From NCBI GenBank assembly GCA_965249245.1, contig CBDFLV010000002.1:134057-198056 (forward strand): DNA of 64,000 bases. The letters are read 5' to 3'. The translations under genes were made by a program, and so were the position numbers. How positions within the stretch are numbered: the first letter of the stretch is position 1; each line of letters begins with the position of its first letter. Positions 1 to 64,000 of the stretch are shown piece by piece. The DNA comes from Acidobacteriota bacterium. Its GTDB lineage: Bacteria > Acidobacteriota > UBA6911 > RPQK01 > CBDAPI01. The notes below the pieces were generated by a model. The model saw nothing but the letters and a program-made list of their open reading frames with translations, ran no database searches and was not told where the DNA came from.

Positions 1-1608
1 GTGGCGGTAGACCTCGGAGGTTCCAATCCGGACGCCTCCCGGATTCAGGGTTGCATCGGAGCGTCCGTAGATAATCATGCCTCCATTCGAGGTCAGCCGG
101 GCCCAGTCCCCGTGACGCCAGACACCGGGAAAGTAATCGAAATAGGCCTTCTGGTACCTGGTCCCGTCCGGGTCATTCCAGAACTTCACCGGCATGGACG
201 GAAAGGCCTGCGAGCAGACCAGTTCCCCTTGCTCCCGCCCGGCTGGCTGGCCGGCCTCGTTAAAGATTTCCACCTTCATTCCCAGGCTCAGAGCCTGCAA
301 CTCGCCGCTGAACACCGCACCGATGGGATTTCCAAGAGCAAAAGAAGAGATGAGATCCGTCCCTCCGGAAATCGAGGAAAGGCAAACATCCGCCTTGATC
401 TGCCCATACACATAGTCAAAGCTGGCCGGGGCCAGGGGCGACCCGGTTGAGAGAATCGTTCGAAGGGACTGCAGATCATGCGTCCGCGACGAGTGGAGCC
501 CGCTCTTCTCGGCCAGGGACAGATATTTGGCACTGGTTCCAAACACGGTCACCTCTTCCTGCTCGACGAGATCGAAAAGAATCCCGGATGGGTGAAAGGG
601 AGCACCATCGTACAGAAGCACCGTCGCTCCCACCGCCAGGCAACTCATCAGCCAGTTCCACATCATCCAGCCACAGGTCGTGGCGTAAAAGACCCTGTCT
701 TCCCTTCTCAGGTCGGTGTTCAGAACCAGTTCCTTGAGATGCTGGATGAGTGTCCCTCCGGCGCCGTGGACCATGCACTTGGGTAAACCTGTTGTGCCCG
801 ACGAATACATGATGTAAAGGGCATGGTCGAAAGGAAGCTGCCGAAAGTCGATCTCCTCGGCCTGACCCGCAAAATCGTTCCACAGTACGGCGTCGGGAAT
901 CCTGGAAATGTCCGGGTTCTCACTCAGATACGGGACGACAACGACCTTTGAAATCTCCGGGATCTGTTCCCGGATCGACCTGACGCGCTCCAGACGATCG
1001 AACGGTTTTCCCGCATAGTGATACCCATCTGCACAGCACAGGATCCTGGGCCGGATCTGTCCGAACCGGTCGACAACTCCTTTGGCGCCGAAGTCCGGAG
1101 AGCAGGACGACCAGAGTGCCCCGAGGCTGCTGGCGCCCAGCATGGCAATGACTGTTTCGGCGATGTTGGGCATAAAGCCGCCCACCCGATCACCGATCTT
1201 GACTCCGGCCCTCTGCAGCGCCCTGGCAAAACCGGCACTTCGCTGAAACAGCTCGGAGTAGGTGAGGATCTGATGGCGGCCTGATTCGTTCCAGCCGATG
1301 ATGGCCGTGCGATCATCCCGGTAGCGGAGCAGGTTCTGTGCGAAATTGAGTCTGGCACCCGAGAACCAGCGCGCACCGGGCATCCTGGTGACATCATCAA
1401 CTACCTGATCCCAAGTTCTAGAGGCTTCTATCCCGCAGAAGTGCCAGACCTCGGGCCAGAACAGTTCAGGATAATCGATCGACCATTTGTAAAGGCTCGG
1501 ATAGTCGCGAACCGCAGGGGCAACCTGACTTATCTTCCGAATGAAGCGAGTCAGATTCGCTCGTTCGACACTCTCCGGTGACGGTTTCCAGAGGCACTTA
1601 GTACTCAA
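1..1608 (-). CDS. Acetoacetyl-CoA synthetase (AMP-forming acyl-CoA ligase); the C-terminal end runs off the window start
   Basis: Continuous minus-strand reading frame with no stop in the window, so it is absent from the ORF track. The reverse complement of 781-822 encodes ALYIMYSSGTTGLP, the AMP-binding motif. The frame continues with FWNDPDG and the N-terminal KCLWKPSPESVERANLTRFIRK, typical of acetoacetate-CoA ligase. The start is probably the TTG at 1606-1608, overlapping the stop of the upstream gene. Confidence 0.8.
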   Translation of the reverse strand, partial: MSTKCLWKPSPESVERANLTRFIRKISQVAPAVRDYPSLYKWSIDYPELFWPEVWHFCGIEASRTWDQVVDDVTRMPGARWFSGARLNFAQNLLRYRDDRTAIIGWNESGRHQILTYSELFQRSAGFARALQRAGVKIGDRVGGFMPNIAETVIAMLGASSLGALWSSCSPDFGAKGVVDRFGQIRPRILCCADGYHYAGKPFDRLERVRSIREQIPEISKVVVVPYLSENPDISRIPDAVLWNDFAGQAEEIDFRQLPFDHALYIMYSSGTTGLPKCMVHGAGGTLIQHLKELVLNTDLRREDRVFYATTCGWMMWNWLMSCLAVGATVLLYDGAPFHPSGILFDLVEQEEVTVFGTSAKYLSLAEKSGLHSSRTHDLQSLRTILSTGSPLAPASFDYVYGQIKADVCLSSISGGTDLISSFALGNPIGAVFSGELQALSLGMKVEIFNEAGQPAGREQGELVCSQAFPSMPVKFWNDPDGTRYQKAYFDYFPGVWRHGDWARLTSNGGMIIYGRSDATLNPGGVRIGTSEVYRH

Positions 1609-2759
1609 CCGACTGCCACACTCCTGATCCGATTCACCGTCTCCACCACCATTTCCAGCGCGTAGTCTATGTCCTCCTGGGTGGTCATCCGGCTCAGGCT
1701 GAAACGGATAGCACCCTGGATTCGACTGCGTCGCAGCTTCATGGCCTGAAGAACGGGGGAAGGGTCCAGTGAGCCGGAGGAACAGGCGGCCCCGGTAGAG
1801 ACCGCTATGCCCTTGAAATCCAGAGCTACCAGAAGCGCCTCACCCTCTACTTTCTCGAAGCTGATGTTGGTCGTGTGAGGCACTCGCCCGCTTCGACTCC
1901 CGTTCACAACAGAGCCGGACAGCCGTTCCAGTATCTCTTTCTCCAACCGGTCGCGAAGGTTCCCAACCCGGTTCTGCATGTCTTCGTGTGCCTCCGCAGC
2001 CAGCTCACAGGCTTCCCCGAGGCCAACGATTCCCGGAACATTCTCGGTCCCGGCCCGCCGATGGCGCTCGTGCGACCCGCCCAGCATGAAAGGTTCCATC
2101 CTCACCGAGTCACGCATATAAAGAGCTCCCACACCCATGGGGCCATGAAACTTGTGTCCCGACAAGGAGAGGAGATCGACGCCCAACTGGTTGACGTCGA
2201 CCGGAATCTTTCCGACGGACTGCACCGCGTCGGTGTGAAAAAGGATCTCCCGCTGCCGCGTGAGCCGGGCGATCTCTGCGATTGGCTGCAGGGTGCCCAC
2301 TTCGTTGTTGGCGTGCATGATCGACACCAGAACCGTGTCTTCCGAAAGCGCCGCTGCTAGATCTTCGACCCGAACGACCCCCTTTTCGCCCGCCGACAGG
2401 CAGGTGACACGGAAGCCCTTCTGTTCCAAAAACTGGCAGCTCTTCAAAACGGCCGGGTGTTCGATCCCCGAGGTGATCACGTGTCCTCTACTGCCGGCGA
2501 ACCTGCGAGCCACTCCCTCGATGGCGGCGTTGTCAGCCTCGGTTCCGCCGCAAGTAAAAATGACCTCGCGTGGCTTTGCTGAAAGAAGATCGGCAACCTG
2601 CGAGCGGGCACGCTCAACGGCCGCACGAGCGTGCTGGCCATAGGCATGAATCGAGGAAGCGTTCCCGAACTGATTCAGGAAGTACGGCTGCATCGCCTCC
2701 GCCACCCGGGGATCCGTGGGACTGGTGGCATTGTTGTCCAGATAAACGCGCCTCTCCAT
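1605..2759 (-). CDS. iscS: Cysteine desulfurase (IscS/NifS family, PLP-dependent)
   Basis: 384-aa ORF containing SGHKFHGP (the PLP-lysine motif) and the C-terminal ACSSGS segment with the active-site cysteine. Confidence 0.9.
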   Translation of the reverse strand: MERRVYLDNNATSPTDPRVAEAMQPYFLNQFGNASSIHAYGQHARAAVERARSQVADLLSAKPREVIFTCGGTEADNAAIEGVARRFAGSRGHVITSGIEHPAVLKSCQFLEQKGFRVTCLSAGEKGVVRVEDLAAALSEDTVLVSIMHANNEVGTLQPIAEIARLTRQREILFHTDAVQSVGKIPVDVNQLGVDLLSLSGHKFHGPMGVGALYMRDSVRMEPFMLGGSHERHRRAGTENVPGIVGLGEACELAAEAHEDMQNRVGNLRDRLEKEILERLSGSVVNGSRSGRVPHTTNISFEKVEGEALLVALDFKGIAVSTGAACSSGSLDPSPVLQAMKLRRSRIQGAIRFSLSRMTTQEDIDYALEMVVETVNRIRSVAVG

Positions 2760-2767
2760 CTCAGTTG

Positions 2768-2810
2768 GTTCCTGGTTATTGGTTATTGGTTACCGGTTCT
2801 GGTTCTTGTT
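2768..2810. repeat. Tandem heptamer array (GGTTATT/GGTTACC/GGTTCTT units)
   Basis: ggttattggttattggttaccggttctggttcttg, seen directly in the divergent region between the iscS start and hsp20. Confidence 0.8.
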
Positions 2811-3042
2811 TCAGCGAGAATACTACCACCTCCAAAGAAGTGTTCCACGTTTCACGGTCCACCTGGCTTCCGGGACACAACGGTAATGCAGTCCTGTTGG
2901 ACCGGGGAAACCGGGAACCATGGACCGAGCCTGACTTGACTGCCCCCAATCGGGATCTTAAATAGAGGTTGCAGCGACGATAGAGTTGGCTGCCTGAAAA
3001 AAATCATGACATTGAATGAAATAAGAAGGAGAAAGTAAGGAA

Positions 3043-3483
3043 ATGACCCTAATGAGAATGGATCCATTTCAAGACCTGCGAGCGTGGAACAATACTTTCG
3101 ATCGTTTCTTCGGGAATCGCGTCGGCCGTGTCGTCGACGAGGACACACATGTGACCCGCTGGTCACCGACGGTCGATGTCTCCGAAACTCCGAACGAGAT
3201 CACTTTTTCGGTCGAGTTGCCGGGGTTTGCCAAGGATGAGATTGACATCTCTCTCGAGGAGAACGTCCTCAGCATCAGTGGTGAGAGGAAGTTCGAGAAC
3301 GAAGAGAGTCGAGATTTCCATCGAGTCGAGCGCTGGTACGGGAGTTTCGGCCGCAGTTTCAAGCTGCCCGCCACGGTGGACAGTTCCAAGATCGACGCCG
3401 GCCTCAAGGATGGCCTGCTGACGATTCACCTCCCCAAGGTTGAGGAAGCGAAACCGCGCCAGATCCCTGTGACAGTCAGTTAA
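3043..3483 (+). CDS. Hsp20/alpha-crystallin family small heat-shock protein
   Basis: 146-aa ORF with alpha-crystallin domain signatures (ITFSVELPGF...GLLTIHLPK). An AAGGAG ribosome-binding site lies upstream. Confidence 0.9.
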   Translation: MTLMRMDPFQDLRAWNNTFDRFFGNRVGRVVDEDTHVTRWSPTVDVSETPNEITFSVELPGFAKDEIDISLEENVLSISGERKFENEESRDFHRVERWYGSFGRSFKLPATVDSSKIDAGLKDGLLTIHLPKVEEAKPRQIPVTVS

Positions 3484-3512
3484 GTACTCACCCTGGTGAG
3501 ACTCTCACCATA

Positions 3513-3545
3513 GAGGGGCGGCCCTGGTGCCGCCCTTTTCTATTT
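3513..3545 (+). terminator. Rho-independent terminator downstream of hsp20
   Basis: GGGCGGCcctggtGCCGCCC hairpin followed by TTTTCTATTTC. Confidence 0.6.
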
Positions 3546-3629
3546 CTGGCAGACGGCGATCACGTCGACTCCCCTGGGCAGCCTTGACACCTCGATGGTA
3601 CTCCGGGCCGGCCGGGAGTCGCCAAAGTA

Positions 3630-3662
3630 AACTTTTAACCTTCAACCTTCAACCTTCAACCC
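3630..3662. repeat. Tandem heptamer array (CCTTCAA x3, the reverse complement of GGTTGAA)
   Basis: aaccttcaaccttcaaccttcaaccc, abutting the left end of the IS element. Confidence 0.8.
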
Positions 3663-5038
3663 TAGCAGCCCGTGGCAGAAGTGCTTAATTGGGTCCGGAC
3701 ACCACCTGGAAAGGGCCCGATTGAAAGTTTTCCAATCAAACCTTCAAAGAAAGTGCTGATCCGTCTCCTCAGGCCCTTCCTCAGCCCGAAAAAGGCTAAC
3801 AAAGCGCAAAGAATCCGGGCGTGGAGGGCCCGGGGAGTCCCTGCGCCGAGTTTCTGGCGCATCACCATACCCAGGTTGAACGCACCGGCCTGAATCAGCA
3901 GTCTCTTGGCCACATTGTCGTGTCCCCTGACCTCGGTGCGGCGCATCCCCCCTGTCCGGTACAGATGAGCAAAGGATCTTTCCAGTTTTTCGCCCCGCCG
4001 TCTCAGTAACTCGCGGCCTCGCTCTCCCCGTATCCGTCTGCGGTTGGCATAGGTGGCATCTCGCCCCTCGATGTTGCCTTTCCACTTGCGTCTGCCCCGC
4101 TTCGGTTCCGAGATGTAACTGCGTATCTGCAGCGCTGCAAAATCCTTTACCGTCTCGGTGCTGTGATATCCCTTGTCGGCCACCACCTCGGCCATTTCCT
4201 TTTTTTGCCCCGTCGCCTCTTCAATGTTTTCGGCAGCACGAATCAGCGTCTCCTTCAGGGTCGTCGTGTCTCCTTTATCGGCTCCCTGTACCGTGACCGC
4301 CACAATCGCTCCCGTCTCCATGTCGATGGCATGCTCGGCCTTGTGGGCCAGGTGCGTTCGCCCGTCCTTCATCTTCGTAATGCGAGCGTCCGGATCGTGA
4401 GGATGTTTCCACTCTTTGTTGGAGCCTTTCTTCTTGCGTTTCCGGTCCGTACGAACCAGGTCTTCGCGGGTGGGCGTCTCGATTCCGGAAGCCTGAGCCA
4501 ATCCGGTTAAAAACTGGTTATAGTCTTCTCCCGTATCCCGTCGGATGATGGTGCGCATCGCCGCATTGGCTTCCAGCGTCGTCGCGTCGATCCCGATCGT
4601 CTTTCCCTTCAGCAGTTCCGATTCCGCCAGTCGCTCCAGCACCCAGCTGAACACCGCCGCATGGGTCTGCACATCGATTAATCTCCGGGTTCTCGATATC
4701 GTCGAGTGATCGGGTGGTGTCTCGCTCACTTTCAATCCCAAAAACTCTCTCAGGGCCAGTGAATCGGCCACTCTCCAGGCAATCCCTCGCTCCGCTCCGA
4801 TCCCTTCAAAATACCCCACCATCAACAGCCGAAAATACACTCCCGGCGCCACGCTCGGCCGCCCCATCTTCTCCGCGTAGAACTTCCCGCACAGCTCCTC
4901 TACGAAATCGTCAAAGCCGTGCTCACTCAATACCTCGTTGAGGGCTTCGTAGAATGGATGCCCAGGACTCCGCGCTAACTGGCTGCTGGCCACCCACAGA
5001 TCCGCTTGTCGCCGTCGCTTCTTCTTTCCCATTGCCAT
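3662..5038 (-). CDS. IS1182-family (IS5 superfamily) DDE transposase
   Basis: 458 aa with an N-terminal DUF772-like region, GIDATTLEANAAM, and a DDE region with ADKGYHS. Confidence 0.8.
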   Translation of the reverse strand: MAMGKKKRRRQADLWVASSQLARSPGHPFYEALNEVLSEHGFDDFVEELCGKFYAEKMGRPSVAPGVYFRLLMVGYFEGIGAERGIAWRVADSLALREFLGLKVSETPPDHSTISRTRRLIDVQTHAAVFSWVLERLAESELLKGKTIGIDATTLEANAAMRTIIRRDTGEDYNQFLTGLAQASGIETPTREDLVRTDRKRKKKGSNKEWKHPHDPDARITKMKDGRTHLAHKAEHAIDMETGAIVAVTVQGADKGDTTTLKETLIRAAENIEEATGQKKEMAEVVADKGYHSTETVKDFAALQIRSYISEPKRGRRKWKGNIEGRDATYANRRRIRGERGRELLRRRGEKLERSFAHLYRTGGMRRTEVRGHDNVAKRLLIQAGAFNLGMVMRQKLGAGTPRALHARILCALLAFFGLRKGLRRRISTFFEGLIGKLSIGPFPGGVRTQLSTSATGC

Positions 5039-5097
5039 GGGACCAGTGTAGTGTCTGAATGTGACCCCTACCCTCGACTTTCACCACAGGCTGCTAG
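3662..5097 (-). mobile_element. IS1182/IS5-like insertion sequence, about 1.44 kb
   Basis: Imperfect terminal inverted repeats CTAGCAGCCCGTGG (3662-3675) and CCACAGGCTGCTAG (5084-5097). Carries a single transposase gene and lies 66 bp from tRNA-Phe. Confidence 0.75.
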
Positions 5098-5162
5098 CCA
5101 CCCGTCACCCCCAGAGTTTGCACGCTCAAAATGATGCGGGTAGAATACAATTCTTTCTCACT

Positions 5163-5235
5163 GCCGGGGTAGCTCAGTCGGTAGAGCAGGGGACTGAAAA
5201 TCCCCGTGTCGGCGGTTCAATTCCGTCCCCCGGCA
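5163..5235 (+). tRNA. tRNA-Phe (anticodon GAA)
   Basis: GCCGGGGTAGCTCAGTCGGTAGAGCAGGGGACTGAAAATCCCC...CCCCGGCA forms a cloverleaf. The anticodon loop CTGAAAA gives anticodon GAA. CCA is not encoded. Confidence 0.9.
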
Positions 5236-5247
5236 CTCCTTATCTCT

Positions 5248-5832
5248 ATGCCCGAACCAGCATCTCGACTCCCCCGATCTTTCTTTGACCGCCCCACCCT
5301 GGAGGTAGCTTCCGATGTGCTGGGCAAGCGTCTGGTCAAGCTCGAGTCCGCCGGCCGGCTGTCAGGCATCATCACTGAGGTGGAAGCCTACATTGGCTCC
5401 GAGGATCAGGCCTGCCACGCCCGCTTTGGGAAGACCAGGCGAAACCGGATCATATGGGGCCCACCCGGCTTCGCCTACATCTATTTCATCTACGGTATGC
5501 ACTGGCTTCTGAACTTCGTGGTGGAGCGGGATCACTTCGCCGCGGCCGTGCTGGTGCGCTCGGTAATGGCGGTGGACGGTCTCGACACCATGCTGCAGCG
5601 ACGAAGTGGCCGCATTCGCAATCTCACCGATGGGCCTGCCAAGGTGTGCCAGGCCTTCGACTTGACTGGAGATGAGAACGGTCTCGACGTCTGTGCGCCG
5701 GAATCGACTCTGTACCTGGAAGAGGGAATCGAGGTGGACTCGGAGAGCATTGAAGCGACGCCCAGGATCGGAATCGACTCCGTTCCCGAACCCTGGAAGA
5801 GCATCCCCTGGCGTTTCAACTGTCGGGTGTGA
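5248..5832 (+). CDS. mpg: DNA-3-methyladenine glycosylase (Mpg/AAG family)
   Basis: FFDRPTLEVASDVLGKRLV...GIITEVEAYIG..DQACHARFGKTRRN...IYFIYGMHWLLN matches the PF02245 pattern. The start is taken at MPEPAS; the ORF-track start lies further upstream. Confidence 0.85.
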   Translation: MPEPASRLPRSFFDRPTLEVASDVLGKRLVKLESAGRLSGIITEVEAYIGSEDQACHARFGKTRRNRIIWGPPGFAYIYFIYGMHWLLNFVVERDHFAAAVLVRSVMAVDGLDTMLQRRSGRIRNLTDGPAKVCQAFDLTGDENGLDVCAPESTLYLEEGIEVDSESIEATPRIGIDSVPEPWKSIPWRFNCRV

Positions 5833-5835
5833 CGG

Positions 5836-5928
5836 GTTGCTGGTTGCTGGTTACTGGTTACTGGTTACTGGTTACTGGTTACTGGTTACTGGTTACTGGT
5901 TGAAAGTTGAAAGTTGAAGGTTGAAGGT
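5836..5928. repeat. Tandem heptamer array (CTGGTTA x7 then GTTGAAA/GTTGAAG units)
   Basis: ctggttgctggttactggttactggttactggttactggttactggttactggttgaaagttgaaagttgaaggttgaagg. Confidence 0.85.
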
Positions 5929-5937
5929 TCGTGGGCT

Positions 5938-6405
5938 GTGGAAGGTGGACTCCGATCACTTCGAACCGGGGGACAAACCGGTGTGGATCGGGCGGTGCTG
6001 GACGCGGCACTGGCGTCGGGCCTGGAGGTCACGGGCTGGTGCCCGAAGGGGCGAAGAGCCGAGGACGGCCCCCTGCATCACCGCTATCCTCTCGAAGAGA
6101 CACCTTCTGCAGATTACGCCCAGCGCACGGAGTGGAACGTGCGCGATTCGGATGGCACGCTGGCTCTCCTTCGCGACAAGTTGGATACCGGCACGGAACT
6201 CACCATCCGTCAGGCCAATCGGCAGTCCCGTCCGCTGCTGCTCATCGACCTGGAGGACCCCCTCGATGCCGCCACGGTCCAGGACTGGATCCGACGTTCG
6301 GGAGTTCAGCACCTGAACATAGCAGGACCGCGAGAAAGCCAGTCTCCTGGCATTTACGAAGCAGCTCGGCCTTTTCTGGAGAAGCTGTTCGTCCACCTTT
6401 TTTAG
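5938..6405 (+). CDS. SLOG-fold YpsA-like protein (family previously annotated as a putative molybdenum carrier protein)
   Basis: TGGQTGVDRAVLDAALASGLEVTGWCPKGRRAEDG matches the PF12694-type signature. The start is uncertain: the ORF-track TTG start lies inside the heptamer array, and the GTG at 5938 is preferred. Confidence 0.55.
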   Translation: MEGGLRSLRTGGQTGVDRAVLDAALASGLEVTGWCPKGRRAEDGPLHHRYPLEETPSADYAQRTEWNVRDSDGTLALLRDKLDTGTELTIRQANRQSRPLLLIDLEDPLDAATVQDWIRRSGVQHLNIAGPRESQSPGIYEAARPFLEKLFVHLF

Positions 6406-6435
6406 AACTTTCCCAGCTCCCCTCCATCTAAGTGA

Positions 6436-6618
6436 CTAGCCCGCATAATTCATAGGGTGCCGAAGCGAAGAGTCGCAAAGTCCGCGCTGGCAAGGCTTTA
6501 CGCGCGAGGGCCCCGCAGGCATAGTCGTGCACTATGCCGAGGAGCCCGAGTGGGGGTAACGCAGCCAGCGCGAGGCTTGGCGGCTCTGCAGCCGGCAGTT
6601 TATGAATTATGCGGGCTA
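6436..6618. repeat. MITE-like or structured-RNA-like repeat element, copy A (about 183 bp)
   Basis: Perfect 18-bp terminal inverted repeats TAGCCCGCATAATTCATA / TATGAATTATGCGGGCTA. The GC-rich core is about 80% identical to the second copy at 40790-40976 and contains the hairpin GGCATAGtcgtgcaCTATGCC and the inverted pair GCGCTGGC...GCCAGCGC. Confidence 0.7.
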
Positions 6619-6939
6619 GGGACCAGGCGATGTCCCGGGAAGCTGGCAGTGATTGCGAACGACTTCGGTTACAAGCGACCGGAGTCTGGCTCGAGAGGTG
6701 GGACAATGAAGAACGAAGCGAACAACGACCGAAAACTGCTCCCTTCGAAAGACTTGAGAAAGCCGCCCAGCTGGACGTTATCCAAGTCGGACCGGCGATT
6801 TCTCCACTCCTGCAACATCTCTCCCTGAGGTTACAGGTTGAAGGTTGATCGGAGACTTTCCGGGTCCCGGGGGAGGAGAGTTCAAAGTACCAGGTCCGAG
6901 ATCTCAGACCTGGACGAGAAACTTTCAACTTTTAGCGCG

Positions 6940-7698
6940 TCAAGAGGGAGTTCCCACAATCTCAATCTGGGCAATCGTGATGTTGTCCAGGCCGCCCCGG
7001 CGATTGGCTTCGGCCACCAGCTCGTTTCCGGCCTGTGCCAGGGCGTTTTCTTTGAGCAGGGTTTCGATCTCATCGTCCGCGAGTGCATCCGACAAGCCGT
7101 CGGTACAGATGAGCAACCGGTCCTCGGCAGCAACCTGCACCTCAAAGACGTCGGGGTCAATCGTTTTAGTGATTCCCAGGGAGCGTTCCAGGAGGTTCTT
7201 TTGCGGGTGCTGGCGAATCTGGTCTTTGGTCAGTTCTCCCTGCTGGTAAAGCTTGTAGACCGGGGAGTGATCGTCGGTCACCTGGGAGATCGACCCGTCG
7301 TGAAGATGGTAGATGCGGCTGTCCCCCAGGTGAAGCACCCAGATTTCACCGTGTTCCCTTGAAATCCACACGACACTGACCGTCGTTCCCATTCCTCTCA
7401 TGACGGGGTTTTCCATCTGCTCCCTGAGGATCCTCTGGTTAGCAAGTTCGAGGCACTCCCTGAGGAATTCCCGGACCGGCCCTCTGGCCTTCTCGATTTC
7501 CTCGGTGATGGTCCGAGACGCAATCGCGCTGGCCACTTCACCTGCGGCGTGGCCTCCCAGGCCATCACAGACTCCAAAGAGACCGGATTCGGGAGCATCG
7601 ATGAGTGCATCCTCGTTATTCTGACGAACCCTCCCCACATCAGTGATGGAATGGCTTCGAAACTGAAAAGGTCCGCAACGGCAGGTGGGGAGACTCAT
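6940..7698 (-). CDS. PP2C-family Ser/Thr protein phosphatase
   Basis: 252 aa with GVCDGLGGHAAGEVAS, the TDGLSD metal-binding motif and GGLDNIT. Confidence 0.85.
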   Translation of the reverse strand: MSLPTCRCGPFQFRSHSITDVGRVRQNNEDALIDAPESGLFGVCDGLGGHAAGEVASAIASRTITEEIEKARGPVREFLRECLELANQRILREQMENPVMRGMGTTVSVVWISREHGEIWVLHLGDSRIYHLHDGSISQVTDDHSPVYKLYQQGELTKDQIRQHPQKNLLERSLGITKTIDPDVFEVQVAAEDRLLICTDGLSDALADDEIETLLKENALAQAGNELVAEANRRGGLDNITIAQIEIVGTPS

Positions 7699-7965
7699 TC
7701 TTCTCTCACTCGATCACGAATGAGCTGCACTAGTCCCAAAATAAGCGTGTTTGCACATCATCTACTGTAGCGACTCGTTTTGCCAAGATCGGTTGCTCAT
7801 TTGAGGTTCAATCAGACTTGCGCCGGACTCCGGCTGTGCCGGGAAGCAGTTTGGTTGACCTCAGGCCGCCACGACGCGTTGACAATGGCCCTGAAAGTCG
7901 GTTTTCAGACAGACCCCTCCCCGATCGGCTCCATTTGTCGTCTTGTCGAAGCGGCTTGCGATTCG

Positions 7966-8535
7966 TCAGCCAAATTGCTGGTGTTTCAGCCACAGATTCC
8001 CCTCGATCAACAAACGGGTCCAATCGTTAACAGTGAGCAGTCGATACAATAAACGCCGTCCCGTTGTCACGATCTGGCAAGGCAGTCCGATCACACAGGT
8101 GACAAAGCGCCGGAACTCCATCCGGATCAGGCGTCGGGCCCCCAGTCTTGCAGGCAAAAGCAGGCCCAGCCAAACCTTGAGGTTCCAGGCTTGGGCGGCA
8201 ATCACCAGGTAAGTCCAGTTTGCGACCAGGGTATCGGCCGGCATGCGCAGAGCCTGAACGCCGTTCTTGAGCTGCTCGATCACGTTTTCCTGATTGCAGC
8301 GCCCGTTGCTTTCCAAAACCACCTGTTGTGTCGACAGTTCCTTGACCGGCACGTTCGTGACATAGAACAGATAGCGCTGCTGATCAAACAGCCGCTTTTG
8401 ACCCTTTTCGACCTCGATCCTCTTGCGCAGGATGATCATTCGGTAGGTGCCTTTAGCTCGGGCCGGTCGGTACTCGATCTCCGTCACATGCTCACTCAAC
8501 AAGTTCAGGTTTTTGTAGCCCCGCTCTCGCACCAA
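7966..8535 (-). CDS. Transposase, C-terminal fragment (DDE domain with a GxAEN..IEQLKNG-type motif)
   Basis: 189 aa containing RCNQENVIEQLKNGVQALRMP, typical of IS1380/IS4-type DDE transposases. Together with 8505..9317 it makes about 450 aa, so the gene is probably a pseudogene or carries a sequencing frameshift. Confidence 0.6.
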   Translation of the reverse strand: MVRERGYKNLNLLSEHVTEIEYRPARAKGTYRMIILRKRIEVEKGQKRLFDQQRYLFYVTNVPVKELSTQQVVLESNGRCNQENVIEQLKNGVQALRMPADTLVANWTYLVIAAQAWNLKVWLGLLLPARLGARRLIRMEFRRFVTCVIGLPCQIVTTGRRLLYRLLTVNDWTRLLIEGNLWLKHQQFG

Positions 8536-9317
8536 CGATCGAAGTTGCGGGTCAGGGAAAAGTCCGTGTCTCCCCGCAATCTCACTTGCTCAAAGCCGCC
8601 TCTTCTGACCAGTTTCACGGCTCGATCGATCCACGCCACCGCTCCTTCGTGCGACGGTCGGCTGGCCGGCCGATTGAACGTGTACAAGACCTCGTTGGTT
8701 TCGGCCAGACTCACCACCAAGGGTCCATACCCCCATTGTCCCTTGTAGTTGAGATCCATCCCTTCCTTGCAACACCCCGTGGTCTCGGCCGTCGTGCCGT
8801 CCACGTCGATCGTGGCTCGCTTGCCCATCTCCGCTGCTTGGCTTTGCCACACCTGCAGACGGCTTTCGTTGAAGGCTTCTTGCAGGGCCAAGACATCCTC
8901 TTGCTTGAAACGCCTGAGAAAGTCCCCTTCCGTACTCGGTGCCGGGATCTTGCGCGCTCCTACACTCTCCAGATAGCTGACATCCTCGCGCCGTGACTTT
9001 ACATCCTGCAGGCACACTCCCCCACTCATCACGTTGTAGATCAGATTCAAGACGTGGTCCGACTCCCGGTAGGGAAGGTGCCGCTTCAACACTCGCACAC
9101 GTTCGTCGATCCTCTCCGCCACCCTCAAGCGCTTGACCAACTGAACAATCAGCCCCAGACCTCCACTACTCACCCCTCCCATACGGCTCGAGACGTCGTA
9201 GACAATATTGCCTCCTCTCAGCACCCGTCCCCCACTCTTAGGCCGCCAACTTCGATCCAGCCTTCGCTCTATTTCCTCTTGGCGTTTGTTGATAATCTCG
9301 ATATGCTTTCTATTCAC
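8505..9317 (-). CDS. Transposase, N-terminal fragment (a frameshift separates it from 7966..8535)
   Basis: 270 aa ending RWCESGATKT. It overlaps the downstream ORF by 31 bp in another frame at an A-rich stretch (reverse complement gggctacaaaaacc). Confidence 0.6.
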   Translation of the reverse strand: MNRKHIEIINKRQEEIERRLDRSWRPKSGGRVLRGGNIVYDVSSRMGGVSSGGLGLIVQLVKRLRVAERIDERVRVLKRHLPYRESDHVLNLIYNVMSGGVCLQDVKSRREDVSYLESVGARKIPAPSTEGDFLRRFKQEDVLALQEAFNESRLQVWQSQAAEMGKRATIDVDGTTAETTGCCKEGMDLNYKGQWGYGPLVVSLAETNEVLYTFNRPASRPSHEGAVAWIDRAVKLVRRGGFEQVRLRGDTDFSLTRNFDRWCESGATKT

Positions 9318-9599
9318 CTGAAACGCCTCCTCTTGGGATTGTTCTGGGTCTTTTTCTGAACCTCAGAATACCCGTCAGGACTGGCGTTTCAGGCTTTTTT
9401 CCACCTCTGGGTATACACCCCATGTACTTATTTTGGGACTAGTGCACTGTCCGGAAAGTTCACGCCGCTACTTCGGGCGTCTTTTCGCCGACAGCTTTGT
9501 TGCGCTTCCTCGAAAGACTCCCGGCCTTCCTGCGTCGCGCGCCTCACTGTCGACGAAAATCCATCCAGAATTAACACCGCGAACTTCCCGGACAGCACA

Positions 9600-9818
9600 C
9601 TAGAACTTGTCCAGTCCCTGCATCAATTGAAGATTGCATCTCACAAAACCGTAGCCAATGATAACCAGCAGCGCCCAGGCCCCAGCTTTTTTCCAGAGCG
9701 GCTGGGTCAGCTGGTAGCCACAATAGGGGCATTTCGCCGTTCCGTCAGGCACAGTGTAGTCACAATTCCGACACACTTCCATCACCGAGTCTCTTTTCCG
9801 GAGGCGGAATGACGACAA
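9600..9818 (-). CDS. Small zinc-ribbon membrane protein (hypothetical)
   Basis: CRNCDY...CPYCGY (CxxC...CxxC) followed by a hydrophobic helix WALLVIIGYGFV. Lies immediately downstream of ligA on the same strand. Confidence 0.4.
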   Translation of the reverse strand: MSSFRLRKRDSVMEVCRNCDYTVPDGTAKCPYCGYQLTQPLWKKAGAWALLVIIGYGFVRCNLQLMQGLDKF

Positions 9819-9827
9819 TGCAATGAA

Positions 9828-11864
<2,037 letters not shown>

Positions 11865-11883
11865 CTATAGCACGCATCTTTTC

Positions 11884-12126
11884 TTGAATTTGGTATCATG
11901 GCCCCACATGAGTTCGACGGTAGTCAGTCGCTTCTCTTTTATGGTGGTATTTCCCTTTCAGGAGGTGAACTCTACTCATGTCCCCCTGCTGAGGCTCCAC
12001 TCGCTGGCTCGCAAGCAGATGAACGATACTGAAATCATCGAGACTATCGACCACCTGTTCAAATGCCCTCGGTGTCTGGACAATTATCGGAGAGTGCGGG
12101 CCGGCTATCCGAAGTGTTGTCGCTGA
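11884..12126 (+). CDS. Hypothetical small Cys-containing protein (start uncertain)
   Basis: ORF-track 80 aa ending DHLFKCPRCLDNYRRVRAGYPKCCR. No strong ribosome-binding site was identified, so the call is weak. Confidence 0.2.
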   Translation: MNLVSWPHMSSTVVSRFSFMVVFPFQEVNSTHVPLLRLHSLARKQMNDTEIIETIDHLFKCPRCLDNYRRVRAGYPKCCR

Positions 12127-12156
12127 AGCCTTCGCGGATCAGAGTCAGACGTCGAA

Positions 12157-13053
12157 ATGCAGCTGTTTGATGTTCGAGCGTTCCGGTTCTTCGGAAACCG
12201 GGATTTCTGGCGTCAACTCTGGATGAATTTCAACGACGACCACTGCTGGGGCATGGCCGCTGAGTTGGCCTTCTGTTTTCTGCTGGCCTTTTTCCCATTT
12301 CTCATATTCCTGGGGGGACTGCTGGCTCTGCTTCCGATCGAGCTCATGACTTTCACTCGTCTGGTGGATGGGCTGACCCGCTTGATGCCCAGCCAGGCGG
12401 GTGTCGAGATCAGCCAGGTGCTGGCCAACGCCGAGGGCTGGAAAGCTGCTTCCCGCTCGGCTGTTTTGTGGATGGGGATTGCTCTGTGGGTGTCGTCACT
12501 GGCTTTGAGCGGGCTGGCCGGGGTGCTGACCCGAGCCTACCGGATGAAGGAAAGACGCTCCTTTTATCGGATCCGTGCCCTCTCCATAGTCGTTACGGTA
12601 GGGATGTGTTTCTTTGTTTTGATCGCGGCAGTGCTCCTTTTTTTTGGCGATGACCTGAGCCGGTGGGCGATCTCGAACCTGCCTTTCACTGAGCAGAGCC
12701 CGTTTCACAAGTTGATGACCCTCGGCTATACCATGGTTCGGTGGTTGCTGATCTTCGTGCTCATCAGCCTGGGCCTGCAAACGGTCTACTTCGCTATGCC
12801 GGCCAGCCCTTTACCCTGGAGAGTGATATCCCCAGGAAGCTTTGCCATAACGATTGGAGTCGTCGGAGGCTCTCTCGGCTTCCGCTACTTCGCCAGTAGC
12901 TTCTCCAGTTACAACAATATGTACGGAGACCTGGGAGGTCTTCTTGTCCTCATGATCTGGTTCTACTATTGCAGTCTGTTCCTGCTTCTGGGCGGTCAGA
13001 TTGATTCCACCGCCTTTCGAATCAGCCAAAGACGTGAAAAAGTCCTGCAATGA
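12157..13053 (+). CDS. YihY/BrkB (virulence factor BrkB / RNase BN-like) family membrane protein
   Basis: 298 aa, polytopic, with LAFCFLLAFFPFLIFLGGLL and other family-typical hydrophobic segments. Confidence 0.8.
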   Translation: MQLFDVRAFRFFGNRDFWRQLWMNFNDDHCWGMAAELAFCFLLAFFPFLIFLGGLLALLPIELMTFTRLVDGLTRLMPSQAGVEISQVLANAEGWKAASRSAVLWMGIALWVSSLALSGLAGVLTRAYRMKERRSFYRIRALSIVVTVGMCFFVLIAAVLLFFGDDLSRWAISNLPFTEQSPFHKLMTLGYTMVRWLLIFVLISLGLQTVYFAMPASPLPWRVISPGSFAITIGVVGGSLGFRYFASSFSSYNNMYGDLGGLLVLMIWFYYCSLFLLLGGQIDSTAFRISQRREKVLQ

Positions 13054-13077
13054 TGGCACTCGCTGTGGCTCATGGCT

Positions 13078-13107
13078 GGTTGAAGGTTGAAAGTTGAAAG
13101 TTGGAAT
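13078..13107. repeat. Tandem heptamer array (GGTTGAA/AGTTGAA)
   Basis: ggttgaaggttgaaagttgaaagttggaat. Confidence 0.8.
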
Positions 13108-13195
13108 GTGGGAGGCGCCTTGGCGCGGCGACCTGAAATCGTGAACGTGACCACCCGGCGTTCGCGGCCTGAGGCCCCTCCCACTTCCAGGATCC

Positions 13196-13225
13196 CCAGA
13201 ACCTAGAACCCAGAACCCAGAACCC
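13196..13225. repeat. Tandem heptamer array (CCAGAAC/CTAGAAC)
   Basis: ccagaacctagaacccagaacccagaaccc. Confidence 0.8.
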
Positions 13226-13238
13226 TTATGATCGGACC

Positions 13239-14051
13239 GTGTCGAGACGCTGCATCACCTTTCTGAGTGATTTTGGTCAGCGAGACTACTATGTCGCTTC
13301 GGTCAAGGGAGTCATTCTCGATGTCTGTCCCGAGATGACTATTGTTGATATCAGCCATGCCGTGGAGCCTCACAACATCGTAGAGGCCGCCTTTACGCTG
13401 GCGGCCGCCTACCCCTGTTTTCCGGCAGGCTCGCTTCATCTTGTGGTCGTTGATCCTGGCGTCGGATCGGACCGCAAAGCCATCATCGCCCGGGCGGACG
13501 AGCATGCCTTTGTGGCTCCGGACAACGGAGTGCTGTCACTGATCTTTGAACGGGAAGAGATGACCGAAGTCGTCGAGATTCAGAACGAGAGCTTCTTCCG
13601 AAAGCCGGTTTCGCCGACCTTCCACGGAAGGGACATTTTTGCCCCCGTCATCGCCCATCTTGCCCGCGGCGTTCCAATTGCCGAGTTCGGGCCAGTCAGC
13701 ACGAATTTCGTGACGGTGGATTTGGGCTCCGTTCGCTGTGAAGACCCTGACACCGTTCGAGGCAAGGTGATTCACATCGACCATTTTGGGAACCTGATCA
13801 CGAACATCCAGACTTCTCATCTGAGCGAGCCGCCTGACGGCGCAAGGTCGAGACAAGTTGTTGAAATCGATGGAAAGAAGATTGACAAGCACTACGATTA
13901 CTACGCCGAAGGGAACCCCGAGGAAATCTTTTCAATCATGGGAAGCAGCGGTCGTCTCGAGATTGCCGCTTGCTCGAGCTCAGCTTCCAGGCTTCTGGGC
14001 CTGGGAGTCGGAGCCGAGGTAAGGGTCAGAAGTGTACTCACAGAGGGTTAA
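13239..14051 (+). CDS. SAM hydroxide adenosyltransferase family protein (DUF62, SAM-cleaving)
   Basis: ITFLSDFGQRDYYVASVKGVI...LHLVVVDPGVGSDRKAI matches the PF01887 pattern. Confidence 0.8.
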   Translation: MSRRCITFLSDFGQRDYYVASVKGVILDVCPEMTIVDISHAVEPHNIVEAAFTLAAAYPCFPAGSLHLVVVDPGVGSDRKAIIARADEHAFVAPDNGVLSLIFEREEMTEVVEIQNESFFRKPVSPTFHGRDIFAPVIAHLARGVPIAEFGPVSTNFVTVDLGSVRCEDPDTVRGKVIHIDHFGNLITNIQTSHLSEPPDGARSRQVVEIDGKKIDKHYDYYAEGNPEEIFSIMGSSGRLEIAACSSSASRLLGLGVGAEVRVRSVLTEG

Positions 14052-14382
14052 GCAACTCGTAGCGGAACTTCGTTATAGCGGGCAGCTGGCCGAAGCCACA
14101 CACAGGGGTCACAGCGAGAACCCGGTGTGCGGGGATCTAACCAGCTTTGAACTGCGAGTGCAGGACGAAAAGGTGGCCGGCTGCCGGTTTCGTGCGACAG
14201 GCTGTGTGGCCGCGATTGCGGCGGCAGCGGCGCTGGCTGAAATGTGCCAGGATCAGCCGGTCCGGGACTGTCTACAGATTACCTGTGAAGACCTTCTCAA
14301 AGATCTGGGCTCACTCCCCACACACAAGATCCACGGCGTAAATCTGGCCCTGGAGGCTCTGAGAGAGGCACTCCACCGATAA
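14032..14382 (+). CDS. NifU/IscU-like Fe-S cluster scaffold domain protein
   Basis: ENPVCGD...RATGCVAAIAAAAALAEM...PTHKIHGVNLALEAL carries the conserved Cys/His positions of the IscU/SufU N-terminal domain. Overlaps the upstream gene by 20 bp. Confidence 0.6.
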   Translation: MYSQRVKQLVAELRYSGQLAEATHRGHSENPVCGDLTSFELRVQDEKVAGCRFRATGCVAAIAAAAALAEMCQDQPVRDCLQITCEDLLKDLGSLPTHKIHGVNLALEALREALHR

Positions 14383-14401
14383 GCACTCACCCGCTTTGAC
14401 G

Positions 14402-15157
14402 TCAGACACGGCACAGGAAGAAATGCTCCCGATTGCCTTTCTGCCCGGCTCTCGAAGAGGGAGTATCGGCCAGGACTTCGACTCCCAGTTCCCTCAGGCC
14501 ATCCCTGAGCCGCTCGATCACGCAGGTCCGGACGGCGTCATCAGTGATCAATCCGCCCGCCTCGACTTCGGATCGCCTGGCTTCAAACTGGGGCTTTACC
14601 AGCGCCACAATAGTCGCCGGTGATACCCGGATGAGTCCCGGTAGCACCAGGCGCAAGGAAATAAATGAAAGATCGACAGTGATGAGGTCCGGTTTCTCGC
14701 CGATGACCTCCGGGTCCAGGTAGCGAACGTTGATCCCGTCGCGCCGGATCACCCGCTCATCCTTCTGCAGGTTCCAGTGAAGCTGCCCTCGACCGACATC
14801 GACCGCATACACCCTGGCGGCACCTTCTTGAAGGAGACAATCCGTGAATCCTCCGGTTGAAGCACCCAGGTCCCAGCAGACTCGTCCACGGGCACTCACC
14901 TGAAAAGTGCGAAGAGCCCCCTCCAATTTGGCTCCCGCTCTCGACACATAGCGGCCGGCGGTCTTCTTCACCCGCAACTCGGCGTCGGCCTTGACCTGTG
15001 TGCCCGCCTGGTCAACACGCTGGCTCTCGACCAGGACCGCACCCCTGAGAATCAGAGCGGCAGCTTGCTTCCGGTCCGAAGCAAGCCCTCTCCTGACTAG
15101 AAGGTCGTCCAGCCGGAAGCGCCCGGCTCCGGCTCTCGATTTCCGACTCATCGGCAC
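14402..15157 (-). CDS. tlyA: TlyA-family rRNA 2'-O-methyltransferase (hemolysin A-like)
   Basis: N-terminal S4 domain plus an FtsJ-like methyltransferase domain (VCWDLGASTGGFTDCLL). Confidence 0.85.
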   Translation of the reverse strand: MPMSRKSRAGAGRFRLDDLLVRRGLASDRKQAAALILRGAVLVESQRVDQAGTQVKADAELRVKKTAGRYVSRAGAKLEGALRTFQVSARGRVCWDLGASTGGFTDCLLQEGAARVYAVDVGRGQLHWNLQKDERVIRRDGINVRYLDPEVIGEKPDLITVDLSFISLRLVLPGLIRVSPATIVALVKPQFEARRSEVEAGGLITDDAVRTCVIERLRDGLRELGVEVLADTPSSRAGQKGNREHFFLCRV

Positions 15158-15180
15158 AACCTCGACCTAACCCCGGCCAT

Positions 15181-16101
15181 TCAAAAACGCCGCAGCGACA
15201 GGAAGCGGGCCAGTTCTCTAAGGATGTCCCCGCGTGAGCCCAAAAACTCCAGGTGCTGGATGGCTTCTTCCACAAGTCGCGTAGCGATTTGCTTGCTCTT
15301 GCTCAGACCGAACAGATGGGGATAGGTAGCCTTTCGCACTTCCCGATCTTTGCCGGTTTCCTTACCCATTTCCTCACAGGAACCCTCCACATCGAGGATG
15401 TCATCGACCACCTGAAAGGCCAGTCCCACCCGGGAGGCGAATGCCGAGAGTTCTTCCAGTTCCTGATCGTCTGCCTCGCACAGCACGGCGGCACAGTACA
15501 CGGAGGAAAGAATCAGGGCAGCCGTTTTCGATTCGTGAATGTACTCCAGCTCTTCGGCGGTGTAGGGTTTTCCCTGAGCGAGAAGGTCCGCCACCTGACC
15601 GGCAATCATTCCGCCCAGGGTCCCGATCGCCCTCGAAAGCAAGGCGATGACTTTCAGTTGCCTTTTTGCTTCCACTTGATGTGGCTGCGCAGCCAGATGC
15701 TGAAAGGCCAGAGTCAGCAGGGCATCCCCCGCCAAAACAGCAATCCCTTCCCCAAACTGTTTGTGCAGGGTAGGTCTTCCCCGCCGGTAATCGTCGTCAT
15801 CCATGGAGGGCAAATCGTCATGGATCAACGAATAGGTGTGGGTGAGTTCCAGGGCGGCGACCAGCGGCATGACCGGTGCCACTGGCCTTTCCAGGGCCTG
15901 GGCTGTGGCGAGGGCGAGAATAGGCCGCACCCTTTTTCCGCCGGCGAAGACCGAGTAGCGCATGGCCCTGTGAATCACGCCAGGATGAGTTTCCCCGTGG
16001 GGCAGAACATCGTCCAGATAGCGATCCACCCGAGAGCGATGCTCGGCCAGGTACCGGACAAGGTCAAAGGAGTGGTTGCCGGGCTCGCTATTTGCCACCA
16101 C
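15181..16101 (-). CDS. ispA: Polyprenyl diphosphate synthase (farnesyl/geranylgeranyl diphosphate synthase)
   Basis: Two aspartate-rich motifs: LIHDDLPSMDDDDYRRG and a second DD motif in VVDDILD. Confidence 0.85.
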   Translation of the reverse strand: MVANSEPGNHSFDLVRYLAEHRSRVDRYLDDVLPHGETHPGVIHRAMRYSVFAGGKRVRPILALATAQALERPVAPVMPLVAALELTHTYSLIHDDLPSMDDDDYRRGRPTLHKQFGEGIAVLAGDALLTLAFQHLAAQPHQVEAKRQLKVIALLSRAIGTLGGMIAGQVADLLAQGKPYTAEELEYIHESKTAALILSSVYCAAVLCEADDQELEELSAFASRVGLAFQVVDDILDVEGSCEEMGKETGKDREVRKATYPHLFGLSKSKQIATRLVEEAIQHLEFLGSRGDILRELARFLSLRRF

Positions 16102-16339
16102 CCTGATCCTCGAGATCCGTCTCCTCGAAGGGCACTTCCGTTGTCTTCCCGCCCTTCCCTTTGACCAGTACTTCGATCCGTCGCTCCGCCTCTTCGAGCC
16201 GATCGGAGCAGTAGCGGGACAACTTCACTCCTTCTTCAAACAACTGCAGGGATTCCTCCAGCGGCAGATCGCCTTTCTCGAGCCTGGAAACAATTGCACT
16301 CATGCGGTTGAGCGCCTTCTCGAAATCATTCTCTGACAT
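16088..16339 (-). CDS. xseB: Exodeoxyribonuclease VII small subunit
   Basis: 83 aa; FEKALNRMSAIVSRLEKGDLPLEESLQLFEEGVKLSRYC is the XseB signature. Confidence 0.85.
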   Translation of the reverse strand: MSENDFEKALNRMSAIVSRLEKGDLPLEESLQLFEEGVKLSRYCSDRLEEAERRIEVLVKGKGGKTTEVPFEETDLEDQGGGK

Positions 16340-16341
16340 GG

Positions 16342-17619
16342 CTACTCTCGGCGAACATTGAACTCTCCTCTTTCCACGCGGATCCTGAGCTCTTCGCCTT
16401 GTTGCAAACGCTCGGGATCGCGAACAATTTGGCCGTCCAGCCGACTCACAATGGCATATCCCCGGTGCAGAACAGCCAGGGGTGAATAGGCATCCAGCTG
16501 TCGCTCGATGCTCTCGATTGTTTTCCGCTGGGCGGAGACGTAGAACTCTGCACGCAGCAGCAGGGTCTGCTCAACCTGATCGAGATGCTTTCGAAGCACC
16601 GGCACCTGCTGCGGCACAGAACCGAGCAGGCGGGCGCGCAGTTCCTGGAGTCGGCCGCCCCATTTCTGAGCTCTCTCTCGGGCGCTGACGAAGTGAGGAC
16701 TGGATATTGTACGCTGCAGCAGTCCGCGTTTTCTCTCCAGAAGCAAATAAATACTGGTGGTGAGACGGCGCACGAAGTCATCGTTTCGTTGCGCCAGGTC
16801 CTGTCGCGCTGCAGACACGATTTCCGCTGCTGCTGACGGAGTCGATGCCCGCACATCGGCCACAAAATCGGCAATCGTGAAATCTGTCTCGTGTCCAACT
16901 GCTGAAATGACCGGAATCTGCGAATGGAAGATCGCTCTGGCTACCATCTCCTCATTGAAAGCCCACAGATCCTCGATGGATCCGCCGCCCCTGGCCACGA
17001 TCAGAACGTCCAGATCAGGCTTCTGGTTCAGGACGCGGATCGCTTCTGAGATCTCGAGGGCTGCCGATCTGCCCTGAACCTGCACCGGTGCAATCAGCAC
17101 ATCAACCTGGTCATTACGCCTCTTCAACACGCGAAGCAGATCATGCAGGGCGGCTCCCGACGAGGAAGTGATGATCCCGATGCGGGAGGGCAAGAGGGGA
17201 ATCCTTTGTTTGATCGCCGGATCGAACAGTCCCTCCTGCTCGAGACGCTCCTTCAGCCTCTCGAAGGCAACCTGCAGAGAACCACGGCCTGCCGGCTCAA
17301 CGATATCGACAATCACCTGGAGGTCGCCGCGGGCAGTGTAGACCGAGACGCCTCCCCGGACTCGGACCTCGGAACCCTCCTCGGGCTTGCACCTCAGATA
17401 CTGGAATTGCATTCTGAAACAGACCGCTCGAATCTGGGCTTCCGAATCCTTGAGGGTGAAGTAACAGTGACCAGCCCGGGAGACCTGTAAATTGGTCACT
17501 TCCCCGCAAATCCAGACGTCGCGAAACTCCTTCTCCACCAGCCATCGAAGGCGCCCCACCACATCTGATACGGTCAGAATCTCCCTCTGTCGAGGCTCTG
17601 GAAACCTGGTCTCGCGCAT
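16342..17619 (-). CDS. xseA: Exodeoxyribonuclease VII large subunit
   Basis: 425 aa with an OB fold (VWICGEVTN) and the catalytic region. The stop abuts the xseB start. Confidence 0.9.
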   Translation of the reverse strand: MRETRFPEPRQREILTVSDVVGRLRWLVEKEFRDVWICGEVTNLQVSRAGHCYFTLKDSEAQIRAVCFRMQFQYLRCKPEEGSEVRVRGGVSVYTARGDLQVIVDIVEPAGRGSLQVAFERLKERLEQEGLFDPAIKQRIPLLPSRIGIITSSSGAALHDLLRVLKRRNDQVDVLIAPVQVQGRSAALEISEAIRVLNQKPDLDVLIVARGGGSIEDLWAFNEEMVARAIFHSQIPVISAVGHETDFTIADFVADVRASTPSAAAEIVSAARQDLAQRNDDFVRRLTTSIYLLLERKRGLLQRTISSPHFVSARERAQKWGGRLQELRARLLGSVPQQVPVLRKHLDQVEQTLLLRAEFYVSAQRKTIESIERQLDAYSPLAVLHRGYAIVSRLDGQIVRDPERLQQGEELRIRVERGEFNVRRE

Positions 17620-17814
17620 AATGAGAACGTCACTTCCAACGGAGTTTTCGGAGGGTCAGCCACAACGCGCAGAAATTATACATAAAGCCTGGCAGCCTCA
17701 ATAATTGCCTTCCACGAAGTCAGGTTCCCTCCAGTACTGCCCTCCACAAATATGGTAACGTTTGCGGATGGGTATTGCGTGGTTCAAGTTGATGAAAGTG
17801 AGTACTTACCCTCG

Positions 17815-18711
17815 ATGAGCTGGTTCAAGCGTGAAAAAACTCCACTCCGACCTCCCGAGGAAGGGGAGCGGAATGTCCGTACCGAGGGGTTATTCGAGAA
17901 GTGCCAAGGCTGCCAGAGAGTCGTCTGGAAGAAGGACCTGGAGAGGAACCACTCGGTTTGTACGAAATGTGGACATCATTTCAAGATGACCGCCAGGGAG
18001 CGGCTCGACCTCCTGTTCGACAGTCAACAGTGGGTGGAATTCGATCAGGGGCTTCGCACTTCCGACCCCCTCGAATTCAAAGACCGCAAGAGCTACAAGG
18101 CACGGCTGGAGCAGGCCTATCGGGTCACTGGACACACGGAGGCAGTCATCAACGCCGAGGGTCGTATGGGCGGTTATCGATTGATCTGTTCGTGCATGGA
18201 GTACCGCTTCATCGGGGGAAGCATGGGCTCGGTCGTCGGGGAGAAGATCACCCGGGCCATTGAGCGGGCCCTGCAAACTCGACAGGCTCTCGTCATCTGC
18301 TCGGCCAGCGGGGGGGCCAGAATGATGGAAGGGTTTTTGTCGCTCATGCAGATGGCCAAGATCAGCTCGACCCTGGCTCGTCTGGATTCAGCCGGGCTTC
18401 CCTACGTTTCCCTCTTGACCGATCCGACGACCGGGGGAGTCACGGCCAGCTTTGCAATGCTGGGTGATCTGAATATCGCAGAGCCGGGAGCACTAATCGG
18501 ATTCGCCGGGCCCCGTGTGATTGAACAGACCATCCGCCAGAAGCTGCCGGAGGGGTTTCAAAGTAGCGAGTTTCTCCTGGAGCACGGCATGCTGGACGCC
18601 GTTGTTGAGCGCAAGCATCTCAAGAACTACATTACCGACTGGCTGGAATTCATGAGTTGCAAGCTCGATCCTCCTGATTCGCGGATGCAATCTGAGCATT
18701 CACTTCCATAA
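17815..18711 (+). CDS. accD: Acetyl-CoA carboxylase carboxyltransferase beta subunit
   Basis: MSWFKREK start, Zn ribbon CQGCQ...CTKCGHH, and a carboxyltransferase domain. The ORF-track start at 17752 is probably too early. Confidence 0.9.
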   Translation: MSWFKREKTPLRPPEEGERNVRTEGLFEKCQGCQRVVWKKDLERNHSVCTKCGHHFKMTARERLDLLFDSQQWVEFDQGLRTSDPLEFKDRKSYKARLEQAYRVTGHTEAVINAEGRMGGYRLICSCMEYRFIGGSMGSVVGEKITRAIERALQTRQALVICSASGGARMMEGFLSLMQMAKISSTLARLDSAGLPYVSLLTDPTTGGVTASFAMLGDLNIAEPGALIGFAGPRVIEQTIRQKLPEGFQSSEFLLEHGMLDAVVERKHLKNYITDWLEFMSCKLDPPDSRMQSEHSLP

Positions 18712-18760
18712 GTGAAGCCTCACCTTCGCCACCGTCTAGTTCGACCCGGTCAACCAGCTG

Positions 18761-20026
18761 ATGAAGTATCAGGACTGCCTGGAGCATCTCGAGCAACTGG
18801 GCAACGAAGTTGCCACCCTGCGATTTGGTCTGGACAGCATTCGCACTCTGCTCCAGGAAATGGGAAATCCCCACCTGGACTTTCCCAGCGTGCTGGTGGC
18901 AGGAACCAACGGCAAGGGTTCTATCGCTCGATTCATCTCCTCGATCGCCGGCTCCTGCGGACTCCTGACCGGCCGCTTCGCTTCACCTCATCTGGTCACC
19001 GTTCGAGAGCGCATCTCTCTCAATGAAACCCCGCTGGGCCGCGAGGCTTTCGCAGAGTCTTTCGCCCGGGTCCAGAAAGCGGCCGGGACGGCAGATCTGC
19101 CCCTGCCTCCCACCTATTTTGAAACGCTCTGTGCAACCGCCCTGGACTGTTTCTCCCACCAGGGCATTGACCTGGCCGTGCTGGAGATCGGGCTGGGCGG
19201 CCGCCTGGACAGTACCAACGCCGTCGATCCGGTTCTGTCCGTCCTGGGCCCCATCGGGCTTGACCATCAGTTGCATCTCGGAAGCACAATCCAGGAGATA
19301 GCCGTAGAAAAGGCGGGAATCATTCGTCCGTCCACTCCGGTCGTGTCGGCTCCCCAGCGGGCCAGCGCAAAGAGGGTCATCAACGAGACCGCCCGGGAGA
19401 GCAGGGCGCCTCTCTATATGATCAAGCCCCACCAGGTCCGAACTCATCATACAAGGGAGGGGCGTTACCGCATCCACTATCGGGACATCCATGCCGAGCT
19501 GAGTGTCGTGGGCCAACATCAGGGGATCAACGCAGCCGTGGCCATTGAGTCTGTGAAGAGACTCGTGAGGCCCGGCTGGAGTTTCCCTGGAAAATCCATC
19601 GCGCAGGGACTTTCGGCCGTGCAGCCGTTTGGAGTTCTGCAGCGAATCGCTGCAGAGCCGGACGTCTTCGTGGACGGTGGACACAACCCGGATGCCGCCC
19701 GGGCGGTCTCGCGTTTCCTGAGATCTCACACAAGAGAACCTCGGCACCTGGTTTTCTCGATGATGCACGACAAGGATCTGGCTGCGGTTGCAGAGATACT
19801 CGCACCCCTGTTCGAACAAGTCTACCTGTTCGAGTTGAGTTCCATTCGAGCAGCCAGTGCATCCCAACTTCAGAAGGCGTTTCCGCAGGGTGTCTTGATC
19901 AGCGACCTGGAGCGCGCCCTCCGAGAAGCGCAGCAGCGAGCTGCCTCCGTTCTGGTATTCGGGTCGTTTCACCTGGCCGGAAAGATACTCGCCGAAAGGA
20001 ATGATTCAGGGAACTGCAGTGGCTGA
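18761..20026 (+). CDS. folC: Folylpolyglutamate synthase / dihydrofolate synthase (Mur ligase family)
   Basis: P-loop VAGTNGKGS and Mur ligase middle and C-terminal domains. The accD-folC order is typical. Confidence 0.85.
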   Translation: MKYQDCLEHLEQLGNEVATLRFGLDSIRTLLQEMGNPHLDFPSVLVAGTNGKGSIARFISSIAGSCGLLTGRFASPHLVTVRERISLNETPLGREAFAESFARVQKAAGTADLPLPPTYFETLCATALDCFSHQGIDLAVLEIGLGGRLDSTNAVDPVLSVLGPIGLDHQLHLGSTIQEIAVEKAGIIRPSTPVVSAPQRASAKRVINETARESRAPLYMIKPHQVRTHHTREGRYRIHYRDIHAELSVVGQHQGINAAVAIESVKRLVRPGWSFPGKSIAQGLSAVQPFGVLQRIAAEPDVFVDGGHNPDAARAVSRFLRSHTREPRHLVFSMMHDKDLAAVAEILAPLFEQVYLFELSSIRAASASQLQKAFPQGVLISDLERALREAQQRAASVLVFGSFHLAGKILAERNDSGNCSG

Positions 20027-20029
20027 TTG

Positions 20030-20593
20030 TCACTCAATCTGAAACAACAGCTGGCCACCGTCGATTGAAGCGTCGACGGCCACGTTGCAAAGGGTCACGG
20101 TACCGGCTTTTGGAGACTTCAATTCGTTTTGCATTTTCATCGACTCAACGATGGCCAGCCCTTCGCCGATCTCGACGTCGTCGCCGGGGCTCTTGAGGAC
20201 AGCAACTACTTTTCCCGGCATCTGCGCCTTGACCTGGGCGATCCCCTGAGCCGCAAGAACCGCGGAATTTCCCTTTCCCAGCCGTCTGGGATCCTGGATC
20301 TGGAACTCCAACACCTGATCACGCCAGGCCACAGTCCGGCTCGTGTCCCGACCGGATACGACCAGATGTTCGACGCGTTCGCCCACCCGAAGTACCAGTT
20401 GCTCCCCCTCCCGGGCCAGCAGCTCGACGCGGCTGAATCTCCCGTTCAATCCAACTCGGAAATCGGTGGCTGAGATCCGATCGATATGAACCTCGTTCTG
20501 GATGTCGCCGTAGCGTACTTTAAACTTCACTTCTTGAAATCCCAGGAACCTCTTCGCAATCCTCGCAGACGGGCGTCCTGCTTCCACTGGCTG
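20030..20593 (-). CDS. Biotin carboxyl carrier (BT plus biotinyl) domain portion of the same carboxylase alpha chain
   Basis: Biotinylation motif IVESMKMQNEL. The frame is open upstream to VEAGRPS (GTG). Probably the C-terminal part of a frameshifted PccA/AccA-type gene. Confidence 0.7.
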   Translation of the reverse strand, partial: QPVEAGRPSARIAKRFLGFQEVKFKVRYGDIQNEVHIDRISATDFRVGLNGRFSRVELLAREGEQLVLRVGERVEHLVVSGRDTSRTVAWRDQVLEFQIQDPRRLGKGNSAVLAAQGIAQVKAQMPGKVVAVLKSPGDDVEIGEGLAIVESMKMQNELKSPKAGTVTLCNVAVDASIDGGQLLFQIE

Positions 20594-22062
20594 GCGGGGC
20601 TGCAGGCCAGGGTCGAAGGCGTTTGGATTGCTTTGAAATAGTAATCAAGGGCCACACCGATCACCGCCGGGTCCACTTCATCGTCCAGGTTGTTGGCGAG
20701 AGCGTCCAGCAGCGCGTGTTCCTCCAGGAACTCAGTGCTCAGCTGCCCCTTCAAGAATTCCGGATGACGGAACAGGACTCGGAAGAAAGGAATTGTAGTG
20801 GCCACCCCGGCAACCTTGTACTCATGAAGGGCACGCGTCATTCTTTGCAGAGCCTCAGCCCTGTCTCCGCCCCACGCCACCAGCTTTGAGATCAGAGGAT
20901 CGTAATCGACCGGGATGGTGGCACCTTGAAAGACTCCACTATCGTTCCGAATGCCGGGGCCTGAAGGCTCCAGCAGGGTGAAAACTGTGCCTGGTGATGG
21001 AAAAAAATCATTGCCAGGATCTTCAGCATAGACCCGGCACTCCACGGCTGCCCCTCGCGGAGCCAGTCTTTCCTGCTGTAGCTTCAGCGGCTCTCCATTC
21101 GCTATGCGAATCTGTTCTTTGACCAGGTCAACGCCATAGACCATCTCCGTCACCGGGTGCTCAACCTGAAGCCTTGCGTTGATCTCCAGGAAGTAGAAGG
21201 GAGGCACCTCCTCAGTACTGCTCCCATCCACCAGAAACTCAACCGTACCTGCGTTGAAGTACCCGGATGCCCGGGCTGCTGAGAGTGCAGCCTCGCCCAG
21301 CGCCTCCCTGAACGCGACTCCGACTCGGGGAGAGGGACACTCTTCAACAATTTTCTGATGCCGGCGCTGGATCGAACATTCTCTTTCCCCCAGGTGAACG
21401 AGGTTTCCGAGTTGGTCTCCCAGAATTTGAACCTCAATATGACGCGGTCTGGGAACAACCTTTTCGAGAAACACCCGGGAGTCCCCAAAGGAGGCCTCTG
21501 CCTCTCCTCTAGTCAGGACGAAAGCCTGCTTCAATTCCTCCGCCGACCTGATTAGACGCATACCCTTGCCACCTCCGCCGGCTCGCGCCTTGAGCATGAC
21601 CGGATAACCAAGCGTGCCTGCTACCCTCACCGCCTCATCCAGCGCCTCAAGGCTCCGGTCACTTCCCGGAATAACCGGCACTCCGGCACCCTCAACGGTC
21701 CGTCGGGCGTGCACTTTGTCTCCCATCATCTCTATGCTTTCCGCGGAGGGACCGATGAAGGTGATGCCGGCTTCACTGCAGGCCCGGACAAAAAGGGGAT
21801 TCTCGCTCAGGAAGCCGTACCCCGGGTGAATAGCGTCCGCCTCGAGTGACTTGGCCGCTGCCAGGATTCTTTCGATCGAAAGATAGCTTTCAGCGGCTGG
21901 CGCCTCCCCAATGAAGCAGACCGAGTCGGCCAGTCGGACGGAGAGAGAACCTCTGTCAGCCGAGGAGTACACGACGGCCGGTGAGATGCCCATCTCCCGG
22001 CAGGCCCGGATGATCCTGACGGCGATTTCTCCGCGGTTGGCGATTAGAATTCGAGAAAACAT
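20527..22062 (-). CDS. Acetyl/propionyl-CoA carboxylase alpha chain, biotin carboxylase (ATP-grasp) portion
   Basis: 511 aa running from MFSRILIANRGEIAVRIIRA to EFLEEHALL. The last 60 bp overlap the next ORF in a different frame. Confidence 0.8.
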   Translation of the reverse strand: MFSRILIANRGEIAVRIIRACREMGISPAVVYSSADRGSLSVRLADSVCFIGEAPAAESYLSIERILAAAKSLEADAIHPGYGFLSENPLFVRACSEAGITFIGPSAESIEMMGDKVHARRTVEGAGVPVIPGSDRSLEALDEAVRVAGTLGYPVMLKARAGGGGKGMRLIRSAEELKQAFVLTRGEAEASFGDSRVFLEKVVPRPRHIEVQILGDQLGNLVHLGERECSIQRRHQKIVEECPSPRVGVAFREALGEAALSAARASGYFNAGTVEFLVDGSSTEEVPPFYFLEINARLQVEHPVTEMVYGVDLVKEQIRIANGEPLKLQQERLAPRGAAVECRVYAEDPGNDFFPSPGTVFTLLEPSGPGIRNDSGVFQGATIPVDYDPLISKLVAWGGDRAEALQRMTRALHEYKVAGVATTIPFFRVLFRHPEFLKGQLSTEFLEEHALLDALANNLDDEVDPAVIGVALDYYFKAIQTPSTLACSPASQWKQDARLRGLRRGSWDFKK

Positions 22063-22085
22063 GTTGGAGCCAGATCGCGGCCGAT

Positions 22086-22152
22086 TCAGGCCGGATCCCC
22101 TTCAGGCCGGATCCCCCTCAGGCCGGATCCCCTTCAGGCCGGATCCTCCTCA
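22086..22152. repeat. 16-mer x4 tandem repeat (CAGGCCGGATCCCCTT) filling the pccB-pccA intergenic spacer
   Basis: caggccggatcccctt caggccggatccccct caggccggatcccctt caggccggatcctcct, ending at the pccB stop codon. Confidence 0.85.
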
Positions 22153-23715
22153 GAGAGGGATATTGCCGTGTTTCTTCGGGGGATTGCTGTCGCGCTTTGT
22201 ATTGGCCATGTCGAGCGCTGAGATCAGTTTGCTTCTGGTTTCTCGGGGATTGATAACGGCGTCGATAAAGCCTCGCTCGGCAGCATCATATGGATTGGCG
22301 AATTTGGCCCGGAACTCGTCGGTCTTCTGTTGCTTGAACGCTTCTGCATTCTCTGCCCCAGCCAGTTCGCGCCGGAAAAGGATCTCAACTGCACCCTGTG
22401 ACCCCATCACAGCTATCTCAGCTGTAGGATAAGCGTAGTTCATGTCGGCTCGAATGTGCTTCGAAGCCATCACACAGTACGCACCTCCGTACGCCTTCCG
22501 GGTAATGAGCGTAATCTTCGGGACGGTGGCCTCGGCAAAGGCATAGAGCAACTTGGCTCCGTGTCGGATAATCCCGTTGTGCTCCTGATCAACACCGGGC
22601 AGAAAACCCGGAACATCCTCAAAGATGATCAAGGGAATGTTGAACGCATCGCAGAAACGGACAAACCGTGCTCCCTTGACTGACGAGTTGATGTCCAGAG
22701 TACCTGCCAACACATCCGGCTGGTTTGCCACCAACCCGACGGATTCTCCATTCAACCGGGCAAAGCCGACGACGATGTTGGGAGCGAAGTCAGCCTGGAT
22801 CTCGAAGAAGTGCCCATCATCGACCACCGCCCCAATGACTCGCTTGATGTCATAAGGCTGGTCCGGTTCACTCGGAACCAGGTGATCCAGATCGGGCTCG
22901 ACTCTGTCGATTGGATCCTCGCACTCTTTTCTGGGTGGAGACTCCAAGTTGTTGGAAGGCAGGAAGGAGAGCAGCTCCCTGGTCTGCGCGAGACAGCTTT
23001 CGTCGTCAGGCGCCACCAGGTGCGCGATCCCACTTTTGGAGGAATGAGTGGCGGCACCTCCCAGCTCGTCTTTGGAAACCTCCTCGCCCGTCACGGTTCG
23101 AATCACATCAGGACCGGTAATGAACATGTAGCTGCTGTTCTGCACCATGAGAACGAAATCGGTAATGGCCGGGGAATAGACAGCTCCTCCCGCGCAGGGA
23201 CCCATGATGGCTGAGATCTGAGGCACGACACCGCTGGCCAGCGTATTTCTGAGGAAGATATCGGCGTAGCCGGCCAGGCTGACAACCCCTTCCTGAATCC
23301 TGGCTCCTCCACTGTCGTTCAACCCGATGATGGGAGAACCCATCTTCACGGCCAGATCCATCACCTTGCAGATCTTGGCGGCGTAGGTCTCCGAAAGGCT
23401 CCCTCCAAAGACCGTAAAGTCCTGGGCGAAAACGAACATGTTGCGCCCGTCGATGCGGCCATACCCGGTGACTACGCCGTCCCCGGGGATGCGCTTGTCT
23501 GCCATCTCGAAATCGGTGCAGCGATGCACAACGAACTTGTCGATCTCTTCGAAACTCCCCTCATCGAGAAGAAAATCGATTCGTTCGCGGGCGGTCAGCT
23601 TTCCGGCGGCATGCTGCCTTGCGACGCGAGCTTCACCCCCGCCGGCCTCAGCCCTGCGGTGACGCTGCTCCAACTCCTCAAGCTTGCGATCGAGTTCCGA
23701 TTCGAGCTGTTTCAT
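22150..23715 (-). CDS. pccB: Propionyl-CoA / acyl-CoA carboxylase carboxyltransferase beta subunit
   Basis: 521 aa; both carboxyltransferase N- and C-subdomains are present (GGARIQEG etc.). Confidence 0.9.
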
Positions 23716-23733
23716 CTCAATCAGGTAGCGCGA

Positions 23734-24390
23734 TCAGACGCCCACGACCTCTTTGTGCTTGTTCCAGTCTGCCAGGAACTGCTGGAGGCCCTTCGTGGTG
23801 AGCGGATGTTGGATCAGCTTGTCCAGCAGCTGGGGAGGAAGAGTGACCACATCTGCGCCCAGCATAGCTGACTTCATGACGTGTTGGGGACTGCGAACAG
23901 AAGCCACCAGAATCTCAGTTTCGAAGGCATACTGGTCGAATATTGTTGCGATATCGGCGATCAACTCCATCCCGTCGCCAGTGATGTCGTCGATGCGACC
24001 CACAAATGGGCTGACGTAGGCGGCCCCGTTTCGAGCTGCCAGCAGTGCCTGAACAGCCTGAAAAATGAGGGTCATATTGACGCGAATTCCCTCGCCACTC
24101 AAAACCTTGAGCGCCTTCAGACCTTCCTTGATCGTCGGGAGTTTCACGACCACATTGGGCGCTATGGCAGCCAGCTTGCGCCCTTCTTCGACCATCGCTT
24201 CGGAGTCGATCGAGACAACCTCCAGGCTGACCGGCCCGTCCACCATCTGGCAAATCTCCTTCGCCACCTCATCGAACGGTCGGCCCGTCTTCGAGATGAG
24301 GGAAGGATTGGTGGTCACTCCGTCCACGAATCCCAGCGGGAGACAGTCCCGGATCTCGTCAACATTGGCAGTGTCCAAAAAAAACTTCAT
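23734..24390 (-). CDS. Transaldolase / fructose-6-phosphate aldolase (short TalC/FSA type)
   Basis: 218 aa starting MKFFLDTANVDEI, with the Schiff-base lysine region VVVKLP. Confidence 0.9.
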   Translation of the reverse strand: MKFFLDTANVDEIRDCLPLGFVDGVTTNPSLISKTGRPFDEVAKEICQMVDGPVSLEVVSIDSEAMVEEGRKLAAIAPNVVVKLPTIKEGLKALKVLSGEGIRVNMTLIFQAVQALLAARNGAAYVSPFVGRIDDITGDGMELIADIATIFDQYAFETEILVASVRSPQHVMKSAMLGADVVTLPPQLLDKLIQHPLTTKGLQQFLADWNKHKEVVGV

Positions 24391-24423
24391 GAGTGGGTTC
24401 CTCCTAGATTCTTCTTCCCCGGT

Positions 24424-24858
24424 TCATGGGTTTGATCCTTTCGTCCAGGCTACAAAGTTGGAGTATTCTGACTGAAAGCCTGTCGAGTCTACAAACTTGA
24501 GCGCATATCTGCAGCCGGCCCGGACAGTCTGGTCACCATCTTCGAAGACAAACTGGTTCACTTGCCGGGCCTCGACCAGTTCGTCCTGAAAAAGCCTGGC
24601 AATGAGCAAAGATCGCTCCTCCACGACCAGCGGGGGGCACTGGCGGTACACTTCAACATATTCCACATCATTCGAGGGAAGCCGGAAGACGAGCCGGGGA
24701 CCGCGATTCCCAGCCTCGACTCGAAGATTATTGATCGTATCAGGATACACAACCCCCGGGGGCAAGGGGGCCCCTACCTTGCCACAGGAAAGAAGCAGGC
24801 CGATCGCCAGAAAAGGCGAAGAAAGTATGATCGGGCTCCTTTCCCTCCAGGTTCTCAC
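24424..24858 (-). CDS. Hypothetical lipoprotein
   Basis: Signal peptide plus lipobox LAIGLLLSCGK. A GTG start at 24858 is inferred; the ORF track extends to 24942. Confidence 0.4.
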   Translation of the reverse strand: MRTWRERSPIILSSPFLAIGLLLSCGKVGAPLPPGVVYPDTINNLRVEAGNRGPRLVFRLPSNDVEYVEVYRQCPPLVVEERSLLIARLFQDELVEARQVNQFVFEDGDQTVRAGCRYALKFVDSTGFQSEYSNFVAWTKGSNP

Positions 24859-25079
24859 ATGGAAGCTGACTGTAATAGACAAGCAGTTACGGCAAACCAA
24901 CTGTTGGATGTTGCTACCTTCGACCCCGCTTCGGGCGACCATCGTTCACCGAACTCGCGGATCGCGCAGGCGAACTTCCGGGAGCCCACCAGCGCCGGAT
25001 CTACAACCCCGGTCCAATATAGTATACCCTCTCCCCTCGACAATACCGGTTGCCATCTGGGAGTACCGGGGGCTCATGC

Positions 25080-26663
25080 ATGCACGACTTCAGTACTGAC
25101 TTTGTGGTCATAGGAAGTGGGATAGCCGGGGTCCGCGCGGCCATCGAGTTGTCTCGAGTTGGGGAGGTCATGGTTTTGGCCAAATCGCGCACTGGCGAGA
25201 CCAGCACCGAGTATGCGCAGGGGGGTATTGCAGTGGCGATCAGTGAGGGAGATAGTCTCGATCTTCACTTCAAGGATACGCTCGAGGCAGGTGCCGGAAT
25301 CTGTGACGAAGCAGCGGCACGGGTTCTGGTGGAAGAGGGCCCGCGGCGAGTTCGGGAGCTCCTCGATTGGGGAACAGAGTTCGACAAGGCCGGGGGGGCC
25401 CTGGCTTTTACGCGCGAAGCGGCTCACAGTCGAAATCGAATTCTCCATGCAAGAGGCGATGCGACCGGCCGGGAGATCAGTAAGACTCTCATCCAAAAGG
25501 CGAGGAGTTCGGCCTCTATTCGTCTACTTCCCCACAGTTGTGCGGTTGATCTACTGGTCGGTTCCAACGGTTGTGAGGGTGTCCGTTTCCTGGAACTGTC
25601 GAGCGGAGAAAAGAGGGAGATCCGGGCTGACAGAGTCTTGCTGGCGACCGGCGGACTGGGAGCGGCTTTTGGGCAGACCACGAATCCCGAGATCGCGACC
25701 GGGGACGGAACCGCAATGGCCCTCCGCGGCGGGGCGACGCTTGCCGACATGGAGTTTGTTCAATTCCACCCAACAGTTCTCAAGCTGGAGGGAGCGAACC
25801 CTTTCCTGCTCACCGAGGCGCTGAGAGGTGAAGGAGCCCACCTGTGTGATGCATCCGGTAACCGATTCATGGCTGGTTACCATCCACTGGCTGAACTGGC
25901 CGCGCGCGATATCGTGTCGCGGGCCATCGTTAGCGAACTCGAAACCCGGGAGGATTCTGCCGTTTTCCTGGACCTTCGGCATCTCGATTCGGAGTTCGTC
26001 AAGAGCCGCTTCCCCACCATCTTCTCGCATCTTCTCAATCTGAAACTCGACTTGAGGCGGGATCTGATCCCGGTCTATCCGGCGGCCCACTACATGATGG
26101 GTGGGGTTGCCACGGATCTAATGGGAAGGAGCAGCATTCCCGGACTTTACGCTGCCGGTGAAGTCGCTTGCACCGGGGCGCACGGGGCAAACCGGCTGGC
26201 CAGCAATTCACTCCTCGACGGTCTGGTCTTTGGAACCCGGGCCGGGCAATCGATGCCCGAAGCAGCTTCGGCCTGGTCGCCCCCGGGGACGCCGGTGTCG
26301 GGTTCTCTGGTCTCAGTGCCCGATTCCGAGGTGCCCGCGCAGCGCGGGCTTCTGAGAAACACGCTGACGGAGAAGGTCGGCATGTCCCGCACTGCTTCTG
26401 GACTGACCGAGGCGATTTTCAATTTGGGATCGGCCCGACCAGAAGCCGCAACCAGGGATCGTCAGAGGGAGTCGGAGAACATTCGTTTGAACGGCCTGGC
26501 CATGGCGGCCGCCGCCGTGGTGCGGCAAGAAAGCCGCGGGTGTCATTATCGTCGGGATTTCCCCAGAGTCAATGAAACAGAGTGGAAATGCCACAGCCTG
26601 CTCGTGTATTCCTCCGAGACCAACCAGCTGAACGTCAGCAGGCTGCCGGCACTTCAAAAGTAA
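25080..26663 (+). CDS. nadB: L-aspartate oxidase
   Basis: FAD-binding DFVVIGSGIAGVRAA; fumarate reductase/succinate dehydrogenase flavoprotein-like; about 528 aa. Confidence 0.85.
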   Translation: MHDFSTDFVVIGSGIAGVRAAIELSRVGEVMVLAKSRTGETSTEYAQGGIAVAISEGDSLDLHFKDTLEAGAGICDEAAARVLVEEGPRRVRELLDWGTEFDKAGGALAFTREAAHSRNRILHARGDATGREISKTLIQKARSSASIRLLPHSCAVDLLVGSNGCEGVRFLELSSGEKREIRADRVLLATGGLGAAFGQTTNPEIATGDGTAMALRGGATLADMEFVQFHPTVLKLEGANPFLLTEALRGEGAHLCDASGNRFMAGYHPLAELAARDIVSRAIVSELETREDSAVFLDLRHLDSEFVKSRFPTIFSHLLNLKLDLRRDLIPVYPAAHYMMGGVATDLMGRSSIPGLYAAGEVACTGAHGANRLASNSLLDGLVFGTRAGQSMPEAASAWSPPGTPVSGSLVSVPDSEVPAQRGLLRNTLTEKVGMSRTASGLTEAIFNLGSARPEAATRDRQRESENIRLNGLAMAAAAVVRQESRGCHYRRDFPRVNETEWKCHSLLVYSSETNQLNVSRLPALQK

Positions 26664-26690
26664 CATCGGGTCAGCCGCCGCCGAGGGATC

Positions 26691-27869
26691 GTGACTCACT
26701 ACATCCGACACCTGGAATGCTCCAGGAGCGCCGCCACATATCCTCCCGACCAGCTCTACAATCTCTCCCCGGGATCCGGGGCGCCGCTGTTTGTCCGCTA
26801 TCGCCTCGAGGACATCAAGCTCCGTCTGAAAAGCAGCCAACTGGCGGCCCGCATTCCCTGCATGTGGCGCTACCGGGAACTATTGCCGGTAGCCATCGAA
26901 GAGGAGATCGTATCGCTCGGCGAGGGCTGGACTCCCCTGATCCGACTCGCCAACCTGGCGAAAAGGTATGGATTTGGTAACCTTTTTGTGAAGAATGAGG
27001 CCCACAACCCTACGGGATCTTTTAAGGACCGGGGGCTCTCGGCGGCCGTCACCATGGCCAGGAAGCTGGGCGCCCGAAAACTCTGTATCCCAACCGCAGG
27101 GAATGCCGGGGGGGCACTGGCTGCCTATGGGGCCAGGGCCGGACTGGAAGTCTTTGTCTTCATGCCTGCTGACACCCCTCGGACCAATCTTCAGGAGTGC
27201 CTGCTGGCGGGGGCCCTGGTCACCCAGGTCGACGGCCTGATCAGTGATGCGGCTCGCCTGATGGAGGAGCTCAGGAAGGAAAGGGGCTGGTTTGACGTTT
27301 CCACGCTCAAGGAGCCGTATCGGATCGAAGGGAAGAAGACAATGGGATACGAACTGGCGGAACAGTTCGACTGGACCCTTCCCGATGTGATCCTCTACCC
27401 GACGGGTGGCGGCACCGGCCTGATCGGGATGTGGAAGGCCTTTCAAGAATTAGAACAACTGGGGTGGATTGGGAGTTCCAGGCCGCGGATGGTGGCGGTT
27501 CAGTCATCCGGCTGTGCGCCTGTCGTCAGGGCCTTCCAGGAAGGTCGAGAGGAGTCTGATTATTGGCCCGAAGCCACCACTCTGGCTTCAGGAATTCGGG
27601 TCCCAAAAGCGCTGGGCGATTTTCTGATCCTGCGCTACATCCGAGAGAGCCGGGGCTGTGCTCTGAGCGTAACTGATGAAGAGATTCAAAAAGCCGTTCA
27701 AGAGGTTGCCGTTCAAGAAGGGATCCTCCTGTGTTCGGAAGGTGCCGCCTGCTGGGCCGCCCTCAAGGCACTCCGGGACCAGGGTAAAGTGGGCCTCGAA
27801 GAACGTGTCGTCCTCTTCAACACTGCCTCAGCCCACAAGTACCCCGAAGTCAACGCCGGCCTGGTCTAG
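26691..27869 (+). CDS. thrC: Threonine synthase (PLP-dependent, fold type II)
   Basis: PLP-lysine motif TGSFKDRG, N-terminal LECSRS Zn-ribbon-like segment, 392 aa. Confidence 0.8.
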   Translation: MTHYIRHLECSRSAATYPPDQLYNLSPGSGAPLFVRYRLEDIKLRLKSSQLAARIPCMWRYRELLPVAIEEEIVSLGEGWTPLIRLANLAKRYGFGNLFVKNEAHNPTGSFKDRGLSAAVTMARKLGARKLCIPTAGNAGGALAAYGARAGLEVFVFMPADTPRTNLQECLLAGALVTQVDGLISDAARLMEELRKERGWFDVSTLKEPYRIEGKKTMGYELAEQFDWTLPDVILYPTGGGTGLIGMWKAFQELEQLGWIGSSRPRMVAVQSSGCAPVVRAFQEGREESDYWPEATTLASGIRVPKALGDFLILRYIRESRGCALSVTDEEIQKAVQEVAVQEGILLCSEGAACWAALKALRDQGKVGLEERVVLFNTASAHKYPEVNAGLV

Positions 27870-27874
27870 GATTC

Positions 27875-27927
27875 GGTTCCAAGTTCCACGAACCTTTAAC
27901 CTTTAACCTTCAACCAGTAACCAGCAA
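27875..27927. repeat. Tandem heptamer array (GTTCCAA, CCTTTAA, CCTTCAA, CAGTAAC units)
   Basis: ggttccaagttccacgaacctttaacctttaaccttcaaccagtaaccagcaac, lying between the convergent gene ends of thrC and the nucleosidase. Confidence 0.8.
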
Positions 27928-28533
27928 CTACCCAGAAAGCACCCGAATCATCCGACCCAGGTACCGGCCAAGGCATTCCATGTTGGCATCGAACTCCCTC
28001 CAATAGCCGGCGATTCCCGAGTCTGCAGTGTCTGAAACGACCTTGAGTGCGAGCGTTGGAATGTGCAGCTGTTGGCCAGCAGCCAGCACTCCCGCGCTTT
28101 CCATATCGCATATCAGGGCGCCGCTTTCTTCATGAAGGCGGAGTCTCCGGCCTGCCTGGAGAACCGGGCTCCTGAGTGTGATTCCGACACCTTGGGCTGG
28201 AAAACCCCGAGCTGCCAGGAAAGGAACCATCTCGCTCGACTGTTCGTAGCACCGACCGTCACCAAAGCACCAGCGCTCGGGGAAGATCACCGCACCTAGC
28301 TCGACGTTCCCACCCAGTTGACCGGCTGTCCCGGCAAAGATGATGGCGGCCGGACGCCCCTGACGGGCCTTCTGTTCAAGTTGTTTCCGAGAGCGGTTCC
28401 ATCCCAGGCCGGTACGCAGAAACTGAAGGTTCGCAGGCAGACAGCCACGCAGCACATCGAGTTCCCTCCCCAGCGCACAGGCGATCAGGATTTGTTCTAT
28501 CGGATAGGGTGGTGGCACGAAGCTAGAATCCAA
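27928..28533 (-). CDS. Nucleoside phosphorylase-family protein (MTA/SAH nucleosidase or futalosine hydrolase-like)
   Basis: PNP_UDP_1 fold signatures AIIFAGTAGQLG and ICDMESAGV. 201 aa. Confidence 0.55.
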   Translation of the reverse strand: MDSSFVPPPYPIEQILIACALGRELDVLRGCLPANLQFLRTGLGWNRSRKQLEQKARQGRPAAIIFAGTAGQLGGNVELGAVIFPERWCFGDGRCYEQSSEMVPFLAARGFPAQGVGITLRSPVLQAGRRLRLHEESGALICDMESAGVLAAGQQLHIPTLALKVVSDTADSGIAGYWREFDANMECLGRYLGRMIRVLSG

Positions 28534-28814
28534 TCGATCTCGATACGCTCGGCTCTTTCCTTCTGGTGAAGATTGTCGAACGGCTCACAGTGATCGGATT
28601 CGTCCTGAAAATCCATCACTTCGAGCTCCCGGCTGCCGACCACTGTTGTCTTTTTTCTGTTGGCCCGATAATAATCGGTGATCAGGTTGCGGCCCACTCT
28701 CACGATGTCCTTCCCTCATCGCAGCCCGTCCAACAAGGTACAACGGGAAGGCTGAATGAAAAGTTCCGGGCTGTTGTTTTGAGTTTCCTGGAGCGTTGAC
28801 GGTACCATGAATCC

Positions 28815-29300
28815 ATGCTCTGCCCTTTTTGTCAGCACAGGAAAGACCGGGTGGTGGAATCCCGCGAGAGTCGGGAAGGCCACGTCATTCGCCGGCGCCG
28901 AGAATGTCTTTCATGCGGACGCCGCTACACTACTTACGAGAGAAGCGAGGAAATCCCTTACCTGGTCGTCAAAAAGGACGGCCGCCGCGAGCGATTCAAT
29001 CGATCCAAGATCCTCGCCGGCGTCTTGCGGGCCTGCGAAAAGCGTCGGGTTCCGAGAAAAGAGCTGGAAGAAATCGTAGAAAGGGTGGAGCGGATGCTTG
29101 TGAGCAGCCAGGAAGGGGAAGTCAAGACAGAGGCGATCGGAAAGCTGGTCATGCAACAGCTCAAGAAGATTGACAAGGTAGCCTATGTCCGCTTCGCCTC
29201 CGTTTACAGAGAGTTCAGGGACGTCCGAGAGTTTCAGGACGAGATTGAACGCCTCCACAGACGGCAGCGCCCAAACACCTCCAAGTCGACAACGCAGTGA
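28815..29300 (+). CDS. nrdR: Transcriptional repressor NrdR
   Basis: [17 protein letters not shown] Zn ribbon followed by an ATP-cone domain. Confidence 0.9.
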
Positions 29301-30310
29301 AGGCTGAGCACGACTTGATTGAATGGCTCCGCGGTCGCATTTCTGACCTTGCCGAACCGGAAATAGGAATTGGGGACGATGCGGCTGTGTTGACCCCGCC
29401 GCCCGGGCACCAGCTTGTCATTTCCACCGATGCACTCACCGAAGATGTTCATTTCAACCGGAGTCGGATACCCCCCTCAATTCTGGGCCGCAAGGCCCTG
29501 CTGGTGAACCTGAGCGACCTGGCGGCGATGGGCGCCCGGCCCTGGTTCTGTTTGCTGGCGTTGAGCCTTCCCGGGGACCTGGCGAGGTCCTCTTATTCTT
29601 CCGCTTTGCTGGACGGATTTCTGCAGGAGGCTCGACGCTGGGGTGTCGATCTGGTGGGAGGGAATCTGACCGGCAGCGCCGTTGTCCAGATCACCGTCAC
29701 CATCGGGGGAACGATCGAACAGGGACAGGCCGTCAGGAGAGACGGCTGCCGGAATGGAGATTCGCTCTATCTGGTGGGTCATCTGGGCCGCTCCTCCAGA
29801 GGCTTGCAGCTGTTGGGCGAACTCGACCTCGAAGCTGCGCCAACTCGGGAACAGGATCTTCTCGAACTTCTGGATGATCCCCATGACGTTCTTTGCCTTC
29901 TCAATCACCTGCTCCCGGCTCCTCATGTCAGGGCCGGCGTCTGGTTGAGGCAGCGAGGGCTGGCCAACTCGATGATTGATGTCAGCGACGGACTCGTCAC
30001 CGACCTTCAGCGACTCGCAGAAGCCAGCCGTGTCGAGATCATCATTCCTGGTCCGACTCTGGAATTGCTTCGGTCGGAGGGTGGTGAGAGAATGACCTGT
30101 GAGCATGTTTTAAACGGGGGAGAAGACTATGCCATCATTTTCAGCTGTTCTGATCGAGCAGGAAAGGACATCTGCCGGACCTTCCCTGAAAGATTTGGAA
30201 AGCTGCGCAGACTGGGGATGGCTCATAGATCCGAAAAGCCCTCTGTTCAGTTGGACGACGGAAGGGAAAGAACGATCTTGACCTCACAGGGATTCGACCA
30301 TTTCACGTGA
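29297..30310 (+). CDS. thiL: Thiamine-monophosphate kinase
   Basis: AIR-synthase-related fold; GDDAAVL...[12 protein letters not shown]. Confidence 0.85.
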
Positions 30311-30771
30311 AAGTTCTACGCCGAGTGGCCCAAACGCTGGCTAGCCAGCACGGGGGGGGGACAAAGGTGGCTCTTTCTTTCTCCCTCGGAGTTTTCTTTG
30401 GCTTTTCACCCTTTGTCGGACTGCACACCGTCATAGGTCTAGCGGCGGCAGTCCTGTTTCGGCTCAATAAGGTCGCGGTGCTCCTGGGTGTGTATTTGAA
30501 CAATCCGTGGGTCTTGGTCCCATACTACGCCTTTGCCACCTGGGTCGGGTTGCTGATCACGGGCATGCCGGCAGGAGTGGAACTCTCAAAGTATGGCGTG
30601 TCCGACATCTTGAGCCGGCACTTCTGGTTCTGGGTCGTTGCCCAGTGGCGCCTTTTGATACCGGCCGTCGTGGGTTCGACCCTTCTGTCCGTTCTTTTTG
30701 CCCTGGCTGCGTATCCGCTTTGCGTGTATGCCATCAGATGTTTCGGGGGGACACCGACCTCCGACGTCTAG
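30307..30771 (+). CDS. DUF2062-family membrane protein
   Basis: 154 aa, polytopic; matches the DUF2062 pattern (GVFFGFSPFVGLHTVIGLAAAVLFRLNK). Confidence 0.55.
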   Translation: MKVLRRVAQTLASQHGGGTKVALSFSLGVFFGFSPFVGLHTVIGLAAAVLFRLNKVAVLLGVYLNNPWVLVPYYAFATWVGLLITGMPAGVELSKYGVSDILSRHFWFWVVAQWRLLIPAVVGSTLLSVLFALAAYPLCVYAIRCFGGTPTSDV

Positions 30772-30773
30772 GG

Positions 30774-30829
30774 GATTGAAGATTGAAGATTGAAGATTGA
30801 AAATGATTCGCTTCGCTCATTGCGGTTCC
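30774..30829. repeat. Heptamer array (GATTGAA x4) followed by the conserved motif ATTCGCTTCGCTCATTGCGGTTCC
   Basis: gattgaagattgaagattgaagattgaaaatgattcgcttcgctcattgcggttcc. Confidence 0.8.
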
Positions 30830-30849
30830 AGGGCAGGGTCAACAATGGC

Positions 30850-32430
30850 TTGAAGAAAATCCGCCGCCTTCCTGCCATTGCAACCTTCTCAGGCTGGCTC
30901 GTTCTTTCTCCGTTCGTGGGGGCTGAATCGGCAGCTTTGCAGGACCTGAGTGCTCAGGTTCTGAGGCCCGGGGTCTCCACGCTCGCCAATATTCGGCTGC
31001 GAACGGACCGCCGGGTATTCGCTGTGATGGCGGCTCTCAATGTTGCCGGTTTTGCCGAACAGAGCAGCGGACAAGGAATGTCAACCGCGCGGAATCACCT
31101 GCTGGAGTGGACCCGGGATGTCGATGCAGATTTGCTCCAGCAACTTCGGGACTTCTACAAGTCCCATGACCCCCCGGCCAACCTCTTCCTCGAAAACCCG
31201 CAGTCAGCTTATCTGTCCCTTTCTCTCTGGTTGGGCCCTCCACCCGACTTCGAACTGGATGTAGACCCCGCCCATCTACCGCCCGACGCCTTGTTCGTGC
31301 GGGGCTTCGAGGAACTCGTTCGGCGCTTCTGGAAGGAAGCCAACCTGGCTGGACTGTGGGAAGTGATGGGACCCTTGCATCAAAGAGAAATCGAGCTCTA
31401 CCGCCCCCTCCTGGAGGGAATCGTCAAATCCGCACTCGAGTACTTTCGAGTGCCCCTGCGAGTGGTCCTGGGCAAAGAGATCATTCTCATCCCGGACCTT
31501 CTCGACGTCAAAGACATAGTCAATGCCCGCAACCTGGAGCGGCAGTACTTCGTGGTAGTGGGACCATCGGACGACCCTTCCGGCCAGCGGCGGCAACTGG
31601 AACACGAGTATCTTCATTTCCTCCTCGACAGCCTGATTCAGAAATACGGAGCCAGCCTGCTGGAGCACGAGGCACTGCTGGACCTGGCCCAACAGCAGCC
31701 AAACACGCGCCACGACTACCAGAATCAGTTCCTGCTGGTGGCCTCAGAGTCATTGATTGAGGCAGTTCACACCCGGCTGTCCCCTCCGTTGAGCCCTGAG
31801 GAGCTGGAAAACCGCCTGGTTGGACTCTTCAGACGAGGCTTGGTCCTGGCCCCCTACTTCTATCGCTCCCTGGAGGAATACGAGACCCTTCAGGAGCAGA
31901 CTCTTCCCGCTTTTCTGGAGACAATCATCGAGGATCTGGGAGAGGGCGCCATACACAAGGATGCCAAGGCCATCGAAGAGGTGGAGAAGCGTCGGAATGC
32001 AGACGCACTTCGCCTCCGAGAGGAAGACCGCGCCAGAGAAGAACAGGTGCTGCGTCACAATGAGTTTGTCACCCGATTCAATGAGGCCTCGAGGCTTCTG
32101 GCTGATGAACAGTTTGAGGCCGCCCGCACGCTGCTCCTGCAACTGAGCGAGGCCCGGCCCGAAGATGGAAAGATCTCGTTTTACCTCGGCCAGACTGCGT
32201 TTCAGCTCGACGACTACGATGGAGCTCTCGAGTACTATCGGCAGTCCAGTCTCGCTCCAGGACTCGAGCTCTGGCTGGTGGCCTGGTCGCGAGTTCGCAT
32301 GGGTCGAATCCACGCCTCGAGAGGTGAATTCGCCGAAGCCAGGAGGTTGTTCTCAGAGGTAACCACAATGGAAGGCGACCTGAGAGGGGCGGACCAGGAC
32401 GCGAGCCAGCTGCTCCTGCAACTGCCGTGA
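30850..32430 (+). CDS. Secreted hypothetical protein with an HExxH motif (HEYLH) and C-terminal TPR-like repeats
   Basis: Signal-like N-terminus LKKIRRLPAIATFSGWLVLSPFVGA, then LEHEYLHFLLD, then C-terminal TPR-like helices. The start is uncertain: the ORF-track start at 30790 lies inside the repeat array. Confidence 0.45.
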   Translation: MKKIRRLPAIATFSGWLVLSPFVGAESAALQDLSAQVLRPGVSTLANIRLRTDRRVFAVMAALNVAGFAEQSSGQGMSTARNHLLEWTRDVDADLLQQLRDFYKSHDPPANLFLENPQSAYLSLSLWLGPPPDFELDVDPAHLPPDALFVRGFEELVRRFWKEANLAGLWEVMGPLHQREIELYRPLLEGIVKSALEYFRVPLRVVLGKEIILIPDLLDVKDIVNARNLERQYFVVVGPSDDPSGQRRQLEHEYLHFLLDSLIQKYGASLLEHEALLDLAQQQPNTRHDYQNQFLLVASESLIEAVHTRLSPPLSPEELENRLVGLFRRGLVLAPYFYRSLEEYETLQEQTLPAFLETIIEDLGEGAIHKDAKAIEEVEKRRNADALRLREEDRAREEQVLRHNEFVTRFNEASRLLADEQFEAARTLLLQLSEARPEDGKISFYLGQTAFQLDDYDGALEYYRQSSLAPGLELWLVAWSRVRMGRIHASRGEFAEARRLFSEVTTMEGDLRGADQDASQLLLQLP

Positions 32431-32521
32431 CGAGCGCGATCCTTTTATGTAACAATTCAAGGGTCCGAAAGCAACCTGGCCGATTTCAGAAGGATCGGCG
32501 CCACCATTATGGAGCAATGGA

Positions 32522-33613
32522 ATGTGGCTAATATCGCATCTGTGGGTCGCAGGCCTTCTTGCAGTGCCATGGAGTGTTGCACAAGAAGCTGAGCCTGTAT
32601 CTCAAGAGCCTCAACCAGTAGAAATCCAACCAGCGCCTCAGCCCCCATCCGCTGGCCAGGAACAAGAGCCAGCGGAGGAAACTCCACAGGCTCCGGCCGA
32701 GCCTCAGAGAGTCATCGGTCAGGCTGGATCGCCGGAAGAGGCCACCGCTTTCAATGCCATGACGGCTGAGACCGACGAGGATCTCAAAATCTCCAAGGCG
32801 ACAGTGTTTCTCCGGACATTTCCTGACAGCGGGCTGACTCCGCTCGTCCACTCCGAGCTTGCCAAGATGTACCACCGGCGAGCTGAGGTGGACAACTTTC
32901 TGAAACACGGAGAAGAAGCGCTGAAAGAAATCCCCAACCTGGCGGATCTTCTGGGAACGATGTCGTTTTATTACGCGGAGACGGGGCAGCCTTTCAAGGC
33001 TGCCGAGTCAGCCACCAAAGCACTCGCGATTCTGGGCACGCTCGAGAAACCCGAGCAGCTGACACCATCAGAGTGGGCGACACACAAATTCTTCTTGAGT
33101 GGTGAGTCTCATTACGCGCTGGGACGAGTCCAGCTGGGGCGAGCCCAGTCCAGCAATTCGAATGGACCCGAAGACCTCGCGCTCCAGGAAGCCGTTAAGC
33201 ACTTTAAGCAAACCCTCGAAGCCAACCCGACCCAGGATTATGCCTCCTTCAGGCTGGCAGAGGCTTACGAGCGGCGGGGCGATATCGAGGACGTCTTGAG
33301 GATGTACGCCTGGACGGTCGCTATCGGAGGCAACATCGCCGGCCACGCACAGCAGCGCCTGGACCAACTCTACAAGGAACGACAAGAACTCACACCCATG
33401 GAGGAAGTCCTGGCAGAACAGAAACAGGCGATCGAAAAGGCCCAGCAGGAGCGTCAGCAACTTCTAGACCAGATTGAAGCTGAGAGTAGGCCGGCGGAGA
33501 GCACACCGGCCGAGAGCACGCCGGTGAAGATCACTCTGCCATCGACCTCTCCCCCTTCCCAGCCTCCCCAGGATGAACTGGGCGGGAAATCAGGAGCAAC
33601 TCCTCGCTCCTGA
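32522..33613 (+). CDS. Secreted TPR-repeat protein with Pro/Glu/Gln-rich segments
   Basis: Signal peptide LWVAGLLAVPWSVAQ, a PQPVEIQPAPQPP low-complexity stretch, and TPR-like repeats. Confidence 0.5.
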   Translation: MWLISHLWVAGLLAVPWSVAQEAEPVSQEPQPVEIQPAPQPPSAGQEQEPAEETPQAPAEPQRVIGQAGSPEEATAFNAMTAETDEDLKISKATVFLRTFPDSGLTPLVHSELAKMYHRRAEVDNFLKHGEEALKEIPNLADLLGTMSFYYAETGQPFKAAESATKALAILGTLEKPEQLTPSEWATHKFFLSGESHYALGRVQLGRAQSSNSNGPEDLALQEAVKHFKQTLEANPTQDYASFRLAEAYERRGDIEDVLRMYAWTVAIGGNIAGHAQQRLDQLYKERQELTPMEEVLAEQKQAIEKAQQERQQLLDQIEAESRPAESTPAESTPVKITLPSTSPPSQPPQDELGGKSGATPRS

Positions 33614-33641
33614 AACGGCCCGTCATTTTGAACCTATGGAG

Positions 33642-34403
33642 AGATCCAGATCTCTTGCGGCCCTGGAACGCCGCCTCAAGTACTCCTTTCGAAATCGCAA
33701 CCTGCTGTTGACAGCACTGACGCACGGGTCCTATCTGCACGACGCCCGCCGGCTTGAGGTTCACCCACAGGACTACCAGGCACTGGAGTTTCTCGGTGAC
33801 GCCGTGGTCGAGTTCCTGATCAGTGAACATCTGTTCGGTCGCTTCCCCAACAAAAGAGAAGGGGAACTCTCCAAGATCAGGGCATCACTGGTTTCACGCG
33901 AAGCTCTGGCCGGAAAGGCCGCTGAACTGGGTCTCGGCGACTTTGCAAGACTCAGCCGGGGAGAAGAGAAGTCGGGAGGCCGATATAAGCAGGCGATCCT
34001 GGCCGACCTCTTTGAAAGTGTGACGGCGGCTATTTACCTGGACGGAGGGGTCCAGGCAGCTCGCGACTTCGTTATGCTCGAACTCCAGGAAACAGTGAAC
34101 CAGATTGAGAGAAACGGGTTCACCCACTCGGATTTCAAATCGATGCTGCAGGAGATGGTCCACCGTCTGGGAAAGCAGGGTCCTGTCTATCAGCTGGTTT
34201 GCGAACAGGGGCCTCCTCACGAACGCCGTTTTTTCACCAACGTCCATGTTGGTGAAAAAGCGGTAGCCCGCGGGTCCGGCGCAAGCAAGAAAGCTTCCGA
34301 GCAGGCAGCGGCGCGAGCAGCCCTCCAACTGCTGGAAGGATCAGCTGGAACCGGCGAGCTGGGGGAAAAAATAGACCAGGAAAACGACCACGACGTCAAA
34401 TAG
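33642..34403 (+). CDS. rnc: Ribonuclease III
   Basis: RNase III signature ERLEFLGDAVV-type (QALEFLGDAVVEFLISEHLF) plus a C-terminal dsRBD. Confidence 0.9.
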   Translation, partial: RSRSLAALERRLKYSFRNRNLLLTALTHGSYLHDARRLEVHPQDYQALEFLGDAVVEFLISEHLFGRFPNKREGELSKIRASLVSREALAGKAAELGLGDFARLSRGEEKSGGRYKQAILADLFESVTAAIYLDGGVQAARDFVMLELQETVNQIERNGFTHSDFKSMLQEMVHRLGKQGPVYQLVCEQGPPHERRFFTNVHVGEKAVARGSGASKKASEQAAARAALQLLEGSAGTGELGEKIDQENDHDVK

Positions 34404-35090
34404 CGCATGGGCAACCATGGGAGCCTCCAGACGCTGTCTCTTCCAGTACAGCAACCCGAGTACCAGGCCCAGGAGACCCGCCTTGACAGCGTTGTCAGCC
34501 CCCTGGACGTTGTGCATCCACCCGAACGCGATACTCCAAAGGACGAGGCCCGGCAAAGCTCCCCCGAGATGATCTTCAAACCGGCTCAGGATGAAGGCCC
34601 GCTGCAATTCTTCCTTGATGCCCCCGACGAAGAGACTGGCGGCCAGGAAAATGACCAGATCCACCGGAGTGGCAATGAGCGCCAGCACCGGGTTCTCTTC
34701 GCTGACCCAGCCCGGGAGAAAAACTTGAAAGAGACGGCTCACCAGGAACATCAGCAGGAGGAGTCCAGGAAAGACCCATAGTCCCAGGCGGATTTCTCGC
34801 ACCCGGCCCCGTCGGCTCCATCCCAGGGACTTGAGCGTCCGGCCCCGCAAGAGTTGCATGCCCCAGAGGAAGCCAATCGTGCAGGATGCGTCGGCGAAAA
34901 GCAGCAGGCCCAGGACTCTCGAGTTGCTCATGGCTTCATCCAGTGAGACTCCCAGGAAAATCAGCAGTATTGGGCCGAGGATACCGGCGGCGGCGGCCAT
35001 AACGACTTCCGCCACAGCAAAGAGCCGAATGCTCAGGGTGTGGCCTGGCGATGAATGCAAAGTAGTTCCTTCTCCACTCGCAAGACTCAT
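34341..35090 (-). CDS. CPBP-family intramembrane glutamic endopeptidase (CAAX protease/Abi family)
   Basis: Motifs EELQRAF (EExxxR), FGWMH, and HALFDVV. Confidence 0.8.
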   Translation of the reverse strand: MSLASGEGTTLHSSPGHTLSIRLFAVAEVVMAAAAGILGPILLIFLGVSLDEAMSNSRVLGLLLFADASCTIGFLWGMQLLRGRTLKSLGWSRRGRVREIRLGLWVFPGLLLLMFLVSRLFQVFLPGWVSEENPVLALIATPVDLVIFLAASLFVGGIKEELQRAFILSRFEDHLGGALPGLVLWSIAFGWMHNVQGADNAVKAGLLGLVLGLLYWKRQRLEAPMVAHALFDVVVVFLVYFFPQLAGSS

Positions 35091-35624
35091 CCATAAAGGT
35101 TACTCTGTTCCAGCAAGAGAGGTAACCAGAAGTGAACAAACCGATCTCCGGAAAAGAGCAGGAAGCACCGGAAATCGCTGAGACCGACGAAGTACTGGAC
35201 TTCTACGAGTTCGAGGACGAGGAGTACCTGGCCGACGCTGAGGCCCCCACTCCCCCCTCAAGCCACTTATCCGCTCTTTGATCGCGTGACTTGGTGGGCC
35301 GTTGCAGTTGCACGGGGCGAGAATCTTGCGTACACTCTCCCTCGAAAACATTCAACTATCTGCGGCAGTCGTGCAACTGGCAAAGCGAGCGGCAGGTAAT
35401 TAGCAAGGTGGAGCGCAAGTATCTGCGCACGGTGGCCCAGGCGGTACTGGGAATGCGTATCGACTCTTTGAAGGCGAATTCCGACAAAGCTATCAGCGAG
35501 CGCTGCACATGAAGCGCGACGGAAGGGTAATGGTTAGGCCCTGGTTAAGGTGGCCGACAAAATACCTCAATTGGGTTCGGCACCATATTTCATCCTAGGC
35601 GGTTTTTTTAAGGGAGGCGAGAGA

Positions 35625-36863
35625 ATGCCCGGTTTAAAAGTTTGCTCCAGACTCTTGATTATTGTCCTTGCAGTGGCTGGCGCCGCCTGTGCAAATCGTC
35701 CTCCTACTCTAAATTGCGTGGCAGAGCCGCCGACAGCAACTGTAGGCGATCGAGTTCTCCTACAATCCAATGCTTCAGACCCGGACAAGAATGCCCGGCT
35801 GAGCTTTCGCTGGAGCTCGGAGGCAGGGACGCTGGAGTCACAGAATGAGACGGCGGTTTTTGACTCTACCGGGCTGGCGCCGGACAATTACACTGTTTCT
35901 CTGGAGGTCCACGACGAAATGCCAGGCCCCCCCCGTTCTTGGCTCTGTTACGGGCAACATAGTGCCAGCTGCGAGGTGCAGGTCGCTGTTGAAAAAAAGA
36001 AGCTCGCCCCAACGGTTGCCTGTGCTCCCGCCTCCGCGAGCGTCGTAGAGGGTGGATCGGTGACTTTGAGGGCTCGGGCTTCTGACCCCAATAATGATGC
36101 ACTGAGCTATGGATGGGCGGTGGACGCTCAGAGGATCTCGGCCGATCAGGAGTCCATCACATTTGGCAGCACGGGCCGCTCGATCGGAGCACATACTGCC
36201 ACGGTGACAGTAACAGACGTGGACGGATTGACCGCTCAATGCGACTTCAATGTCACCATCGCGCGTCAGCCCAATACAGACCCACGGTGTCGCTTGAGTC
36301 TAGACAAGACGACCGTCTATCAAGGTGGTTCTATTAGAGCCGCAGTCGAAGCTTCAGACAGCGGAGGTGACCCCCTCTCCTACGCTTGGAAGGTCGACGG
36401 TCGGAGCTCCCCCGGCACTACCGATTCGAAAGAGGTCGACACCGGCAGCATGGCGGGCGGAACCCACACCGTAACAGCCACTGTCCAGGATAATCGGGGA
36501 GGTAGCTGCACGACTAGCGGGACCTTTAAGGTGCGAGAGAAGATGACTCTACAGGTGGATAGACGCCTGGACAATGTTGCCAAGGCCCAGCTCGACGAGA
36601 TTGCCCTCAGGATGCAGCAGGGGCCAAGGCTGAGCGCCCGCATCACCGGACACACTGACGATCGCGGCAGCGAGAGCGCCAATCTGAGAGTGGGTAGCCG
36701 CCGGGCAGATGCGGTTCGGGACTACCTGGTCAAGCAGCACGGCATCGACGAAAGCCGCATCGAGACCCAGAGCTCGGGAGAAAGCCATCCCGTGGCGGAC
36801 AACCAGACCGAGGAAGGGCGCAAACAGAACCGGCGGGTCGAGATTGAGCTGTTCGTGGAGTGA
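35625..36863 (+). CDS. OmpA-family protein with three PKD/Ig-like repeats (paralog 1)
   Basis: Signal peptide; three repeats of the form P.V.C...V..G..V.L.A.ASDP..D.LSY.W; C-terminal OmpA domain RITGHTDDRGSESANLRVGSRRADAVRDYL...NRRVEIELF. GGGAGG ribosome-binding site 9 nt upstream. Confidence 0.8.
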   Translation: MPGLKVCSRLLIIVLAVAGAACANRPPTLNCVAEPPTATVGDRVLLQSNASDPDKNARLSFRWSSEAGTLESQNETAVFDSTGLAPDNYTVSLEVHDEMPGPPRSWLCYGQHSASCEVQVAVEKKKLAPTVACAPASASVVEGGSVTLRARASDPNNDALSYGWAVDAQRISADQESITFGSTGRSIGAHTATVTVTDVDGLTAQCDFNVTIARQPNTDPRCRLSLDKTTVYQGGSIRAAVEASDSGGDPLSYAWKVDGRSSPGTTDSKEVDTGSMAGGTHTVTATVQDNRGGSCTTSGTFKVREKMTLQVDRRLDNVAKAQLDEIALRMQQGPRLSARITGHTDDRGSESANLRVGSRRADAVRDYLVKQHGIDESRIETQSSGESHPVADNQTEEGRKQNRRVEIELFVE

Positions 36864-37052
36864 TTTAGAATCCACAAGCTGAGCGTAGACGATTCGGTTG
36901 GCTTGAGAATTCCTCTCGGAAGTCATTCGTTTTTCTGCGAGTTGCGGAAGACTCCTGAACTCCCCACGGATCCTGGCGACCAATCGCCGGTGGTGGGGAA
37001 GTCTGTGACACCGGCGCCTCCTGTAGGATTGAGCATCCCGGGAGGCGTTCCC

Positions 37053-38594
37053 ATGTTTCGTCCAGCGCGATTTGCGGCCATCCTTATCGTCCTGTGCCTG
37101 CTCTTTAGCTTCGGGTTCGGTCAGAAGTCGAAGGTCAAGCAGTTGACACCGACCATCAACGGTTCAACAGGGTTGTTCCATGTACCGGTGGCAGATACTT
37201 TACGCCGGGGAGAGTTCAGCTTCAGCGCCAAAGCTAACAAATTCAACCGCGAGCCCGGGGACATCGACATCACCAGATTTCCCGTCAGTTTCACAGCCGG
37301 GCTGCACGATCGAATCGAGTTCTTCGTCTCCTATGAGGTGTACAAGAGGGTGCATTCGGATGGGATCCAGCCCAACAGGATCTTACCCGGTGGCCAGCTC
37401 TTGCCGCCGACGCTATCCACCGGGCAGACAGGCTACTTCAATGACACTCCCTTCATGGATGTCGGCTTCGGTGACGGCACGGGGAATATGTGGCTGGGAT
37501 TCAAGTTCAACGTCCTTTCCGAGCGCAAGGGGGATCTCTTCTCCGCCGCACTCCAACCCCAGATCAGGCTCCACATGACGGATGATCGCCAACATTTGCT
37601 ACGGGGCCTCACACCGGGTCAGAACGATTACGGATTGGACTTCGTCCTGACCAAGAATTCTGGATGGGCCACAGTGACCACCAATCTGGGATTCATGGCC
37701 GCCAACGATTGGGCGAGAGCCGACAGGCTCAACTATTTCAATTGGGGAGTGGGCCTGGCGATTCCGGTGGGGTCCTTTCATCGGCTTCATATCATCGGTG
37801 AAGTGCTTGGTAATACGTACTTTGGTGACAGCAAGACCGCTGAGATCAGCCCCAAGAATCCGGCTGACGTATACGGCGGGTTAAGGTACTTCCCAACACC
37901 AGCAATCGCCATTGGGGGAGCGTATGGAAACTACCACGGGGCGGGAGGTGTGAACGATCAGCCCAGAGGACAGGGCTGGTTTGCTGAGATTTCCTTCCAC
38001 CGGAGAATCAACGAGCCTCCCACCGTCACCTGCGCCGTTTCACCGTCAGCCATCACTCCCGGCCAGACTTCCACGGTCACTCTGGAACTTGATGATCCGG
38101 ATGATGACGAGTTGACGGTCACCTGGAAATCCACCGGCGGGCAGCTCGACCAGCAGGGTGGGTCGGCCGTCTTCCATGCTTCGGGAGCGGATCCGGGCAA
38201 TTACACCGTGATCGCCGAGGTGACGGACGGCGACGGCGTCGCTATCTGCTCGGCTGACATCACAGTGAACAAAGACAAGAAGCCTCCAGTAGTGAGGTGC
38301 CAGCCGGGCACCACCACCGTTACGGTCGGTGGATCCACGACCCTCGGGGCAAATGCCGGCGATCCAAATGGAGATGCTCTGACTTATGCCTGGAGCGTAA
38401 ACGGTCTGTCGGTGCCCAACAATAGTCCATCTTTTGAATTTGGGACGGCCGGTCGCGACCCGGGCTCCTTTGTTGTCCGGGTGACGGTAACTGACGTGGA
38501 TGGCATGAGCGCCAGCTGCGAGCACCGGGTCACAGCGACACGCCGACCCAACAACAACCCCGACTGCGGCTCTGTAAGCCCGAGCAAGCGATGA
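37053..38594 (+). CDS. Outer-membrane beta-barrel-like domain plus PKD/Ig-like repeats (paralog 2); the OmpA domain is disrupted
   Basis: Signal peptide MFRPARFAAILIVLCLLFSFGFG and two PKD-like repeats (DDPDDDELTVTWKSTGG; GDPNGDALTYAWSVNG). The frame ends at 38594 just before the OmpA-domain remnant. Confidence 0.65.
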   Translation: MFRPARFAAILIVLCLLFSFGFGQKSKVKQLTPTINGSTGLFHVPVADTLRRGEFSFSAKANKFNREPGDIDITRFPVSFTAGLHDRIEFFVSYEVYKRVHSDGIQPNRILPGGQLLPPTLSTGQTGYFNDTPFMDVGFGDGTGNMWLGFKFNVLSERKGDLFSAALQPQIRLHMTDDRQHLLRGLTPGQNDYGLDFVLTKNSGWATVTTNLGFMAANDWARADRLNYFNWGVGLAIPVGSFHRLHIIGEVLGNTYFGDSKTAEISPKNPADVYGGLRYFPTPAIAIGGAYGNYHGAGGVNDQPRGQGWFAEISFHRRINEPPTVTCAVSPSAITPGQTSTVTLELDDPDDDELTVTWKSTGGQLDQQGGSAVFHASGADPGNYTVIAEVTDGDGVAICSADITVNKDKKPPVVRCQPGTTTVTVGGSTTLGANAGDPNGDALTYAWSVNGLSVPNNSPSFEFGTAGRDPGSFVVRVTVTDVDGMSASCEHRVTATRRPNNNPDCGSVSPSKR

Positions 38595-38790
38595 TCGGGG
38601 TAGCGAGAGTGCAAACCAGCCTCTGCGCCGGGCTGAGGCTCTCAAGGACTACCTGGTGAAGGAACGAGGCATCCATCCTGGTCGGATCGAGACAGCCAGT
38701 GCCGGGGAGTCACAGCCGTTCTCGGACAACGATACAGCGGAGGGGCGCAAAGCCAATCGTCGCGGCGAGGTTGAGCTACAAGTGCGTTAG
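38593..38790 (+). pseudogene. Out-of-frame OmpA C-terminal domain remnant belonging to paralog 2
   Basis: The +1 frame encodes DDRGSESANQPLRRAEALKDYLVKERGIHPGRIETASAGESQPFSDNDTAEGRKANRRGEVELQVR. This is colinear with the tail of paralog 1 but lacks about 40 residues of the N-terminal half of the OmpA domain. Confidence 0.6.
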
Positions 38791-38807
38791 TCGCGGGGGA
38801 AGTACTA

Positions 38808-38846
38808 GAATAGAGCGGGGCCTTGGAAGGCCACGGCTCTTTTTTC
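38808..38846 (+). terminator. Putative rho-independent terminator
   Basis: GC-rich hairpin GGCCTTggAAGGCC followed by ACGGCTCTTTTTTCG, just before the next start codon. Confidence 0.35.
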
Positions 38847-38848
38847 GT

Positions 38849-40762
38849 ATGAATCGTCCAGCTCTGTGTCTGCTGATCTATTTCCTGGCGGCCCTTCCGT
38901 CCCCGCGCGCTTCCCAGCGTTTTGAGGTGCTGGGACCCTACGGAGGCGATGTCCGCTCGCTTACCGTGCACCCTCAGTCCCCGCAACGTTTCTTCCTGGG
39001 AACGGCAGACGGTCAGATTTACATCTCTCGAAACGCGGGAGATTTGTGGGAAAAACTTAGCCCTGGATTGAGCCGACGGAACCTGGTCGTCGACAACCTG
39101 GTCTTCCACCCTTCGAGCCCTGGCGTTCTCTATGCGGCGTGTTGGGAATTGAGCAGTTCCGAGGGGTTGCTCTACGTGACGCACGACGCAGGCAGTTCCT
39201 GGAAGACAGTTGATCTGGGCCGGTTTTCGAGCCGCATCCGCGCCATTTCGATTGCGCCGTCGGAACCACAGGTGCTGGCGCTGGGCATCTCCGAAGGGGT
39301 CATTTTGAGTGCAGACGAAGGCCGCTCCTGGCAACGCATCACCCGGGGGTACAAGAGCCTTCACAATGTTGAGTCCCTGGCCTTCGACCCGCTGGATTCC
39401 GAAGTTCTGTACGTAGGAACATGGCGATTGGGCTGGAAGACGATCGATCGAGGGCGAAACTGGGTTGCGATCCACAACGGGATGCATTTCGACAGCGACA
39501 TGTTTGCCCTGCTGGTCAATCCCTCCAGTCCGGACGTGCTTTATGCGAGTGCGTGCACCGGGGTCTATCGGTCTCTCAACGGTGGAGCTCAGTGGGTAAA
39601 GCTCAGTAACGGTCTTCCCAAAGAAGCCAGGCGAACTCGATCGCTACATTTTGATCCAACCGACCCTCGAGTGGTATTCGCCGGTACAACCGTAGGCCTT
39701 TTCAGGTCCACTGATGGAGGCAACTCATGGGAACAACTGCTGAAAGGGGAGGTGATCAACGCGGTCTCCATTCATCCCGCCGACTCCAATGTGATTCTGG
39801 CGGCCGCCGATGATGTTGGTATTCTCCGCAGTCGAGACGGGGGCGTTTCCTTTGAATCCGCCAATCAGGGCTTTGTGCATCGCCAGATTCAGGCCCTGGC
39901 ATCCCATCCTGGCAACCCTGACACGCTCTTCGCGGCGGTGGCTTCCGATCGGGCCCACGGTGGATTCTTTCGCACCCGCGATTCCGGAAGGGCCTGGGAA
40001 CGTGCCAATGAGGGCTTGGATGGAGATCATCCCGTCCGCGGAGTGCGCCAGATTCTACCCTCGCCCGAGGGGGACGAAGTCCTCCTGGTTCTCCGGGACC
40101 AGATCCGGCGTCTGACCCCGGATGACGGCTGGCAGACCGTATTGAAACCTGGTAAATTGACGATTCACGATGCTGCCTTCGCGGGGCTCGAAAGTGACCG
40201 GGTCGCTATCGGTACGCCCTCCGGGGTCGTTCTCCTCCACCTCGACACCGGCAAGCTTGCCCCTTCGATCATACCGGTCTACGAGGGTCCCGTCTGGGCC
40301 ATGGCCTCCGCCCCCTCTGGATCCATATTCGCCGGTGGCAACACGGGTGTATTTCGGAGTGACGACCGGGGTGGGAGTTGGATCATTAAGGTCACAGGAC
40401 TGCCCCCCGTGGCCGTGCGGCGCCTTGTTCGCTCTGCCGAGGTCCTGTTGGCGGCTACCGACCAGGGACTCTTCCTGAGCCGTGACAACGCAGAGAGCTG
40501 GTTGGCCAGGGGCCTTGCAGGAGCCGATCTGTTCACCGCGGCTGTCAGTCCTCGCGATCCTGACTGGCTCGTGGCAACCGACAAGACGGGGCTCTTTCTG
40601 TACGAGAGTTTCGACGGCGGCGGCAACTGGACCACGCATGAACCTCACCGCTCGAGTCGCATTCACCACTTGGCTTTCGCTCTGGATGGACGTCTTTGGG
40701 CGGGAAGCCTGACCGAAGGAGTGTACCTGCTTCACCCACCGTCGCTCCAGATTGAAAATTGA
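38849..40762 (+). CDS. BNR/Asp-box repeat beta-propeller protein (Ycf48-like/sialidase-like), secreted
   Basis: Signal peptide MNRPALCLLIYFLAALPSP and multiple S.DGG.SW-type motifs (SxDxGxxW): THDAGSSW, SADEGRSW, SLNGGAQW, STDGGNSW, TRDSGRAW, SDDRGGSW, SFDGGGNW. The ORF-track start at 38699 is an upstream read-through. Confidence 0.7.
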   Translation: MNRPALCLLIYFLAALPSPRASQRFEVLGPYGGDVRSLTVHPQSPQRFFLGTADGQIYISRNAGDLWEKLSPGLSRRNLVVDNLVFHPSSPGVLYAACWELSSSEGLLYVTHDAGSSWKTVDLGRFSSRIRAISIAPSEPQVLALGISEGVILSADEGRSWQRITRGYKSLHNVESLAFDPLDSEVLYVGTWRLGWKTIDRGRNWVAIHNGMHFDSDMFALLVNPSSPDVLYASACTGVYRSLNGGAQWVKLSNGLPKEARRTRSLHFDPTDPRVVFAGTTVGLFRSTDGGNSWEQLLKGEVINAVSIHPADSNVILAAADDVGILRSRDGGVSFESANQGFVHRQIQALASHPGNPDTLFAAVASDRAHGGFFRTRDSGRAWERANEGLDGDHPVRGVRQILPSPEGDEVLLVLRDQIRRLTPDDGWQTVLKPGKLTIHDAAFAGLESDRVAIGTPSGVVLLHLDTGKLAPSIIPVYEGPVWAMASAPSGSIFAGGNTGVFRSDDRGGSWIIKVTGLPPVAVRRLVRSAEVLLAATDQGLFLSRDNAESWLARGLAGADLFTAAVSPRDPDWLVATDKTGLFLYESFDGGGNWTTHEPHRSSRIHHLAFALDGRLWAGSLTEGVYLLHPPSLQIEN

Positions 40763-40789
40763 AAATTATTCGCCTCGCTCATTGCGGCT
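40750..40789. repeat. Heptamer array (GATTGAA/AATTGAA) plus the conserved motif ATTCGCCTCGCTCATTGCGGCTCC
   Basis: cagattgaaaattgaaaattattcgcctcgctcattgcggctcc. The array supplies the last codons (LQIEN, stop) of the upstream gene. Confidence 0.8.
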
Positions 40790-40976
40790 CCTTAACCTGG
40801 GAAATTCATAAGTTTTCGAAGCGAAGGGCCGCAAGCGCCGCGCTGGCAAGGCTTTACCTCCGAGGGCACCGCAGGCATAGTCGTGACTCTGTCGAGGAGC
40901 CCGAGGAGGGGGAACGCAGCCAGCGCGGATGATGGGGGCGCTGCAGCCGACAACTTATGAATTTTCCGGGTTAAGG
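40790..40976. repeat. MITE-like or structured-RNA-like repeat element, copy B (about 187 bp)
   Basis: Terminal inverted repeats CCTTAACCTGGGAAATTCATAAG / CTTATGAATTTTCCGGGTTAAGG. The core is homologous to copy A (GAAGCGAAG...GCGCTGGCAAGGCTTTAC...CCGCAGGCATAGTCGTG...CGAGGAGCCCGAG...AACGCAGCCAGCGCG...CTGCAGCCG). Confidence 0.7.
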
Positions 40977-41019
40977 GCGGGGTTGCTCACAGCCAGATCG
41001 GAACTCGAAACAGGGGCAT

Positions 41020-41052
41020 CAACTTTCAACCTTCAACTTTAAACTTTAAACC
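41020..41052. repeat. Tandem heptamer array (CAACTTT, CAACCTT, AAACTTT)
   Basis: caactttcaaccttcaactttaaactttaaacc. Confidence 0.8.
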
Positions 41053-42017
41053 TAGTGGTTGGCCGGAACGACGCGGGTCTTGGAAAGATGGTCGTGCCAG
41101 CAGAGTTGTCGCCGGTCAAAGAGAGCCCAGAGCAGTCCAACCAGGCTGGCCGTCACGGCCAAGAACGACAATACCCGTAAGACTATGTCGGAGAGCCTCG
41201 GCCTCTTCCGTTCCTCCCCCACCAATGATAACTCCGTCGCCAGCATGCCCAGCGTCTGGCCTGAGAGGTAGAGCAGGAAGGTCGAGCTGAAGAGAAAGAA
41301 CGCTCCCGCAGTCATAAGAGTCTCGCTCAACAGCATCTCCGACATCACGCCGGCTCCGGTAGCCAGGGAAGCCACCAGGACAGTGCTGCCTCCGGCCACC
41401 ACGGCCGCCAGCACATCAATCAGACCGCTCAGCATGCGGGAAAAGAGAATCTCCGGAAAGACCGTCACTTCAATTCGATCAGGCTGCTCGGGTTGAGATC
41501 TGAGTGTCAGACTCTTCTCCATCCGGGGCCGGTCCAGTCGCAATCGACCTTGACGCTTGTCAAGAGCCGCTTTTCCGCCAGTCTTCACGACAGGTCGAAT
41601 CACCGGTTTCTCGCGCGGTGCCGCCCGGCCTTCTGGTCGATACGTGAGGATCCTTTCGCCGGGGGCCGAATTGCGCCCGCTCATTCGATAAAGAAAGGCG
41701 CTCGAATCCGGAGCTGAGCCTCGATTCACACCTGATTCCCGGCTCTCAGATTCCGCCAGTGAGCGGCTTAGGGGCTCTAGGGCGGTCTCCCGGGTTGCCG
41801 GCTCTTCGGAGGGAAAGGGAGCGCTCCTGCGCTTGTGACGGTCCAGTTTCTCTAGAATCTCCTGCTTCCACTCGGAAGCCTGGTCGGCACTGTCGGATCG
41901 ACTCGAGAACTGGTAGGGGATTACCGGAGGGAAGGGGCCTCTGGTGGCGGCATCCTCGCTCCGACACTTCGGACATTGACCATTCAGAAGGGGAGTCGAA
42001 CAGCGAGCACAAACCAC
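41052..42017 (-). CDS. RDD-family membrane protein with an N-terminal zinc ribbon
   Basis: N-terminal CARC...CPKC, a long low-complexity linker, then C-terminal TM helices with the RDD motif (LWALFDRRQLCWHDHLSKTRVV). Confidence 0.65.
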   Translation of the reverse strand: MVCARCSTPLLNGQCPKCRSEDAATRGPFPPVIPYQFSSRSDSADQASEWKQEILEKLDRHKRRSAPFPSEEPATRETALEPLSRSLAESESRESGVNRGSAPDSSAFLYRMSGRNSAPGERILTYRPEGRAAPREKPVIRPVVKTGGKAALDKRQGRLRLDRPRMEKSLTLRSQPEQPDRIEVTVFPEILFSRMLSGLIDVLAAVVAGGSTVLVASLATGAGVMSEMLLSETLMTAGAFFLFSSTFLLYLSGQTLGMLATELSLVGEERKRPRLSDIVLRVLSFLAVTASLVGLLWALFDRRQLCWHDHLSKTRVVPANH

Positions 42018-42095
42018 CGGTTCATACTAGCACAGGGCTCAGTCACCTCTAGCCCGCTCGCGACTTCCACCAAGACCTGCTACAGCCAAGACCTG

Positions 42096-42425
42096 CTACA
42101 GCCCTTCCAGGATCCCTTCCACCTGGCCGGACGTCAGCGACTGCAGCTTCTCAAGCCGGCGAGAGAGACGCAGCAGTTTCTCAAGGTATTCCTGCTCGCT
42201 GATACTGTCGGAAGCCTCCGCCCTGGCGCGTTGAAACGCGCTCTCGATGTGATCGTGGGGATAGTCTGGAGGAGCCTTCTGAATCATAGCGTTGACGACC
42301 ACCCGGTGCGCCAGATCGATCTTGTACGAGTTGAGCACCCAGAAAGCCACTACAATGCCCAGCCCCGCCACCGCCAGAAGAATACGTGCTCTTGCCCGAA
42401 GGCGGGGAGTGTGCTTTTCGCTCAT
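42096..42425 (-). CDS. Hypothetical single-pass membrane protein
   Basis: 109 aa with an N-terminal TM segment ARILLAVAGLGIVVAFWVL. Its start overlaps the stop of the upstream ORF (ATGA), suggesting translational coupling. Confidence 0.4.
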   Translation of the reverse strand: MSEKHTPRLRARARILLAVAGLGIVVAFWVLNSYKIDLAHRVVVNAMIQKAPPDYPHDHIESAFQRARAEASDSISEQEYLEKLLRLSRRLEKLQSLTSGQVEGILEGL

Positions 42426-42883
42426 AGAAGCCCCAGCAGTTCAAACAGATCTGCATACTCCATTTTCAAACCTCTCGCTCTGGCCTGCGCGATCAGAAAC
42501 CGGAGAGGGAAAGAACGGACCCAGGAAGGGATCCACCACGACTTCTTGCAACGGCCGTGTGCGTATGGATGTTTGGAATAGAAGTCCAAGACCTCCCTCA
42601 ACGCATTGTCGCTGAGCTCCTGTATCTGACGCAGGCCCAGGTCTTTGATCCGAATCGTCTTCCCTTCGCTCGCAACGAACCGGCGATCCAGCTGCTCTTC
42701 AATCTGTAGCCAGTTTTCGCGCGTTGCCTCGACCTTCAAAGCCAATTGATGCAAGGCCTCAGGGTAAGTTGTGTGCTTCTCCCGGATATTCTCGGCCAGC
42801 GTCCGGCAGAGACGATAGTCTGGAAACACGCGGAAGAATTCGCGGACCAGCGCCCGTGCTTCCTCCGGATTGCGCGAACTCAT
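42422..42883 (-). CDS. Hypothetical protein (153 aa)
   Basis: Intact ORF and first gene of a three-gene minus-strand operon. No recognisable domain. Confidence 0.4.
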   Translation of the reverse strand: MSSRNPEEARALVREFFRVFPDYRLCRTLAENIREKHTTYPEALHQLALKVEATRENWLQIEEQLDRRFVASEGKTIRIKDLGLRQIQELSDNALREVLDFYSKHPYAHGRCKKSWWIPSWVRSFPLRFLIAQARARGLKMEYADLFELLGLL

Positions 42884-42885
42884 GC

Positions 42886-43062
42886 ACAGAATTTTAGTAC
42901 TTTGTATGTGTTCAGCGCCTTGCCTTTGCCCGTGCCCGTGCCTTTGCCCTGCCCCCTGCCATCACTGACGACTAACGTTCCAGGCCAGAAAAATGCGAGA
43001 GGTATGACGGGCAAAGGCAAGGGCAAGACGCTAAACACATACAGAATTCTAGTACGAGCAAG
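42886..43062. promoter_or_regulatory. Long imperfect palindrome (about 30-bp arms, about 70-bp spacer) in the divergent intergenic region upstream of queC
   Basis: Left arm CAGAATTTTAGTACTTTGTATGTGTTCAGCGCCTTGCCTTTGCCC. Right arm GGGCAAAGGCAAGGGCAAGACGCTAAACACATACAGAATTCTAGTAC. Confidence 0.35.
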
Positions 43063-43098
43063 ATCCTCGACCAAATGAAACTCTGTTAAGATGACCGC

Positions 43099-43767
43099 GT
43101 GTCCAACTCGGCGGTTTGCCTCGTGAGCGGAGGTCTAGACAGCTGTGTTACGGCGGCTATGGCGTCGCAGGAGAGGAACCGGCTCGCCTTTCTGCATGTG
43201 ACCTACGGGCAAATCACGGCTGCCCGCGAATTGCACGCATTCCACGAAATTGCCGATTTCTACAGGGTAAGGAAGAGACTGGTCGCAGACATTGGATACC
43301 TCAAAGAAATCGGCGGCTCCGCTCTCACGGACCAAAGCATTGCATTACCGGCCGGCGACCCTGACCGCGCGGAGATCCCTGTATCCTACGTGCCTTTCCG
43401 CAATGCCCATCTTCTTGTGATCGCGACCAGCTGGGCAGAAGTCCTGGGAGCCCACAGCATCTACCTCGGCGCAGTGGAGGAAGACAGCTCCGGCTATCCC
43501 GACTGCCGTCTCGAGTTCTTCCGTTGCTTCAACAAGCTCATTGATGCCGGTACGAAACCGGAAACTCAGGTGAGCATAGTGACCCCGCTGATCGCGATGA
43601 CCAAGTCACAGATCGTACTGAGAGGAGAGGCCCTGGGGGCCCCCCTCCATCTGACCTGGTCCTGCTACCGGAACAGCGAGAGAGCCTGTCGTCAGTGCGA
43701 CAGTTGCCTGCTCCGTCTGAGAGGATTTGAGCAGGCCGGGGTCAAGGATCCGATCGCGTACGCCTGA
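43099..43767 (+). CDS. queC: 7-cyano-7-deazaguanine synthase
   Basis: PP-loop CLVSGGLDS and C-terminal Zn-binding cysteines CYRNSERACRQCDSC. Confidence 0.9.
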   Translation: MSNSAVCLVSGGLDSCVTAAMASQERNRLAFLHVTYGQITAARELHAFHEIADFYRVRKRLVADIGYLKEIGGSALTDQSIALPAGDPDRAEIPVSYVPFRNAHLLVIATSWAEVLGAHSIYLGAVEEDSSGYPDCRLEFFRCFNKLIDAGTKPETQVSIVTPLIAMTKSQIVLRGEALGAPLHLTWSCYRNSERACRQCDSCLLRLRGFEQAGVKDPIAYA

Positions 43768-44386
43768 CAACCCGGTTTGATCGTCTCGACCTGTGGGTCC
43801 GGGCTCCCGGCGAACACGACAATCTTTTTCCGTCGTGGTCGGCCCACTCTCCTGATAGGATAGCTGTCGTTCTACCCGGGGCAGCCCGGGCTCCCGAAAT
43901 CGCCCAAACAGTTCGTCGCAGCTACCCAATGCTGGATATTTTCTTAGTCTGTCTGATCATTCTCGTGGCCATGGTGCTCTTCGTCTCCGAAAAACTTCGT
44001 GTGGACATGATCGCCATTCTCATTATGGCCACCCTCATGATAATCGGAGTTGTTCGACCTGTTTTCTTTCGGTTCATCAAGCGGTCTCTGGCTTTAGCAA
44101 CGAGGCCACGATCACGATCGCAGCCATGTTTATTCTCAGTAGCGGGCTAGTGAAAACGGGCGCCATTACCATGATCATCCACAAGCTGATTCAGTTCGGC
44201 GGCAACAGTGAAATGCGACTGTTTCTGGCTCTGATGATCACTGCAGGCACGACTTCAGCGTTCATTAACAACACCGCCGCTGTGGCGGTCTTCATCCCCA
44301 TCACGCTGACCATTTGCAAGCAGCATCAGATCAGTCCTTCGCGCCTGCTGCTGCCACTGTCCTATGTTTCAATCGTGGGGGGAACC

Positions 44387-45748
44387 CACTCTTGTCCAAA
44401 TTAGCCATAAGAGAGGTCGGGTCGACCTCGTAAGATTCGGTTGATCGAATAACCGGACAAGGAGGACCCGACCATGAATCGATTTTGCAGCATTTTCAGT
44501 CAACTTCTCCAGCTTTTTCCTCGCTGGGAGTTTCAACAACTGGTCCTGGAGACCAAAGCCGAGCGCCATGCACGCGGTTTCAGCAGCTGGGGACAGTTTG
44601 TCGCCATGCTGTTTTGCCAGCTGGGCCGTGCTCATAGCCTGCGGGAGATCTGCGGAGGCCTGGCCAGCTGTGAAGGAAAACTGCATCATCTTGGAATCGC
44701 TTCTCCCAAGCGCTCCACCCTCAGCTATGCCAATAAGCATCGACCCTGGCAACTGTACGAAAAGGTTTTTTACCGCCTGCTGGATCGTTGTCTGAGAGAG
44801 ACCGAAGGGCGTCGCAAGAGAAGATTTCGTTTCAAGAATCCGCTGCTGAGTCTGGATGCGACCGTCATCGATCTGTGCGCACAATTGTTTGACTGGGCTC
44901 ATTTTTGCCGAACCAAGGGGGCCGTCAAACTGCATCTACTCTTGGACCACAACGGTTACCTTCCCGTCTTTGCCCACATCACCGAGGCAGCCACGGCCGA
45001 CATCACCGTGGCTCGCCGTCTGAAGTTTGCCGCCGGCACCGTTGTCGTCTTTGATCGCGGCTACAACGACTACAACTGGTATGCGGACTTGACCCGTCAG
45101 GGCGTCTTCTTTGTGACCCGTCTCAAAGACCGTGCCGATTACGAGGTCCTCGAAGACCGCCCGCTTCCCAAAAACCGTCGAGTCGTCCGTGACCAGGTGA
45201 TTTTCTTTCACGGACTGGCCGCCCAGGACAAAACCTGTTTCTTGCGCCTGGTCGAAATCCAAGATCCGCTCTCTGGCCGCCTCGTTTTTTTGACGAATCA
45301 CCTGGATTTCGGAGCCACCACCATTGCCGCAATCTACAAGGAGCGCTGGCAAATCGAGCTCTTTTTCAAGGCCCTCAAGCAGAATCTACGGGTCAAGACC
45401 TTCGTCGGCACCTCGGCCAACGCCCTCAAGACCCAAATTTGGACAGCATTGATCGCTCTGCTGATCCTGAAGTTTCTGCAGCTCAAAGCAACCTTTGACT
45501 GGTCACTGTCCAATCTGGCCGCACTGCTGAGGATGAACATGTTCGTTCATAGAGACTTGTGGAGGTGGTTGAACCAACCATTCAAGTTCCCACCCCTACT
45601 ACCGGAGAGCTCTCAACCCTCCTTCACCTTCTCGTAATCTGGACAGCACAATCGGAGACCTGGACATGAAAAGACTGAAAATCCCGTCCAAGACGCCAAT
45701 AAAATCAAGGGGTTGATGATCGAATCTCAGCTAATTTGGACAGCAGTG
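44387..45748 (+). mobile_element. IS4-family insertion sequence, about 1.36 kb
   Basis: Ends CACTCTTGTCCAAATTAGC ... GCTAATTTGGACAGCAGTG (imperfect terminal inverted repeats). 9-bp target-site duplication GGGGGAACC (44378-44386 and 45749-45757). Confidence 0.75.
44474..45637 (+). CDS. IS4-family transposase (DUF4372 N-terminal plus DDE_Tnp_1)
   Basis: 387 aa starting MNRFCSIFSQLLQLFPRWEFQQLV...GGLASCEGKLHHLGI, with the C-terminal YKERWQIELFFKALKQNL motif. Confidence 0.85.
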   Translation: MNRFCSIFSQLLQLFPRWEFQQLVLETKAERHARGFSSWGQFVAMLFCQLGRAHSLREICGGLASCEGKLHHLGIASPKRSTLSYANKHRPWQLYEKVFYRLLDRCLRETEGRRKRRFRFKNPLLSLDATVIDLCAQLFDWAHFCRTKGAVKLHLLLDHNGYLPVFAHITEAATADITVARRLKFAAGTVVVFDRGYNDYNWYADLTRQGVFFVTRLKDRADYEVLEDRPLPKNRRVVRDQVIFFHGLAAQDKTCFLRLVEIQDPLSGRLVFLTNHLDFGATTIAAIYKERWQIELFFKALKQNLRVKTFVGTSANALKTQIWTALIALLILKFLQLKATFDWSLSNLAALLRMNMFVHRDLWRWLNQPFKFPPLLPESSQPSFTFS

Positions 45749-47118
45749 GGGGGAACCTGCACTTTGATCGGGACTTCGACCAATATCCTGGTCAGCTCGA
45801 TGTCGGCCAACGCGGGACTCGGCGAATTCGGGATGTTTGAACTGAGTCGCCTGGGAATCGTCTTCTTCGCTTTCGGTCTACTCTATCTCACTGTGGTAGG
45901 CCGGTGGCTGCTCCCCGCCGTCAAACCTCCCACTAATCTAACCGCAAAATACCAGATAGGACGGTACTTCACCGTTCTGGTGGTGCCCAAGAAGTCTCCG
46001 CTGGTGATGCAGACGGCGGCCCAGTGTCGTTTGAGCGAGAAATACGATGTCACGATTCTAGAAATCGTTCGAGGGAACGAGCGGATATCATCCGGACTGC
46101 GGGACTGCAAGTTCCACGAGGGCGACGAACTGCTCGTGCGTGGATCCATCCACAGCATCATGGAAATGAACGGAGTGGAGAGGCTATCGATCCGGTCCCA
46201 GATCAAGTATGCCGATCAGGATTTGTCTTCCGATGAGGTGATGCTGGCGGAAGCTGTCGTTTCTCCATCGGCCTCGCTGATCGGCGGGAACCTGCGGGAC
46301 TTGAATTTCAGGCGGAGGTTCGGCGTCAATGCACTGGCCATCAAGAAGCAAGGGGAAACCATCCGCAAGAGAATCGGCGACATCCGCCTGGAAGCAGGCG
46401 ACACGCTTCTGGTTCAGGGGGAGCGGGCTGCTGTGGAGAGGCTGTTGGAAGATCCAGTCTTTCTAGCGCTGCAGGAGTTAGAAGTGCCACCGGTTCGACG
46501 CCATCGAGCTCCGTTGGCGCTGGCTACCGTGGCGCTGGTCGTGGCCCTGGCCGCTTTCGAGGTCATGCCCATTCTCGTCTCAGCCATCACGGGCTGTCTT
46601 GTAATGATTCTGTTCGGCTGTATCAGAATCCAGGAGGCCTATGAGTCGATCGACTGGTTCGTCATCTTCTTGCTGGCCGGAGTCATTCCGCTGGGCGTTG
46701 CCATGGAAAATACCGGTACAGCGGCGTTCATAGCCGACGCCATCCTCCGTGTGAGCGCCGATCTAGGCCCTGTCGCACTCATCTCTGTGTTTTATCTCAT
46801 GTCCACGATCTTTGCTTCGATCATGTCTCATAATGCTGCCGTGATTCTTTTGGTCCCCATCGGCATCGCATCCGCGCATGAACTGGGAGTCAACTCCCTG
46901 CCCATTCTGATGTCGATCACTTTTGCCGCCTCGTCCGCCCTCAGCACGCCGTTTGGCTACCACACCAACCTCATGGTGTATGGCCCCGGAGGCTACCGGT
47001 TTGCCGACTATCTCAAAGTGGGCCTGCCCTTGAATATCCTGCTGTGGCTCCTCGCCTCCCTTCTCATCCCTATTCTCTGGCCTCTCCGATAGCCTGTTCG
47101 CGCTCGCTGCGCTCGCGC

Positions 47119-47173
47119 TGTTCCAACGTTCCAAGTTCCAAGTTCCACTTTGCGCGCTCATTGGCATTCGCGC
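47119..47173. repeat. Heptamer array (GTTCCAA x3-4) plus a TCGCTCATTG-type motif variant
   Basis: gttccaacgttccaagttccaagttccac tttgcgcgctcattggcattcgcgcc. Confidence 0.7.
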
Positions 47174-47321
47174 CTCTGTCCGCCCGGCGACGGCACAATT
47201 GAGCTCCGGGACCGGCCCACAAGCCGCCAGGAACGGCGCCAATCAAGGAAACTGCAGAGGCAGGAACGGCAGTAGCTGCGCAGCAGCGCGGAGGCCCACC
47301 AGTACCATGTACCGCTCGGCC

Positions 47322-47352
47322 CGCCTTGACTTGTCAACAGTTTGGTTATAGA
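47322..47352 (+). promoter_or_regulatory. Candidate sigma70-like promoter upstream of the bactofilin gene
   Basis: cTTGACTtgtcaacagtttggtTATAGAaac. The -35 is good; the -10 and spacing are approximate. Confidence 0.25.
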
Positions 47353-47387
47353 AACAAGGAATCCAGATTAGGGAGCAAGCGAGAGCT

Positions 47388-47927
47388 ATGTGGAAAAAGA
47401 ATGACCCCCGACAGCCGTCCGACGATCATGTGACACCCTCCGTGGCCCCCCGCGTCCTCGATGAACGGGCCACAATCGGTTCATCCATTCTGGTCAAGGG
47501 TGACCTCAGTGGAGAAGAACACCTCCTGATACAGGGGCGGGTGGAGGGACAGATCAATCTGGACGGGAATGATCTCACGGTTGGCTCGCGTGGTCGTGTC
47601 AAGGCGGACATACATGCGAAGGTCATCAGTGTTGAGGGCGAAGTGCGCGGAAACCTCTTCGGCGAGGAGAAGATCATCATACGCAAGACAGGTAACGTGA
47701 AAGGAAACCTCGTGGCTCCCCGCGTAAGCCTTGAGAATGGAGCAACCTTCAAGGGAAGCATTGATATGGGGGTCAAAACGAATCAGGAAGGCCCCGCCGG
47801 CAGGAGCAGCTCAAGAAGCCAGGCTAAAGAGTCTACGAGTCGCTCTGCGGGATCGGCCAAGAGCCTCGAATCGACTCCGAGAACGCTCGAGATGGCCGAA
47901 GCCAATGAAATGGATCTGGTCAAGTAG
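47388..47927 (+). CDS. Bactofilin (CcmA/DUF583) polymer-forming cytoskeletal protein
   Basis: Beta-helical repeat pattern IGSSILVKGDLSGEEHLLIQGRVEGQINLDGNDLTVG...VEGEVRGNLFGEEKIIIRKTGNVKGNLVA, followed by a disordered C-terminal tail. Confidence 0.8.
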   Translation: MWKKNDPRQPSDDHVTPSVAPRVLDERATIGSSILVKGDLSGEEHLLIQGRVEGQINLDGNDLTVGSRGRVKADIHAKVISVEGEVRGNLFGEEKIIIRKTGNVKGNLVAPRVSLENGATFKGSIDMGVKTNQEGPAGRSSSRSQAKESTSRSAGSAKSLESTPRTLEMAEANEMDLVK

Positions 47928-48576
47928 GAAAACCCAGCCCACGCACCAGAAGCCGAAGAAGCTGCCCAGGCCTGAGATCCAGCGATCACTGGCTCTAAAA
48001 AGGCTCACTCAGCGGCTTCGAGGCGAAAAGCAATATAACGTTCTCGACCTCGGTTGTTCGGTGCGTCAGAATGTTGAGTTCTGCTCGAGTTTCTGCCGGA
48101 AAATCTACATCGAAGATTTTTACTGCACGTTGAGCTCATTTGATTTTCTATCACCGGAGGACGGAGTGCCTCTGGAAACGGTCTACCAGTATCTGCTTCC
48201 TTTCAAGCCCGGAACTCACTTTGACGTCATTCTTGCCTGGGATCTGCTCAACTATCTGGAGGAGTTGGAATTCCAGGAACTGATGTCACATCTGGGTCGT
48301 TTTTGCCGACGGGACACTCTGTTGCTGGCTTTCATTTCTACGCGTAGATCCATCTCTGAGCGTCCTGCTAGATACTCGATTGTCGACCATGAGACCCTCA
48401 GCAGCCAAAGGCTCTCCGACATTCTTCGGCCTTGTCCGCAATACCAGGAGCCACAACTCGCCAAACTGATGCCGGGGTATGTGGTGTTAAATTCTTACCT
48501 CCTCCGCAACGGTTTCAAAGAGTACCTCTTCTCTTTTTCATCTGCGGGTCACCCGAAGAGACGCTTTCTGAGATAA
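47905..48576 (+). CDS. Class I SAM-dependent methyltransferase-like protein
   Basis: Motif I VLDLGCSVRQN and FDVILAWDLLNYL. The ATG at 47905 overlaps the bactofilin stop by 23 bp, and the ORF-track start at 47731 is likely too early. Confidence 0.55.
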   Translation: MKWIWSSRKTQPTHQKPKKLPRPEIQRSLALKRLTQRLRGEKQYNVLDLGCSVRQNVEFCSSFCRKIYIEDFYCTLSSFDFLSPEDGVPLETVYQYLLPFKPGTHFDVILAWDLLNYLEELEFQELMSHLGRFCRRDTLLLAFISTRRSISERPARYSIVDHETLSSQRLSDILRPCPQYQEPQLAKLMPGYVVLNSYLLRNGFKEYLFSFSSAGHPKRRFLR

Positions 48577-48631
48577 TTCGAGCACGCACTTGACACGCAC
48601 TTGAAAGGAGGAGTGCATCATACACACGCTC

Positions 48632-51600
48632 ATGAATACGATGAGGATGAGATTCCGCAAACTGCTTCCAGTCCTCCTGGGGGCCCTGGTTCTGCTCATA
48701 GCCTGCGCTGCCCTCGGCCGCCCGTCTTCCGCACCCGCCCGGCAGGGCCAGACACTAGAGTCCCGATTGACCCGAACCAACAACATTGGTGTCGCTCTGA
48801 TGGAGCAGCTCAAGTTTGAGGAAGCGGCTAAGCAGTTCCAGAAACTGGCCTCTCTGGATCCGCGATTCATCCCCGGCCAGGTGAACCTGGGAATCGCAAA
48901 GTTCTATCAGCAGCAATACGAAGAAGCCGCCCAGTCCTTTCAGAGAGCACTGCGGATCGATCCCGACCAGCTTCAGTCGCTTTACATGACGGGCCTTATC
49001 CATCGAAACCGGGCGGACACCGCCGGGGCCCTGGAAAGCTTCCAGAGAGTCGTGGACATTGATCCCGACGACCCTTCAGCCAATTACTTCCTCGGACTCC
49101 TCTACCGTCGAGAACGGGAATTCGAGAAAGCAACCTCCCACCTCAGGAAGACCTTGGAGTTCCAGCCGTTCAGCGCCTCTGCTCGATACAACCTGGCCAT
49201 TGCCTTGCAAAGGAGCGGTCAACAAGATGCCGGGATGGCTCAGATGCTCGAGTTCCAGCGGCTGCAGGGTCAATTTGGGACCGATACGATCGGTCTCCAG
49301 TATCTCGAGCAAGGACGTTACTCCCTGGTCATCGATCAACTAGACCCCTATCTAAAGGCTGACGATCAAGAGAAGACCTCGATCGAGATTTCCTTTTCGG
49401 AAGTCTCATCAGAGCTGGGAATGCCACCCTCAGCACGTCTCCAGGCCGGCAGCAACTCGGTGATTGAGCCTGGCTCGTTGCTGCGCCGAAAAGGTCTGGA
49501 ACGACTGGGTAGCGGAGTCAGTTTCGGAGACTTCAATGGGGATGGCTGGTTCGATCTTCTTGTCGCCAGCTCGTCTTTCGAAGGGACGGGAAGCCGTCTT
49601 TTTCGGAATGTCGAAGGTCGTTTCGTTGATGTCACCTCATCGGCCGGGCTGGACGGCTCAACAGCTGTCATGTCCGGGATCTGGGGTGACTACAACAATG
49701 ACGGACAGCTCGACCTTTACCTGGTGCGTCTGGGTGCGAACCGACTGTACGTGGGTGACGGCGAGAGCTTCACGGATCGGACTACGGAAGCGGGCGTAGG
49801 AGATGCAGGTGGAGGCAGCACCGCGACAGCCGTTGATTACGACCATGATGGCGACCTCGACATCTATGTAGCCAACCTCCTGGCTCCGGCAGCAGCCAAG
49901 GTAACAACCGCCGGTTTCCGCGCAACGGGGCACCCCAATGTTCTTTATCGAAACAACGGAGACGGAACTTTTTCGGATGTATCCGAAGCGGCCGGTGTGA
50001 CCGGTGGCAGTTCCTCGACCACGGCCGTCGCGGCCTTTGACTTCAACAACTCCAGAGATGTCGACCTGCTTGCAACCAACTCGGACGCGCCTCCCTCGCT
50101 CTTTAGTAATCTCCGCGATGGAACCTTTCAGGTCCTGGACTTGCCGACTCAGTGGCCGATACTGACGTTTGCGGTGGGCGACCTGAATCGAGATGGGAGA
50201 ATGGACCTCGTTGCCGGCCTGGGAGACGGAGCAAGCAACGCCGCGCTCTTCCTGACTGGCTCGAGCAACTCGTTTCGGACAGACTCCGCCCGGACTCTTT
50301 TTCCGCAGGGAATGAGACTCATCGCCCTTCAAACCCTGGACGCGGACAACGACGGGGATCTGGACCTGGCTGCTGTGGCTGAAAAGAGGTCCACAAGCCT
50401 GGTTGAGACTTCGATTCATTTCTTCCAAAACCGGCAGGGAAGACTGGTTGAGACGGCTGGCGGCGACTTCAAGGATCATCGGAATCTGGAGGTTCGGGGG
50501 TTGAGTGTAGTCGACTTCGACAACGACGGAGACCTCGACTTCGCGGTGGCAGTTAACCAGAGCCTGCCCCTGTTGTTTCGGAACGACACCGTGTCGCGCA
50601 ACAGCTGGCTTCAGGTCCAGTTGTCCGGTACCAACAGCAACCGTCTGGGGCTGGGAACCAAGGTAGAGGTGCTGGCCGGTCGATTGTGGCAAAAGGCCGA
50701 GGCGATGGGGGGACACGGGGGCATGAGCCAGAATCCGCCTCTGATCCATTTCGGCCTGGGCTCGAACAAGGCTGATGCGGTCCGGCTGTTGTGGCCTGGA
50801 GGAGTCCTTCAATCGGAGATCGACCCACCCCTCAGCAAGCGCTTCACCGTGCAGGAGCTGGATAGAAAGGGGACCAGCTGCCCAATCCTCTACGTCTGGG
50901 ACGGAACTGGCTATCGCTTCCAAACGGACTTTCTCGGGGGCAGCGCCTTTGGCACCCTGCTGGCCCCGGCAACCTACGGCTACCCCGACACCGACGAGTA
51001 CATCAAGCTTTCCCGCCAGGACGTTGTTTTGAAAAACGGGCAACTGGGGATCACTCTCAACAACCAGCTCGAGGAGATCATTTTCTTCGACAAGCTGGAG
51101 CTGGTAGCGGTTGACCACCCGACGGAATTTGACGTTTATCCGGATGAGAAGCTGCTTCCCGGTCCTCCCTACGATTCCCATCGCCTGCTCACATTCCAGG
51201 CGCCACGCCTGCCCGTCTCGGCCAGGGACGGGAAGGGTCGCAGCGTACTGAGGGAAATCAGCTATATCGACCGGGTTTACGCGCCTCTCTTCGAGCCCAC
51301 TCTCTTTAAAGGATATGCGAACCTGCATGAGTTGGTTCTCGACCTGGGAAAGACCGAGGACGAGCGAGTGCTCCTGCTGATGCACGCCTGGATCGATTAT
51401 GCGGACAGTACCAGCAATCTTGCAGCCTCTCAGGCTGGGATGGCTCTGGTGCCGCCTTCGCTGCAGGTCCAGGATGAATCGGCCCGGTGGGTCACGGTTC
51501 TGAGCCGAATGGGCTTCCCGGCCGGGTTGCCCAAGCCCATGACGGTGGACCTGACCGGCAAATTTCTGTCCCCATCGAGAAAAGTCAAGATCGTGACCAA

Positions 51601-52153
51601 CATGCGCATCCATTGGGATCAGATTCTGGTGGAGAGTTCTGTTGCCCGGACCGACTTCCGGACAGCCAGGCTGCCACCTTCCGCAGCAGATCTTCAGTTG
51701 GGAGGCTTTCCCGAGTTCTCCAGCCCGGATGGCCGCCTGCCCAAGATCTATGATTATTCCAATCGGTCACAGGTGGCTCAGTGGAAAACGCACATCGGCG
51801 CCTACACCCGCTACGGCGATGTGCGCCCGCTGCTGGCAGAGATCGACGACTTTTTTGTCATTACGCGCTCGGGTGATCAGATTGAAGCCTGGTTCGACGC
51901 AGACACCCTGCCCTCTCTTCCGGCCGGATGGACCCGGGATTATCTGGTCTTCGTAGATGGTTTCGGGAAAGACATGGACGTCAATTCGGCGGCCGCCGAC
52001 TATGTGGGGCCGCTTCCCTTTCACGGGATGGGTTCCCTCCCCTATCCTGCCCAGGAAGAGTTTGCGAACTCGGATCGTTACCGGAACTACATGAAGACCT
52101 GGAACACCCGGCTTGTTGAAGAATGGATCCCTCCCCTGACAGGTCGGCGGTAG
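48632..52153 (+). CDS. Large secreted TPR plus FG-GAP/VCBS beta-propeller plus ASPIC/UnbV (CRTAC1-family) protein
   Basis: 1173 aa. Signal peptide, N-terminal TPRs, six or more FG-GAP repeats (FGDFNGDGWFDL, DYNNDGQLDL, DYDHDGDLDI, DLNRDGRMDL, DADNDGDLDL, DFDNDGDLDF), and an ASPIC/UnbV segment (GLGTKVEVLAGRLWQKAEAMGGHGGMSQNPPLIHFGLG). Confidence 0.8.
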   Translation: MNTMRMRFRKLLPVLLGALVLLIACAALGRPSSAPARQGQTLESRLTRTNNIGVALMEQLKFEEAAKQFQKLASLDPRFIPGQVNLGIAKFYQQQYEEAAQSFQRALRIDPDQLQSLYMTGLIHRNRADTAGALESFQRVVDIDPDDPSANYFLGLLYRREREFEKATSHLRKTLEFQPFSASARYNLAIALQRSGQQDAGMAQMLEFQRLQGQFGTDTIGLQYLEQGRYSLVIDQLDPYLKADDQEKTSIEISFSEVSSELGMPPSARLQAGSNSVIEPGSLLRRKGLERLGSGVSFGDFNGDGWFDLLVASSSFEGTGSRLFRNVEGRFVDVTSSAGLDGSTAVMSGIWGDYNNDGQLDLYLVRLGANRLYVGDGESFTDRTTEAGVGDAGGGSTATAVDYDHDGDLDIYVANLLAPAAAKVTTAGFRATGHPNVLYRNNGDGTFSDVSEAAGVTGGSSSTTAVAAFDFNNSRDVDLLATNSDAPPSLFSNLRDGTFQVLDLPTQWPILTFAVGDLNRDGRMDLVAGLGDGASNAALFLTGSSNSFRTDSARTLFPQGMRLIALQTLDADNDGDLDLAAVAEKRSTSLVETSIHFFQNRQGRLVETAGGDFKDHRNLEVRGLSVVDFDNDGDLDFAVAVNQSLPLLFRNDTVSRNSWLQVQLSGTNSNRLGLGTKVEVLAGRLWQKAEAMGGHGGMSQNPPLIHFGLGSNKADAVRLLWPGGVLQSEIDPPLSKRFTVQELDRKGTSCPILYVWDGTGYRFQTDFLGGSAFGTLLAPATYGYPDTDEYIKLSRQDVVLKNGQLGITLNNQLEEIIFFDKLELVAVDHPTEFDVYPDEKLLPGPPYDSHRLLTFQAPRLPVSARDGKGRSVLREISYIDRVYAPLFEPTLFKGYANLHELVLDLGKTEDERVLLLMHAWIDYADSTSNLAASQAGMALVPPSLQVQDESARWVTVLSRMGFPAGLPKPMTVDLTGKFLSPSRKVKIVTNMRIHWDQILVESSVARTDFRTARLPPSAADLQLGGFPEFSSPDGRLPKIYDYSNRSQVAQWKTHIGAYTRYGDVRPLLAEIDDFFVITRSGDQIEAWFDADTLPSLPAGWTRDYLVFVDGFGKDMDVNSAAADYVGPLPFHGMGSLPYPAQEEFANSDRYRNYMKTWNTRLVEEWIPPLTGRR

Positions 52154-52229
52154 CCGCCGTTCGTTCCGCGTTCCTCATCGCAGATTGGCCAGTTTCCCTG
52201 GTGGCGTTGAAGGCAAGCTCAGGCGAACC

Positions 52230-52320
52230 AAGGAATCGCAATAAGCGAAGCGACTAATTTGGAATTTGGAATTTGGAATTTAAAGTTCCCTTCGCTCCAT
52301 TTTCTTTCGCGAAAGGAACC
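52230..52320. repeat. Motif (reverse complement) GGAATCGCAATAAGCGAAGCGACT, then heptamer array (AATTTGG x4), then a second motif-like segment
   Basis: ggaatcgcaataagcgaagcgactaatttggaatttggaatttggaatttaaagttcccttcgctccattttctttcgcgaaaggaacc. Confidence 0.7.
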
Positions 52321-52341
52321 GTCTGCGATATCTTGATGTGA

Positions 52342-52809
52342 GTGATGATCGAGACTGAACAGCGACGAAGGTTTCTAGCGAAAATGGTGTGGGGAATCCA
52401 GGCCGGAATTGCGGCTGTTCTGACCGCTCTCCTGACTACCGCCTCGATGCTGCCGGTGTTTTCCAGCCGCCGGTCCGATTGGATCCCGCTGGTTGATCTA
52501 GAAGAACTGACGGATCAGCCCCGCCCCCTGGCGCTTCGCTTCCAGCAAACCCAGGGCTGGCTGACAGAAGACTTGAGTGAGGCGGTCTATGCGCTGATTC
52601 AGAACGGTAATCCTGTGGTCTTTTCCTCTCGTTGCACACACCTCGGATGTGCCGTGCACTGGGAGAGCAGTAACAGCCGTTTCCAATGCCCCTGTCACGG
52701 CGGCGCTTACGACCTCGACGGAGAAGTGGTGGTGGGACCGCCCCCGCTTCCCCTGCGGAGACTTGATGCCGAAGTTCGCGACAGCAAGGTATGGATACGC
52801 CGCACATGA
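52342..52809 (+). CDS. Rieske [2Fe-2S] iron-sulfur subunit of a cytochrome bc-type complex (Tat signal)
   Basis: Twin-arginine motif QRRRFLAKM, and CTHLGCAV...CPCHGG (CxH...CxxH). Confidence 0.85.
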   Translation: MMIETEQRRRFLAKMVWGIQAGIAAVLTALLTTASMLPVFSSRRSDWIPLVDLEELTDQPRPLALRFQQTQGWLTEDLSEAVYALIQNGNPVVFSSRCTHLGCAVHWESSNSRFQCPCHGGAYDLDGEVVVGPPPLPLRRLDAEVRDSKVWIRRT

Positions 52810-54158
52810 GGGTACTGATCCAGTTTCTCGATGAACGGCTGCCCCTGAGAAGACCCTTCAGGGCTTTTCTCGGCGATCCCCAGCCTCCCAGCGTGGGCTG
52901 GCTCCACACGCTCGGGAGCGCCGTGCTCTTCCTTCTCACGGTTCAGTTCCTGACTGGAGGCGTGCTGCTGCTCTTCTATGCACCAACACCCGACCATGCA
53001 TGGGAGAGTCTTCGCTACCTGGAAGAGCACAACCAGCCGGGAGCCCTGGTCAGGGGAATCCATATCTGGGGAGCCAGTTTCATAATCGTCGTGATTACTC
53101 TTCACATCCTGCGCGTGGTGATTGCCGGCGCCTACAAACGTCCTCGTGAACTGAACTGGATGGCTGGCGTGGTGAGTTTTCTGTTGATTCTGGGTTTTTC
53201 CTTCACTGGTTACTTGCTTCCCTGGGACCAGAAGGGCTACTGGGCAACGCGAGTCGGAACGGAGATGATCTCAACCGGTCCGCTCCTGGGGCCTTTCTTG
53301 GCGGACCTTCTGCGCGGGGGAGAGGAACTTGGCGCCTACACTCTGAGCCGCTTCTTCGCCCTCCATGTCTTTTTTCTGCCTGGTCTGTTGGTGGGAGTCG
53401 TCTTTCTCCATCTCTACTTGATGAGGAAACACAAGATTGCCCGGGATCCCTTGAGTGATGGAAAGGAAGGGCGGACCATTCCCTTCTATCCGGAGCAATT
53501 GTTCCGCGACAGCATGGCTTCTCTCGTCGTTATGGTTCTGTTGCTGGTCGTGGCTATCCTGTTTCCCCCGGGGCTTGAGGCCGGGGCCGATCTCTCCGAT
53601 ACCGCTTACGATCCGCGTCCCGAGTGGTATTTCCTGGCCCACTATGAGTTATTGCGAGTGGTCCCGGGCCCACCCCTACTGGCCACAGTCGTTCTTCCTA
53701 CGTTGATCATCCTGGCCCTGCTCGCGCTGCCACTGCTCGACAGATCGCCCTCTCGGAATTGGCGGCACCGAAAGCTGGCTGTTTTTTCTGTAGTCGCTCT
53801 GTTTGCCGGAATGTATGCAACTTCCGCCTACAGCAAGATCTATCACTCCGGTGAGCGGGTGCAGATCTCGGAGGAAGCCCTGCCCCTTCCAGAGGGCGAT
53901 CATCCCCAGCAGATGATCCGAGCCAGACAGGCGTTGATTCACTACGAGTGCATCAACTGCCACCGATTGGCAGACCAGGGTGGACTTCTGGGGCCGGATC
54001 TGAGTCAAGCCGGTTGGAAATTCAGTCGAGAGCATCTGCGCCAGCAGATCCTCGATCCACAGGCCAGTAATCCTGACTCCCGAATGCCTGCCTTTGAGGG
54101 GAAGATCAGCGCTCAGGACCTGGAGGCGTTGATCGAATACCTCAGTTTGATGCTCTGA
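52791..54158 (+). CDS. Cytochrome b subunit with a C-terminal monoheme cytochrome c domain
   Basis: Cyt b N-terminal domain with heme-ligating His in TM helices (IHIWGASFIIVVITLHILRV), and a C-terminal CINCH (CxxCH) motif. Confidence 0.85.
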   Translation: MDTPHMRVLIQFLDERLPLRRPFRAFLGDPQPPSVGWLHTLGSAVLFLLTVQFLTGGVLLLFYAPTPDHAWESLRYLEEHNQPGALVRGIHIWGASFIIVVITLHILRVVIAGAYKRPRELNWMAGVVSFLLILGFSFTGYLLPWDQKGYWATRVGTEMISTGPLLGPFLADLLRGGEELGAYTLSRFFALHVFFLPGLLVGVVFLHLYLMRKHKIARDPLSDGKEGRTIPFYPEQLFRDSMASLVVMVLLLVVAILFPPGLEAGADLSDTAYDPRPEWYFLAHYELLRVVPGPPLLATVVLPTLIILALLALPLLDRSPSRNWRHRKLAVFSVVALFAGMYATSAYSKIYHSGERVQISEEALPLPEGDHPQQMIRARQALIHYECINCHRLADQGGLLGPDLSQAGWKFSREHLRQQILDPQASNPDSRMPAFEGKISAQDLEALIEYLSLML

Positions 54159-54165
54159 GCTAATT

Positions 54166-54876
54166 TCAATCCATGAACCGGTAACGAATCAGCGCCCACA
54201 GCGTCCGAACCCCATCCTTCCAGCCGATCTTCTTTCCTTCCGCATAGGATCGGCCGCTGTAGGAGATCGGGGTTTCGTAGATGCGATACCCGTGGCGCGC
54301 GATTTTCATGGTGATCTCAGGCTCGAACTCGAAACGGTTGGAGCGGATGGTTACGCCTTTCAAGACCTCAGTCCGGAACGCCTTGTAGCACGTTTCCATG
54401 TCTGACAGGTTGAGGTTGGTCAGGATATTGGACAGTAGCGTCAGTGCCTTGTTGCCGACGTAGTGCCAGAAATACAGAACTCGATGGGGTCCCCCTAGAA
54501 AGCGGCTCCCGTAGACCACATCCGCTCTCCCGTCAAGGATAGGTTCCAGCAGCTTTGGAAATTCCCGCGGATCATACTCGAGGTCAGCGTCCTGAATGAT
54601 CACAACTTCCCCTTCGACACGCTCCATGGCGGTTCGAATGGCGGCACCCTTACCCCGGTTGCTTGAGTGCCGGAGAAAGACCACTGTACCGGCTACCCCA
54701 GGATCCTGAGCCAGACTGGCCAGAATCGCCGGAGTCCGGTCCGTGGAGGCGTCGTCCACGACGACCACCTCTTTGGGGAGGTCCACCGCCAGTACCCGCC
54801 GAATCAGAATCTCGACGGTCGGTTCCTCGTTGAAAACAGGGATGACCACGCTCAGTTTTCTTAGTTGCTCCATCAA
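54166..54876 (-). CDS. GT2-family glycosyltransferase (polyprenol-phosphate / dolichyl-phosphate sugar transferase-like)
   Basis: SVVIPVFNEE, VVVDDASTD, and the DADLEYDP (DxD) motif. Confidence 0.85.
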   Translation of the reverse strand: MMEQLRKLSVVIPVFNEEPTVEILIRRVLAVDLPKEVVVVDDASTDRTPAILASLAQDPGVAGTVVFLRHSSNRGKGAAIRTAMERVEGEVVIIQDADLEYDPREFPKLLEPILDGRADVVYGSRFLGGPHRVLYFWHYVGNKALTLLSNILTNLNLSDMETCYKAFRTEVLKGVTIRSNRFEFEPEITMKIARHGYRIYETPISYSGRSYAEGKKIGWKDGVRTLWALIRYRFMD

Positions 54877-55005
54877 ACAGAGTCCCTATCCACTCAGCGC
54901 AAAGCCCACGCCAGCGAGTACAGTCCAGGAATTCTTAGTAGCGCAGAACACGCAGTTAGAGCTTGATGGGAACCGGCTCACCGGCCCCGAGTTCGCGAGA
55001 ATTCA

Positions 55006-55938
55006 TCACGATTCGCCCGGGGCATAATAGCCCTTACGATGAGTCACTTTCAAGCCGCGTTTCTTGACTCGAACTTCCACTTCTCGAAATTCTCCGTCAC
55101 GCCGAGTACTGGTAGAAACGTAGCCGAGGCTAACCTGGTGTTTGATCTCCTGATTAATCTTCGCAAACGCCTCCCGAAGGCGCGCCAGGTCCGCCCGGGA
55201 CTTGAAGAAGTGCCCTCCCGTGGCCTCCGCAAAAGTCCGCAACTGGTCAAAGTCGGAATTGCTTTCGCGGCTCTTCACGCCGATTCCGAAAATGATCACA
55301 TCCCGCTCCTGTGCGGAACGGATAGCGTCACTGGACTGGTAGTAACTATTCGTGTCGGAGCCATCTGAGAGCACGATCATGACCCGCCGACCCACTTCAT
55401 GATGAAGAAGGTCCTCGGTAGCAATCACAACGGCGTCGTAGAGTTTGGTGGCGCCACCGGGAGGTTCCATGTCGTAGATCTCCGACTCGAGTTTTTTCAG
55501 GTCAAAGGTAAAGTCCTGAACCAGCTGTACTTCGCTGTCAAACTGGAGTACCGCCGCCAGATCCTTGGTCTCGCGCAAAGTTGCCTTCAGGAACTCAACG
55601 GCAGCTTTCTGTTCGAAGAGAAGCTCATCCTTGACGCTGCCGCTCGTGTCGATCAAGACCACGATCGTGAGAGATCGGGCAGTATCGCCGGTCTCGTAGT
55701 GAAAGAACTGCAATTCCTGGCGGATTCCGTCTTCGAAAACATCGAAGTCACTGATAGTCAGCCCCTGAGCATATTCACCCCGCTTGTTCTTCACAGTTGC
55801 AAGGACGTTGACGACATCGACCTCAGCTCGGATAATCCCGTCCTCGGCAGGGTTGTCCTGGGCACACAGAAAACTGGACCAGAGGACGGGAACAGTCAGA
55901 AGAACCCAGGTGGCGATGGTGCGCTGCGTCAGCTTCAT
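55006..55938 (-). CDS. Secreted von Willebrand factor type A (VWA) domain protein
   Basis: Signal peptide; MIDAS motif DTSGS (VLIDTSGSV), then T...D. Confidence 0.8.
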   Translation of the reverse strand: MKLTQRTIATWVLLTVPVLWSSFLCAQDNPAEDGIIRAEVDVVNVLATVKNKRGEYAQGLTISDFDVFEDGIRQELQFFHYETGDTARSLTIVVLIDTSGSVKDELLFEQKAAVEFLKATLRETKDLAAVLQFDSEVQLVQDFTFDLKKLESEIYDMEPPGGATKLYDAVVIATEDLLHHEVGRRVMIVLSDGSDTNSYYQSSDAIRSAQERDVIIFGIGVKSRESNSDFDQLRTFAEATGGHFFKSRADLARLREAFAKINQEIKHQVSLGYVSTSTRRDGEFREVEVRVKKRGLKVTHRKGYYAPGES

Positions 55939-56000
55939 TGGTTCAAATGCTCAGTCTAACCCTTCCCAGTAATAGTGAGTACCGAGTACGTCCTATGGTT

Positions 56001-56801
56001 TCAGTGCCGACCAACTGACAAGCATCTCTGGGTAGCCAGGAATGTGTACACAGCAGCGATACCGAGATAAATCAAATCGAACAGAAGGCCCTGCTGACCG
56101 GTGAGAGTCACTCCCAGATTCAGGATGAACGCGGGGGTCAAACTGTAAACCGAAATCGTAAAACATTCCTGATAACTGAGTCTGTTCCCGAGCCGCGCGG
56201 CTGCTGAGGCGGCACAGAACATCAGCAGCAACGCCTGCATGCTCCTGACTACGATCACGAAAACCCATTGTACGAGAAAAACGGCCGGAAAGAAGATCAG
56301 GCTGAGCCATCGTCCCCAGGTGTGCCACTTCTCGGGTCCGCTGAGCAAGGTCATAAGGGGCGCGACGTCCCTCCAGTTCCAGGTGCCTGAGGCCCCCTCC
56401 ATGAGCAATGAGAACTCATCACGCTGGAACACTGCCGCAGGCGGATCCAGATCCGCTACAAGCTGAAGGCCCTGTTCCTCAGTGTAAAAGAAGGTGATGA
56501 TCTGATCCCCAAAATAGTGCCGAACCAGAGGCTGCTCGCCTTCCACAACGAGCTGCCCTTCGTGGATCGAGATGGCGGGCAGGTTGTCGCCTGCCCAGAG
56601 GAGGAAATCCTGGATCTTCGGAAGCTGCACCCAGGTCGCGACTGCAGCAAATGCCAGAGCTACGAGCAGACACAGAAAAAGGAGGTAAGGAATTGTAACC
56701 AGAAGCGGCTGTCTGAAAACGACACAATAGAACTCAAACTCTGTGACGGCAAGATATGCCTGCCTCACAAAGACGAAGGGAGTTCGTAGATTTGAGCTCA
56801 T
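56001..56801 (-). CDS. Hypothetical polytopic membrane protein
   Basis: 266 aa with several predicted TM helices. No confident family assignment. Confidence 0.45.
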   Translation of the reverse strand: MSSNLRTPFVFVRQAYLAVTEFEFYCVVFRQPLLVTIPYLLFLCLLVALAFAAVATWVQLPKIQDFLLWAGDNLPAISIHEGQLVVEGEQPLVRHYFGDQIITFFYTEEQGLQLVADLDPPAAVFQRDEFSLLMEGASGTWNWRDVAPLMTLLSGPEKWHTWGRWLSLIFFPAVFLVQWVFVIVVRSMQALLLMFCAASAAARLGNRLSYQECFTISVYSLTPAFILNLGVTLTGQQGLLFDLIYLGIAAVYTFLATQRCLSVGRH

Positions 56802-56839
56802 TTTCAGATTGTCCGGCTGACACCCGCAAAGTCAATGAG

Positions 56840-57580
56840 TCAATCTGCGCTGTAGTAGAGGATCCGATTGCAGGCATCGCAAGTCGCGATGCGGGCAGAT
56901 GTCTTCACTTCAGCAATCAACTGCTTTCTCAAAACCACGTTGCAGACCCGGCAGGAACCGTCGATGATCTGAGAGATCGCCCGCCCGCCCCGCGCGTCTG
57001 AAATGCGCTGGTATTGAAACAAGCGCCCCGGGGGTAGTGCGGTGGCAAGGTTCTCTCGCTCCTGCTTGAGCCTGTCAATCTCCGCTGCGGCATGAGATGA
57101 GAAGGATTCAGCTTCTGTCCTTGATAGCCGCAATTCTTTGTCTCTGGTTTGGGACTCCTGTTCCAGAGTCCGCTTCTCTTCAAGGCGATCTTCTGAAGCC
57201 AGCATGTGCCCCAGCACCTGGTCTTCCTTGGCCTCAATCTGTCGCTCAATGGTCTCGATCTCAAGAAGCATTGCCTGGTATTCCTTGTTGGTCTTGACCT
57301 CCATCAGCTGTGTCTTGTACCTGGACAGCTGTTCACGCAAGGATCCAACCTCGTTTTCAGTCTGCCGCTGCTCCCGCTGATGCTCTTCGATGATCGTCTG
57401 AGCAAGCTCAAGGGTTCTTCGGTTTTCTTTCAGACCCTGATCCAGCTCCGACAGCTGCCGCGGCACCTGATCCAGACGGTCCCGCAGATCCTTGAGTTGA
57501 AGATCCAGTTCCTGCAGGTCGATCACCTGCTGCAGTTCCTCTTTTGCGCTAGGTTCTGCTTCCATCAAGCTTCCTGCCAA
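56840..57580 (-). CDS. Coiled-coil protein with a C-terminal C4-type zinc ribbon (zf-RING_7/DUF164-like)
   Basis: Long heptad-rich helical region, then C-terminal CRVCNV...CDACNRILY. Confidence 0.65.
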   Translation of the reverse strand: MAGSLMEAEPSAKEELQQVIDLQELDLQLKDLRDRLDQVPRQLSELDQGLKENRRTLELAQTIIEEHQREQRQTENEVGSLREQLSRYKTQLMEVKTNKEYQAMLLEIETIERQIEAKEDQVLGHMLASEDRLEEKRTLEQESQTRDKELRLSRTEAESFSSHAAAEIDRLKQERENLATALPPGRLFQYQRISDARGGRAISQIIDGSCRVCNVVLRKQLIAEVKTSARIATCDACNRILYYSAD

Positions 57581-57584
57581 AATG

Positions 57585-57661
57585 TGGTGGGCCCAGTAGG
57601 ACTCGAACCTACGGCCGCCTGATTATGAGTCAGATGCTCTAACCAACTGAGCTATGGGCCC
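57585..57661 (-). tRNA. tRNA with anticodon CAT (elongator Met, or lysidine-modified Ile2)
   Basis: The reverse complement GGGCCCATAGCTCAGTTGGTTAGAGCATCTGACTCATAATCAGGCGGCCGTAGGTTCGAGTCCTACTGGGCCCACCA has a perfect 7-bp acceptor stem, anticodon loop CTCATAA, and encoded CCA. Confidence 0.85.
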
Positions 57662-57731
57662 ACAGAATTCGACCCCAGACTTAGCACACCTCAAAACAAA
57701 AAAAAGGCGTCCCTCCCGGGACGCCTCCGTG

Positions 57732-59420
57732 TCAATGGCCTTCCTTTCCAGTGTTCTCAAGGAAGGCCTTGAGTTTCCTGCTCCTGGAGGGATGTCGTAA
57801 CTTTCTCAAAGCTTTGGCTTCGATCTGACGAATGCGCTCACGGGTGACAGAGAATCTCTGACCAACTTCCTCAAGTGTGTGTTCGCTTCCGTCACCGATG
57901 CCAAAGCGCATCCGGATCACCTGCTCCTCACGGGATGTGAGAGTCTGGAGAACGGATGCAGTCTGCTCCTTGAGGTTGATATTGATGACCGCGTCGGAGG
58001 GCGAGACAACACCACGGTCTTCGATGAAGTCTCCGAGGTGGCTGTCTTCCTCCTCTCCGATTGGAGTCTCCAGAGATATCGGTTCCTGAGCGATCTTCAG
58101 AATCTTCCGAACCTTGCCCACCTGGATATCCATTTTCTCTGCGATCTCTTCCGAAGTGGGCTCCCTTCCATGCTCCTGAACCAGTGCTCGCGAGGTTCTG
58201 ATCAATTTGTTGATGGTCTCAATCATGTGCACTGGAATTCGGATCGTTCGCGCCTGGTCGGCAATCGCCCGGGTAATGGCCTGTCGGATCCACCAGGTTG
58301 CATAGGTTGAGAACTTGTAGCCTCGCCGATACTCAAACTTATCGACCGCCTTCATCAGTCCGATATTGCCTTCTTGAATCAGGTCCAGAAACTGGAGTCC
58401 CCGGTTGGTGTATTTCTTGGCAATGGAGACAACCAGCCTCAGATTGGCCTCGACAAGCTCTTTCTTGGCTATGTCGGCTTCCAGTTCTCCCTGTTTGATG
58501 GTGGCAAGTGTTCTCTTGAGCTCCGTGGGAGTCGCCAGAACCGCATCCTCGATCTCTTTGAACTCCTTCTGAATCTCCCGGCTGCGCAGCTTGATTTTCT
58601 TAACTTCCTCGAGCTTGAGCGAGGATTCCTGCAGCTTCTTGAGCCGCTTCTGTTCCCTCTCCAAAGCCACGATCCGATCCACCGTCATCTTGACCGCGCT
58701 AACAAGCTTCTCGTGGATCGCCGGCGTGAGGTGCAGCTGCTGGACATGCCGGGCAATCGGAATTCTATAGCGGGCCAGCTGGGAAAGGAGTCTCTTGTAA
58801 TTTGCCGTATCCTTCTTGGCGCGTCGAAGCCGGATGCGAATCTTGCCGGCTTCAGTCTCCAGCTTCCTGACCTCGCTGATAAGACGGAGGACCGAGCGCC
58901 GCCGCCTGAGCAGGAGTTCCTCAGTGATCTCATCCTCGACAAACAGAACGAAATTCTTGATATTGACCCTGCCCTCTTTCAGCTCGTCAGCGTGTCTCTG
59001 AATCTCGGCAACCACAACGGGCGAACGGGAAAGTGCCTTCTGGACTGTCTTTTGACCTTTTTCAATCCGCTTGGCGATCTCGACCTCGCCCTCCCGTGTC
59101 AGGAGCGGAACGGTTCCCATCTCTCTCAAGTACATGCGAACCGGGTCGTTGGTTTTCTCGAGGCTCTCCTCAGCGACTTCTGCCCGCCCCACCACGCCGG
59201 CTTTCGGACGGGACTGGCGTTGCGTGGCATCGAACTGCTGCTCGGAGTCGATGACCTCAACGCCCGCATCTCCAAAGAGCTCGAAGATCGCATCCAGCTC
59301 CTCGGGGGATTGAATATCGTCGGGCAACGAGTCGTTCACTTCGTCGTAAAGCAGGTAGCCCTTCTCTTTGCCAAGAACAAGCAGGTCCTTCACGCCTTCG
59401 TACTTATCTTCAAGTGACAA
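57732..59420 (-). CDS. rpoD: RNA polymerase sigma factor RpoD (sigma-70)
   Basis: Region 2 [37 protein letters not shown], plus regions 1.1, 3 and 4. 562 aa. Confidence 0.95.
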
Positions 59421-59495
59421 ACTGGTTTCCTCTCCGTCGCTGTTTGGAAGACAAGCGGATAGTTTAAAATGCGTGGGGACACCAGATCAAGCCGG

Positions 59496-61250
59496 TTACT
59501 CGCCCCCATCCAGTCGTAGCCGATCATGCTCAATCTCGTGCAGCTCTTTTAGGAGTTCGACGATCAAAGGAGACGATGGGTTCATCTCCTCCTCCTTCTT
59601 CAGTTGACTTTGCAGCTGCCGCTTCTTCCGACCGAGTTGCAGCTTGCCCAGGCTGCGGATGCTCTCGAGTGCGATCTTCTCGCTTTTGACTTCAACGTTA
59701 GACTGGAGGCCAATCGTTTCAAGAAGGTGAACATCCCCCGCGTCTTCCAGCGCGTCACGAAGATTAAGGATGCTCGGCTGGCGATTTAGTTCCCATAATT
59801 CAAAGACTTTCTCGAAGAGCCTGTGAGTTGCCAGGCCGGCGACCAGATCCGAGTCAACCCGGGGTTTAAGAAGGGGAGCCAGACCTGGATCCATCAAGGC
59901 ATGGAGGAGAACGAACTCAGCGGGCCGGACTTCAGGAAGGGCGATCTTGCTTGCCGCGGATGTCACCCCTTTCCGAGTCCGAGAACGCCGGACCTGCTGC
60001 AGAATCAGGTCGGGTTCAACTTGCAGACGAGCTGCCACTCTGGAGACATATTCGGACCGCTCAATCCGGTTCCCGATATAGGTTGCCAGGAGACTCACTG
60101 AGTCGGCTATCTCCTGTTTTCCCCGCGGACTGAAAGGGTCGGAGTGCTGGGAAATGTAATAGTCGAGCGCGAAATCAATGCCCGGTTGGGAAGCGATCAG
60201 CTGACTTCTATAGGCCTCGGCGCCATGGCGGTTAATGAAGGTGTCGGGATCAACCTGCTCAGGAAGCTGGACCACATTCACCCGGAGCCCTCCCTCCAGG
60301 AGCAGTTGCACGCAGCGCAGTGCTGCCCGAAGGCCTGCCTGATCGGAATCGTAGGCGAGAATTACCTGTCGCGTGTGTCGCCGTAACAGCTTGACCTGGC
60401 CGTCGGTCAGACTGGTTCCCAGCGAGGCCACCACGTTCCGAAACCCGGCCTGGAAGGGAACGATGCAATCGAAGTAGCCCTCCACCAGGATCGCGCACTC
60501 ACGCCTTCGTATGTCCTGCTTGGACAAATCGAGCCCGAACAGATGCAGGCTCTTCTTGTAGAGAACCGTGTCGGGAGAATTCAGGTACTTGGGAAGTCCG
60601 GCACCAAGGGAACGGCCACCAAAAGCGATCACCCGGCCGGCCGGGTCCCGAATCGGAACCGTAATCCGATCTCGGAAATTGTCGTAGAGCTGCCCGCCGG
60701 GGCTTTCCTTGATCAGGCCGCACTTCAAAGCCTGGGCTTCGGGTAACGCCTTCTCTCGCAGCCATCTGAGCAGTCGATTCCCAGGCGGGGCATAGCCCAG
60801 GCCAAAGCTCTCGATCGTCTCGTCCGCAATTTTTCTCCGCGCCAGATACTCTCGGGCGCTCGAGTTGTCGAGCAGAGCGGTCCGGAAATGAGCCTGAGCC
60901 ACTTCCATCAGGGGAAGGAGTCGGTGGGTGTCCGTTGCCTTCGTCGACTGAGTGCTCTGTGCCGGGAGTGGAATCCCCTGGCGCTCGGCCAGGTGTTCGA
61001 TCGCCTCTGGGAAACTGAGATTCTCAATCAGCCGGATGAATTCGATGACATCCCCTCCGACCTGACAGCCGAAGCATTTGAAAATCTGCTTGTTCGCACT
61101 TACGTTGAAGGAAGGTGTCTTCTCGTTGTGAAACGGGCACAGCCCGATCTCGTTCTGGCCGCTTTTCTTCAAACGCACATAGCCGCCTACAACATCTTTG
61201 ATGTCGTTGCTGGCACGGACTTGATGAATGTAAGGCTCGTCAAAGTTCAT
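59496..61250 (-). CDS. dnaG: DNA primase
   Basis: Zn finger CPFHNEKTPSF...CFGC, and a TOPRIM domain (ILVEGYFDCI). Confidence 0.95.
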   Translation of the reverse strand: MNFDEPYIHQVRASNDIKDVVGGYVRLKKSGQNEIGLCPFHNEKTPSFNVSANKQIFKCFGCQVGGDVIEFIRLIENLSFPEAIEHLAERQGIPLPAQSTQSTKATDTHRLLPLMEVAQAHFRTALLDNSSAREYLARRKIADETIESFGLGYAPPGNRLLRWLREKALPEAQALKCGLIKESPGGQLYDNFRDRITVPIRDPAGRVIAFGGRSLGAGLPKYLNSPDTVLYKKSLHLFGLDLSKQDIRRRECAILVEGYFDCIVPFQAGFRNVVASLGTSLTDGQVKLLRRHTRQVILAYDSDQAGLRAALRCVQLLLEGGLRVNVVQLPEQVDPDTFINRHGAEAYRSQLIASQPGIDFALDYYISQHSDPFSPRGKQEIADSVSLLATYIGNRIERSEYVSRVAARLQVEPDLILQQVRRSRTRKGVTSAASKIALPEVRPAEFVLLHALMDPGLAPLLKPRVDSDLVAGLATHRLFEKVFELWELNRQPSILNLRDALEDAGDVHLLETIGLQSNVEVKSEKIALESIRSLGKLQLGRKKRQLQSQLKKEEEMNPSSPLIVELLKELHEIEHDRLRLDGGE

Positions 61251-61270
61251 TCGGATATTGCATCAGCATT

Positions 61271-63583
61271 TCATTTCAGGCGAACCAGAGTGGCGCCTGC
61301 CTCCATCCTAAAATCGGTGACGTGGGGATGCTCCGCCAGAAAGCCCTGCACTGCCTTGCCCAGGCGACCGCTTCCGAAACCGTGGATGAGCCTGACTTCT
61401 GAAAGCCCGGAGACGAAGGCTCGATCCAGGAATTTGTCAGTGCGACGTAATGCCTCGTCGACCCGCTCTCCGACGAGGCTTAGTTCGCGGTTTGTGTCTT
61501 CGACGATTTCGAGCCGGACATGGGGGCTCGGTTCCAGGATGCGCCGCCCCTTTTGAGCAGGCTCCAACTGCTTCAGTTTGAGCCGCATCCGCTTTCCCTC
61601 AATCTCAACACTCGCTTCGTCTTCATCGATTTCCGTGATACGGGCCATCCTCTTCAGCTCGGGAGCCCACACATTCGATCCAACCTGAAATGCCTGGCTT
61701 TCTGGATTCGGCCTTTTCCTGACCTGAGATTCCTTGCGTAAGCGCTCTCGGAACAACTCCTTCAACCTCTGTTGTTGGCGCTGTATATCTTTCCTCACTC
61801 GAGCCGTTTCAAATCTGTCTCGGATCCTCTTCAGAATCCGCTTTGACTCCGCCTGGAAGTCCTTTTCCAGCGCAGCAAGCTTCTTCTCCAGTTCCTGCCG
61901 GGCCTGGTGCCTCAATCCTCTCTTCTCCTGTTCCACCGCCACCAGGCGCTGCCGAACGTCATCCTGATCCTTTTCGAGCTGCTCGTTCTTCAAACTCAGC
62001 TCCCGACTCTGCTGATTGAGCAGAGCCAGGTGGTCTTCGACTTGCCGCTCGGCACCGGAGAGATAGCTGCGAGCATCCTCCAGGAGTCTGGAGGGGAACC
62101 CCAGCTGGGAAGCGATTTCGAACGCGCTGCTAGCGCCCTGCTGGCCAAAAACGAGCCTAAAAGTCGGAGCCATCGTCTCAGTGTCGAGCTCGACACTGGC
62201 ATTGACGGCGCCCGTTCTGGCAGCAGCAAAAGCCTTGACTCGGTCCAGGTGAGTGGTTACCACAACCACCGCGCCGCGGCTCAACTCGTCCAGAAGCACG
62301 ATCGCGATGGCAGCCCCAAAAGCGGGATCGGTACCGCTGCCAATCTCGTCCATCAGCACGAGCGAGGGAGATTCGATGTTTTTCAGGATCTCGACTGCGC
62401 GCTGTAAACGGGCTGAAAACGTGCTCAGATTCCGGCCAATGGACTGATGATCTCCGATGTCGGCAAGGATCTGTTGGAAGCAGGGGAGTTCTCCCCGATC
62501 GGCAGGGATCGGCAGGCCCGCCTGAGCCATGCAGCAGAACAGACCGAGAGTCTTCAAAGCAACTGTCTTTCCGCCGGCATTCGGACCACTGATGACCAGA
62601 ATCTGTTCCTCCCTGGAAAGCCGTATCGTGATCGGCACAACTCCTGACTGGGAAGCTTCGAGGAGCGGATGCCGTGCGTTTTCCAGGCACAGCTCCCCAC
62701 CGTCGCTGACCACCGGCAGGCAGCAACGATGACGGTGGGCGAACTTCGCCGCCGCCTGACAGGCATCCAGCCGCGCCAGTCGGTCCACCAGGGATGCGAG
62801 TTCGGCGAACTGAGTTCCGGCAGTTTCACTCAGCCGGGCCATCAACTGTCGGATCTTGCGGATTTCCTGGCTCTCACTCTGGAGGAGCCGGTTGTTCAGA
62901 TCGACCGCCTCGAGGGGCTCCAGAAAAACGGTCGCGCCAGACCCGCTGGAGGCATGGACAACTCCGGGGATGCGCGCCTGGGCCTCGACCCTCACGGGAA
63001 GGACGTACCGGTCATTCCTTCGAGTTATGTAGGGTTCGTTGATCAGAAGGCGTGCTGGCCGACTCCTCAGGTAACCCTCCAGGCATTTCTGAACCCTGTG
63101 GCGTTGGGTCTTGATCTGTGCTCGAATTCCGGCCAGTTCCGGATCGGCGGAACTGCGGACTTCAGCATCATCGTTGATGACCCTTTCGATCTCCCGGCTC
63201 AAAAACGAGAGTTTGCGAGCAGGGGCCAGTAGAGCCGAAAGTCTGGATTTTTCCCACTCCCGACAACGACCGGCCAGCCGGGCGGCAAGCCGCACCCCGT
63301 AGGCCAGTCTGAGGAGTTGATCCGGGTTGAGGATGCTCCCCGCCAGGGAGAGCTGGTCCACCGCCTCTGACAGGCCTTCGGCGCCTGAGAGATCGAAGGA
63401 GTGAAGCTTCTCCGCCAGGTCGATCAACTCCTCTACCATCTGGAGCGTACGGGTCGACTCTCGAGGATCAGCGCGGGGACGAAAGTTGTCGATGACCCGG
63501 CGGCCAGCCGAAGTCTGGGCCAGACCCTGAAGCAGCTCCAGGACTTGTTGGAAACCCACCAGCTTCAGCGTCTCGGGGTCCAT
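61271..63583 (-). CDS. mutS2: Endonuclease MutS2 (MutS-related, with a C-terminal Smr domain)
   Basis: Walker A GPNAGGKT, and C-terminal Smr LIHGFGSGRLGKAV. 770 aa. Confidence 0.9.
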   Translation of the reverse strand: MDPETLKLVGFQQVLELLQGLAQTSAGRRVIDNFRPRADPRESTRTLQMVEELIDLAEKLHSFDLSGAEGLSEAVDQLSLAGSILNPDQLLRLAYGVRLAARLAGRCREWEKSRLSALLAPARKLSFLSREIERVINDDAEVRSSADPELAGIRAQIKTQRHRVQKCLEGYLRSRPARLLINEPYITRRNDRYVLPVRVEAQARIPGVVHASSGSGATVFLEPLEAVDLNNRLLQSESQEIRKIRQLMARLSETAGTQFAELASLVDRLARLDACQAAAKFAHRHRCCLPVVSDGGELCLENARHPLLEASQSGVVPITIRLSREEQILVISGPNAGGKTVALKTLGLFCCMAQAGLPIPADRGELPCFQQILADIGDHQSIGRNLSTFSARLQRAVEILKNIESPSLVLMDEIGSGTDPAFGAAIAIVLLDELSRGAVVVVTTHLDRVKAFAAARTGAVNASVELDTETMAPTFRLVFGQQGASSAFEIASQLGFPSRLLEDARSYLSGAERQVEDHLALLNQQSRELSLKNEQLEKDQDDVRQRLVAVEQEKRGLRHQARQELEKKLAALEKDFQAESKRILKRIRDRFETARVRKDIQRQQQRLKELFRERLRKESQVRKRPNPESQAFQVGSNVWAPELKRMARITEIDEDEASVEIEGKRMRLKLKQLEPAQKGRRILEPSPHVRLEIVEDTNRELSLVGERVDEALRRTDKFLDRAFVSGLSEVRLIHGFGSGRLGKAVQGFLAEHPHVTDFRMEAGATLVRLK

Positions 63584-63587
63584 CGCA

Positions 63588-64000
63588 TCACCGGGCGGTT
63601 GGATTCCGCGGTCGGTTGATCAGACTCGCTGCATACCCGGCTCCAAAACCATTATCTATGTTGACCACAGTGACATTCGGAGAACAACTGTTGAGCATTC
63701 CAAGCAAAGCCGTGATTCCCCCGAAGGCTGCTCCGTAGCCAACACTTGTCGGGACAGCAATTACAGGACAGTCGACCAGGCCCCCGACAACGGTGGGGAG
63801 AGCTCCTTCCATCCCGGCCACGGCCACAACCACCGAGCAGTCACGCATGGTCTCTCTCAGACTGAGCAGTCGATGCACACCGGCAACACCGCAGTCATAA
63901 CTGGTGAAAACCTCATTCCCCATCACCCCGGCGGTAACAGCAGCCTCTTCAGCAACCGGGATGTCGGCTGTACCGGCTGACAGAACGGCGATGGTTCCCA
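63588..64000 (-). CDS. larB: LarB-like (PurE-fold) nickel-pincer cofactor biosynthesis carboxylase; the N-terminus lies beyond the window end
   Basis: C-terminal region [64 protein letters not shown] matches the LarB/AIR-carboxylase-related family closely. The reading frame is still open at 64000. Confidence 0.55.

Follow-up and report, generated by a model that had tools for sequence, protein, structure and literature searches.

The window, by which we mean the whole 64,000-nt stretch of DNA that was analyzed, from an uncultured, soil-type acidobacterium, contains 13 tandem arrays with a period of 7 nt, spread over 11 spacers. Population data show directly that these arrays are hypermutable: strains whose flanks are 99.8–100% identical differ in copy number by whole units. 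The arrays belong to the class of heptanucleotide SSRs (STRR-like), with a unit family of their own, and are not a new system. We think it probable that they are microsatellites of a lineage-specific family, R-G-T-T-N-(A/C)-A, which are resized by slipped-strand mispairing.

An earlier note on this DNA, made from the sequence alone, had listed twelve sites with 7-nt tandem arrays. Tandem Repeats Finder and direct reading of each site confirmed a period-7 array at all twelve, at the positions listed; Tandem Repeats Finder returned 12 period-7 rows for the window, and exact-run and windowed detectors were concordant. A stringent detector (at least three copies, no more than one mismatch) found nine period-7 arrays in the window, whereas 50 dinucleotide-preserving shuffles averaged 0.04 and none exceeded one array; at other periods the same detector gave one array each at 5 and 6 and none at 8–12. 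With a laxer detector 11 arrays were found, all of them within the 10.4% of the window that lies outside ORFs of at least 100 aa; arrays make up 6.6% of the window's non-coding DNA. Two sites are individually weak, 40750 (2.4 copies) and 6830 (about three copies). The units are contiguous and head-to-tail, in three or more copies and without spacers; CRISPR, with repeats of at least 23 nt and unique spacers, was rejected on these grounds, as the note had already done.

The units were also said to be related, and they are. Placed in a common phase, they give the consensus RGTTNMA (GGTTGAA, GGTTACT, GTTCCAA, GGGTTCT, GATTGAA and similar words); the mean minimal pairwise distance among them is 2.38, compared with 3.17 ± 0.12 for random intergenic heptamers, and none of 2000 resamplings was as low. 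The strand reading RGTTNMA is called 'forward' below. The STRR1–3 units, CCCCAGT, TTGGTCA and CAACAGT, differ from all of these: no unit in the window is identical to any of the three. As single copies the unit words are not over-represented elsewhere in the window, and an uptake-sequence or Chi-like genome word was rejected for this reason. Lag-7 autocorrelation of the non-coding DNA was at baseline once the arrays were masked; there is thus no hidden mass of decayed arrays, and the idea of widespread decayed copies was dropped. We noted that units of the RGTTCRA kind look like the T-loop box of tRNAs.

At the left end of the window, an array of about six copies on the plus strand (GGTTCCT, GGTTATT twice, GGTTACC, GGTTCT twice; 2767–2810, site 2768) lies upstream of the start of an aminotransferase gene whose Shine-Dalgarno sequence, AGGAAC, is complementary to the first unit of the array. 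A decayed inverted pair of GTTCCAC type follows at 2842–2926 (2842–2862 forward, 2898–2926 reverse), upstream of the HSP20 promoter; the same pair is intact in two sister species (L001 and L003). The minus-strand array at 3630–3661 (three GGTTGAA units, then GGTTAAA/AGTT) is older than the IS element that now abuts it. A composite plus-strand array (5835–5930, site 5836) fills the whole 98-nt spacer between genes for a methylpurine-DNA glycosylase and a cpYpsA-like protein; its three sub-arrays are GGTTGCT ×2 (5835–5848), GGTTACT ×7 (5849–5897) and RGTTGAA ×4.5 (5898–5930), all on the plus strand. The convergent spacer between the cpYpsA and PP2C phosphatase genes holds the short plus-strand array GGTTACA GGTTGAA GGTTGAT (6829–6850, site 6830).

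Two arrays lie close together further on: four GGTTGAA/AGTTGAA units on the plus strand (13078–13107), 24 nt past the stop codon of a BrkB-family gene, and 4.4 GGGTTCT/AGGTTCT units on the minus strand (13195–13225, site 13196; CCCAGAA on the plus strand), 13 nt before the GTG start of a SAM hydroxide adenosyltransferase gene. What had been listed as one site at 27875–27927 is in fact two arrays of opposite orientation that fill a convergent spacer head to head, GGTTCCA AGTTCCA on the plus strand (27875–27890), after the stop codon of a plus-strand PLP-dependent enzyme gene, and GGTTAAA ×2, GGTTGAA, GGTTACT and GGTTGCT on the minus strand (27891–27928), abutting the stop of a minus-strand phosphorylase-family gene (27928–28533). 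Four GATTGAA units on the plus strand (30774–30801) begin 2 nt past the stop of a DUF2062 gene and are followed by the motif TCGCTTCGCTCATTGCGG. At 40750–40769 the plus-strand array GATTGAA AATTGAA AATTAT stands at the 3′-end of a 687-aa BNR/sortilin-like gene, with the 18-nt motif seen after the 30774 array again 3′ of it, while the minus-strand array GGTTTAA AGTTTAA AGTTGAA GGTTGAA AGTTG (41019–41051, site 41020) abuts the stop of a minus-strand RDD-family gene (41052–42017). The last two are (C/A)GTTCCA ×4 on the plus strand (47119–47147), 27 nt past the stop of a CitMHS transporter gene, and ATTCCAA ×3.7 on the minus strand (52255–52285; AATTTGG on the plus strand), roughly midway between a gene for a 1173-aa TPR/FG-GAP protein and a Rieske gene, with the 18-nt motif on its minus-strand 3′ side. 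Genes flanking the arrays (aminotransferase, HSP20, DNA glycosylase, transporter, PLP enzyme, Rieske protein, TPR proteins) have no common theme.

Location of the arrays is strongly uneven. Convergent spacers carry six of them in 1.1 kb, compared with seven in 5.6 kb elsewhere (six in 4.3 kb of co-directional spacers and one in 1.3 kb of divergent spacers, of which there are seven). Within the window the non-coding location and the preference for gene 3′-ends and convergent spacers were therefore borne out. The stronger statement, that nearly all copies follow stop codons or sit between convergent genes, holds as to the convergent enrichment and goes too far otherwise: about eight arrays follow stops, those at 2768 and 13196 precede starts, and start-proximal arrays number only 2–3 of the 13. 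Likewise, arrays were said to supply the last codons of genes; this is so at 40750, where the first unit provides the last codon and the TGA stop (GAT TGA) of the BNR/sortilin-like gene, and only there.

The arrays are also polarized. Eight of the nine 3′-end arrays in the window are forward on the sense strand of the adjoining gene, the exception being 6830; the leader arrays at 2768 and 13196, which lie 6–13 nt before start codons, are forward on the antisense strand. With 3′-end arrays sense and leader arrays antisense, arrays within one spacer face each other. In 128 kb from other loci of the same species (L187–L192, with database gene calls) four of five 3′-proximal arrays were sense and the one leader array was antisense, so that 12 of 14 pooled 3′-end arrays have the sense orientation (one-sided binomial, about 0.006). 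Loci of sister species agree with this polarity, as judged from rough, home-made gene models. All six RGTTNMA-family arrays in these 128 kb were outside called genes; of three weaker period-7 matches with other units, two overlap or sit inside called genes. A common G>C skew rule behind the polarity was considered and fails for GTTCCAM units.

For comparison between genomes we assembled two sets of loci. When the glycosylase was searched against species-representative genomes, the best relatives were uncultured Acidobacteriota (79–81% identity in this protein); seven MAGs syntenic with positions 1–16100 of the window, at 55–93% protein identity, formed the sister-species set (L001–L007). Through the members of a 99%-identical protein cluster, and through the bactofilin, the NrdR and the IS transposase, we reached a strain set of 32 loci from ENA, NCBI and JGI assemblies (L161–L192): 26 of them (L161–L186) align with the window, and L187–L192 are the other regions of the same species mentioned above. 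Divergence of the 26 loci from the window is mostly 0.3–2 substitutions per kb; L186 and the clade L171–L173 differ by about 2%. A scan of JGI metagenomes gave relatives at no more than 59% identity, mostly Chloroflexota, and carried no information on strain variation.

The strain comparison of copy number that the earlier note had suggested revealed whole-unit polymorphism at 5836 and at four short arrays. The number of GGTTACT units at 5836, seven in the window, was 4, 4, 5, 8, 10, 10, 11 and 18 in strains with 100%-identical anchor flanks and 3, 2 and 2 in the clade L171–L173 with 98% flanks, while that of AGTTGAA units ranged from 0 to 4 across strains; because these loci were assembled from metagenomes, in part at low coverage (2× for L169), single counts may contain errors. 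Units of this array were nearly always perfect, flanks were intact and the outer impure units were conserved. Changes at the four short arrays amounted to one or two whole units: the 2768 array is one unit shorter in L171–L173 and the 3630 array one unit shorter in L164, the 13078 array has two additional AGTTGGA units in L164, and at 47119 the window is one unit shorter than nine of ten strain-level relatives (the tenth, L176, has a further irregular 5-nt insertion). Seven of the 12 sites were invariant, among them 6830 across seven strains, 41020 across five and 52255 across six, 27875 and 30774 in L184 and L185, and 13196 among strains. The description of the arrays as microsatellite-like and length-polymorphic is thus confirmed, with 4–18 GGTTACT units among near-identical strains.

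Between species, arrays recur in the same spacers, but their copy number differs and in some cases so does the unit. At the site orthologous to 2768, before the aminotransferase gene, there is one copy in L001, two in L003, three in L002 and about six in the window; the founding unit is CGTTCCT/GGTTCCT, the complement of the Shine-Dalgarno sequence of that gene. The spacer that follows the glycosylase gene holds one GGTTACG, 2.5 GGTTGAA and three CGTGGAA units in L004; relative to these the first two unit types are expanded in the window and the third has decayed by point mutation (CGTGGAA ×3 corresponds to CGTGGGCTGTGGAAGGTGGAC in the window), and L003 has no array in this place. Four species (window, L001, L002 and L003) have a CCCAGAA/CCTAGAA array of 2.5–6 copies before the SAM hydroxide adenosyltransferase gene. 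After the BrkB-family gene the unit is GGTTGAA in the window and GGGTTCT in L001 and L002.

Density of period-7 arrays found by the stringent detector falls off quickly outside this group: 0.14 per kb in the window, 0.09 per kb in the six closest species, zero in L007, 0.01 per kb in 1.1 Mb of other genomes (mostly Chloroflexota) and 0.004 per kb in unrelated metagenome contigs. Arrays are nearly absent in relatives at 57–77% protein identity. A few other genomes have heptamers of their own (GATACTC, GAGTGCT, GGGGTTC); the arrays described here are thus a lineage-specific bloom of a general phenomenon. To speak of a genome-wide 'punctuation system', as was done earlier, is an overstatement, given that most spacers have no array, that orthologous sites are empty in some sister species and that arrays are rare in distant relatives.

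Instability that depends on length and purity and proceeds in 7-nt steps is the signature of slipped-strand mispairing, and this behavior of the arrays as microsatellites makes such mispairing the best explanation. The strains and sister species show arrays being born, lengthened, shortened and worn down as whole units are added or dropped, which is what slipped-strand mispairing in replication or repair does, and the rate climbs steeply with the number of perfect copies. Since 7 is not a multiple of 3, a change of length inside a gene shifts the frame; arrays would then survive in non-coding DNA only, and most readily where a spacer is under the least constraint, past stops and in convergent spacers. 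That period 7 and the RGTT core are preferred may reflect the replication or repair machinery of the lineage, with no cellular function required, and the polarity could mean that selection disfavors one orientation close to the boundaries of ORFs. The cell probably does not require most of the arrays for any function, although those in mRNA leaders (2768 and 13196) could incidentally influence expression.

Slippage alone leaves some points over: the shared unit family, the polarity (12 of 14), the persistence of arrays in the same spacer despite a switch of unit and the fact that most short arrays have about four units. The common RGTT core, the polarity and the same-spacer persistence leave room for a sequence-specific factor or a constraint at the RNA level, to which, taken jointly, we give a small though appreciable chance. 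In a definite form of this alternative, successive heptads would be read by a nucleic-acid-binding factor peculiar to the lineage, with the arrays as its cis-acting sites, and slippage would do no more than adjust how many sites there are; candidates would be an RNA-binding protein of cold-shock or S1 type with targets in 3′ UTRs and leaders, or a DNA-binder with one dimer per heptad. The unit family common to the arrays, the orientation bias at ORF boundaries, the crowding into convergent spacers and the survival of arrays at orthologous spacers after a change of unit type all agree with such a factor, as do the same polarity in the unrelated heptamers of Xanthomonas and Nostoc (PMC4692102) and the binding proteins suggested for TAACTGA repeats (PMC4679880). 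However, copy number at one site runs from 2 to 18 (4–18 in near-identical strains) with no visible constraint, some sister species have empty orthologous sites and relatives at 57–77% identity hardly any arrays, the neighboring genes lack a common function and single units are not enriched; we consider the binding factor unlikely. About equally unlikely, in our estimate, is the broader proposal that RGTTNMA arrays are strand-polarized markers of ORF boundaries, made or kept by a heptad-register mechanism shared across phyla; as the polarity rule holds in unrelated heptamers (Xanthomonas, Nostoc and the leaders of Beggiatoaceae), such a mechanism would span bacterial phyla.

Mobile or palindromic elements offer another origin, in which the arrays would be parts or by-products of such elements, either as the outer arms of inverted repeats of REP or MITE type or as footprints of recurrent 7-bp target duplications. 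Head-to-head pairs of arrays are indeed frequent around a hairpin or MITE: those at 13078 and 13196 enclose the palindrome GTGGGAGG...CCTCCCAC, and a 186-nt MITE lies between 40750 and 41020. In addition, L001, L002 and L003 have inverted pairs with the same unit, the 18-nt motif TCGCYTYGCTYATTGCGR occurs 3′ of four arrays and IS copies adjoin arrays twice. The IS case at 3630 can be followed in detail. An IS5/IS1182-like element (3666–5093, target duplication CTAG, with a transposase ORF that ends within the duplicated target) was inserted next to this array in the window strain only; the site is empty in ten strains (L161–L170), and the same array is present there, which shows that the array predates the insertion. 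Hence the IS landed beside a pre-existing array, the association of this array with the IS was rejected, and the contact of the array with a stop codon is an accident of the IS having inserted alongside. (Period-5 matches in L187–L192 trace to a single site within copies of the same IS.) Further against an origin in elements, most arrays share no flanking sequence, solo arrays are common and changes between strains are internal gains and losses of units with no element present; repeated 7-bp target-site duplication was for this last reason rejected as unnecessary. Some arrays are thus linked to mobile or palindromic elements, but not arrays in general, and as an explanation of the arrays as a whole we find such an origin improbable, clearly more so than the binding factor.

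The note had proposed terminators or attenuators as a possible role. The intrinsic form found no support: secondary structure of the arrays did not exceed that of shuffled controls (z from −1.7 to +1.9), no hairpin with a T-run overlapped an array among the terminator-like sites in the first 20 kb, and intrinsic (Rho-independent) terminators were rejected because the arrays have no hairpin, T-run or significant fold. The one strongly folding spacer, 13078/13196 (z = −3.5), owes its fold to the separate palindrome and not to the arrays. Rfam covariance models run on the window brought only two tRNAs to the gathering score and matched no array. What could still be argued is that the arrays are unconventional terminators, or loading sites for Rho acting on transcripts that enter a gene from outside; this would suit their position, mostly just past stop codons or in convergent spacers, the C-rich, G-poor reverse complement of most units (TTCAACC) and the scarcity of ordinary terminators, as terminator-like sites in the first 20 kb were no commoner than in shuffles and the only convincing one follows HSP20. 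Besides lacking hairpins and T-runs, however, several arrays separate co-directional and probably co-transcribed genes 18–98 nt apart (5836, 30774), the C/G skew is reversed in GTTCCAM units and a tract of 28 nt is short for a Rho utilization site; we regard termination or insulation as very improbable.

Just as improbable are contingency loci, in which copy number would tune the adjacent gene by phase variation or as a rheostat, in the manner of the hmwA ATCTTTC repeat: the copy-number polymorphism is real, the leader arrays 2768 and 13196 adjoin the ribosome-binding site and a functional heptanucleotide SSR has been described (PMC8262952), but the array that varies most follows a gene for DNA repair, the majority of arrays sit 3′ of genes, and the neighbors (aminotransferase, glycosylase, transporter, Rieske protein) have ordinary metabolic or housekeeping roles and are not typical phase-variable genes, which makes classic contingency loci unlikely; the two leader arrays, too, vary little or not at all across strains. 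Most arrays thus differ in position and in the kind of adjacent gene from contingency SSRs, which lie in an ORF or promoter of a surface or host-interaction gene. The earlier suggestion of slipped-strand contingency loci in the classic sense therefore finds no support in arrays that lie mostly downstream of genes and are invariant at seven of 12 sites.

We return to slipped-strand mispairing of a lineage-specific heptamer family as the preferred reading. Heptanucleotide repeats have been known in bacteria since 1990–2007. The lineage studied here is an unusually clean natural data set, with many near-identical strains in which one array has 2–18 units, and with sister species that display birth of arrays, switching of units and decay at the same spacers. 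What stands out is this clean population evidence of hypermutability, together with the return, in a third phylum and on other units, of a polarity rule known from Proteobacteria and Cyanobacteria. For practical use the arrays can serve as strain-typing markers for uncultured Acidobacteriota, and they call for caution in assembly and binning of these genomes.

That proteins can use a heptad register as a binding code is shown by one of the known systems built on heptamers. In plasmid pSM19035 the omega repressor binds operator/centromere arrays of the conserved unit WATCACW, one dimer per heptad; these heptads are contiguous, 7 bp long, direct or inverted, plasmid-borne and located at promoters. 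At the arrays described here no pSM19035-type protein or promoter association was seen. Our literature search found no earlier description of heptamer arrays in Acidobacteriota.

The (ATCTTTC)n repeat between the hmwA promoters of Haemophilus influenzae has 13–24 units, varies by slippage and has a graded effect on expression (PMC8262952). It resembles the arrays here in being a 7-nt tandem array of varying copy number; it is, however, a single long array at an adhesin promoter, whereas the present arrays are numerous and short and for the most part lie 3′ of housekeeping genes. Direct repeats of TAACTGA were described by MacGregor (2015; PMC4679880) in marine Beggiatoaceae, some Cyanobacteria and Bacteroidetes; they form sets of 2–6 a few nucleotides before start codons, with AAC on the sense strand, and in Beggiatoaceae one exact unit dominates and about 87% point towards start codons. 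No TAACTGA array is present in the window. The TAACCAA TAACCAA sequence before the aminotransferase start is similar to these leaders; unlike them, most arrays here come after stops and consist of other units, from a degenerate family.

The arrays have the defining features of the LSSR/STRR repeats as a general class, with units that belong to none of the named heptamer families. Cyanobacterial STRR heptamers are credited to Calothrix PCC7601, where they were first seen in 1990, and according to Mrazek (2007), as cited in PMC4679880 and PMC4692102, heptanucleotides are the commonest class of long SSRs (LSSR5–11) in many bacterial genomes, with polymerase slippage put forward as their cause. 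The present arrays share with them the head-to-tail 7-nt units, the excess of period 7 over neighboring periods, a mostly intergenic location and lineage-specific units; LSSR/STRR repeats also occur in free-living bacteria with large genomes, and slippage was proposed there too. The differences are the phylum, here Acidobacteriota, and the unit family, RGTTNMA.

Much of their behavior is also that of the repeats GGGAATC in Xanthomonas and GGGGA(C/T)T in Nostoc (Rehm et al. 2015; PMC4692102). These two are non-coding, typically of about four units, under-represented between divergent genes, variable in length and sequence between close relatives and surrounded by genes without common function, and each of these features is seen again here. 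In one respect the systems differ. Xanthomonas and Nostoc units have tracts of three or four G and form G-quadruplexes in vitro (PMC4692102), while most units here have at most GG, and GATTGAA and AATTGAA cannot contribute to a quadruplex; tracts of three G occur only in the 13195–13225 array (GGGTTCT, minus strand), four or more consecutive G3+ tracts are not found, and a general G-quadruplex role was rejected because most units lack G tracts. The two systems agree in polarity: Xanthomonas and Nostoc heptamers are on the coding strand after stops and on the non-coding strand before starts (PMC4692102), and the arrays in the acidobacterial lineage follow the same rule at eight of nine 3′-ends in the window and at four of five in the other loci.

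We saw that in the window's clade a gene of the RidA/L-PSP family, located between HSP20 and tRNA-Phe, has been reduced by deletion to a C-terminal remnant (3520-3629); the gene is intact in L171-L173 (9303-9686), the loci of a clade diverged by ~2%, as well as in the sister-species locus L001. As the remnant terminates precisely at the heptamer array that begins at 3630, the comparison suggests that this array served as a deletion end-point.

An IS5/IS1182-like insertion sequence (3666-5093), with terminal repeats CAGCC(C/T)GTGG, adjoins the same array and is flanked by CTAG at 3662-3665 and 5094-5097. It is present in the window strain only, the site being empty in 10 relatives; the same transposase was found on >50 contigs within the clade. 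The transposase ORF reaches the extreme end of the element, with its stop codon supplied by the duplicated CTAG target. A copy in L189, another region of the same species, likewise adjoins a heptamer array.

Upstream of the HSP20 promoter (TTGACT ... TAAATA) there is an inverted pair of GTTCCAC and GTGGAAC arrays enclosing a conserved core of ~35-40 nt. Two sister species retain this pair intact (L001, 8620-8720; L003, 8975-9050), and in the window it has decayed (2842-2926); it could be a regulatory palindrome.

A strong palindromic element, GTGGGAGGCGCC ... GGCCCCTCCCAC (13108-13184; RNA fold z = -3.5), sits between both heptamer arrays of its spacer. Sister species (L002, L004 and L005) have related AAGTGGGAGGGGCCTCAG hairpins in different spacers, and this suggests that the element is a member of a REP-like family.

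At four independent sites an 18-nt motif, TCGCYTYGCTYATTGCGR, was observed immediately 3′ of a heptamer array. It occurs at 30808-30825 and 40770-40787 on the plus strand, at 52236-52253 on the minus strand and, as a weaker match, at 47152-47165 (plus), as well as in L171 (9801-9818, minus); three matches were observed in the window versus 0.18 expected. Conceptual same-frame translation gives I-R-F/L-A-H/Y-C-G/D-S; the motif may be an element end, the start of a small ORF or a binding site.

Two copies of a MITE-like element of ~186 nt (6436-6621 and 40790-40976), 79-84% identical to each other, carry terminal inverted repeats of 27-29 nt, e.g. CCTTAACCTGGGAAATTCATAAGTTTTCG. Both are housed in convergent spacers, and the same two spacers contain heptamer arrays.

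In strain-level relatives a gene whose product has a DruA (Druantia defence) domain recurrently lies next after an IS66-family transposase gene (L174, 3815-6294; L177, 6469-8948; L190, 3700-8965), and the two genes appear to be mobile together as a single unit. The insertion of this apparent unit interrupts the CitMHS transporter gene, of which the window has an intact copy.

A tandem repeat with a 16-nt unit, TCAGGCCGGATCCCCY, present in 4.2 head-to-tail copies (22085-22153) and flanked by two minus-strand genes, is a repeat class distinct from the heptamers. Unrelated Chloroflexota and Deferrisomatales genomes (L012, 10573-10633; L050, 10562-10780; L019, 5393-5680) have long heptamer arrays too, built from different units (TGGACGA, GATACTC/ACTCGAT, GGGGTTC and GAGTGCT); in two of these genomes the arrays are immediately 3′ of the same methylpurine-DNA glycosylase gene as in the window.

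Follow-up and report, generated by a model that had tools for sequence, protein, structure and literature searches.

Two short foldback elements in the 64,000-nucleotide stretch of DNA analysed here (the window), referred to below as copies A and B, are on the evidence of sequence comparison very probably members of a MITE family, and an IS1380-family transposase acting in trans is the most likely source of their mobility. The original prediction had left the choice between a MITE and a family of structured RNAs; the MITE reading has since been strengthened by further copies, by the unrelated flanks of those copies, by an empty-site polymorphism and by an autonomous IS with matching ends. The element is non-coding and 175-180 bp long, with variants of 210-240 bp, and is bounded by terminal inverted repeats (CCCGSAWAATTCATARG) of ~17-23 bp.

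Copies A and B and their family

Both copies lie where they had been predicted, and BLAST aligns A with B at 81% identity over 172-175 nt (a MAFFT alignment of the two gives 86% column identity, flanks counted in). The core words that had been listed for them match at the two copy sites alone, against a chance expectation of ~0 to 0.08. The limits first proposed, 6436-6618 and 40790-40976, could be narrowed, as the outermost 4 nt of each copy are target-site duplications and thus fall outside the element: copy A, of the A-type subfamily, occupies 6440-6615 (176 bp; + strand, the better-folding one), and copy B, of the B-type subfamily, occupies 40796-40970 (175 bp; + strand). In copy A the left terminal inverted repeat (CCCGCATAATTCATAGGGTGCCG; 6440-6462, +), part of an inverted repeat with 27-nt arms, CTAG included, that are 89% complementary (I3), is mirrored by the right one (CGGCAGTTTATGAATTATGCGGG; 6593-6615, +), and CTAG stands on either side, at 6436-6439 and 6616-6619. 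In copy B the left repeat (CCTGGGAAATTCATAAGTTTTCG; 40796-40818, +) belongs to an inverted repeat with 29-nt arms that are 90% complementary (I2), the right one (CGACAACTTATGAATTTTCCGGG; 40948-40970, +) has as its reverse complement the B-type consensus end CCCGGAAAATTCATAAGT, and the flanking tetranucleotide is TTAA at both 40792-40795 and 40971-40974.

The interior of the element is an imperfect palindrome, such that the whole element can fold back; each of the two copies is predicted to fold as a near-continuous hairpin of ~85 bp, with a dG of -125 kcal/mol for A and -114 kcal/mol for B (z -12 and -9, respectively, against dinucleotide shuffles). R1, a covariance model built from ten copies, scores copy A at 208 bits on the + strand and 75 bits on the - strand, and copy B at 204 bits. 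The terminal repeats had been thought private to each copy; instead, the ends of A and of B are each common to many other copies (the left end of A is present in ~15 of them), and the A-type end CCCGCATAATTCATAGG and the B-type end CCCGGAAAATTCATAAG are homologous to each other. Nor was the apical stem GGCATAGT/ACTATGCC replaced in copy B, as had been suggested: the same stem is there, with one G-U pair and one mismatch, and the AGTCGTGACT palindrome of copy B came about through a 1-nt deletion in the loop. The apical change is not compensatory, and the true compensatory changes are located elsewhere in the element.

The intergenic placement was confirmed, and the genes on either side of each copy are convergent. 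Copy A has a cpYpsA-family gene (5914-6405, +) on its left and a PP2C phosphatase gene (6940-7698, -) on its right; for copy B the corresponding neighbours are a Sortilin/BNR-repeat gene (38699-40762, +) and, to the right, an RDD-domain gene (41052-42017, -). No ORF is common to A and B, which are separated by a 1-nt core indel. In genome annotation these hairpins are best masked as repeats, and not called as RNA genes or ORFs. The dismissal of ORF 6457-6828 as spurious does not extend to its 3' end, which lies outside the element and is a real, conserved ORF of 40 codons (6706-6828, +; MKNEANNDRKLLPSKDLRKPPSWTLSKSDRRFLHSCNISP). This short ORF, situated between copy A and the PP2C gene and in frame with the longer ORF of which it forms the 3' part, has stayed open, with little change in length, in two sister species (L062 and L074).

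Given a model of the element, the question of whether it has further copies could be addressed directly, and R1 identifies ~30 in the fetched DNA, among them second copies on L044 and L056. One of them, copy C, lies ~3.3 kb to the left of the window start (L032 19575-19749), on contigs of the same species that were retrieved via the PP2C protein; it is 98.8% identical to copy B over 169 nt (2 differences) in differing flanks, and there are thus three copies within ~72 kb of the host genome. Another ~25 copies are found on other contigs, with flanks that are all unrelated. A metagenome scan for the exact apical pattern matched 21 contigs. Two JGI metagenomes supply 20 of these, 19 in one and a single contig in the other, and the last belongs to an ENA sediment assembly. 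A number of short-read contigs start or stop within the element, which is typical of repeats, and MITE hairpins break short-read assemblies in this lineage.

Every complete copy has either CCCGCATAATTCATAGG or CCCGGAAAATTCATAAG at both of its ends. Short copies of the A-type subfamily, defined by the former, are 94-99% identical among themselves, and those of the B-type subfamily, defined by the latter, are 85-98% identical, with ~80% identity between the two types. In addition, there are long A-type variants of 210-240 bp which carry an extra nested stem, and an L076 type with 67-72% identity to A and B; the sister-species copy at L076 13679-13853 is 72% identical. Copy A is 94-99% identical to the copies on L047, L061 and L043, each of which has other flanks, and the copy on L047, at 99% identity, occupies a different locus. 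Near-identity across differing loci, in the pair A/L047 as in the pair B/C, would by sequence be a sign of recent activity.

The two copies first seen in the 64-kb window could, taken alone, have come from a local segmental duplication, or from gene conversion, without being mobile at all. This explanation is refuted and retains practically no probability: in the alignment homology stops sharply, exactly at the element ends, the flanks are unrelated, many more copies are present elsewhere, and an empty site exists.

Two further relatives of the family were seen in passing. At L039 21432-21511 a mini element of ~80 nt, truncated by the end of the locus, has B-type ends (CCCGGAAAATTCATAAGT) and an unrelated 42-nt interior. 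At L050 2314-2521, from a sediment metagenome, a foldback of ~210 nt (R1 47 bits) shares the apical ~36 nt of the MITE on diverged arms; since the search pattern itself demanded the apex, the recovery of this locus carries no information on apex conservation.

The family appears to be narrow in distribution. The core 18-mer GCGCTGGCAAGGCTTTAC has 30 matches among 185,579 species-representative genomes, none of which extends past the 18-mer, so that all are attributable to chance; BLAST of copy B against phage and plasmid records returned nothing, and nor did pattern scans of viral contigs. For LigA, the closest relatives that carry a name come from Acidobacteriota MAGs, at ~62% identity (82-87% in the sister species), which places the host in an uncultured Acidobacteriota lineage.

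Target sites and the probable partner transposase

Most copies have CTAG as the 4 nt that immediately adjoin their inverted repeats on the outer side. As CTAG is palindromic, a duplication is in most copies indistinguishable from a CTAG that belongs to the element. Identical 4-nt flanks are found in 7 of the 16 complete copies, and three of these seven pairs are not CTAG: TTAG/TTAG (L051), CCAG/CCAG (L056) and, in copy B, TTAA/TTAA. TTAA is again palindromic; TTAG and CCAG are not, and can only be direct repeats. Flanks that match solely as an inverted repeat were found in none of the 16 complete copies. The remaining nine have flanks that differ, mostly at one or two positions, and the first 3 nt agree in 10 of the 16 (as read from the table), which makes the duplication 4 bp, possibly 3 bp.

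CTAG on both sides of the element would also suit a hairpin element that a Y1/HUH transposase moves as ssDNA, in the manner of an IS200/IS605-type PATE or of REP/RAYT-like sequences, with CTAG as the recognised target at the left and as the element's own last four bases at the right; the strand-specific hairpin signature described below fits ssDNA transposition specific to the top strand, and a Y1_Tnp gene is present in a sister genome (L075 2240-2668). However, the three non-CTAG pairs vary together on the two sides, which is the behaviour of a duplication and not of a fixed element end, and IS1380-family DDE elements have ends identical to those seen here. In addition, the terminal inverted repeats of the element are long and true, whereas IS200/IS605-type elements, with hairpins that are subterminal only, are not known to have such repeats. 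REPs likewise are not known to have a target duplication. The present element resembles REP/BIME sequences in being an intergenic palindromic repeat often found between convergent genes, and differs from the REP/BIME and RAYT systems in its terminal inverted repeats, its duplications and its 176 bp; REPs measure 20-40 bp, and the majority have a terminal GTAG or CGTC tag on one side (PMC3733652). Mobilisation by a Y1/HUH enzyme is, on this evidence, very unlikely.

An empty-site polymorphism, which had been named as a check on mobility, is found at site A. The conspecific strain L035, with flanks ~97% identical, lacks the element there and has a single CTAG in its place; the site is also empty in the sister species (L062/L063 and L074), and is filled in L031-L034 as well as in the portion covered by L036. 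Absence of the element from both L035 and the sister species makes copy A a derived insertion. L035 is not a textbook empty site, since its allele is also without GGACCAG, the 7 nt which follow the right CTAG (window 6620-6626) in all filled alleles; this difference could reflect an independent indel or an imprecise event. We also considered whether the outer stems were pre-existing palindromes in the target, such as terminators, and this was rejected: the empty site has CTAG alone, and the stems are common to other copies. MITE insertion polymorphisms of this kind could act as strain markers in uncultured Acidobacteriota.

At site B, all of the complete strain contigs that reach across the site carry the copy, with 100% identity, and two further contigs end inside it. 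The spacer has a second insertion polymorphism, in that some strains of the same species carry an IS21 (IstA/IstB) 7 nt downstream of copy B (L068-L070, ~3636 onward; window ~40982).

The IS1380 family includes ISEcp1 and ISPme1; its ends begin with CC and it duplicates 4-5 bp. An IS of this family on L079/L080, with a 464-aa transposase (P0344, in a cluster of 523 sequences), has one end, CTAG followed by CCCGGATTATTCATAAATT, which is the same as the end of the MITE copy at L076 13679-13853 over 19/19 nt plus the CTAG. L076 carries this MITE copy and an IS1380-family IS on one contig (the IS at 1-1672, with a 445-aa transposase that scores 379 bits against NF033539, for a cut-off of 180), and there the IS ends, CTAG followed by CCCGGATTATGCA, match the MITE ends, CTAG followed by CCCGGATTATTCA, at 12 of 13 positions. 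Among the relatives traced through the L076 transposase, the ISs on L077 (86% identical) and L078 (92% identical) share both ends and CTAG flanks with the L076 IS, and the P0344 IS is 66% identical; the end motif of the ISs is CTAG followed by CCCGGAWWATKCA. Throughout ~300 kb of fetched loci the 13-mer, allowing at most one mismatch, is restricted to IS ends and MITE ends, and it always comes after CTAG where the upstream sequence is readable (one IS end, at the edge of a locus, shows TAG only). The IS type with MITE-matching ends has been greatly amplified: its clusters at 90% identity contain 1,723, 523, 381 and 181 sequences.

Given that the IS1380-family elements of related contigs have identical terminal nucleotides (CCCGGATTATTCATAAATT) and the same CTAG flanks, the element is best described as a MITE, one that differs from these ISs in having no transposase gene, and an IS1380 transposase is its most likely mobiliser. 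Such a transposase would bind the MITE ends in trans, cut the MITE out or copy it, and the MITE would then be inserted through a staggered cut of 4 bp (possibly 3 bp) at CTAG. The interior of the MITE has no similarity to the IS beyond ~22 nt, so it is not a simple internal-deletion derivative. No IS with MITE-matching ends was found in the window or in the ~90 kb of host genome that was read; the matching ISs were seen on contigs of related organisms, not on those of the host, and it is from the former that we infer the link to this host.

The window does contain an IS1380-family IS, ~1.1 kb from copy A (~7734-9438, - strand), which is degenerate and has CTAG flanks. A 152-bp internal deletion splits its transposase into ORFs 7966-8535 and 8505-9317; in strains L031-L033 this IS is intact (503 aa). 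As a candidate partner the resident IS (P0001 type, ends TCCCAAAATAAG) was rejected, its ends having no significant similarity to those of the MITE: p was 0.3-0.6 in five of six comparisons, and 0.011 for one A-type end.

Two other foldbacks flanked by CTAG were observed. At window 9443-9599, abutting the end of the resident IS1380-family IS, is an unrelated foldback of 157 nt with terminal repeats TGCACTGTCCGGAAAGTTCACG and CTAG at 9439-9442 and 9600-9603; a collapsed version of 20 nt (CTAG TGTACTTTCCGGACAGTGCA CTAG) occurs in the PP2C-cpYpsA spacer of the sister species L074, and this looks like another CTAG-targeting MITE family. At L074/L075 7276-7435 (- strand), between convergent FtsJ and NifU genes, a 160-nt foldback has CTAG/CTAG flanks, terminal repeats TGTAGCTCGCCATAAGTTCTGA and a weak R1 match (40 bits), and probably represents a distant cousin family of the MITE.

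A strand-biased hairpin

Covariation in support of the hairpin, which had been suggested as a further check, was sought in a model-based alignment of 21 distinct copies, and double changes were found in 22 of 60 pairs, in an alignment that is fitted to the model and whose copies are related by descent. Paired cells amount to 94.9%, compared with 37-41% paired and 5-8 double-change pairs in slid-partner controls, and none of 500 column shuffles reached the observed values. Of the covarying pairs, 16 are in the interior, past the terminal repeats, and a requirement that the transposase meet the same site at either end does not account for them. Divergence is 17-30% at paired and 20-29% at unpaired positions; the two classes diverge equally, which indicates that pairing is kept by compensation and not by slow change, and it has been kept while the subfamilies diverged by up to ~30%. 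A test for loops better conserved than stems showed that this is not the case.

In each of the 21 distinct copies the + strand gives a more stable fold than the - strand, with a mean gain of 15 kcal/mol. Among wobbles shared by at least two copies, 11 are of the G-U type on the + strand and 2 of the A-C type (binomial p 0.02) when the structure is predicted from the + strand, with shared counts of 9 vs 4 when the union of both strands' structures is used; private (singleton) wobbles number 9 and 13, respectively. This suggests that propagating lineages are filtered for pairing on one strand and that resting copies decay neutrally.

A very stable hairpin, strong covariation, one strand that consistently folds better and an excess of G-U among the shared wobbles (11 against 2) would all fit small structured RNA genes, and the copies could accordingly be read as paralogous genes with fixed cellular functions and not as mobile DNA. 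Such a gene family, as had been proposed alongside the MITE, does not agree with what was found at the sites themselves: the element is missing from the orthologous PP2C-cpYpsA spacer in a conspecific strain and in sister species, different genomes carry copies at different loci, and the copies are in their dozens, near-identical, with unrelated flanks, target duplications and ends identical to those of an IS. Rfam 15 gave no match around copy A at E ≤ 10 (at the gathering threshold two tRNAs pass in the whole window, and no family that matches the element), and no sigma-70-like promoter or intrinsic terminator was found in scans. Furthermore, the element occurs in gene contexts of every kind; the 3' contexts, roughly 11 sense and 9 antisense from noisy ORF calls, show no clear preference for gene orientation, and unpaired positions are no better conserved than paired ones. 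RNA genes as the exclusive explanation are largely refuted, and we consider them extremely unlikely.

A hairpin that is full-length, strand-biased and covarying is, in turn, not something that a plain DDE-transposon MITE would explain. Given that pairing is kept and that the same strand is always the more stable, some single-stranded form, be it a transcript or ssDNA, probably matters for the spread or retention of the MITE. The stricter proposition, that spread or retention requires the full-length hairpin in single-stranded form on one particular strand, is one we put forward tentatively and judge to be rather unlikely. It might take either of two possible forms: mobilisation of very short elements by an IS1380-type transposase via a fold-back or ssDNA intermediate, or recruitment of a transcribed hairpin as an RNA module, for example as a 3'-end stabiliser or a processing site. 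If the hairpin is needed for transposition, this would be something new about the way in which the IS1380 family handles very short elements, and a strand-biased hairpin kept by compensation is the sole aspect of the family that is of wider interest.

Known elements and neighbouring repeats

The hairpin-forming MITEs of enterobacteria and neisseriae, namely the ERIC/IRU, YPAL and Correia/NEMIS elements, are imperfect palindromes of 100-170 bp, often in 3' or intercistronic regions, which form long RNA hairpins when transcribed, and which duplicate TA. The present family, likened to them here by description, differs in that a CTAG-like tetranucleotide is duplicated; these elements could be the best analogy for an action of the hairpin on neighbouring transcripts.

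Bacterial MITEs are broadly distributed, as a 2024 survey of 183,232 prokaryotic genomes documents (PMC11602168). In common with them the present elements are small, non-coding and mostly intergenic, with terminal inverted repeats, a target-site duplication, many copies and, presumably, a transposase acting in trans; unlike the MITEs described so far, they form a sequence family that is new within the searches made. The expectation that the element was most likely undescribed thus holds for the family, within those searches, and fails for the kind of element, MITEs as such being well known. In the open-access literature we found no description of an IS1380-derived MITE, and the family, the host phylum and the IS1380 link all appear to be undescribed within the literature searched. 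The IS1380 family has served as the prokaryotic outgroup of the eukaryotic piggyBac (PMC10813416), and the present finding documents a MITE tied to these bacterial relatives of piggyBac.

Short repeats of another kind were also noted. Tandem heptamers (of the GTTGAAA, GTTACTG and GTTCCAA types) recur in many intergenic spacers, at window 5829-5923, 13076-13103, 30772-30829, 40749-40791, 41021-41052 and 47120-47180, as well as at L032 19050-19110 and 19770-19830, and in many cases a short GC hairpin, for example GCGCGCTCATTGGCATTCGCGCC, comes after them. A heptamer unit of 43 nt directly precedes copy B and recurs at 30787-30829; the heptamers are a repeat family separate from the MITE. The longest inverted repeat in the window, at 42895-43051, has 45-nt arms that are 82% complementary and 67 nt apart; it contains short repeats of the GCCTTTGCCC type and lies upstream of ORF 43099-43767.

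Follow-up and report, generated by a model that had tools for sequence, protein, structure and literature searches.

A conserved 24-nt motif beside heptamer arrays is the 5' block of a dispersed, probably mobile element of about 94 nt in a small clade of Acidobacteriota

The window, that is, the whole 64,000-nt stretch of acidobacterial DNA analyzed here, contained about 12 heptamer arrays detected by TRF, which differed in their units and most of which started at or overlapped stop codons. At three sites, named here after their neighboring genes as DUF2062-TPR, Sortilin-RDD, and ASPIC-Rieske, the 24-mer ATTCGCTTCGCTCATTGCGGTTCC or a close match to it lay directly 3' of an array (Table 1). The array of the first site began 3 nt past the stop codon (TAG) of the gene for DUF2062 (30307–30771). 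Other arrays were located at 2765–2812, 3637–3661, 5835–5929, 13079–13103, 13195–13225, 27891–27922, 41019–41051, and 47120–47147. Units such as GTTGAAA, GATTGAA, and GTTTAAA include a TGA or TAA triplet, and a run of three units therefore closes every reading frame of the strand.

Table 1. Motif copies in the window, the element remnants to which they belong, and their flanking features
Feature	Position	Strand	Basis and remarks
Heptamer array (GATTGAA)x4	30774–30801	+	TRF; flank or landing site, outside the element
Flanking hexamer AAAATG	30800–30805	+	Target-type sequence directly 5' of the element
Motif copy 1 (block 1)	30806–30829	+	Exact consensus match
A-type element copy 1, truncated	30806–30855	+	Block 1, variable region, block 2; nhmmer model positions 1–56, E=1.4e-14
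Heptamer array (ATTGAAA)x2.4	40751–40767	+	The Sortilin/BNR gene (38699–40762) ends within it, at a TGA
Motif copy 2	40768–40791	+	2 mismatches; nhmmer model positions 1–31 only
Unrelated 185-nt whole-length hairpin element	40790–40976		Replaces the 3' two thirds of copy 2 (alignment with L029)
Candidate decayed right direct repeat	52183–52188	-	CCAATC versus CAAATT on the left flank; comparison with L037
B-type element copy 3, shortened	52189–52255	-	Block 1, variable region, block 2 GCCTTCAAC, short tail; nhmmer E=7e-14
Motif copy 3, AGTCGCTTCGCTTATTGCGATTCC	52232–52255	-	3 mismatches
Heptamer array (CCAAATT)x3.7, motif strand	52256–52281	-	TRF

Other mobile elements and repeats lay in the same window. 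An IS5-family IS (3662–5097) with DUF772 and DDE_Tnp_1 and with inverted ends beginning CTAGCAGCC abutted the AACCTTC array at 3637–3661, about 65 nt from tRNA-Phe, and an IS at 7726–9446, with a DDE_Tnp_1_4 gene, was bounded by perfect inverted ends of 20 bp (TGCACTAGTCCCAAAATAAG). An IS4-like element (44385–45750; DUF4372 and DDE_Tnp_1, 21-bp ends) had removed the 5' part of a CitMHS transporter gene, which encoded 459 aa as against 592–597 aa in relatives. An inverted-repeat element of about 90 nt (GTGGGAGG...CCTCCCAC, 13104–13190) was situated between two heptamer arrays; in the related loci, which are designated here by L numbers, it was found at L029 ~19300–19450, L034 ~15830–15950, L037 ~9300–9380, and L038 ~9280–9420, and it recurred in intergenic regions holding the 94-nt element described below. 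A 16-nt unit (TCAGGCCGGATCCCCC) was repeated 4.2 times at 22085–22153, at the junction of ORFs 20527–22062 and 22150–23715.

The 24-mer had three matches with at most 3 mismatches in the 64-kb window, against 0 expected from 100 dinucleotide-preserving shuffles. Eight additional copies, from assemblies of other Acidobacteriota and from metagenome contigs, had the 24-mer of copy 1 unchanged. The 13-mer core TCGCTCATTGCGG, searched with 2 mismatches as had been proposed for the motif, occurred 3 times versus 2.4 expected, which is chance level; only the full 24-mer exceeded chance. The original prediction had counted four occurrences and a second partial copy. The three copies in Table 1 stood, copies 1 and 3 with coordinates corrected by 1–2 nt, as did the order of array and motif, each copy being directly 3' of a heptamer array on its own strand. 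The presumed variant at 47148–47173 (+ strand) had only the 8-mer GCTCATTG in common with the motif and gave no whole-element profile match at E<=20; this 8-mer occurred 6 times in the window versus 2.7 expected, and 7 of the 100 shuffles reached 6. The presumed partial copy at 52285–52320 (+ strand) also had no profile match. In alignments it matched native sequence ahead of the Rieske gene and proved to be a conserved stretch preceding the Rieske/cytochrome b genes, where the relatives aligned were free of the element (window GTTCCCTTCGCTCCATTTTCTTTCGCGAAAGGAACCGTCTGCG, L040/L041 GTCCCCTTCTAGCCATTTTCTTTCCCGAAACGTACGGTCTGCG).

Similarity between copies ran about 70 nt past the 24-mer, and the motif was block 1 of a dispersed element of about 94 nt. 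Whether the motif copies mark the ends of a larger repeated unit had been raised as a check at the outset, and the answer was affirmative, the motif being the 5' block of such a unit. The element consists of block 1 (ATTCGCTTCGCTCATTGCGGTTCC), about 18 variable nt, block 2 (GCCTTGAAC), about 20 variable nt, and block 3 (GATGCACWTTGRGSCGCCGACGGTTTG; consensus GATGCAC(T/A)TTG(G/A)G(G/C)CGCCGACGGTTTG). The information content was 1.83, 1.95, and 1.46 bits/column in blocks 1, 2, and 3, and 1.01 and 0.80 bits/column in the variable regions. The first variable region defined two subtypes, A (AGGGCAAGGTCAACAAT) and B (TTGGCACGCTTCACTCTT), and A-type copies from three different sources were 78–89% identical. 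The motif alone with unrelated flanks was never seen; the same block 2 and block 3 followed it unless the copy was visibly truncated. Tandem copies, present in L006, L008, L023, L033, and L035, were direct and not inverted pairs. The motif itself contains, by sequence, a TTCGC-TTCGC direct repeat.

A profile search found the element at 12 independent sites in at least seven related Acidobacteriota assemblies; in the window, the whole-element profile detected three copies only, all incomplete. Stretches identical to parts of the window were present in ENA metagenome contigs, and those homologues of its proteins that were named carried the label Acidobacteriota. When 185,579 species genomes were scanned with TCGCYTCGCTYATTGCGRYTCC, the window itself not being among the matches, the Acidobacteriota MAGs OZ240092.1 and CBDBGQ01 had 3 matches each, and the rest were unrelated gene starts on the opposite strand. 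In unrelated bacteria, for example Paraburkholderia, the 22-mer was the reverse strand of an RBS plus the gene start ATGAGCGAAGCGA. A scan of metagenomes added two relevant contigs, L015 and L023, its other matches being opposite-strand gene starts or unrelated. In two other MAGs of Acidobacteriota and in two metagenome contigs, arrays of the AATTGAA type preceded the exact 24-mer. The strict motif pattern had only 3 matches in a 5.75-Mb chromosome, given which the copy number may be low. These searches indicated that the element is confined to a small clade of uncultured Acidobacteriota, and the literature searched contained no account of the element, nor of acidobacterial heptamer arrays. 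Three metagenome contigs of an unrelated organism (L016, L018, and L025) contained GCTCGCTTCGCTCATTGCGGCTCC amid several CTTCGC(T/C)TC(A/G)CTCATTG-like strings, possibly a separate family of repeats whose core is similar.

Homologues of two proteins, the DUF2062 protein and cytochrome b, led to the syntenic loci used for comparison. At the DUF2062-TPR site, L031, L032, and L034 had neither array nor element, L029/L030 had the array and a truncated degenerate copy, and L006, L033, L035, and L036 had the array, a full B copy, and a truncated copy. The difference between L029 and L033 at this site was considered as a clean insertion and rejected, since GGTTTG was kept in L029 and a deletion is the better reading. 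In the window, block 2 of copy 1 (GGCTTGAAG, 30848–30855) contains a TTG at 30850 that is in frame with ORF 30790–32430 and would give a product beginning MKKIRRLPAIATFSGWL (MKKIRRL...). This TTG is probably the start codon of the TPR gene, which lies downstream. The same arrangement of TTG within block 2 was present in L029, L033, L035, and L006, and the TPR gene of more distant, element-free relatives starts with ATG or GTG. The gene caller had instead placed the TPR start at a TTG at 30820, inside the motif itself. The element thus produces annotation artefacts, and it appears also to have supplied the start-codon context of one gene.

At the Sortilin-RDD site, the remainder of the element beyond the motif was missing in the window, where the hairpin element had taken its place. 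L033 was empty at this site and read GAATTAAAAATTCAAGG; L031, L032, and L034 were also empty. In L029/L030, the corresponding sequence was GAATTAAAAATT, followed by 94 nt of B-type (ATTCGC...GCCGACGGTTTG) and then by AAAATTCAAGG. L029 and L033 therefore differed by exactly one 94-nt copy with a 6-bp AAAATT direct repeat on either side, and the 600-nt flanks on each side of the insert were 99.5% identical. This presence/absence pair is the decisive case for mobility of the element. The difference could reflect precise loss instead of gain, and the 6-bp repeat, which lies within an A/T-rich array, could be a product of recombination between array units. The 185-nt hairpin element, present at 6436–6621 and at 40790–40976, folds from end to end (consensus -95 kcal/mol); between its two copies 9 base pairs were preserved via changes on both sides, the terminal arms differed in sequence while retaining complementarity, and it had no Rfam match.

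At the ASPIC-Rieske site, the motif was present in the window and L037 and was found in none of L038, L039, L040, and L041. The profile match of copy 3 extended out to 52144, but its last part (CCGCCGAC) was rejected as native coding sequence, which is also present in L038, and we infer the 3' limit listed in Table 1. The orthologous copy of L037 adjoined a single AATTTGG unit and was flanked by CAAATT and CAAATC; by this comparison, CCAATC beyond the end of copy 3 is possibly a decayed right-hand direct repeat. L040 and L041 had a single AATTTGG-like unit at the position of the array. The single unit in L037 and L040 indicated that the array at 52256 expanded beside the element after insertion. 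A further site came from the relatives: the NrdR and ThiL genes touched or overlapped in the window, L006, L031, L032, and L034, and in L029, L030, L033, L035, and L036 an insertion of about 165 nt contained a B copy without an array. In L029 (8825–8990) and also in L033, L035, and L036, this B copy was nested between outer inverted ends TAGTACTCCCTTCC ... GAAGTGAGTACTTA, which suggests a further small element as its carrier or target.

The 6 nt preceding ATTCGC were (A/C/T)AAAT(T/G) at the 12 sites, save for two or three degenerate copies, and the reverse orientation, with AATTTT 5' of the motif, occurred in none of the copies in the flank table. This fixed 5' flank, never its reverse complement, indicated that insertion was both sequence-specific and orientation-specific. 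A convincing flanking repeat was present in 2–3 copies only, and in the full copies L014, L029:8852, and L038 it was absent or decayed. In L010, the copy was flanked by AAAATT on both sides and the heptamer register of the interrupted array was kept. Array and motif had been thought to form one composite unit, but they were separable: the copies in L007, L014, L037, L029:8852, and L038 had no array, 8 of the about 12 arrays in the window had no motif, and in L010 and L029 array sequence lay on either side of the element. Insertion is thus directed at the array, more precisely at the AAAATT hexamer within it, and arrays serve as targets because they are built of AAAATT-like hexamers. Four kinds of elements were located at arrays, namely the 94-nt element, the 185-nt hairpin element, the GTGGGAGG inverted-repeat element, and the IS5-family IS. 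The arrays showed fast turnover between relatives. At the corresponding sites, L031, L032, and L034 were without arrays. The heptamer arrays of this lineage are accordingly insertion hot spots and not parts of the element.

Analysis of the element itself revealed neither a folded structure nor a coding function. Neither a full copy nor copy 2 had a relevant match in Rfam 15 even at E<=10, and the window at the gathering score matched two tRNAs only. The RNA fold was no better than that of shuffled sequences (z=-0.11), the single-stranded DNA fold showed no significant structure (z=+0.59) and no 3' hairpin, and the consensus fold of 11 copies (-6.9 kcal/mol) contained 0 compensatory pairs. Folding thus lent no support to the GCG...CGC dyad that had been read into the motif, and the proposal of a conserved RNA terminus was likewise left without support. 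The element ends 5'-ATTCGC...GGTTTG-3' and had no terminal inverted repeats under any split of the 6-bp repeat; the sole inverted repeat was a 7/8 subterminal match in B-type copies (GCTCATTG / CATTGAGC). A small ORF was considered, since the A-type reads (M/I)IRFAHCGSRARSTMP and then a stop and, on the opposite strand, a frame with MSEAN... runs on into the array; it was rejected because the frame is shifted in B-type copies and the substitutions showed no synonymous bias. The length of the reverse-strand ORF changed with the length of the array, and no ORF was conserved between A and B on either strand. Sigma-70, sigma-54, and ECF promoters were sought on both strands and rejected for lack of a consensus match, the sigma-54 GG/GC spacing being off by one by eye, and no intrinsic terminator was found in the element. 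A dif-like dyad or TIR across the putative circle junction GGTTTG-AAAATT-ATTCGC was also rejected (3/9 arm positions complementary by eye), as was a phage origin (0 matches in the viral collection).

The search for an autonomous partner covered about 0.45 Mb of related sequence, in which there was no longer unit running from block 1 to block 3 and no transposase adjoining any copy. The ends of transposase elements in the window and the fetched loci (IS5, IS4/IS701-like, IS21, IS3, IS256, IS630, and others) gave no profile match, and the gene tables of the fetched loci contained no DEDD transposase (PF01548/PF02371). The only Y1 transposase gene seen (Y1_Tnp, L032 18543–19274) was rejected as a partner, there being no motif in the flanking sequence inspected.

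The original prediction had named the end of a mobile element among its candidates, and the clean presence/absence of the element between near-identical genomes supported this candidate. We regard it as a real, lineage-restricted, previously undescribed, small non-autonomous mobile element. We put at roughly 0.7 the probability of the full reading, in which a non-coding, non-autonomous mobile element of about 94 nt, belonging to a small Acidobacteriota clade, has the motif as its 5'-terminal and most conserved block. The motif may then be the recognition site of a recombinase or transposase, which would act in trans and would recognize block 1, with blocks 2 and 3 as probable further contacts. 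Integration would take place at AAAATT-like hexamers, always in one orientation, and the 6-bp repeat would arise either from duplication of the hexamer by a staggered cut or from a crossover within a hexamer common to donor and target. AATTGAA-type arrays downstream of stop codons would offer many such hexamers, which would bring the motif next to arrays, and slippage might later turn a flanking hexamer into an array, as at 52256. The copies in the window would be dead remnants, copy 1 having been cut at block 2, copy 2 cut by another element, and copy 3 shortened. An orientation fixed with respect to a non-palindromic target, missing inverted repeats, and a clean empty site are more readily explained by a site-specific recombinase than by a DDE transposase, and an IS110-like enzyme or a tyrosine recombinase might be the mobilizing enzyme. 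A more specific version, which we regard as doubtful, would make the element a cargo-less substrate of core-homology or RNA-guided recombination (IS110/bridge-RNA-like or by a tyrosine recombinase), with integration at AAAATT and precise excision, and would make the stop-codon-proximal arrays landing pads for several small-element families, which would in part have seeded them.

Other explanations account for parts of these data. Since 9 of the 12 independent sites lay directly after a same-strand stop codon, the element might be a cis-acting RNA of 3'-UTRs or intergenic regions (a stabilizer, processing site, terminator, or small RNA) selected at this position, and the hairpin arms GGTTCC...GAAC were conserved in both subtypes with differing loops. 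We nevertheless consider a selected RNA unlikely, because the folding, Rfam, promoter, and terminator analyses described above were negative, three sites (window copy 3, L014, and L038) were antisense or divergent to the neighboring genes, close relatives lacked the element at the same genes, and old orthologous copies decayed at about the rate of their flanks. Passive spread from array to array by ectopic recombination, gene conversion, or template switching, without any dedicated enzyme, would agree with the array sequence on either side of the element in L010 and L029, with a 6-bp "duplication" that is itself array sequence, and with the rapid turnover of arrays. Such spread appeared improbable, since the five array-free copies had a hexamer or less of similarity, the homology of 6–12 nt is far under the RecA requirement, and the strong conservation of block 1 relative to the internal regions would be left unexplained.

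The invariance of the 24-mer across species, while neighboring positions vary, together with its direct repeat, could also point to a binding site of a host regulator or nucleoid protein within otherwise incidental similarity. Against a site of this kind, the motif was accompanied by the rest of the element wherever the copy was not visibly truncated, its placement with respect to gene starts was inconsistent, and it was gained or lost between near-identical genomes; we rate this explanation as very unlikely. Finally, the chance-level frequency of the 13-mer core and the occurrence of the 22-mer as an opposite-strand gene start in unrelated bacteria are what a compositional or chance oligomer would show; the count of 3 versus 0 expected for the 24-mer, the position of all three copies against arrays, and the homology over about 94 nt in other genomes make this explanation negligible.

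The preferred reading, a mobile element with the motif as its 5' block, can be compared with several known systems. The arrays, which are intergenic and consist of 2–10 tandem 7-nt units, resemble other intergenic heptamer arrays, namely STRR of cyanobacteria and, in Beggiatoaceae, the TAACTGA repeats (PMC4679880). They differ in that they mostly begin at stop codons and not just upstream of start codons, and the motif is not part of them. With REP/BIME and REPIN-RAYT systems, the element shares a short conserved extragenic sequence usually located just after gene 3' ends, but it is non-palindromic, forms direct tandems, and has an apparently low copy number; REPIN-RAYT tests found no stable hairpin from an imperfect palindrome of 20–40 nt, no inverted pairs (the apparent inverted partner at 52285 was native sequence), and no associated RAYT gene. 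Like the PATEs of the IS200/IS605 family, it has no TIRs, inserts in one orientation only, on the 3' side of a short target rich in A/T, and has a weak hairpin starting 18 nt from its 5' end. It differs in having a 6-bp flanking repeat, which IS200/IS605 does not make, and in having no 3' hairpin.

Bacterial MITEs (Correia/NEMIS, RUP, and ERIC-like) are similar in size (about 100 nt), in being non-coding and intergenic with dispersed and tandem copies, in presence/absence polymorphism, in a short flanking direct repeat, and in donating sequence to genes, here the probable TTG start. The element (94 nt, 12 sites) is, as MITEs are, a short (<~500 bp) non-coding dispersed repeat, but it lacks their TIRs and a whole-length hairpin, and no parent IS was identifiable in the roughly 0.45 Mb searched. 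A possible target duplication of the MITE type is the 6-bp AAAATT repeat, which was verified against the empty site and recurred in L010 and, at 5/6 positions, in L037; a shared crossover core would look alike. MITEs of the DDE type normally have no strict orientation to a non-palindromic target, whereas the element has one.

The IS110/IS1111 family may offer another parallel: no TIR, sequence- and orientation-specific insertion, a short repeat that corresponds to the target core, a clean empty site, and a subterminal inverted repeat, which is 7/8 in the B-type. IS492 of this family has a fixed 7-bp target and a 5-bp flanking repeat and undergoes precise excision. The element loci examined differ in showing no DEDD transposase or bridge-RNA-like region, and the family is not known to have non-autonomous derivatives. 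The element departs from classical MITEs, REPs, and IS200/IS605 derivatives in their defining features, and what it retains is oriented, TIR-less insertion at a 6-bp site. If the enzyme is found, the element would prove to be either a small, naturally occurring substrate of a recombinase that is programmable or site-specific, or an example of a new mode of movement of TIR-less mini-elements.

Follow-up and report, generated by a model that had tools for sequence, protein, structure and literature searches.

The pile-up of repeats between two convergent genes of this uncultured acidobacterium, one coding for a BNR/Sortilin-Vps10-type beta-propeller protein and the other for an RDD-family membrane protein, is made of independent layers; the repeats do lie stacked, but there is little out of the ordinary in it. 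The element in the spacer is very probably a MITE that was inserted recently at a TTAA tetranucleotide, alongside short 7-base repeat arrays that were there before it. The locus lies in a 64-kb window (by which we mean the whole stretch of DNA analyzed, 64,000 nucleotides with 57% G+C). The BNR gene (38699..40762, plus strand; Pfam PF15902, E = 1.8e-33, and translation) encodes a protein with identical copies on four ENA contigs, and ends within a heptamer array, GATTGAA AATTGAA AATT (40750..40767, plus strand), which was detected by TRF, is also found in the empty-site relative L093 and, by translation, encodes the last five codons of the gene (LQIEN) and its stop. The 24-nt motif ATTCGCCTCGCTCATTGCGGCTCC follows directly (40768..40791, plus strand); it has three copies in the window and is also found in the MITE-free L093. 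The left arm of the inverted repeat begins at 40790. On the other side, 44 nt of ancestral intergenic spacer (40975..41018, delimited by alignment with the MITE-free relatives L093 and L086) separate the element from a second period-7 array (41019..41051, minus strand; TRF, also in L093 and L086). This one belongs to the RDD gene (41052..42017, minus strand; Pfam PF06271, E = 3.3e-10, and translation of the gene end), whose stop codon occupies 41052-41054 of the minus strand; read in the sense of the gene, the array is GTTTAAA GTTTAAA GTTGAAG GTTGAAA GTTGA and begins directly past the stop. The initial annotation had described exactly this order, with the BNR gene ending in an array that codes for LQIEN and the stop, the motif and the left inverted repeat coming next, and a downstream array abutting the opposite-strand RDD stop, and its observation is confirmed in every detail.

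The same annotation had proposed comparing the locus in related genomes, and the comparison revealed a presence/absence polymorphism of the MITE. Eleven related haplotypes on long ENA contigs were set beside the window, with BNR homologues ranging from 98% down to 71% identity; more distant homologues, ca. 50% identical, bear the names from which the phylum, Acidobacteriota, is deduced. The closest relative (L093, BNR protein 98% identical to that of the window) has both arrays, the 24-nt motif, and one TTAA, with the MITE absent. Its empty site reads ...ATTGCGGCTCC TTAA GGGCGGGG..., and in its wider context the spacer is ...GAAAATT ATTCGCTTCGCCCATTGCGGCTCC TTAA GGGCGGGGTTGCTCACAG..., followed by the same downstream array and RDD gene. 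Compared with L093, the window has a 179-nt insert (the 175-bp MITE plus one TTAA) and a few SNPs, and is otherwise identical. This MITE, which we call copy B and which belongs to the B subfamily, spans 40796..40970 (175 bp, plus strand), as delimited by its inverted repeat, fold, metagenome copies, and covariation. Its 23-nt TIRs (40796-40818 and 40948-40970) end in CC..GG, and the TTAA duplications lie at 40792..40795 on the left and 40971..40974 on the right, where the orthologous position of L093 has a single TTAA. A longer inverted repeat can be drawn, with 29-nt arms (40790-40818 and 40948-40976) that are 90% complementary, but the outer 6 nt of each arm are the TTAA duplication plus the CC or GG found on either side of the TTAA in L093, where the site is empty. 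Since CC and GG outside the TTAA belong to the old spacer, the element proper is limited to 40796-40970. Very probably, a transposase supplied in trans cut the TTAA of the BNR-RDD spacer just past the 24-nt motif, and the insertion of the element duplicated the tetranucleotide. Incidentally, two independent short-read ENA assemblies break at the same base within copy B, as is to be expected of a repeat.

Copy B is part of a dispersed family. A conserved pattern of 19 bases, used to scan JGI metagenome contigs, matched at 45 loci, ca. 42 of which were true copies, on distinct contigs and with unrelated flanks; nearly all came from one marine metagenome (Ga0310123), and many were at contig ends. 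Two subfamilies could be distinguished, with ca. 30 A-type and ca. 12 B-type copies that are 94-99% identical within each subfamily and ca. 80% between them. Junction alignments gave the ends CCCGCAT-AATTCATA...TATGAATT-ATGCGGG for A and CC(C/T)GG(A/G)A-AATTCATA...TATGAATT-TTCCGGG for B. These ends are conserved over ca. 40 copies, and the distance between duplications is 175-176 bp in the window copies. The second of them, copy A (A subfamily, 6440-6615, or 6436..6619 including the duplications, plus strand), lies between convergent cpYpsA-like and PP2C genes, flanked by CTAG at 6436-6439 and 6616-6619. It has the same orientation as copy B and is 83% identical to it, with nine compensatory pair changes. 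Copy A is also missing from a strain-level contig (L101), which has a single CTAG at this place and a 7-nt difference beside it. A subfamily C, ca. 74% identical to A and B, was found in one of the related haplotypes (L088:13629-13802).

Outside the ends of the MITE there are 4-bp direct repeats, which are CTAG and TTAA in window copies A and B, respectively, and CTTG (three loci), CTCA, CAAG, or TTAG elsewhere; several copies have one or two mismatches between the left and the right duplication. Given that sequences such as CTTG, CTCA, and CAAG are not palindromic, the inverted repeat does not simply extend into these bases, which are target duplications. A TA duplication of the Tc1/IS630 type was rejected, as several copies have CTTG, CTCA, or CAAG. 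At three copies, the ORF upstream of the MITE terminates at the TAG of the duplication. Some copies are truncated, others contain nested hairpins, and in some a group II intron is nested at the apex of the hairpin. A 31-nt hairpin precedes the nested intron and may belong either to the intron or to a MITE variant. Two further searches yielded only chance matches: 30 for an 18-mer of the conserved core against genome contigs (ca. 19-20 nt alike) and 6 for a two-block pattern against viral contigs.

Small size, TIRs, a duplication of fixed length, dispersed copies, and empty-site polymorphism are thus all found together in this element, as they are in MITEs. Bacterial MITEs are already known as a class, and this is another of them, which by analogy would be Correia/ERIC-like in its working and IS1380/piggyBac-like in its transposition chemistry. 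The Correia elements of Neisseria and the ERIC elements of enterobacteria likewise measure 100-200 bp, have TIRs and a short duplication, are scattered between genes in tens to hundreds of copies, frequently at the 3' end of a gene, and are imperfect palindromes over their whole length that form long RNA hairpins when cotranscribed (PMC10969869). They differ from the family described here in sequence and host phylum and in their duplication, TA instead of the 4-bp YTAR/TTAA; here the likely partner is of the IS1380 family. The bunched and mutually nested small intergenic repeat classes of Streptococcus pneumoniae (BOX, RUP, and SPRITE; PMC10969869) have their counterpart here in the nested hairpins, the nested group II intron, and the MITE and insertion sequence placed back to back. 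However, the elements and the phylum are others, and the clustering in our case comes partly from a rare tetranucleotide target. As for REP/BIME sequences, 20-40-nt palindromes with a conserved 5' tetranucleotide that are mobilized by RAYT (Y1) transposases and make no target duplication, they do not correspond to an element of 175 bp with 4-bp duplications.

The 196-nt region of copy B folds with -112.6 kcal/mol (z = -8.2 against shuffles). Covariation was studied in 21 MITE copies of four sequence types. They share a consensus fold, one rod whose 60 pairs are interrupted by small internal loops, and 97.1% of the cells are paired. Two-sided changes affect 20 pairs, versus 8.2 ± 1.5 in shuffles (0/500) and seven or fewer in slid controls, and the covariation is not confined to the ends that the transposase binds but continues in the apical hairpin (GGCATAGT/ACTATGCC in A versus GTCGTACT/AGTACGTC in C). 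There are 99 G·U cells, with nine recurrent positions, versus 8 cells, none recurrent, for the mirror A·C, and in copies A and B alike the plus-strand fold is more stable by 17-19 kcal/mol. A vertically inherited structured ncRNA gene, present as two paralogous and nonmobile copies, would likewise display strong covariation, a very low folding energy, and strand-specific G·U pairs. We consider this reading very improbable against the target duplications, the empty sites in close relatives, the ca. 40 unrelated contexts, the truncated copies, and the nested insertions; an empty site with a single TTAA contradicts it. Besides, Rfam 15 at the gathering score detected only two tRNAs in the window, and with the threshold relaxed to an E value of 10 nothing credible appeared in 40700-41100.

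Transcripts of the BNR gene would include the inserted MITE in their 3' UTR, where it would form a rod hairpin of ca. 60 pairs. The nearest upstream ORF is codirectional with the plus strand of the MITE at 16 copies versus 6 (22 copies; p = 0.05, a weak bias that depends on crude ORF calls), and the same crude calls give 9 versus 2 when only copies no more than 60 nt from a stop are counted. RNase III cleaves Correia transcripts, and ERIC alters mRNA decay (PMC10969869). By analogy, the strand-specific G·U pairs and the orientation bias hint that the element may have some role in RNA form, e.g., as a substrate of RNase III or as a stabilizer of 3' ends, an idea that we put forward tentatively and with some doubt. 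The G·U asymmetry could instead reflect strand-biased C-to-T mutation in the master copies and not selection on RNA, and covariation in a full-length palindrome can arise from DNA-hairpin repair. As a separate observation on the gene content of the window, it includes an RNase III gene, recognized by synteny with a called gene in L086.

A long hairpin between convergent genes could also be part of a terminator, and the initial annotation had suggested that the stacked modules form a composite terminator or insulator region. A single bidirectional unit, selected at the convergent junction, would then comprise arrays, motif, and hairpin. MITE-free relatives have an ordinary GC-rich hairpin in the spacer (AGTGGGAG...CTCCCACT followed by TTTCC in L086, and GCAGAGCCCTCGG...CCGAGGGCTCTGC in L091), so that some termination signal is to be expected there, and terminator roles of MITEs have been thought conceivable (PMC10969869). 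However, the sequence after the hairpin of copy B (TTAAGGGCGGGG on the plus strand and GGAGCCGCAATG on the minus strand) has no T/U run on either strand, and a consensus scan of 40500-41300 found no intrinsic terminator or promoter. The closest relative, L093, has neither the MITE nor the ordinary GC-rich hairpin. Moreover, the components do not go together: elsewhere the MITE has unrelated flanks, with no arrays or 24-nt motif seen by eye in the displayed flanks of the ca. 40 other copies, and arrays and motif are found without the MITE at other loci. The terminator/insulator proposal is not borne out by these data, and we give it little credence.

In contrast to the MITE, a recent arrival, the heptamer arrays are older components of the genome. 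Among the period-7 arrays of the window, 8 or 9 out of 12 are found no farther than 30 nt from the stop of an ORF (120 aa or longer), in sense orientation, with the pattern (G/A)TTNNNN when read in the sense of the gene; one of nine stop-proximal arrays abuts the transposase of an IS that arrived later. The BNR gene has an array at its 3' end in every relative, but the unit differs between relatives (ATTGAAA, ATTAAGA, GTTCCAC, GTTCCTC, GTTGCAG/GTTCCAG, or GGTTACA), with a different-unit array at this position in L086, L088, L090, L091, L094, L095, and L096. As for the 24-nt motif, it occurs three times in the window with three or fewer mismatches, versus 0 expected (100 shuffles), and is located directly 3' of an array at the three window loci and in L093, L090, L089, and L088. 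At the DUF2062-TPR junction, array and motif are found together only in the window lineage. On the basis of these sequence comparisons, the arrays are a general feature of gene 3' ends in the window and its relatives, older than the MITE insertion, and the 24-nt motif is a sequence that travels with them and also predates the MITE. Two other interpretations of the motif were discarded. As the start of a small ORF (GGAG, 5 nt, and ATG on the reverse strand) it fails in the third copy, which has ATA and not ATG, and as a REP-like sequence it fails because it is not palindromic.

Heptamer repeats at gene ends have precedents. The GGGAATC heptamers of Xanthomonas are near stop codons or overlap them, and keep their intergenic locus between related species while differing in length and sequence (PMC4692102). 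The window arrays resemble them in the tandem 7-nt units at stops, the orthologous loci, and the variable unit and length, and they are stop-codon-proximal heptamer SSRs of the Xanthomonas type. They differ from the Xanthomonas repeats, and from the cyanobacterial heptamers (STRR), in that their units are rich in A and T and do not form G-quadruplexes. The TAACTGA repeats of Beggiatoaceae are also tandem, intergenic, and 7 nt long, but those are found upstream of start codons (PMC4679880). One may speculate that the arrays, often capped by the 24-nt motif, form an uncharacterized RNA system of 3' UTRs that could be a platform to which proteins bind for termination or control of mRNA 3' ends. 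The MITE would then be co-opted for the processing or stabilizing of 3' ends and, for this reason, retained preferentially in the orientation that gives the stable RNA hairpin with its G·U pairs, and its apex would be used as a landing pad by the group II intron. We think this unlikely.

The relatives also show that the MITE is not the only element to have reached this junction. The BNR-RDD spacer, ancestrally of ca. 60-150 bp, is empty in six of them (L093, L086/L087, L091, L095, and L096). In others it contains a 1.65-kb insertion sequence, IS-X, which is found at C/TTAG right after the array in L088/L089 (with CTAG on both sides) and L094 (with TTAG on both sides), a difference that suggests two independent insertions. 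In L092, IS-X is in a CTAG overlapping the RDD stop; L091, with an identical BNR protein, is empty at the site. The spacer of L090 contains an IS110, an IS256, and an IS3. Synteny with the RDD gene is lost after the IS in L088 and kept in L089, from the same sample, and the break may be either an IS-mediated rearrangement or an assembly artifact. This variety of insertions supports, in qualitative terms and from the compared sequences, the suggestion of the initial annotation that the junction is an insertion hotspot; the cause does not lie in a joint action of the stacked repeats. The related genomes are generally IS-rich and, within the same 20 kb, further spacers have been hit as well, so we read the junction as a permissive, target-rich site and not as a programmed one.

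The scarcity of suitable targets offers an explanation for the clustering. The window has only 44 CTAG, 40 TTAA, 35 TTAG, and 29 CTAA, versus ca. 500 TCGA or GATC. The density of TTAA in noncoding DNA is five times that of coding DNA (0.45 per kb coding versus 2.25 noncoding), and that of CTAG twice (0.62 versus 1.29 per kb), while TCGA occurs at ca. 8 per kb. YTAR and TTAA sites are concentrated at stop codons and in the AT-rich spacers at gene ends. The insertions cluster because the elements target YTAR/TTAA, because such tetranucleotides are scarce, and because an insertion between convergent genes is harmless: elements with such targets are channeled to the gene ends, where the sites are dense, and insertions that break nothing persist. 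Each convergent gene in turn contributes its own older 3' array, and the motif that travels with the arrays completes the stacked appearance.

A sequence-programmed hotspot, in which insertions are actively drawn to the arrays and the 24-nt motif, e.g., by DNA structure or because a guide RNA targets them, would account for some coincidences of position. The MITE of the window and the IS110 of L090 both begin 4 nt or less past the motif (the IS110 boundaries are approximate), and the IS5-like element that starts at 3666 in the window, as well as IS-X in L088 and L094, begin 0-7 nt past an array. Besides, IS110-family elements choose specific repeated targets. Nevertheless, the nearest YTAR tetranucleotide accounts for the points of insertion, and the junctions of the other MITE copies, again by eye in the displayed flanks, lack both array and motif. 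An active attraction by these repeats therefore seems a poor prospect compared with target scarcity and permissiveness.

IS-X also provides the best clue to the enzyme that moves the MITE. Its transposase (445 aa) matches the NCBIfam IS1380 model (NF033539) with 380 bits, and its ends are CCCGGATTATGCA...TGCATAATCCGGG, with a duplication of CTAG, CTAA, or TTAG in every intact copy. One end of MITE subfamily C, CCCGGATTATTCATA, is identical at 13 of 15 positions to the right end of IS-X, and in L088 the subfamily C copy and IS-X are found back to back, with one CTAG in common. For MITE subfamilies A and B the resemblance falls to ca. 10 of 15 positions, and IS-X was seen only in related genomes; past the terminal 15 nt, no similarity between MITE and IS-X was detected. 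More generally, the MITE has termini CCCGC.../...GCGGG and CC(C/T)GG.../...CCGGG with 4-bp duplications, and IS-X is alike. Transposons of the piggyBac type produce TTAA duplications and have CCC..GGG ends. IS1380 serves as the prokaryotic outgroup of piggyBac (PMC10813416). The likeness of the MITE to IS1380 elements (e.g., ISEcp1) and piggyBac lies in the CC..GG termini and the duplication of 4-5 bp, and the TTAA of copy B is a piggyBac hallmark; the difference is that the MITE has no transposase gene and only its termini in common with the IS. We infer that the MITE is probably mobilized by an IS1380-family enzyme.

The search for a closer partner gave no candidate. The window itself contains an IS1380-family IS (7734..9438, minus strand, TIR TCCCAAAATAAG...), flanked by CTAG duplications at 7730-7733 and 9439-9442. 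Its transposase is split in the window and intact in conspecific contigs (L097-L099; 503 aa, PF13701/PF01609), and a near-identical copy in L086 scores 275 bits with the NCBIfam IS1380 model. Its ends (TCCCAAAATAAG), however, differ from those of the MITE. No IS with ends closely matching MITE subfamilies A or B (CCCGCATAATTCATA and CCCGGAAAATTCATA) was found among the 64-kb window and the related loci. By tblastn, the metagenome MITE loci contained no copy of the IS-X or IS-W transposases, and where truncated MITE copies (e.g., L053) stop, the sequence continues into ordinary genes and not into a transposase.

The window also has an IS5-like IS (3666..5093, minus strand; a 458-aa transposase with DUF772 and DDE_Tnp_1), and an IS5-family instead of an IS1380-family transposase might have moved the MITE. 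IS5-group elements make 4-bp duplications of the CTAG type, as does this one (3662-3665 and 5094-5097), so the duplication alone is insufficient to identify the family. Conspecific contigs lack the IS5-like element, which immediately follows a heptamer array, and it must therefore have been active recently. Still, its ends (CAGCCCGTGGCAGAAG.../...CACCACAGGCTG) are unlike those of the MITE, whereas those of IS-X resemble them (13/15 with subfamily C) and have the CCCGG terminus in common. These ends make the IS5 family an improbable source of the enzyme.

The BNR-RDD junction shows, to the base, how a MITE was inserted into the genome of an uncultured acidobacterium. The family to which the element belongs would link MITEs to transposition of the IS1380 type, related to piggyBac. 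No IS1380-derived MITE is described in the 2024 review of prokaryotic MITEs (PMC10969869, checked for the terms IS1380 and Acidobacteri) or in the other MITE/IS1380 literature retrieved by text search. For annotation there is a warning, namely, that hairpins of this kind are neither RNA genes nor terminators but repeats, at which short-read assemblies break. More unusual than the MITE itself are the arrays, with the 24-nt motif as their cap, and the group II intron that some copies carry at the hairpin apex. Finally, rare target tetranucleotides at stop codons give a mechanistic account of why unrelated mobile elements pile up at the gene ends of a GC-rich genome.

Heptamer (period-7) arrays in the window are found mostly at the 3' ends of genes (2765-2812, 3637-3661, 5835-5929, 13079-13103, 13195-13225, 27891-27922, 30774-30801, 40750-40767, 41019-41051, 47120-47147 and 52256-52281) and follow the pattern (G/A)TTNNNN on the coding strand of the gene upstream. 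They resemble the GGGAATC repeats of Xanthomonas (PMC4692102). At the orthologous 3' end of the BNR gene, the position of the array is constant among relatives, while the repeated unit varies (ATTGAAA, GTTCCAC, GTTCCTC, GTTGCAG or GGTTACA); in several of them, the ORF extends into the array, which encodes the C-terminal residues. A different tandem repeat, four copies of a 16-nt unit, TTCAGGCCGGATCCCC, is located at 22085-22153, flanked by two minus-strand ORFs (20527-22062 and 22150-23715).

The 24-nt motif, ATTCGCYTCGCTCATTGCGGYTCC, appears in the window at 30806-30829 (+), 40768-40791 (+) and 52232-52255 (-) and in relatives at L093:7920, L090:11988, L089:9055 (-) and L088:14956 (-), in every case with a heptamer array directly 5' of it. 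At the DUF2062-TPR junction, array and motif are present only in the lineage of the window. The motif is non-palindromic, has no match in Rfam and does not read as a convincing ORF. It is followed in L090, within a few bases, by the start of an IS110-family element.

Two insertion sequences of the window are bordered by CTAG duplications. The IS5-like element (3666-5093; duplication at 3662-3665 and 5094-5097), directly preceded by an AACCTTC array, encodes a 458-aa transposase (DUF772 + DDE_Tnp_1). It is a very recent insertion; three conspecific contigs (L097-L099) lack it, their empty site being ttcaaccCTAGccacccg. The IS1380-family element (7734-9438; ends TCCCAAAATAAG; duplication at 7730-7733 and 9439-9442) is 97% identical to a copy in a relative; gene identity with that relative is only about 88%. 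An internal deletion of roughly 150 nt has split its transposase; conspecific contigs have the intact 503-aa form. The same BNR protein was found on two contigs from one sample, L088 and L089. In L088 (11975-13806), an intact IS-X, the IS1380-family element of related genomes, is followed by a subfamily C MITE and then by unrelated genes, breaking synteny, whereas in L089 (5820-7636) IS-X is decayed and the RDD gene is retained. Either the IS has mediated a rearrangement or one of the assemblies is chimeric.

The empty site for MITE copy A (L101:1115-1200, on a strain contig, versus window 6400-6660) retains a single CTAG and lacks 7 nt (GGACCAG) present to the right of the copy in the window, a difference that may stem from unrelated slippage or be the footprint of an excision. 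Three independent loci have an A-type MITE broken at its hairpin apex (junction ...GGCATAGTCGTG / CACTATGCC...) by an insert that starts with a terminator-like hairpin of 31 nt, GAGAACCTGGAAATGGTTCTCTTTCTTGAGG, and continues with a complete group II intron (Rfam RF02005, 76.9 bits; RF00029, 44 bits) that encodes a 440-aa RT/maturase (TIGR04416, 342 bits). The interrupted copy at L075:106-2085 (minus strand) has the same junction as L045, L055:1113-1137 and L062:1689-1724. Among the MITE copies, the 31-nt hairpin was never seen without the intron. MITE, hairpin and intron may transpose as one unit; alternatively, the intron may home into a MITE variant. MITE variants with nested hairpins propagate, since the 3' arms of two A-type copies at different loci (L067:145-355 and L084:1117-1330) contain a common inserted hairpin of 30 nt, CTCCTTCGCCAAGGCTTCGGAGGGCAGG.
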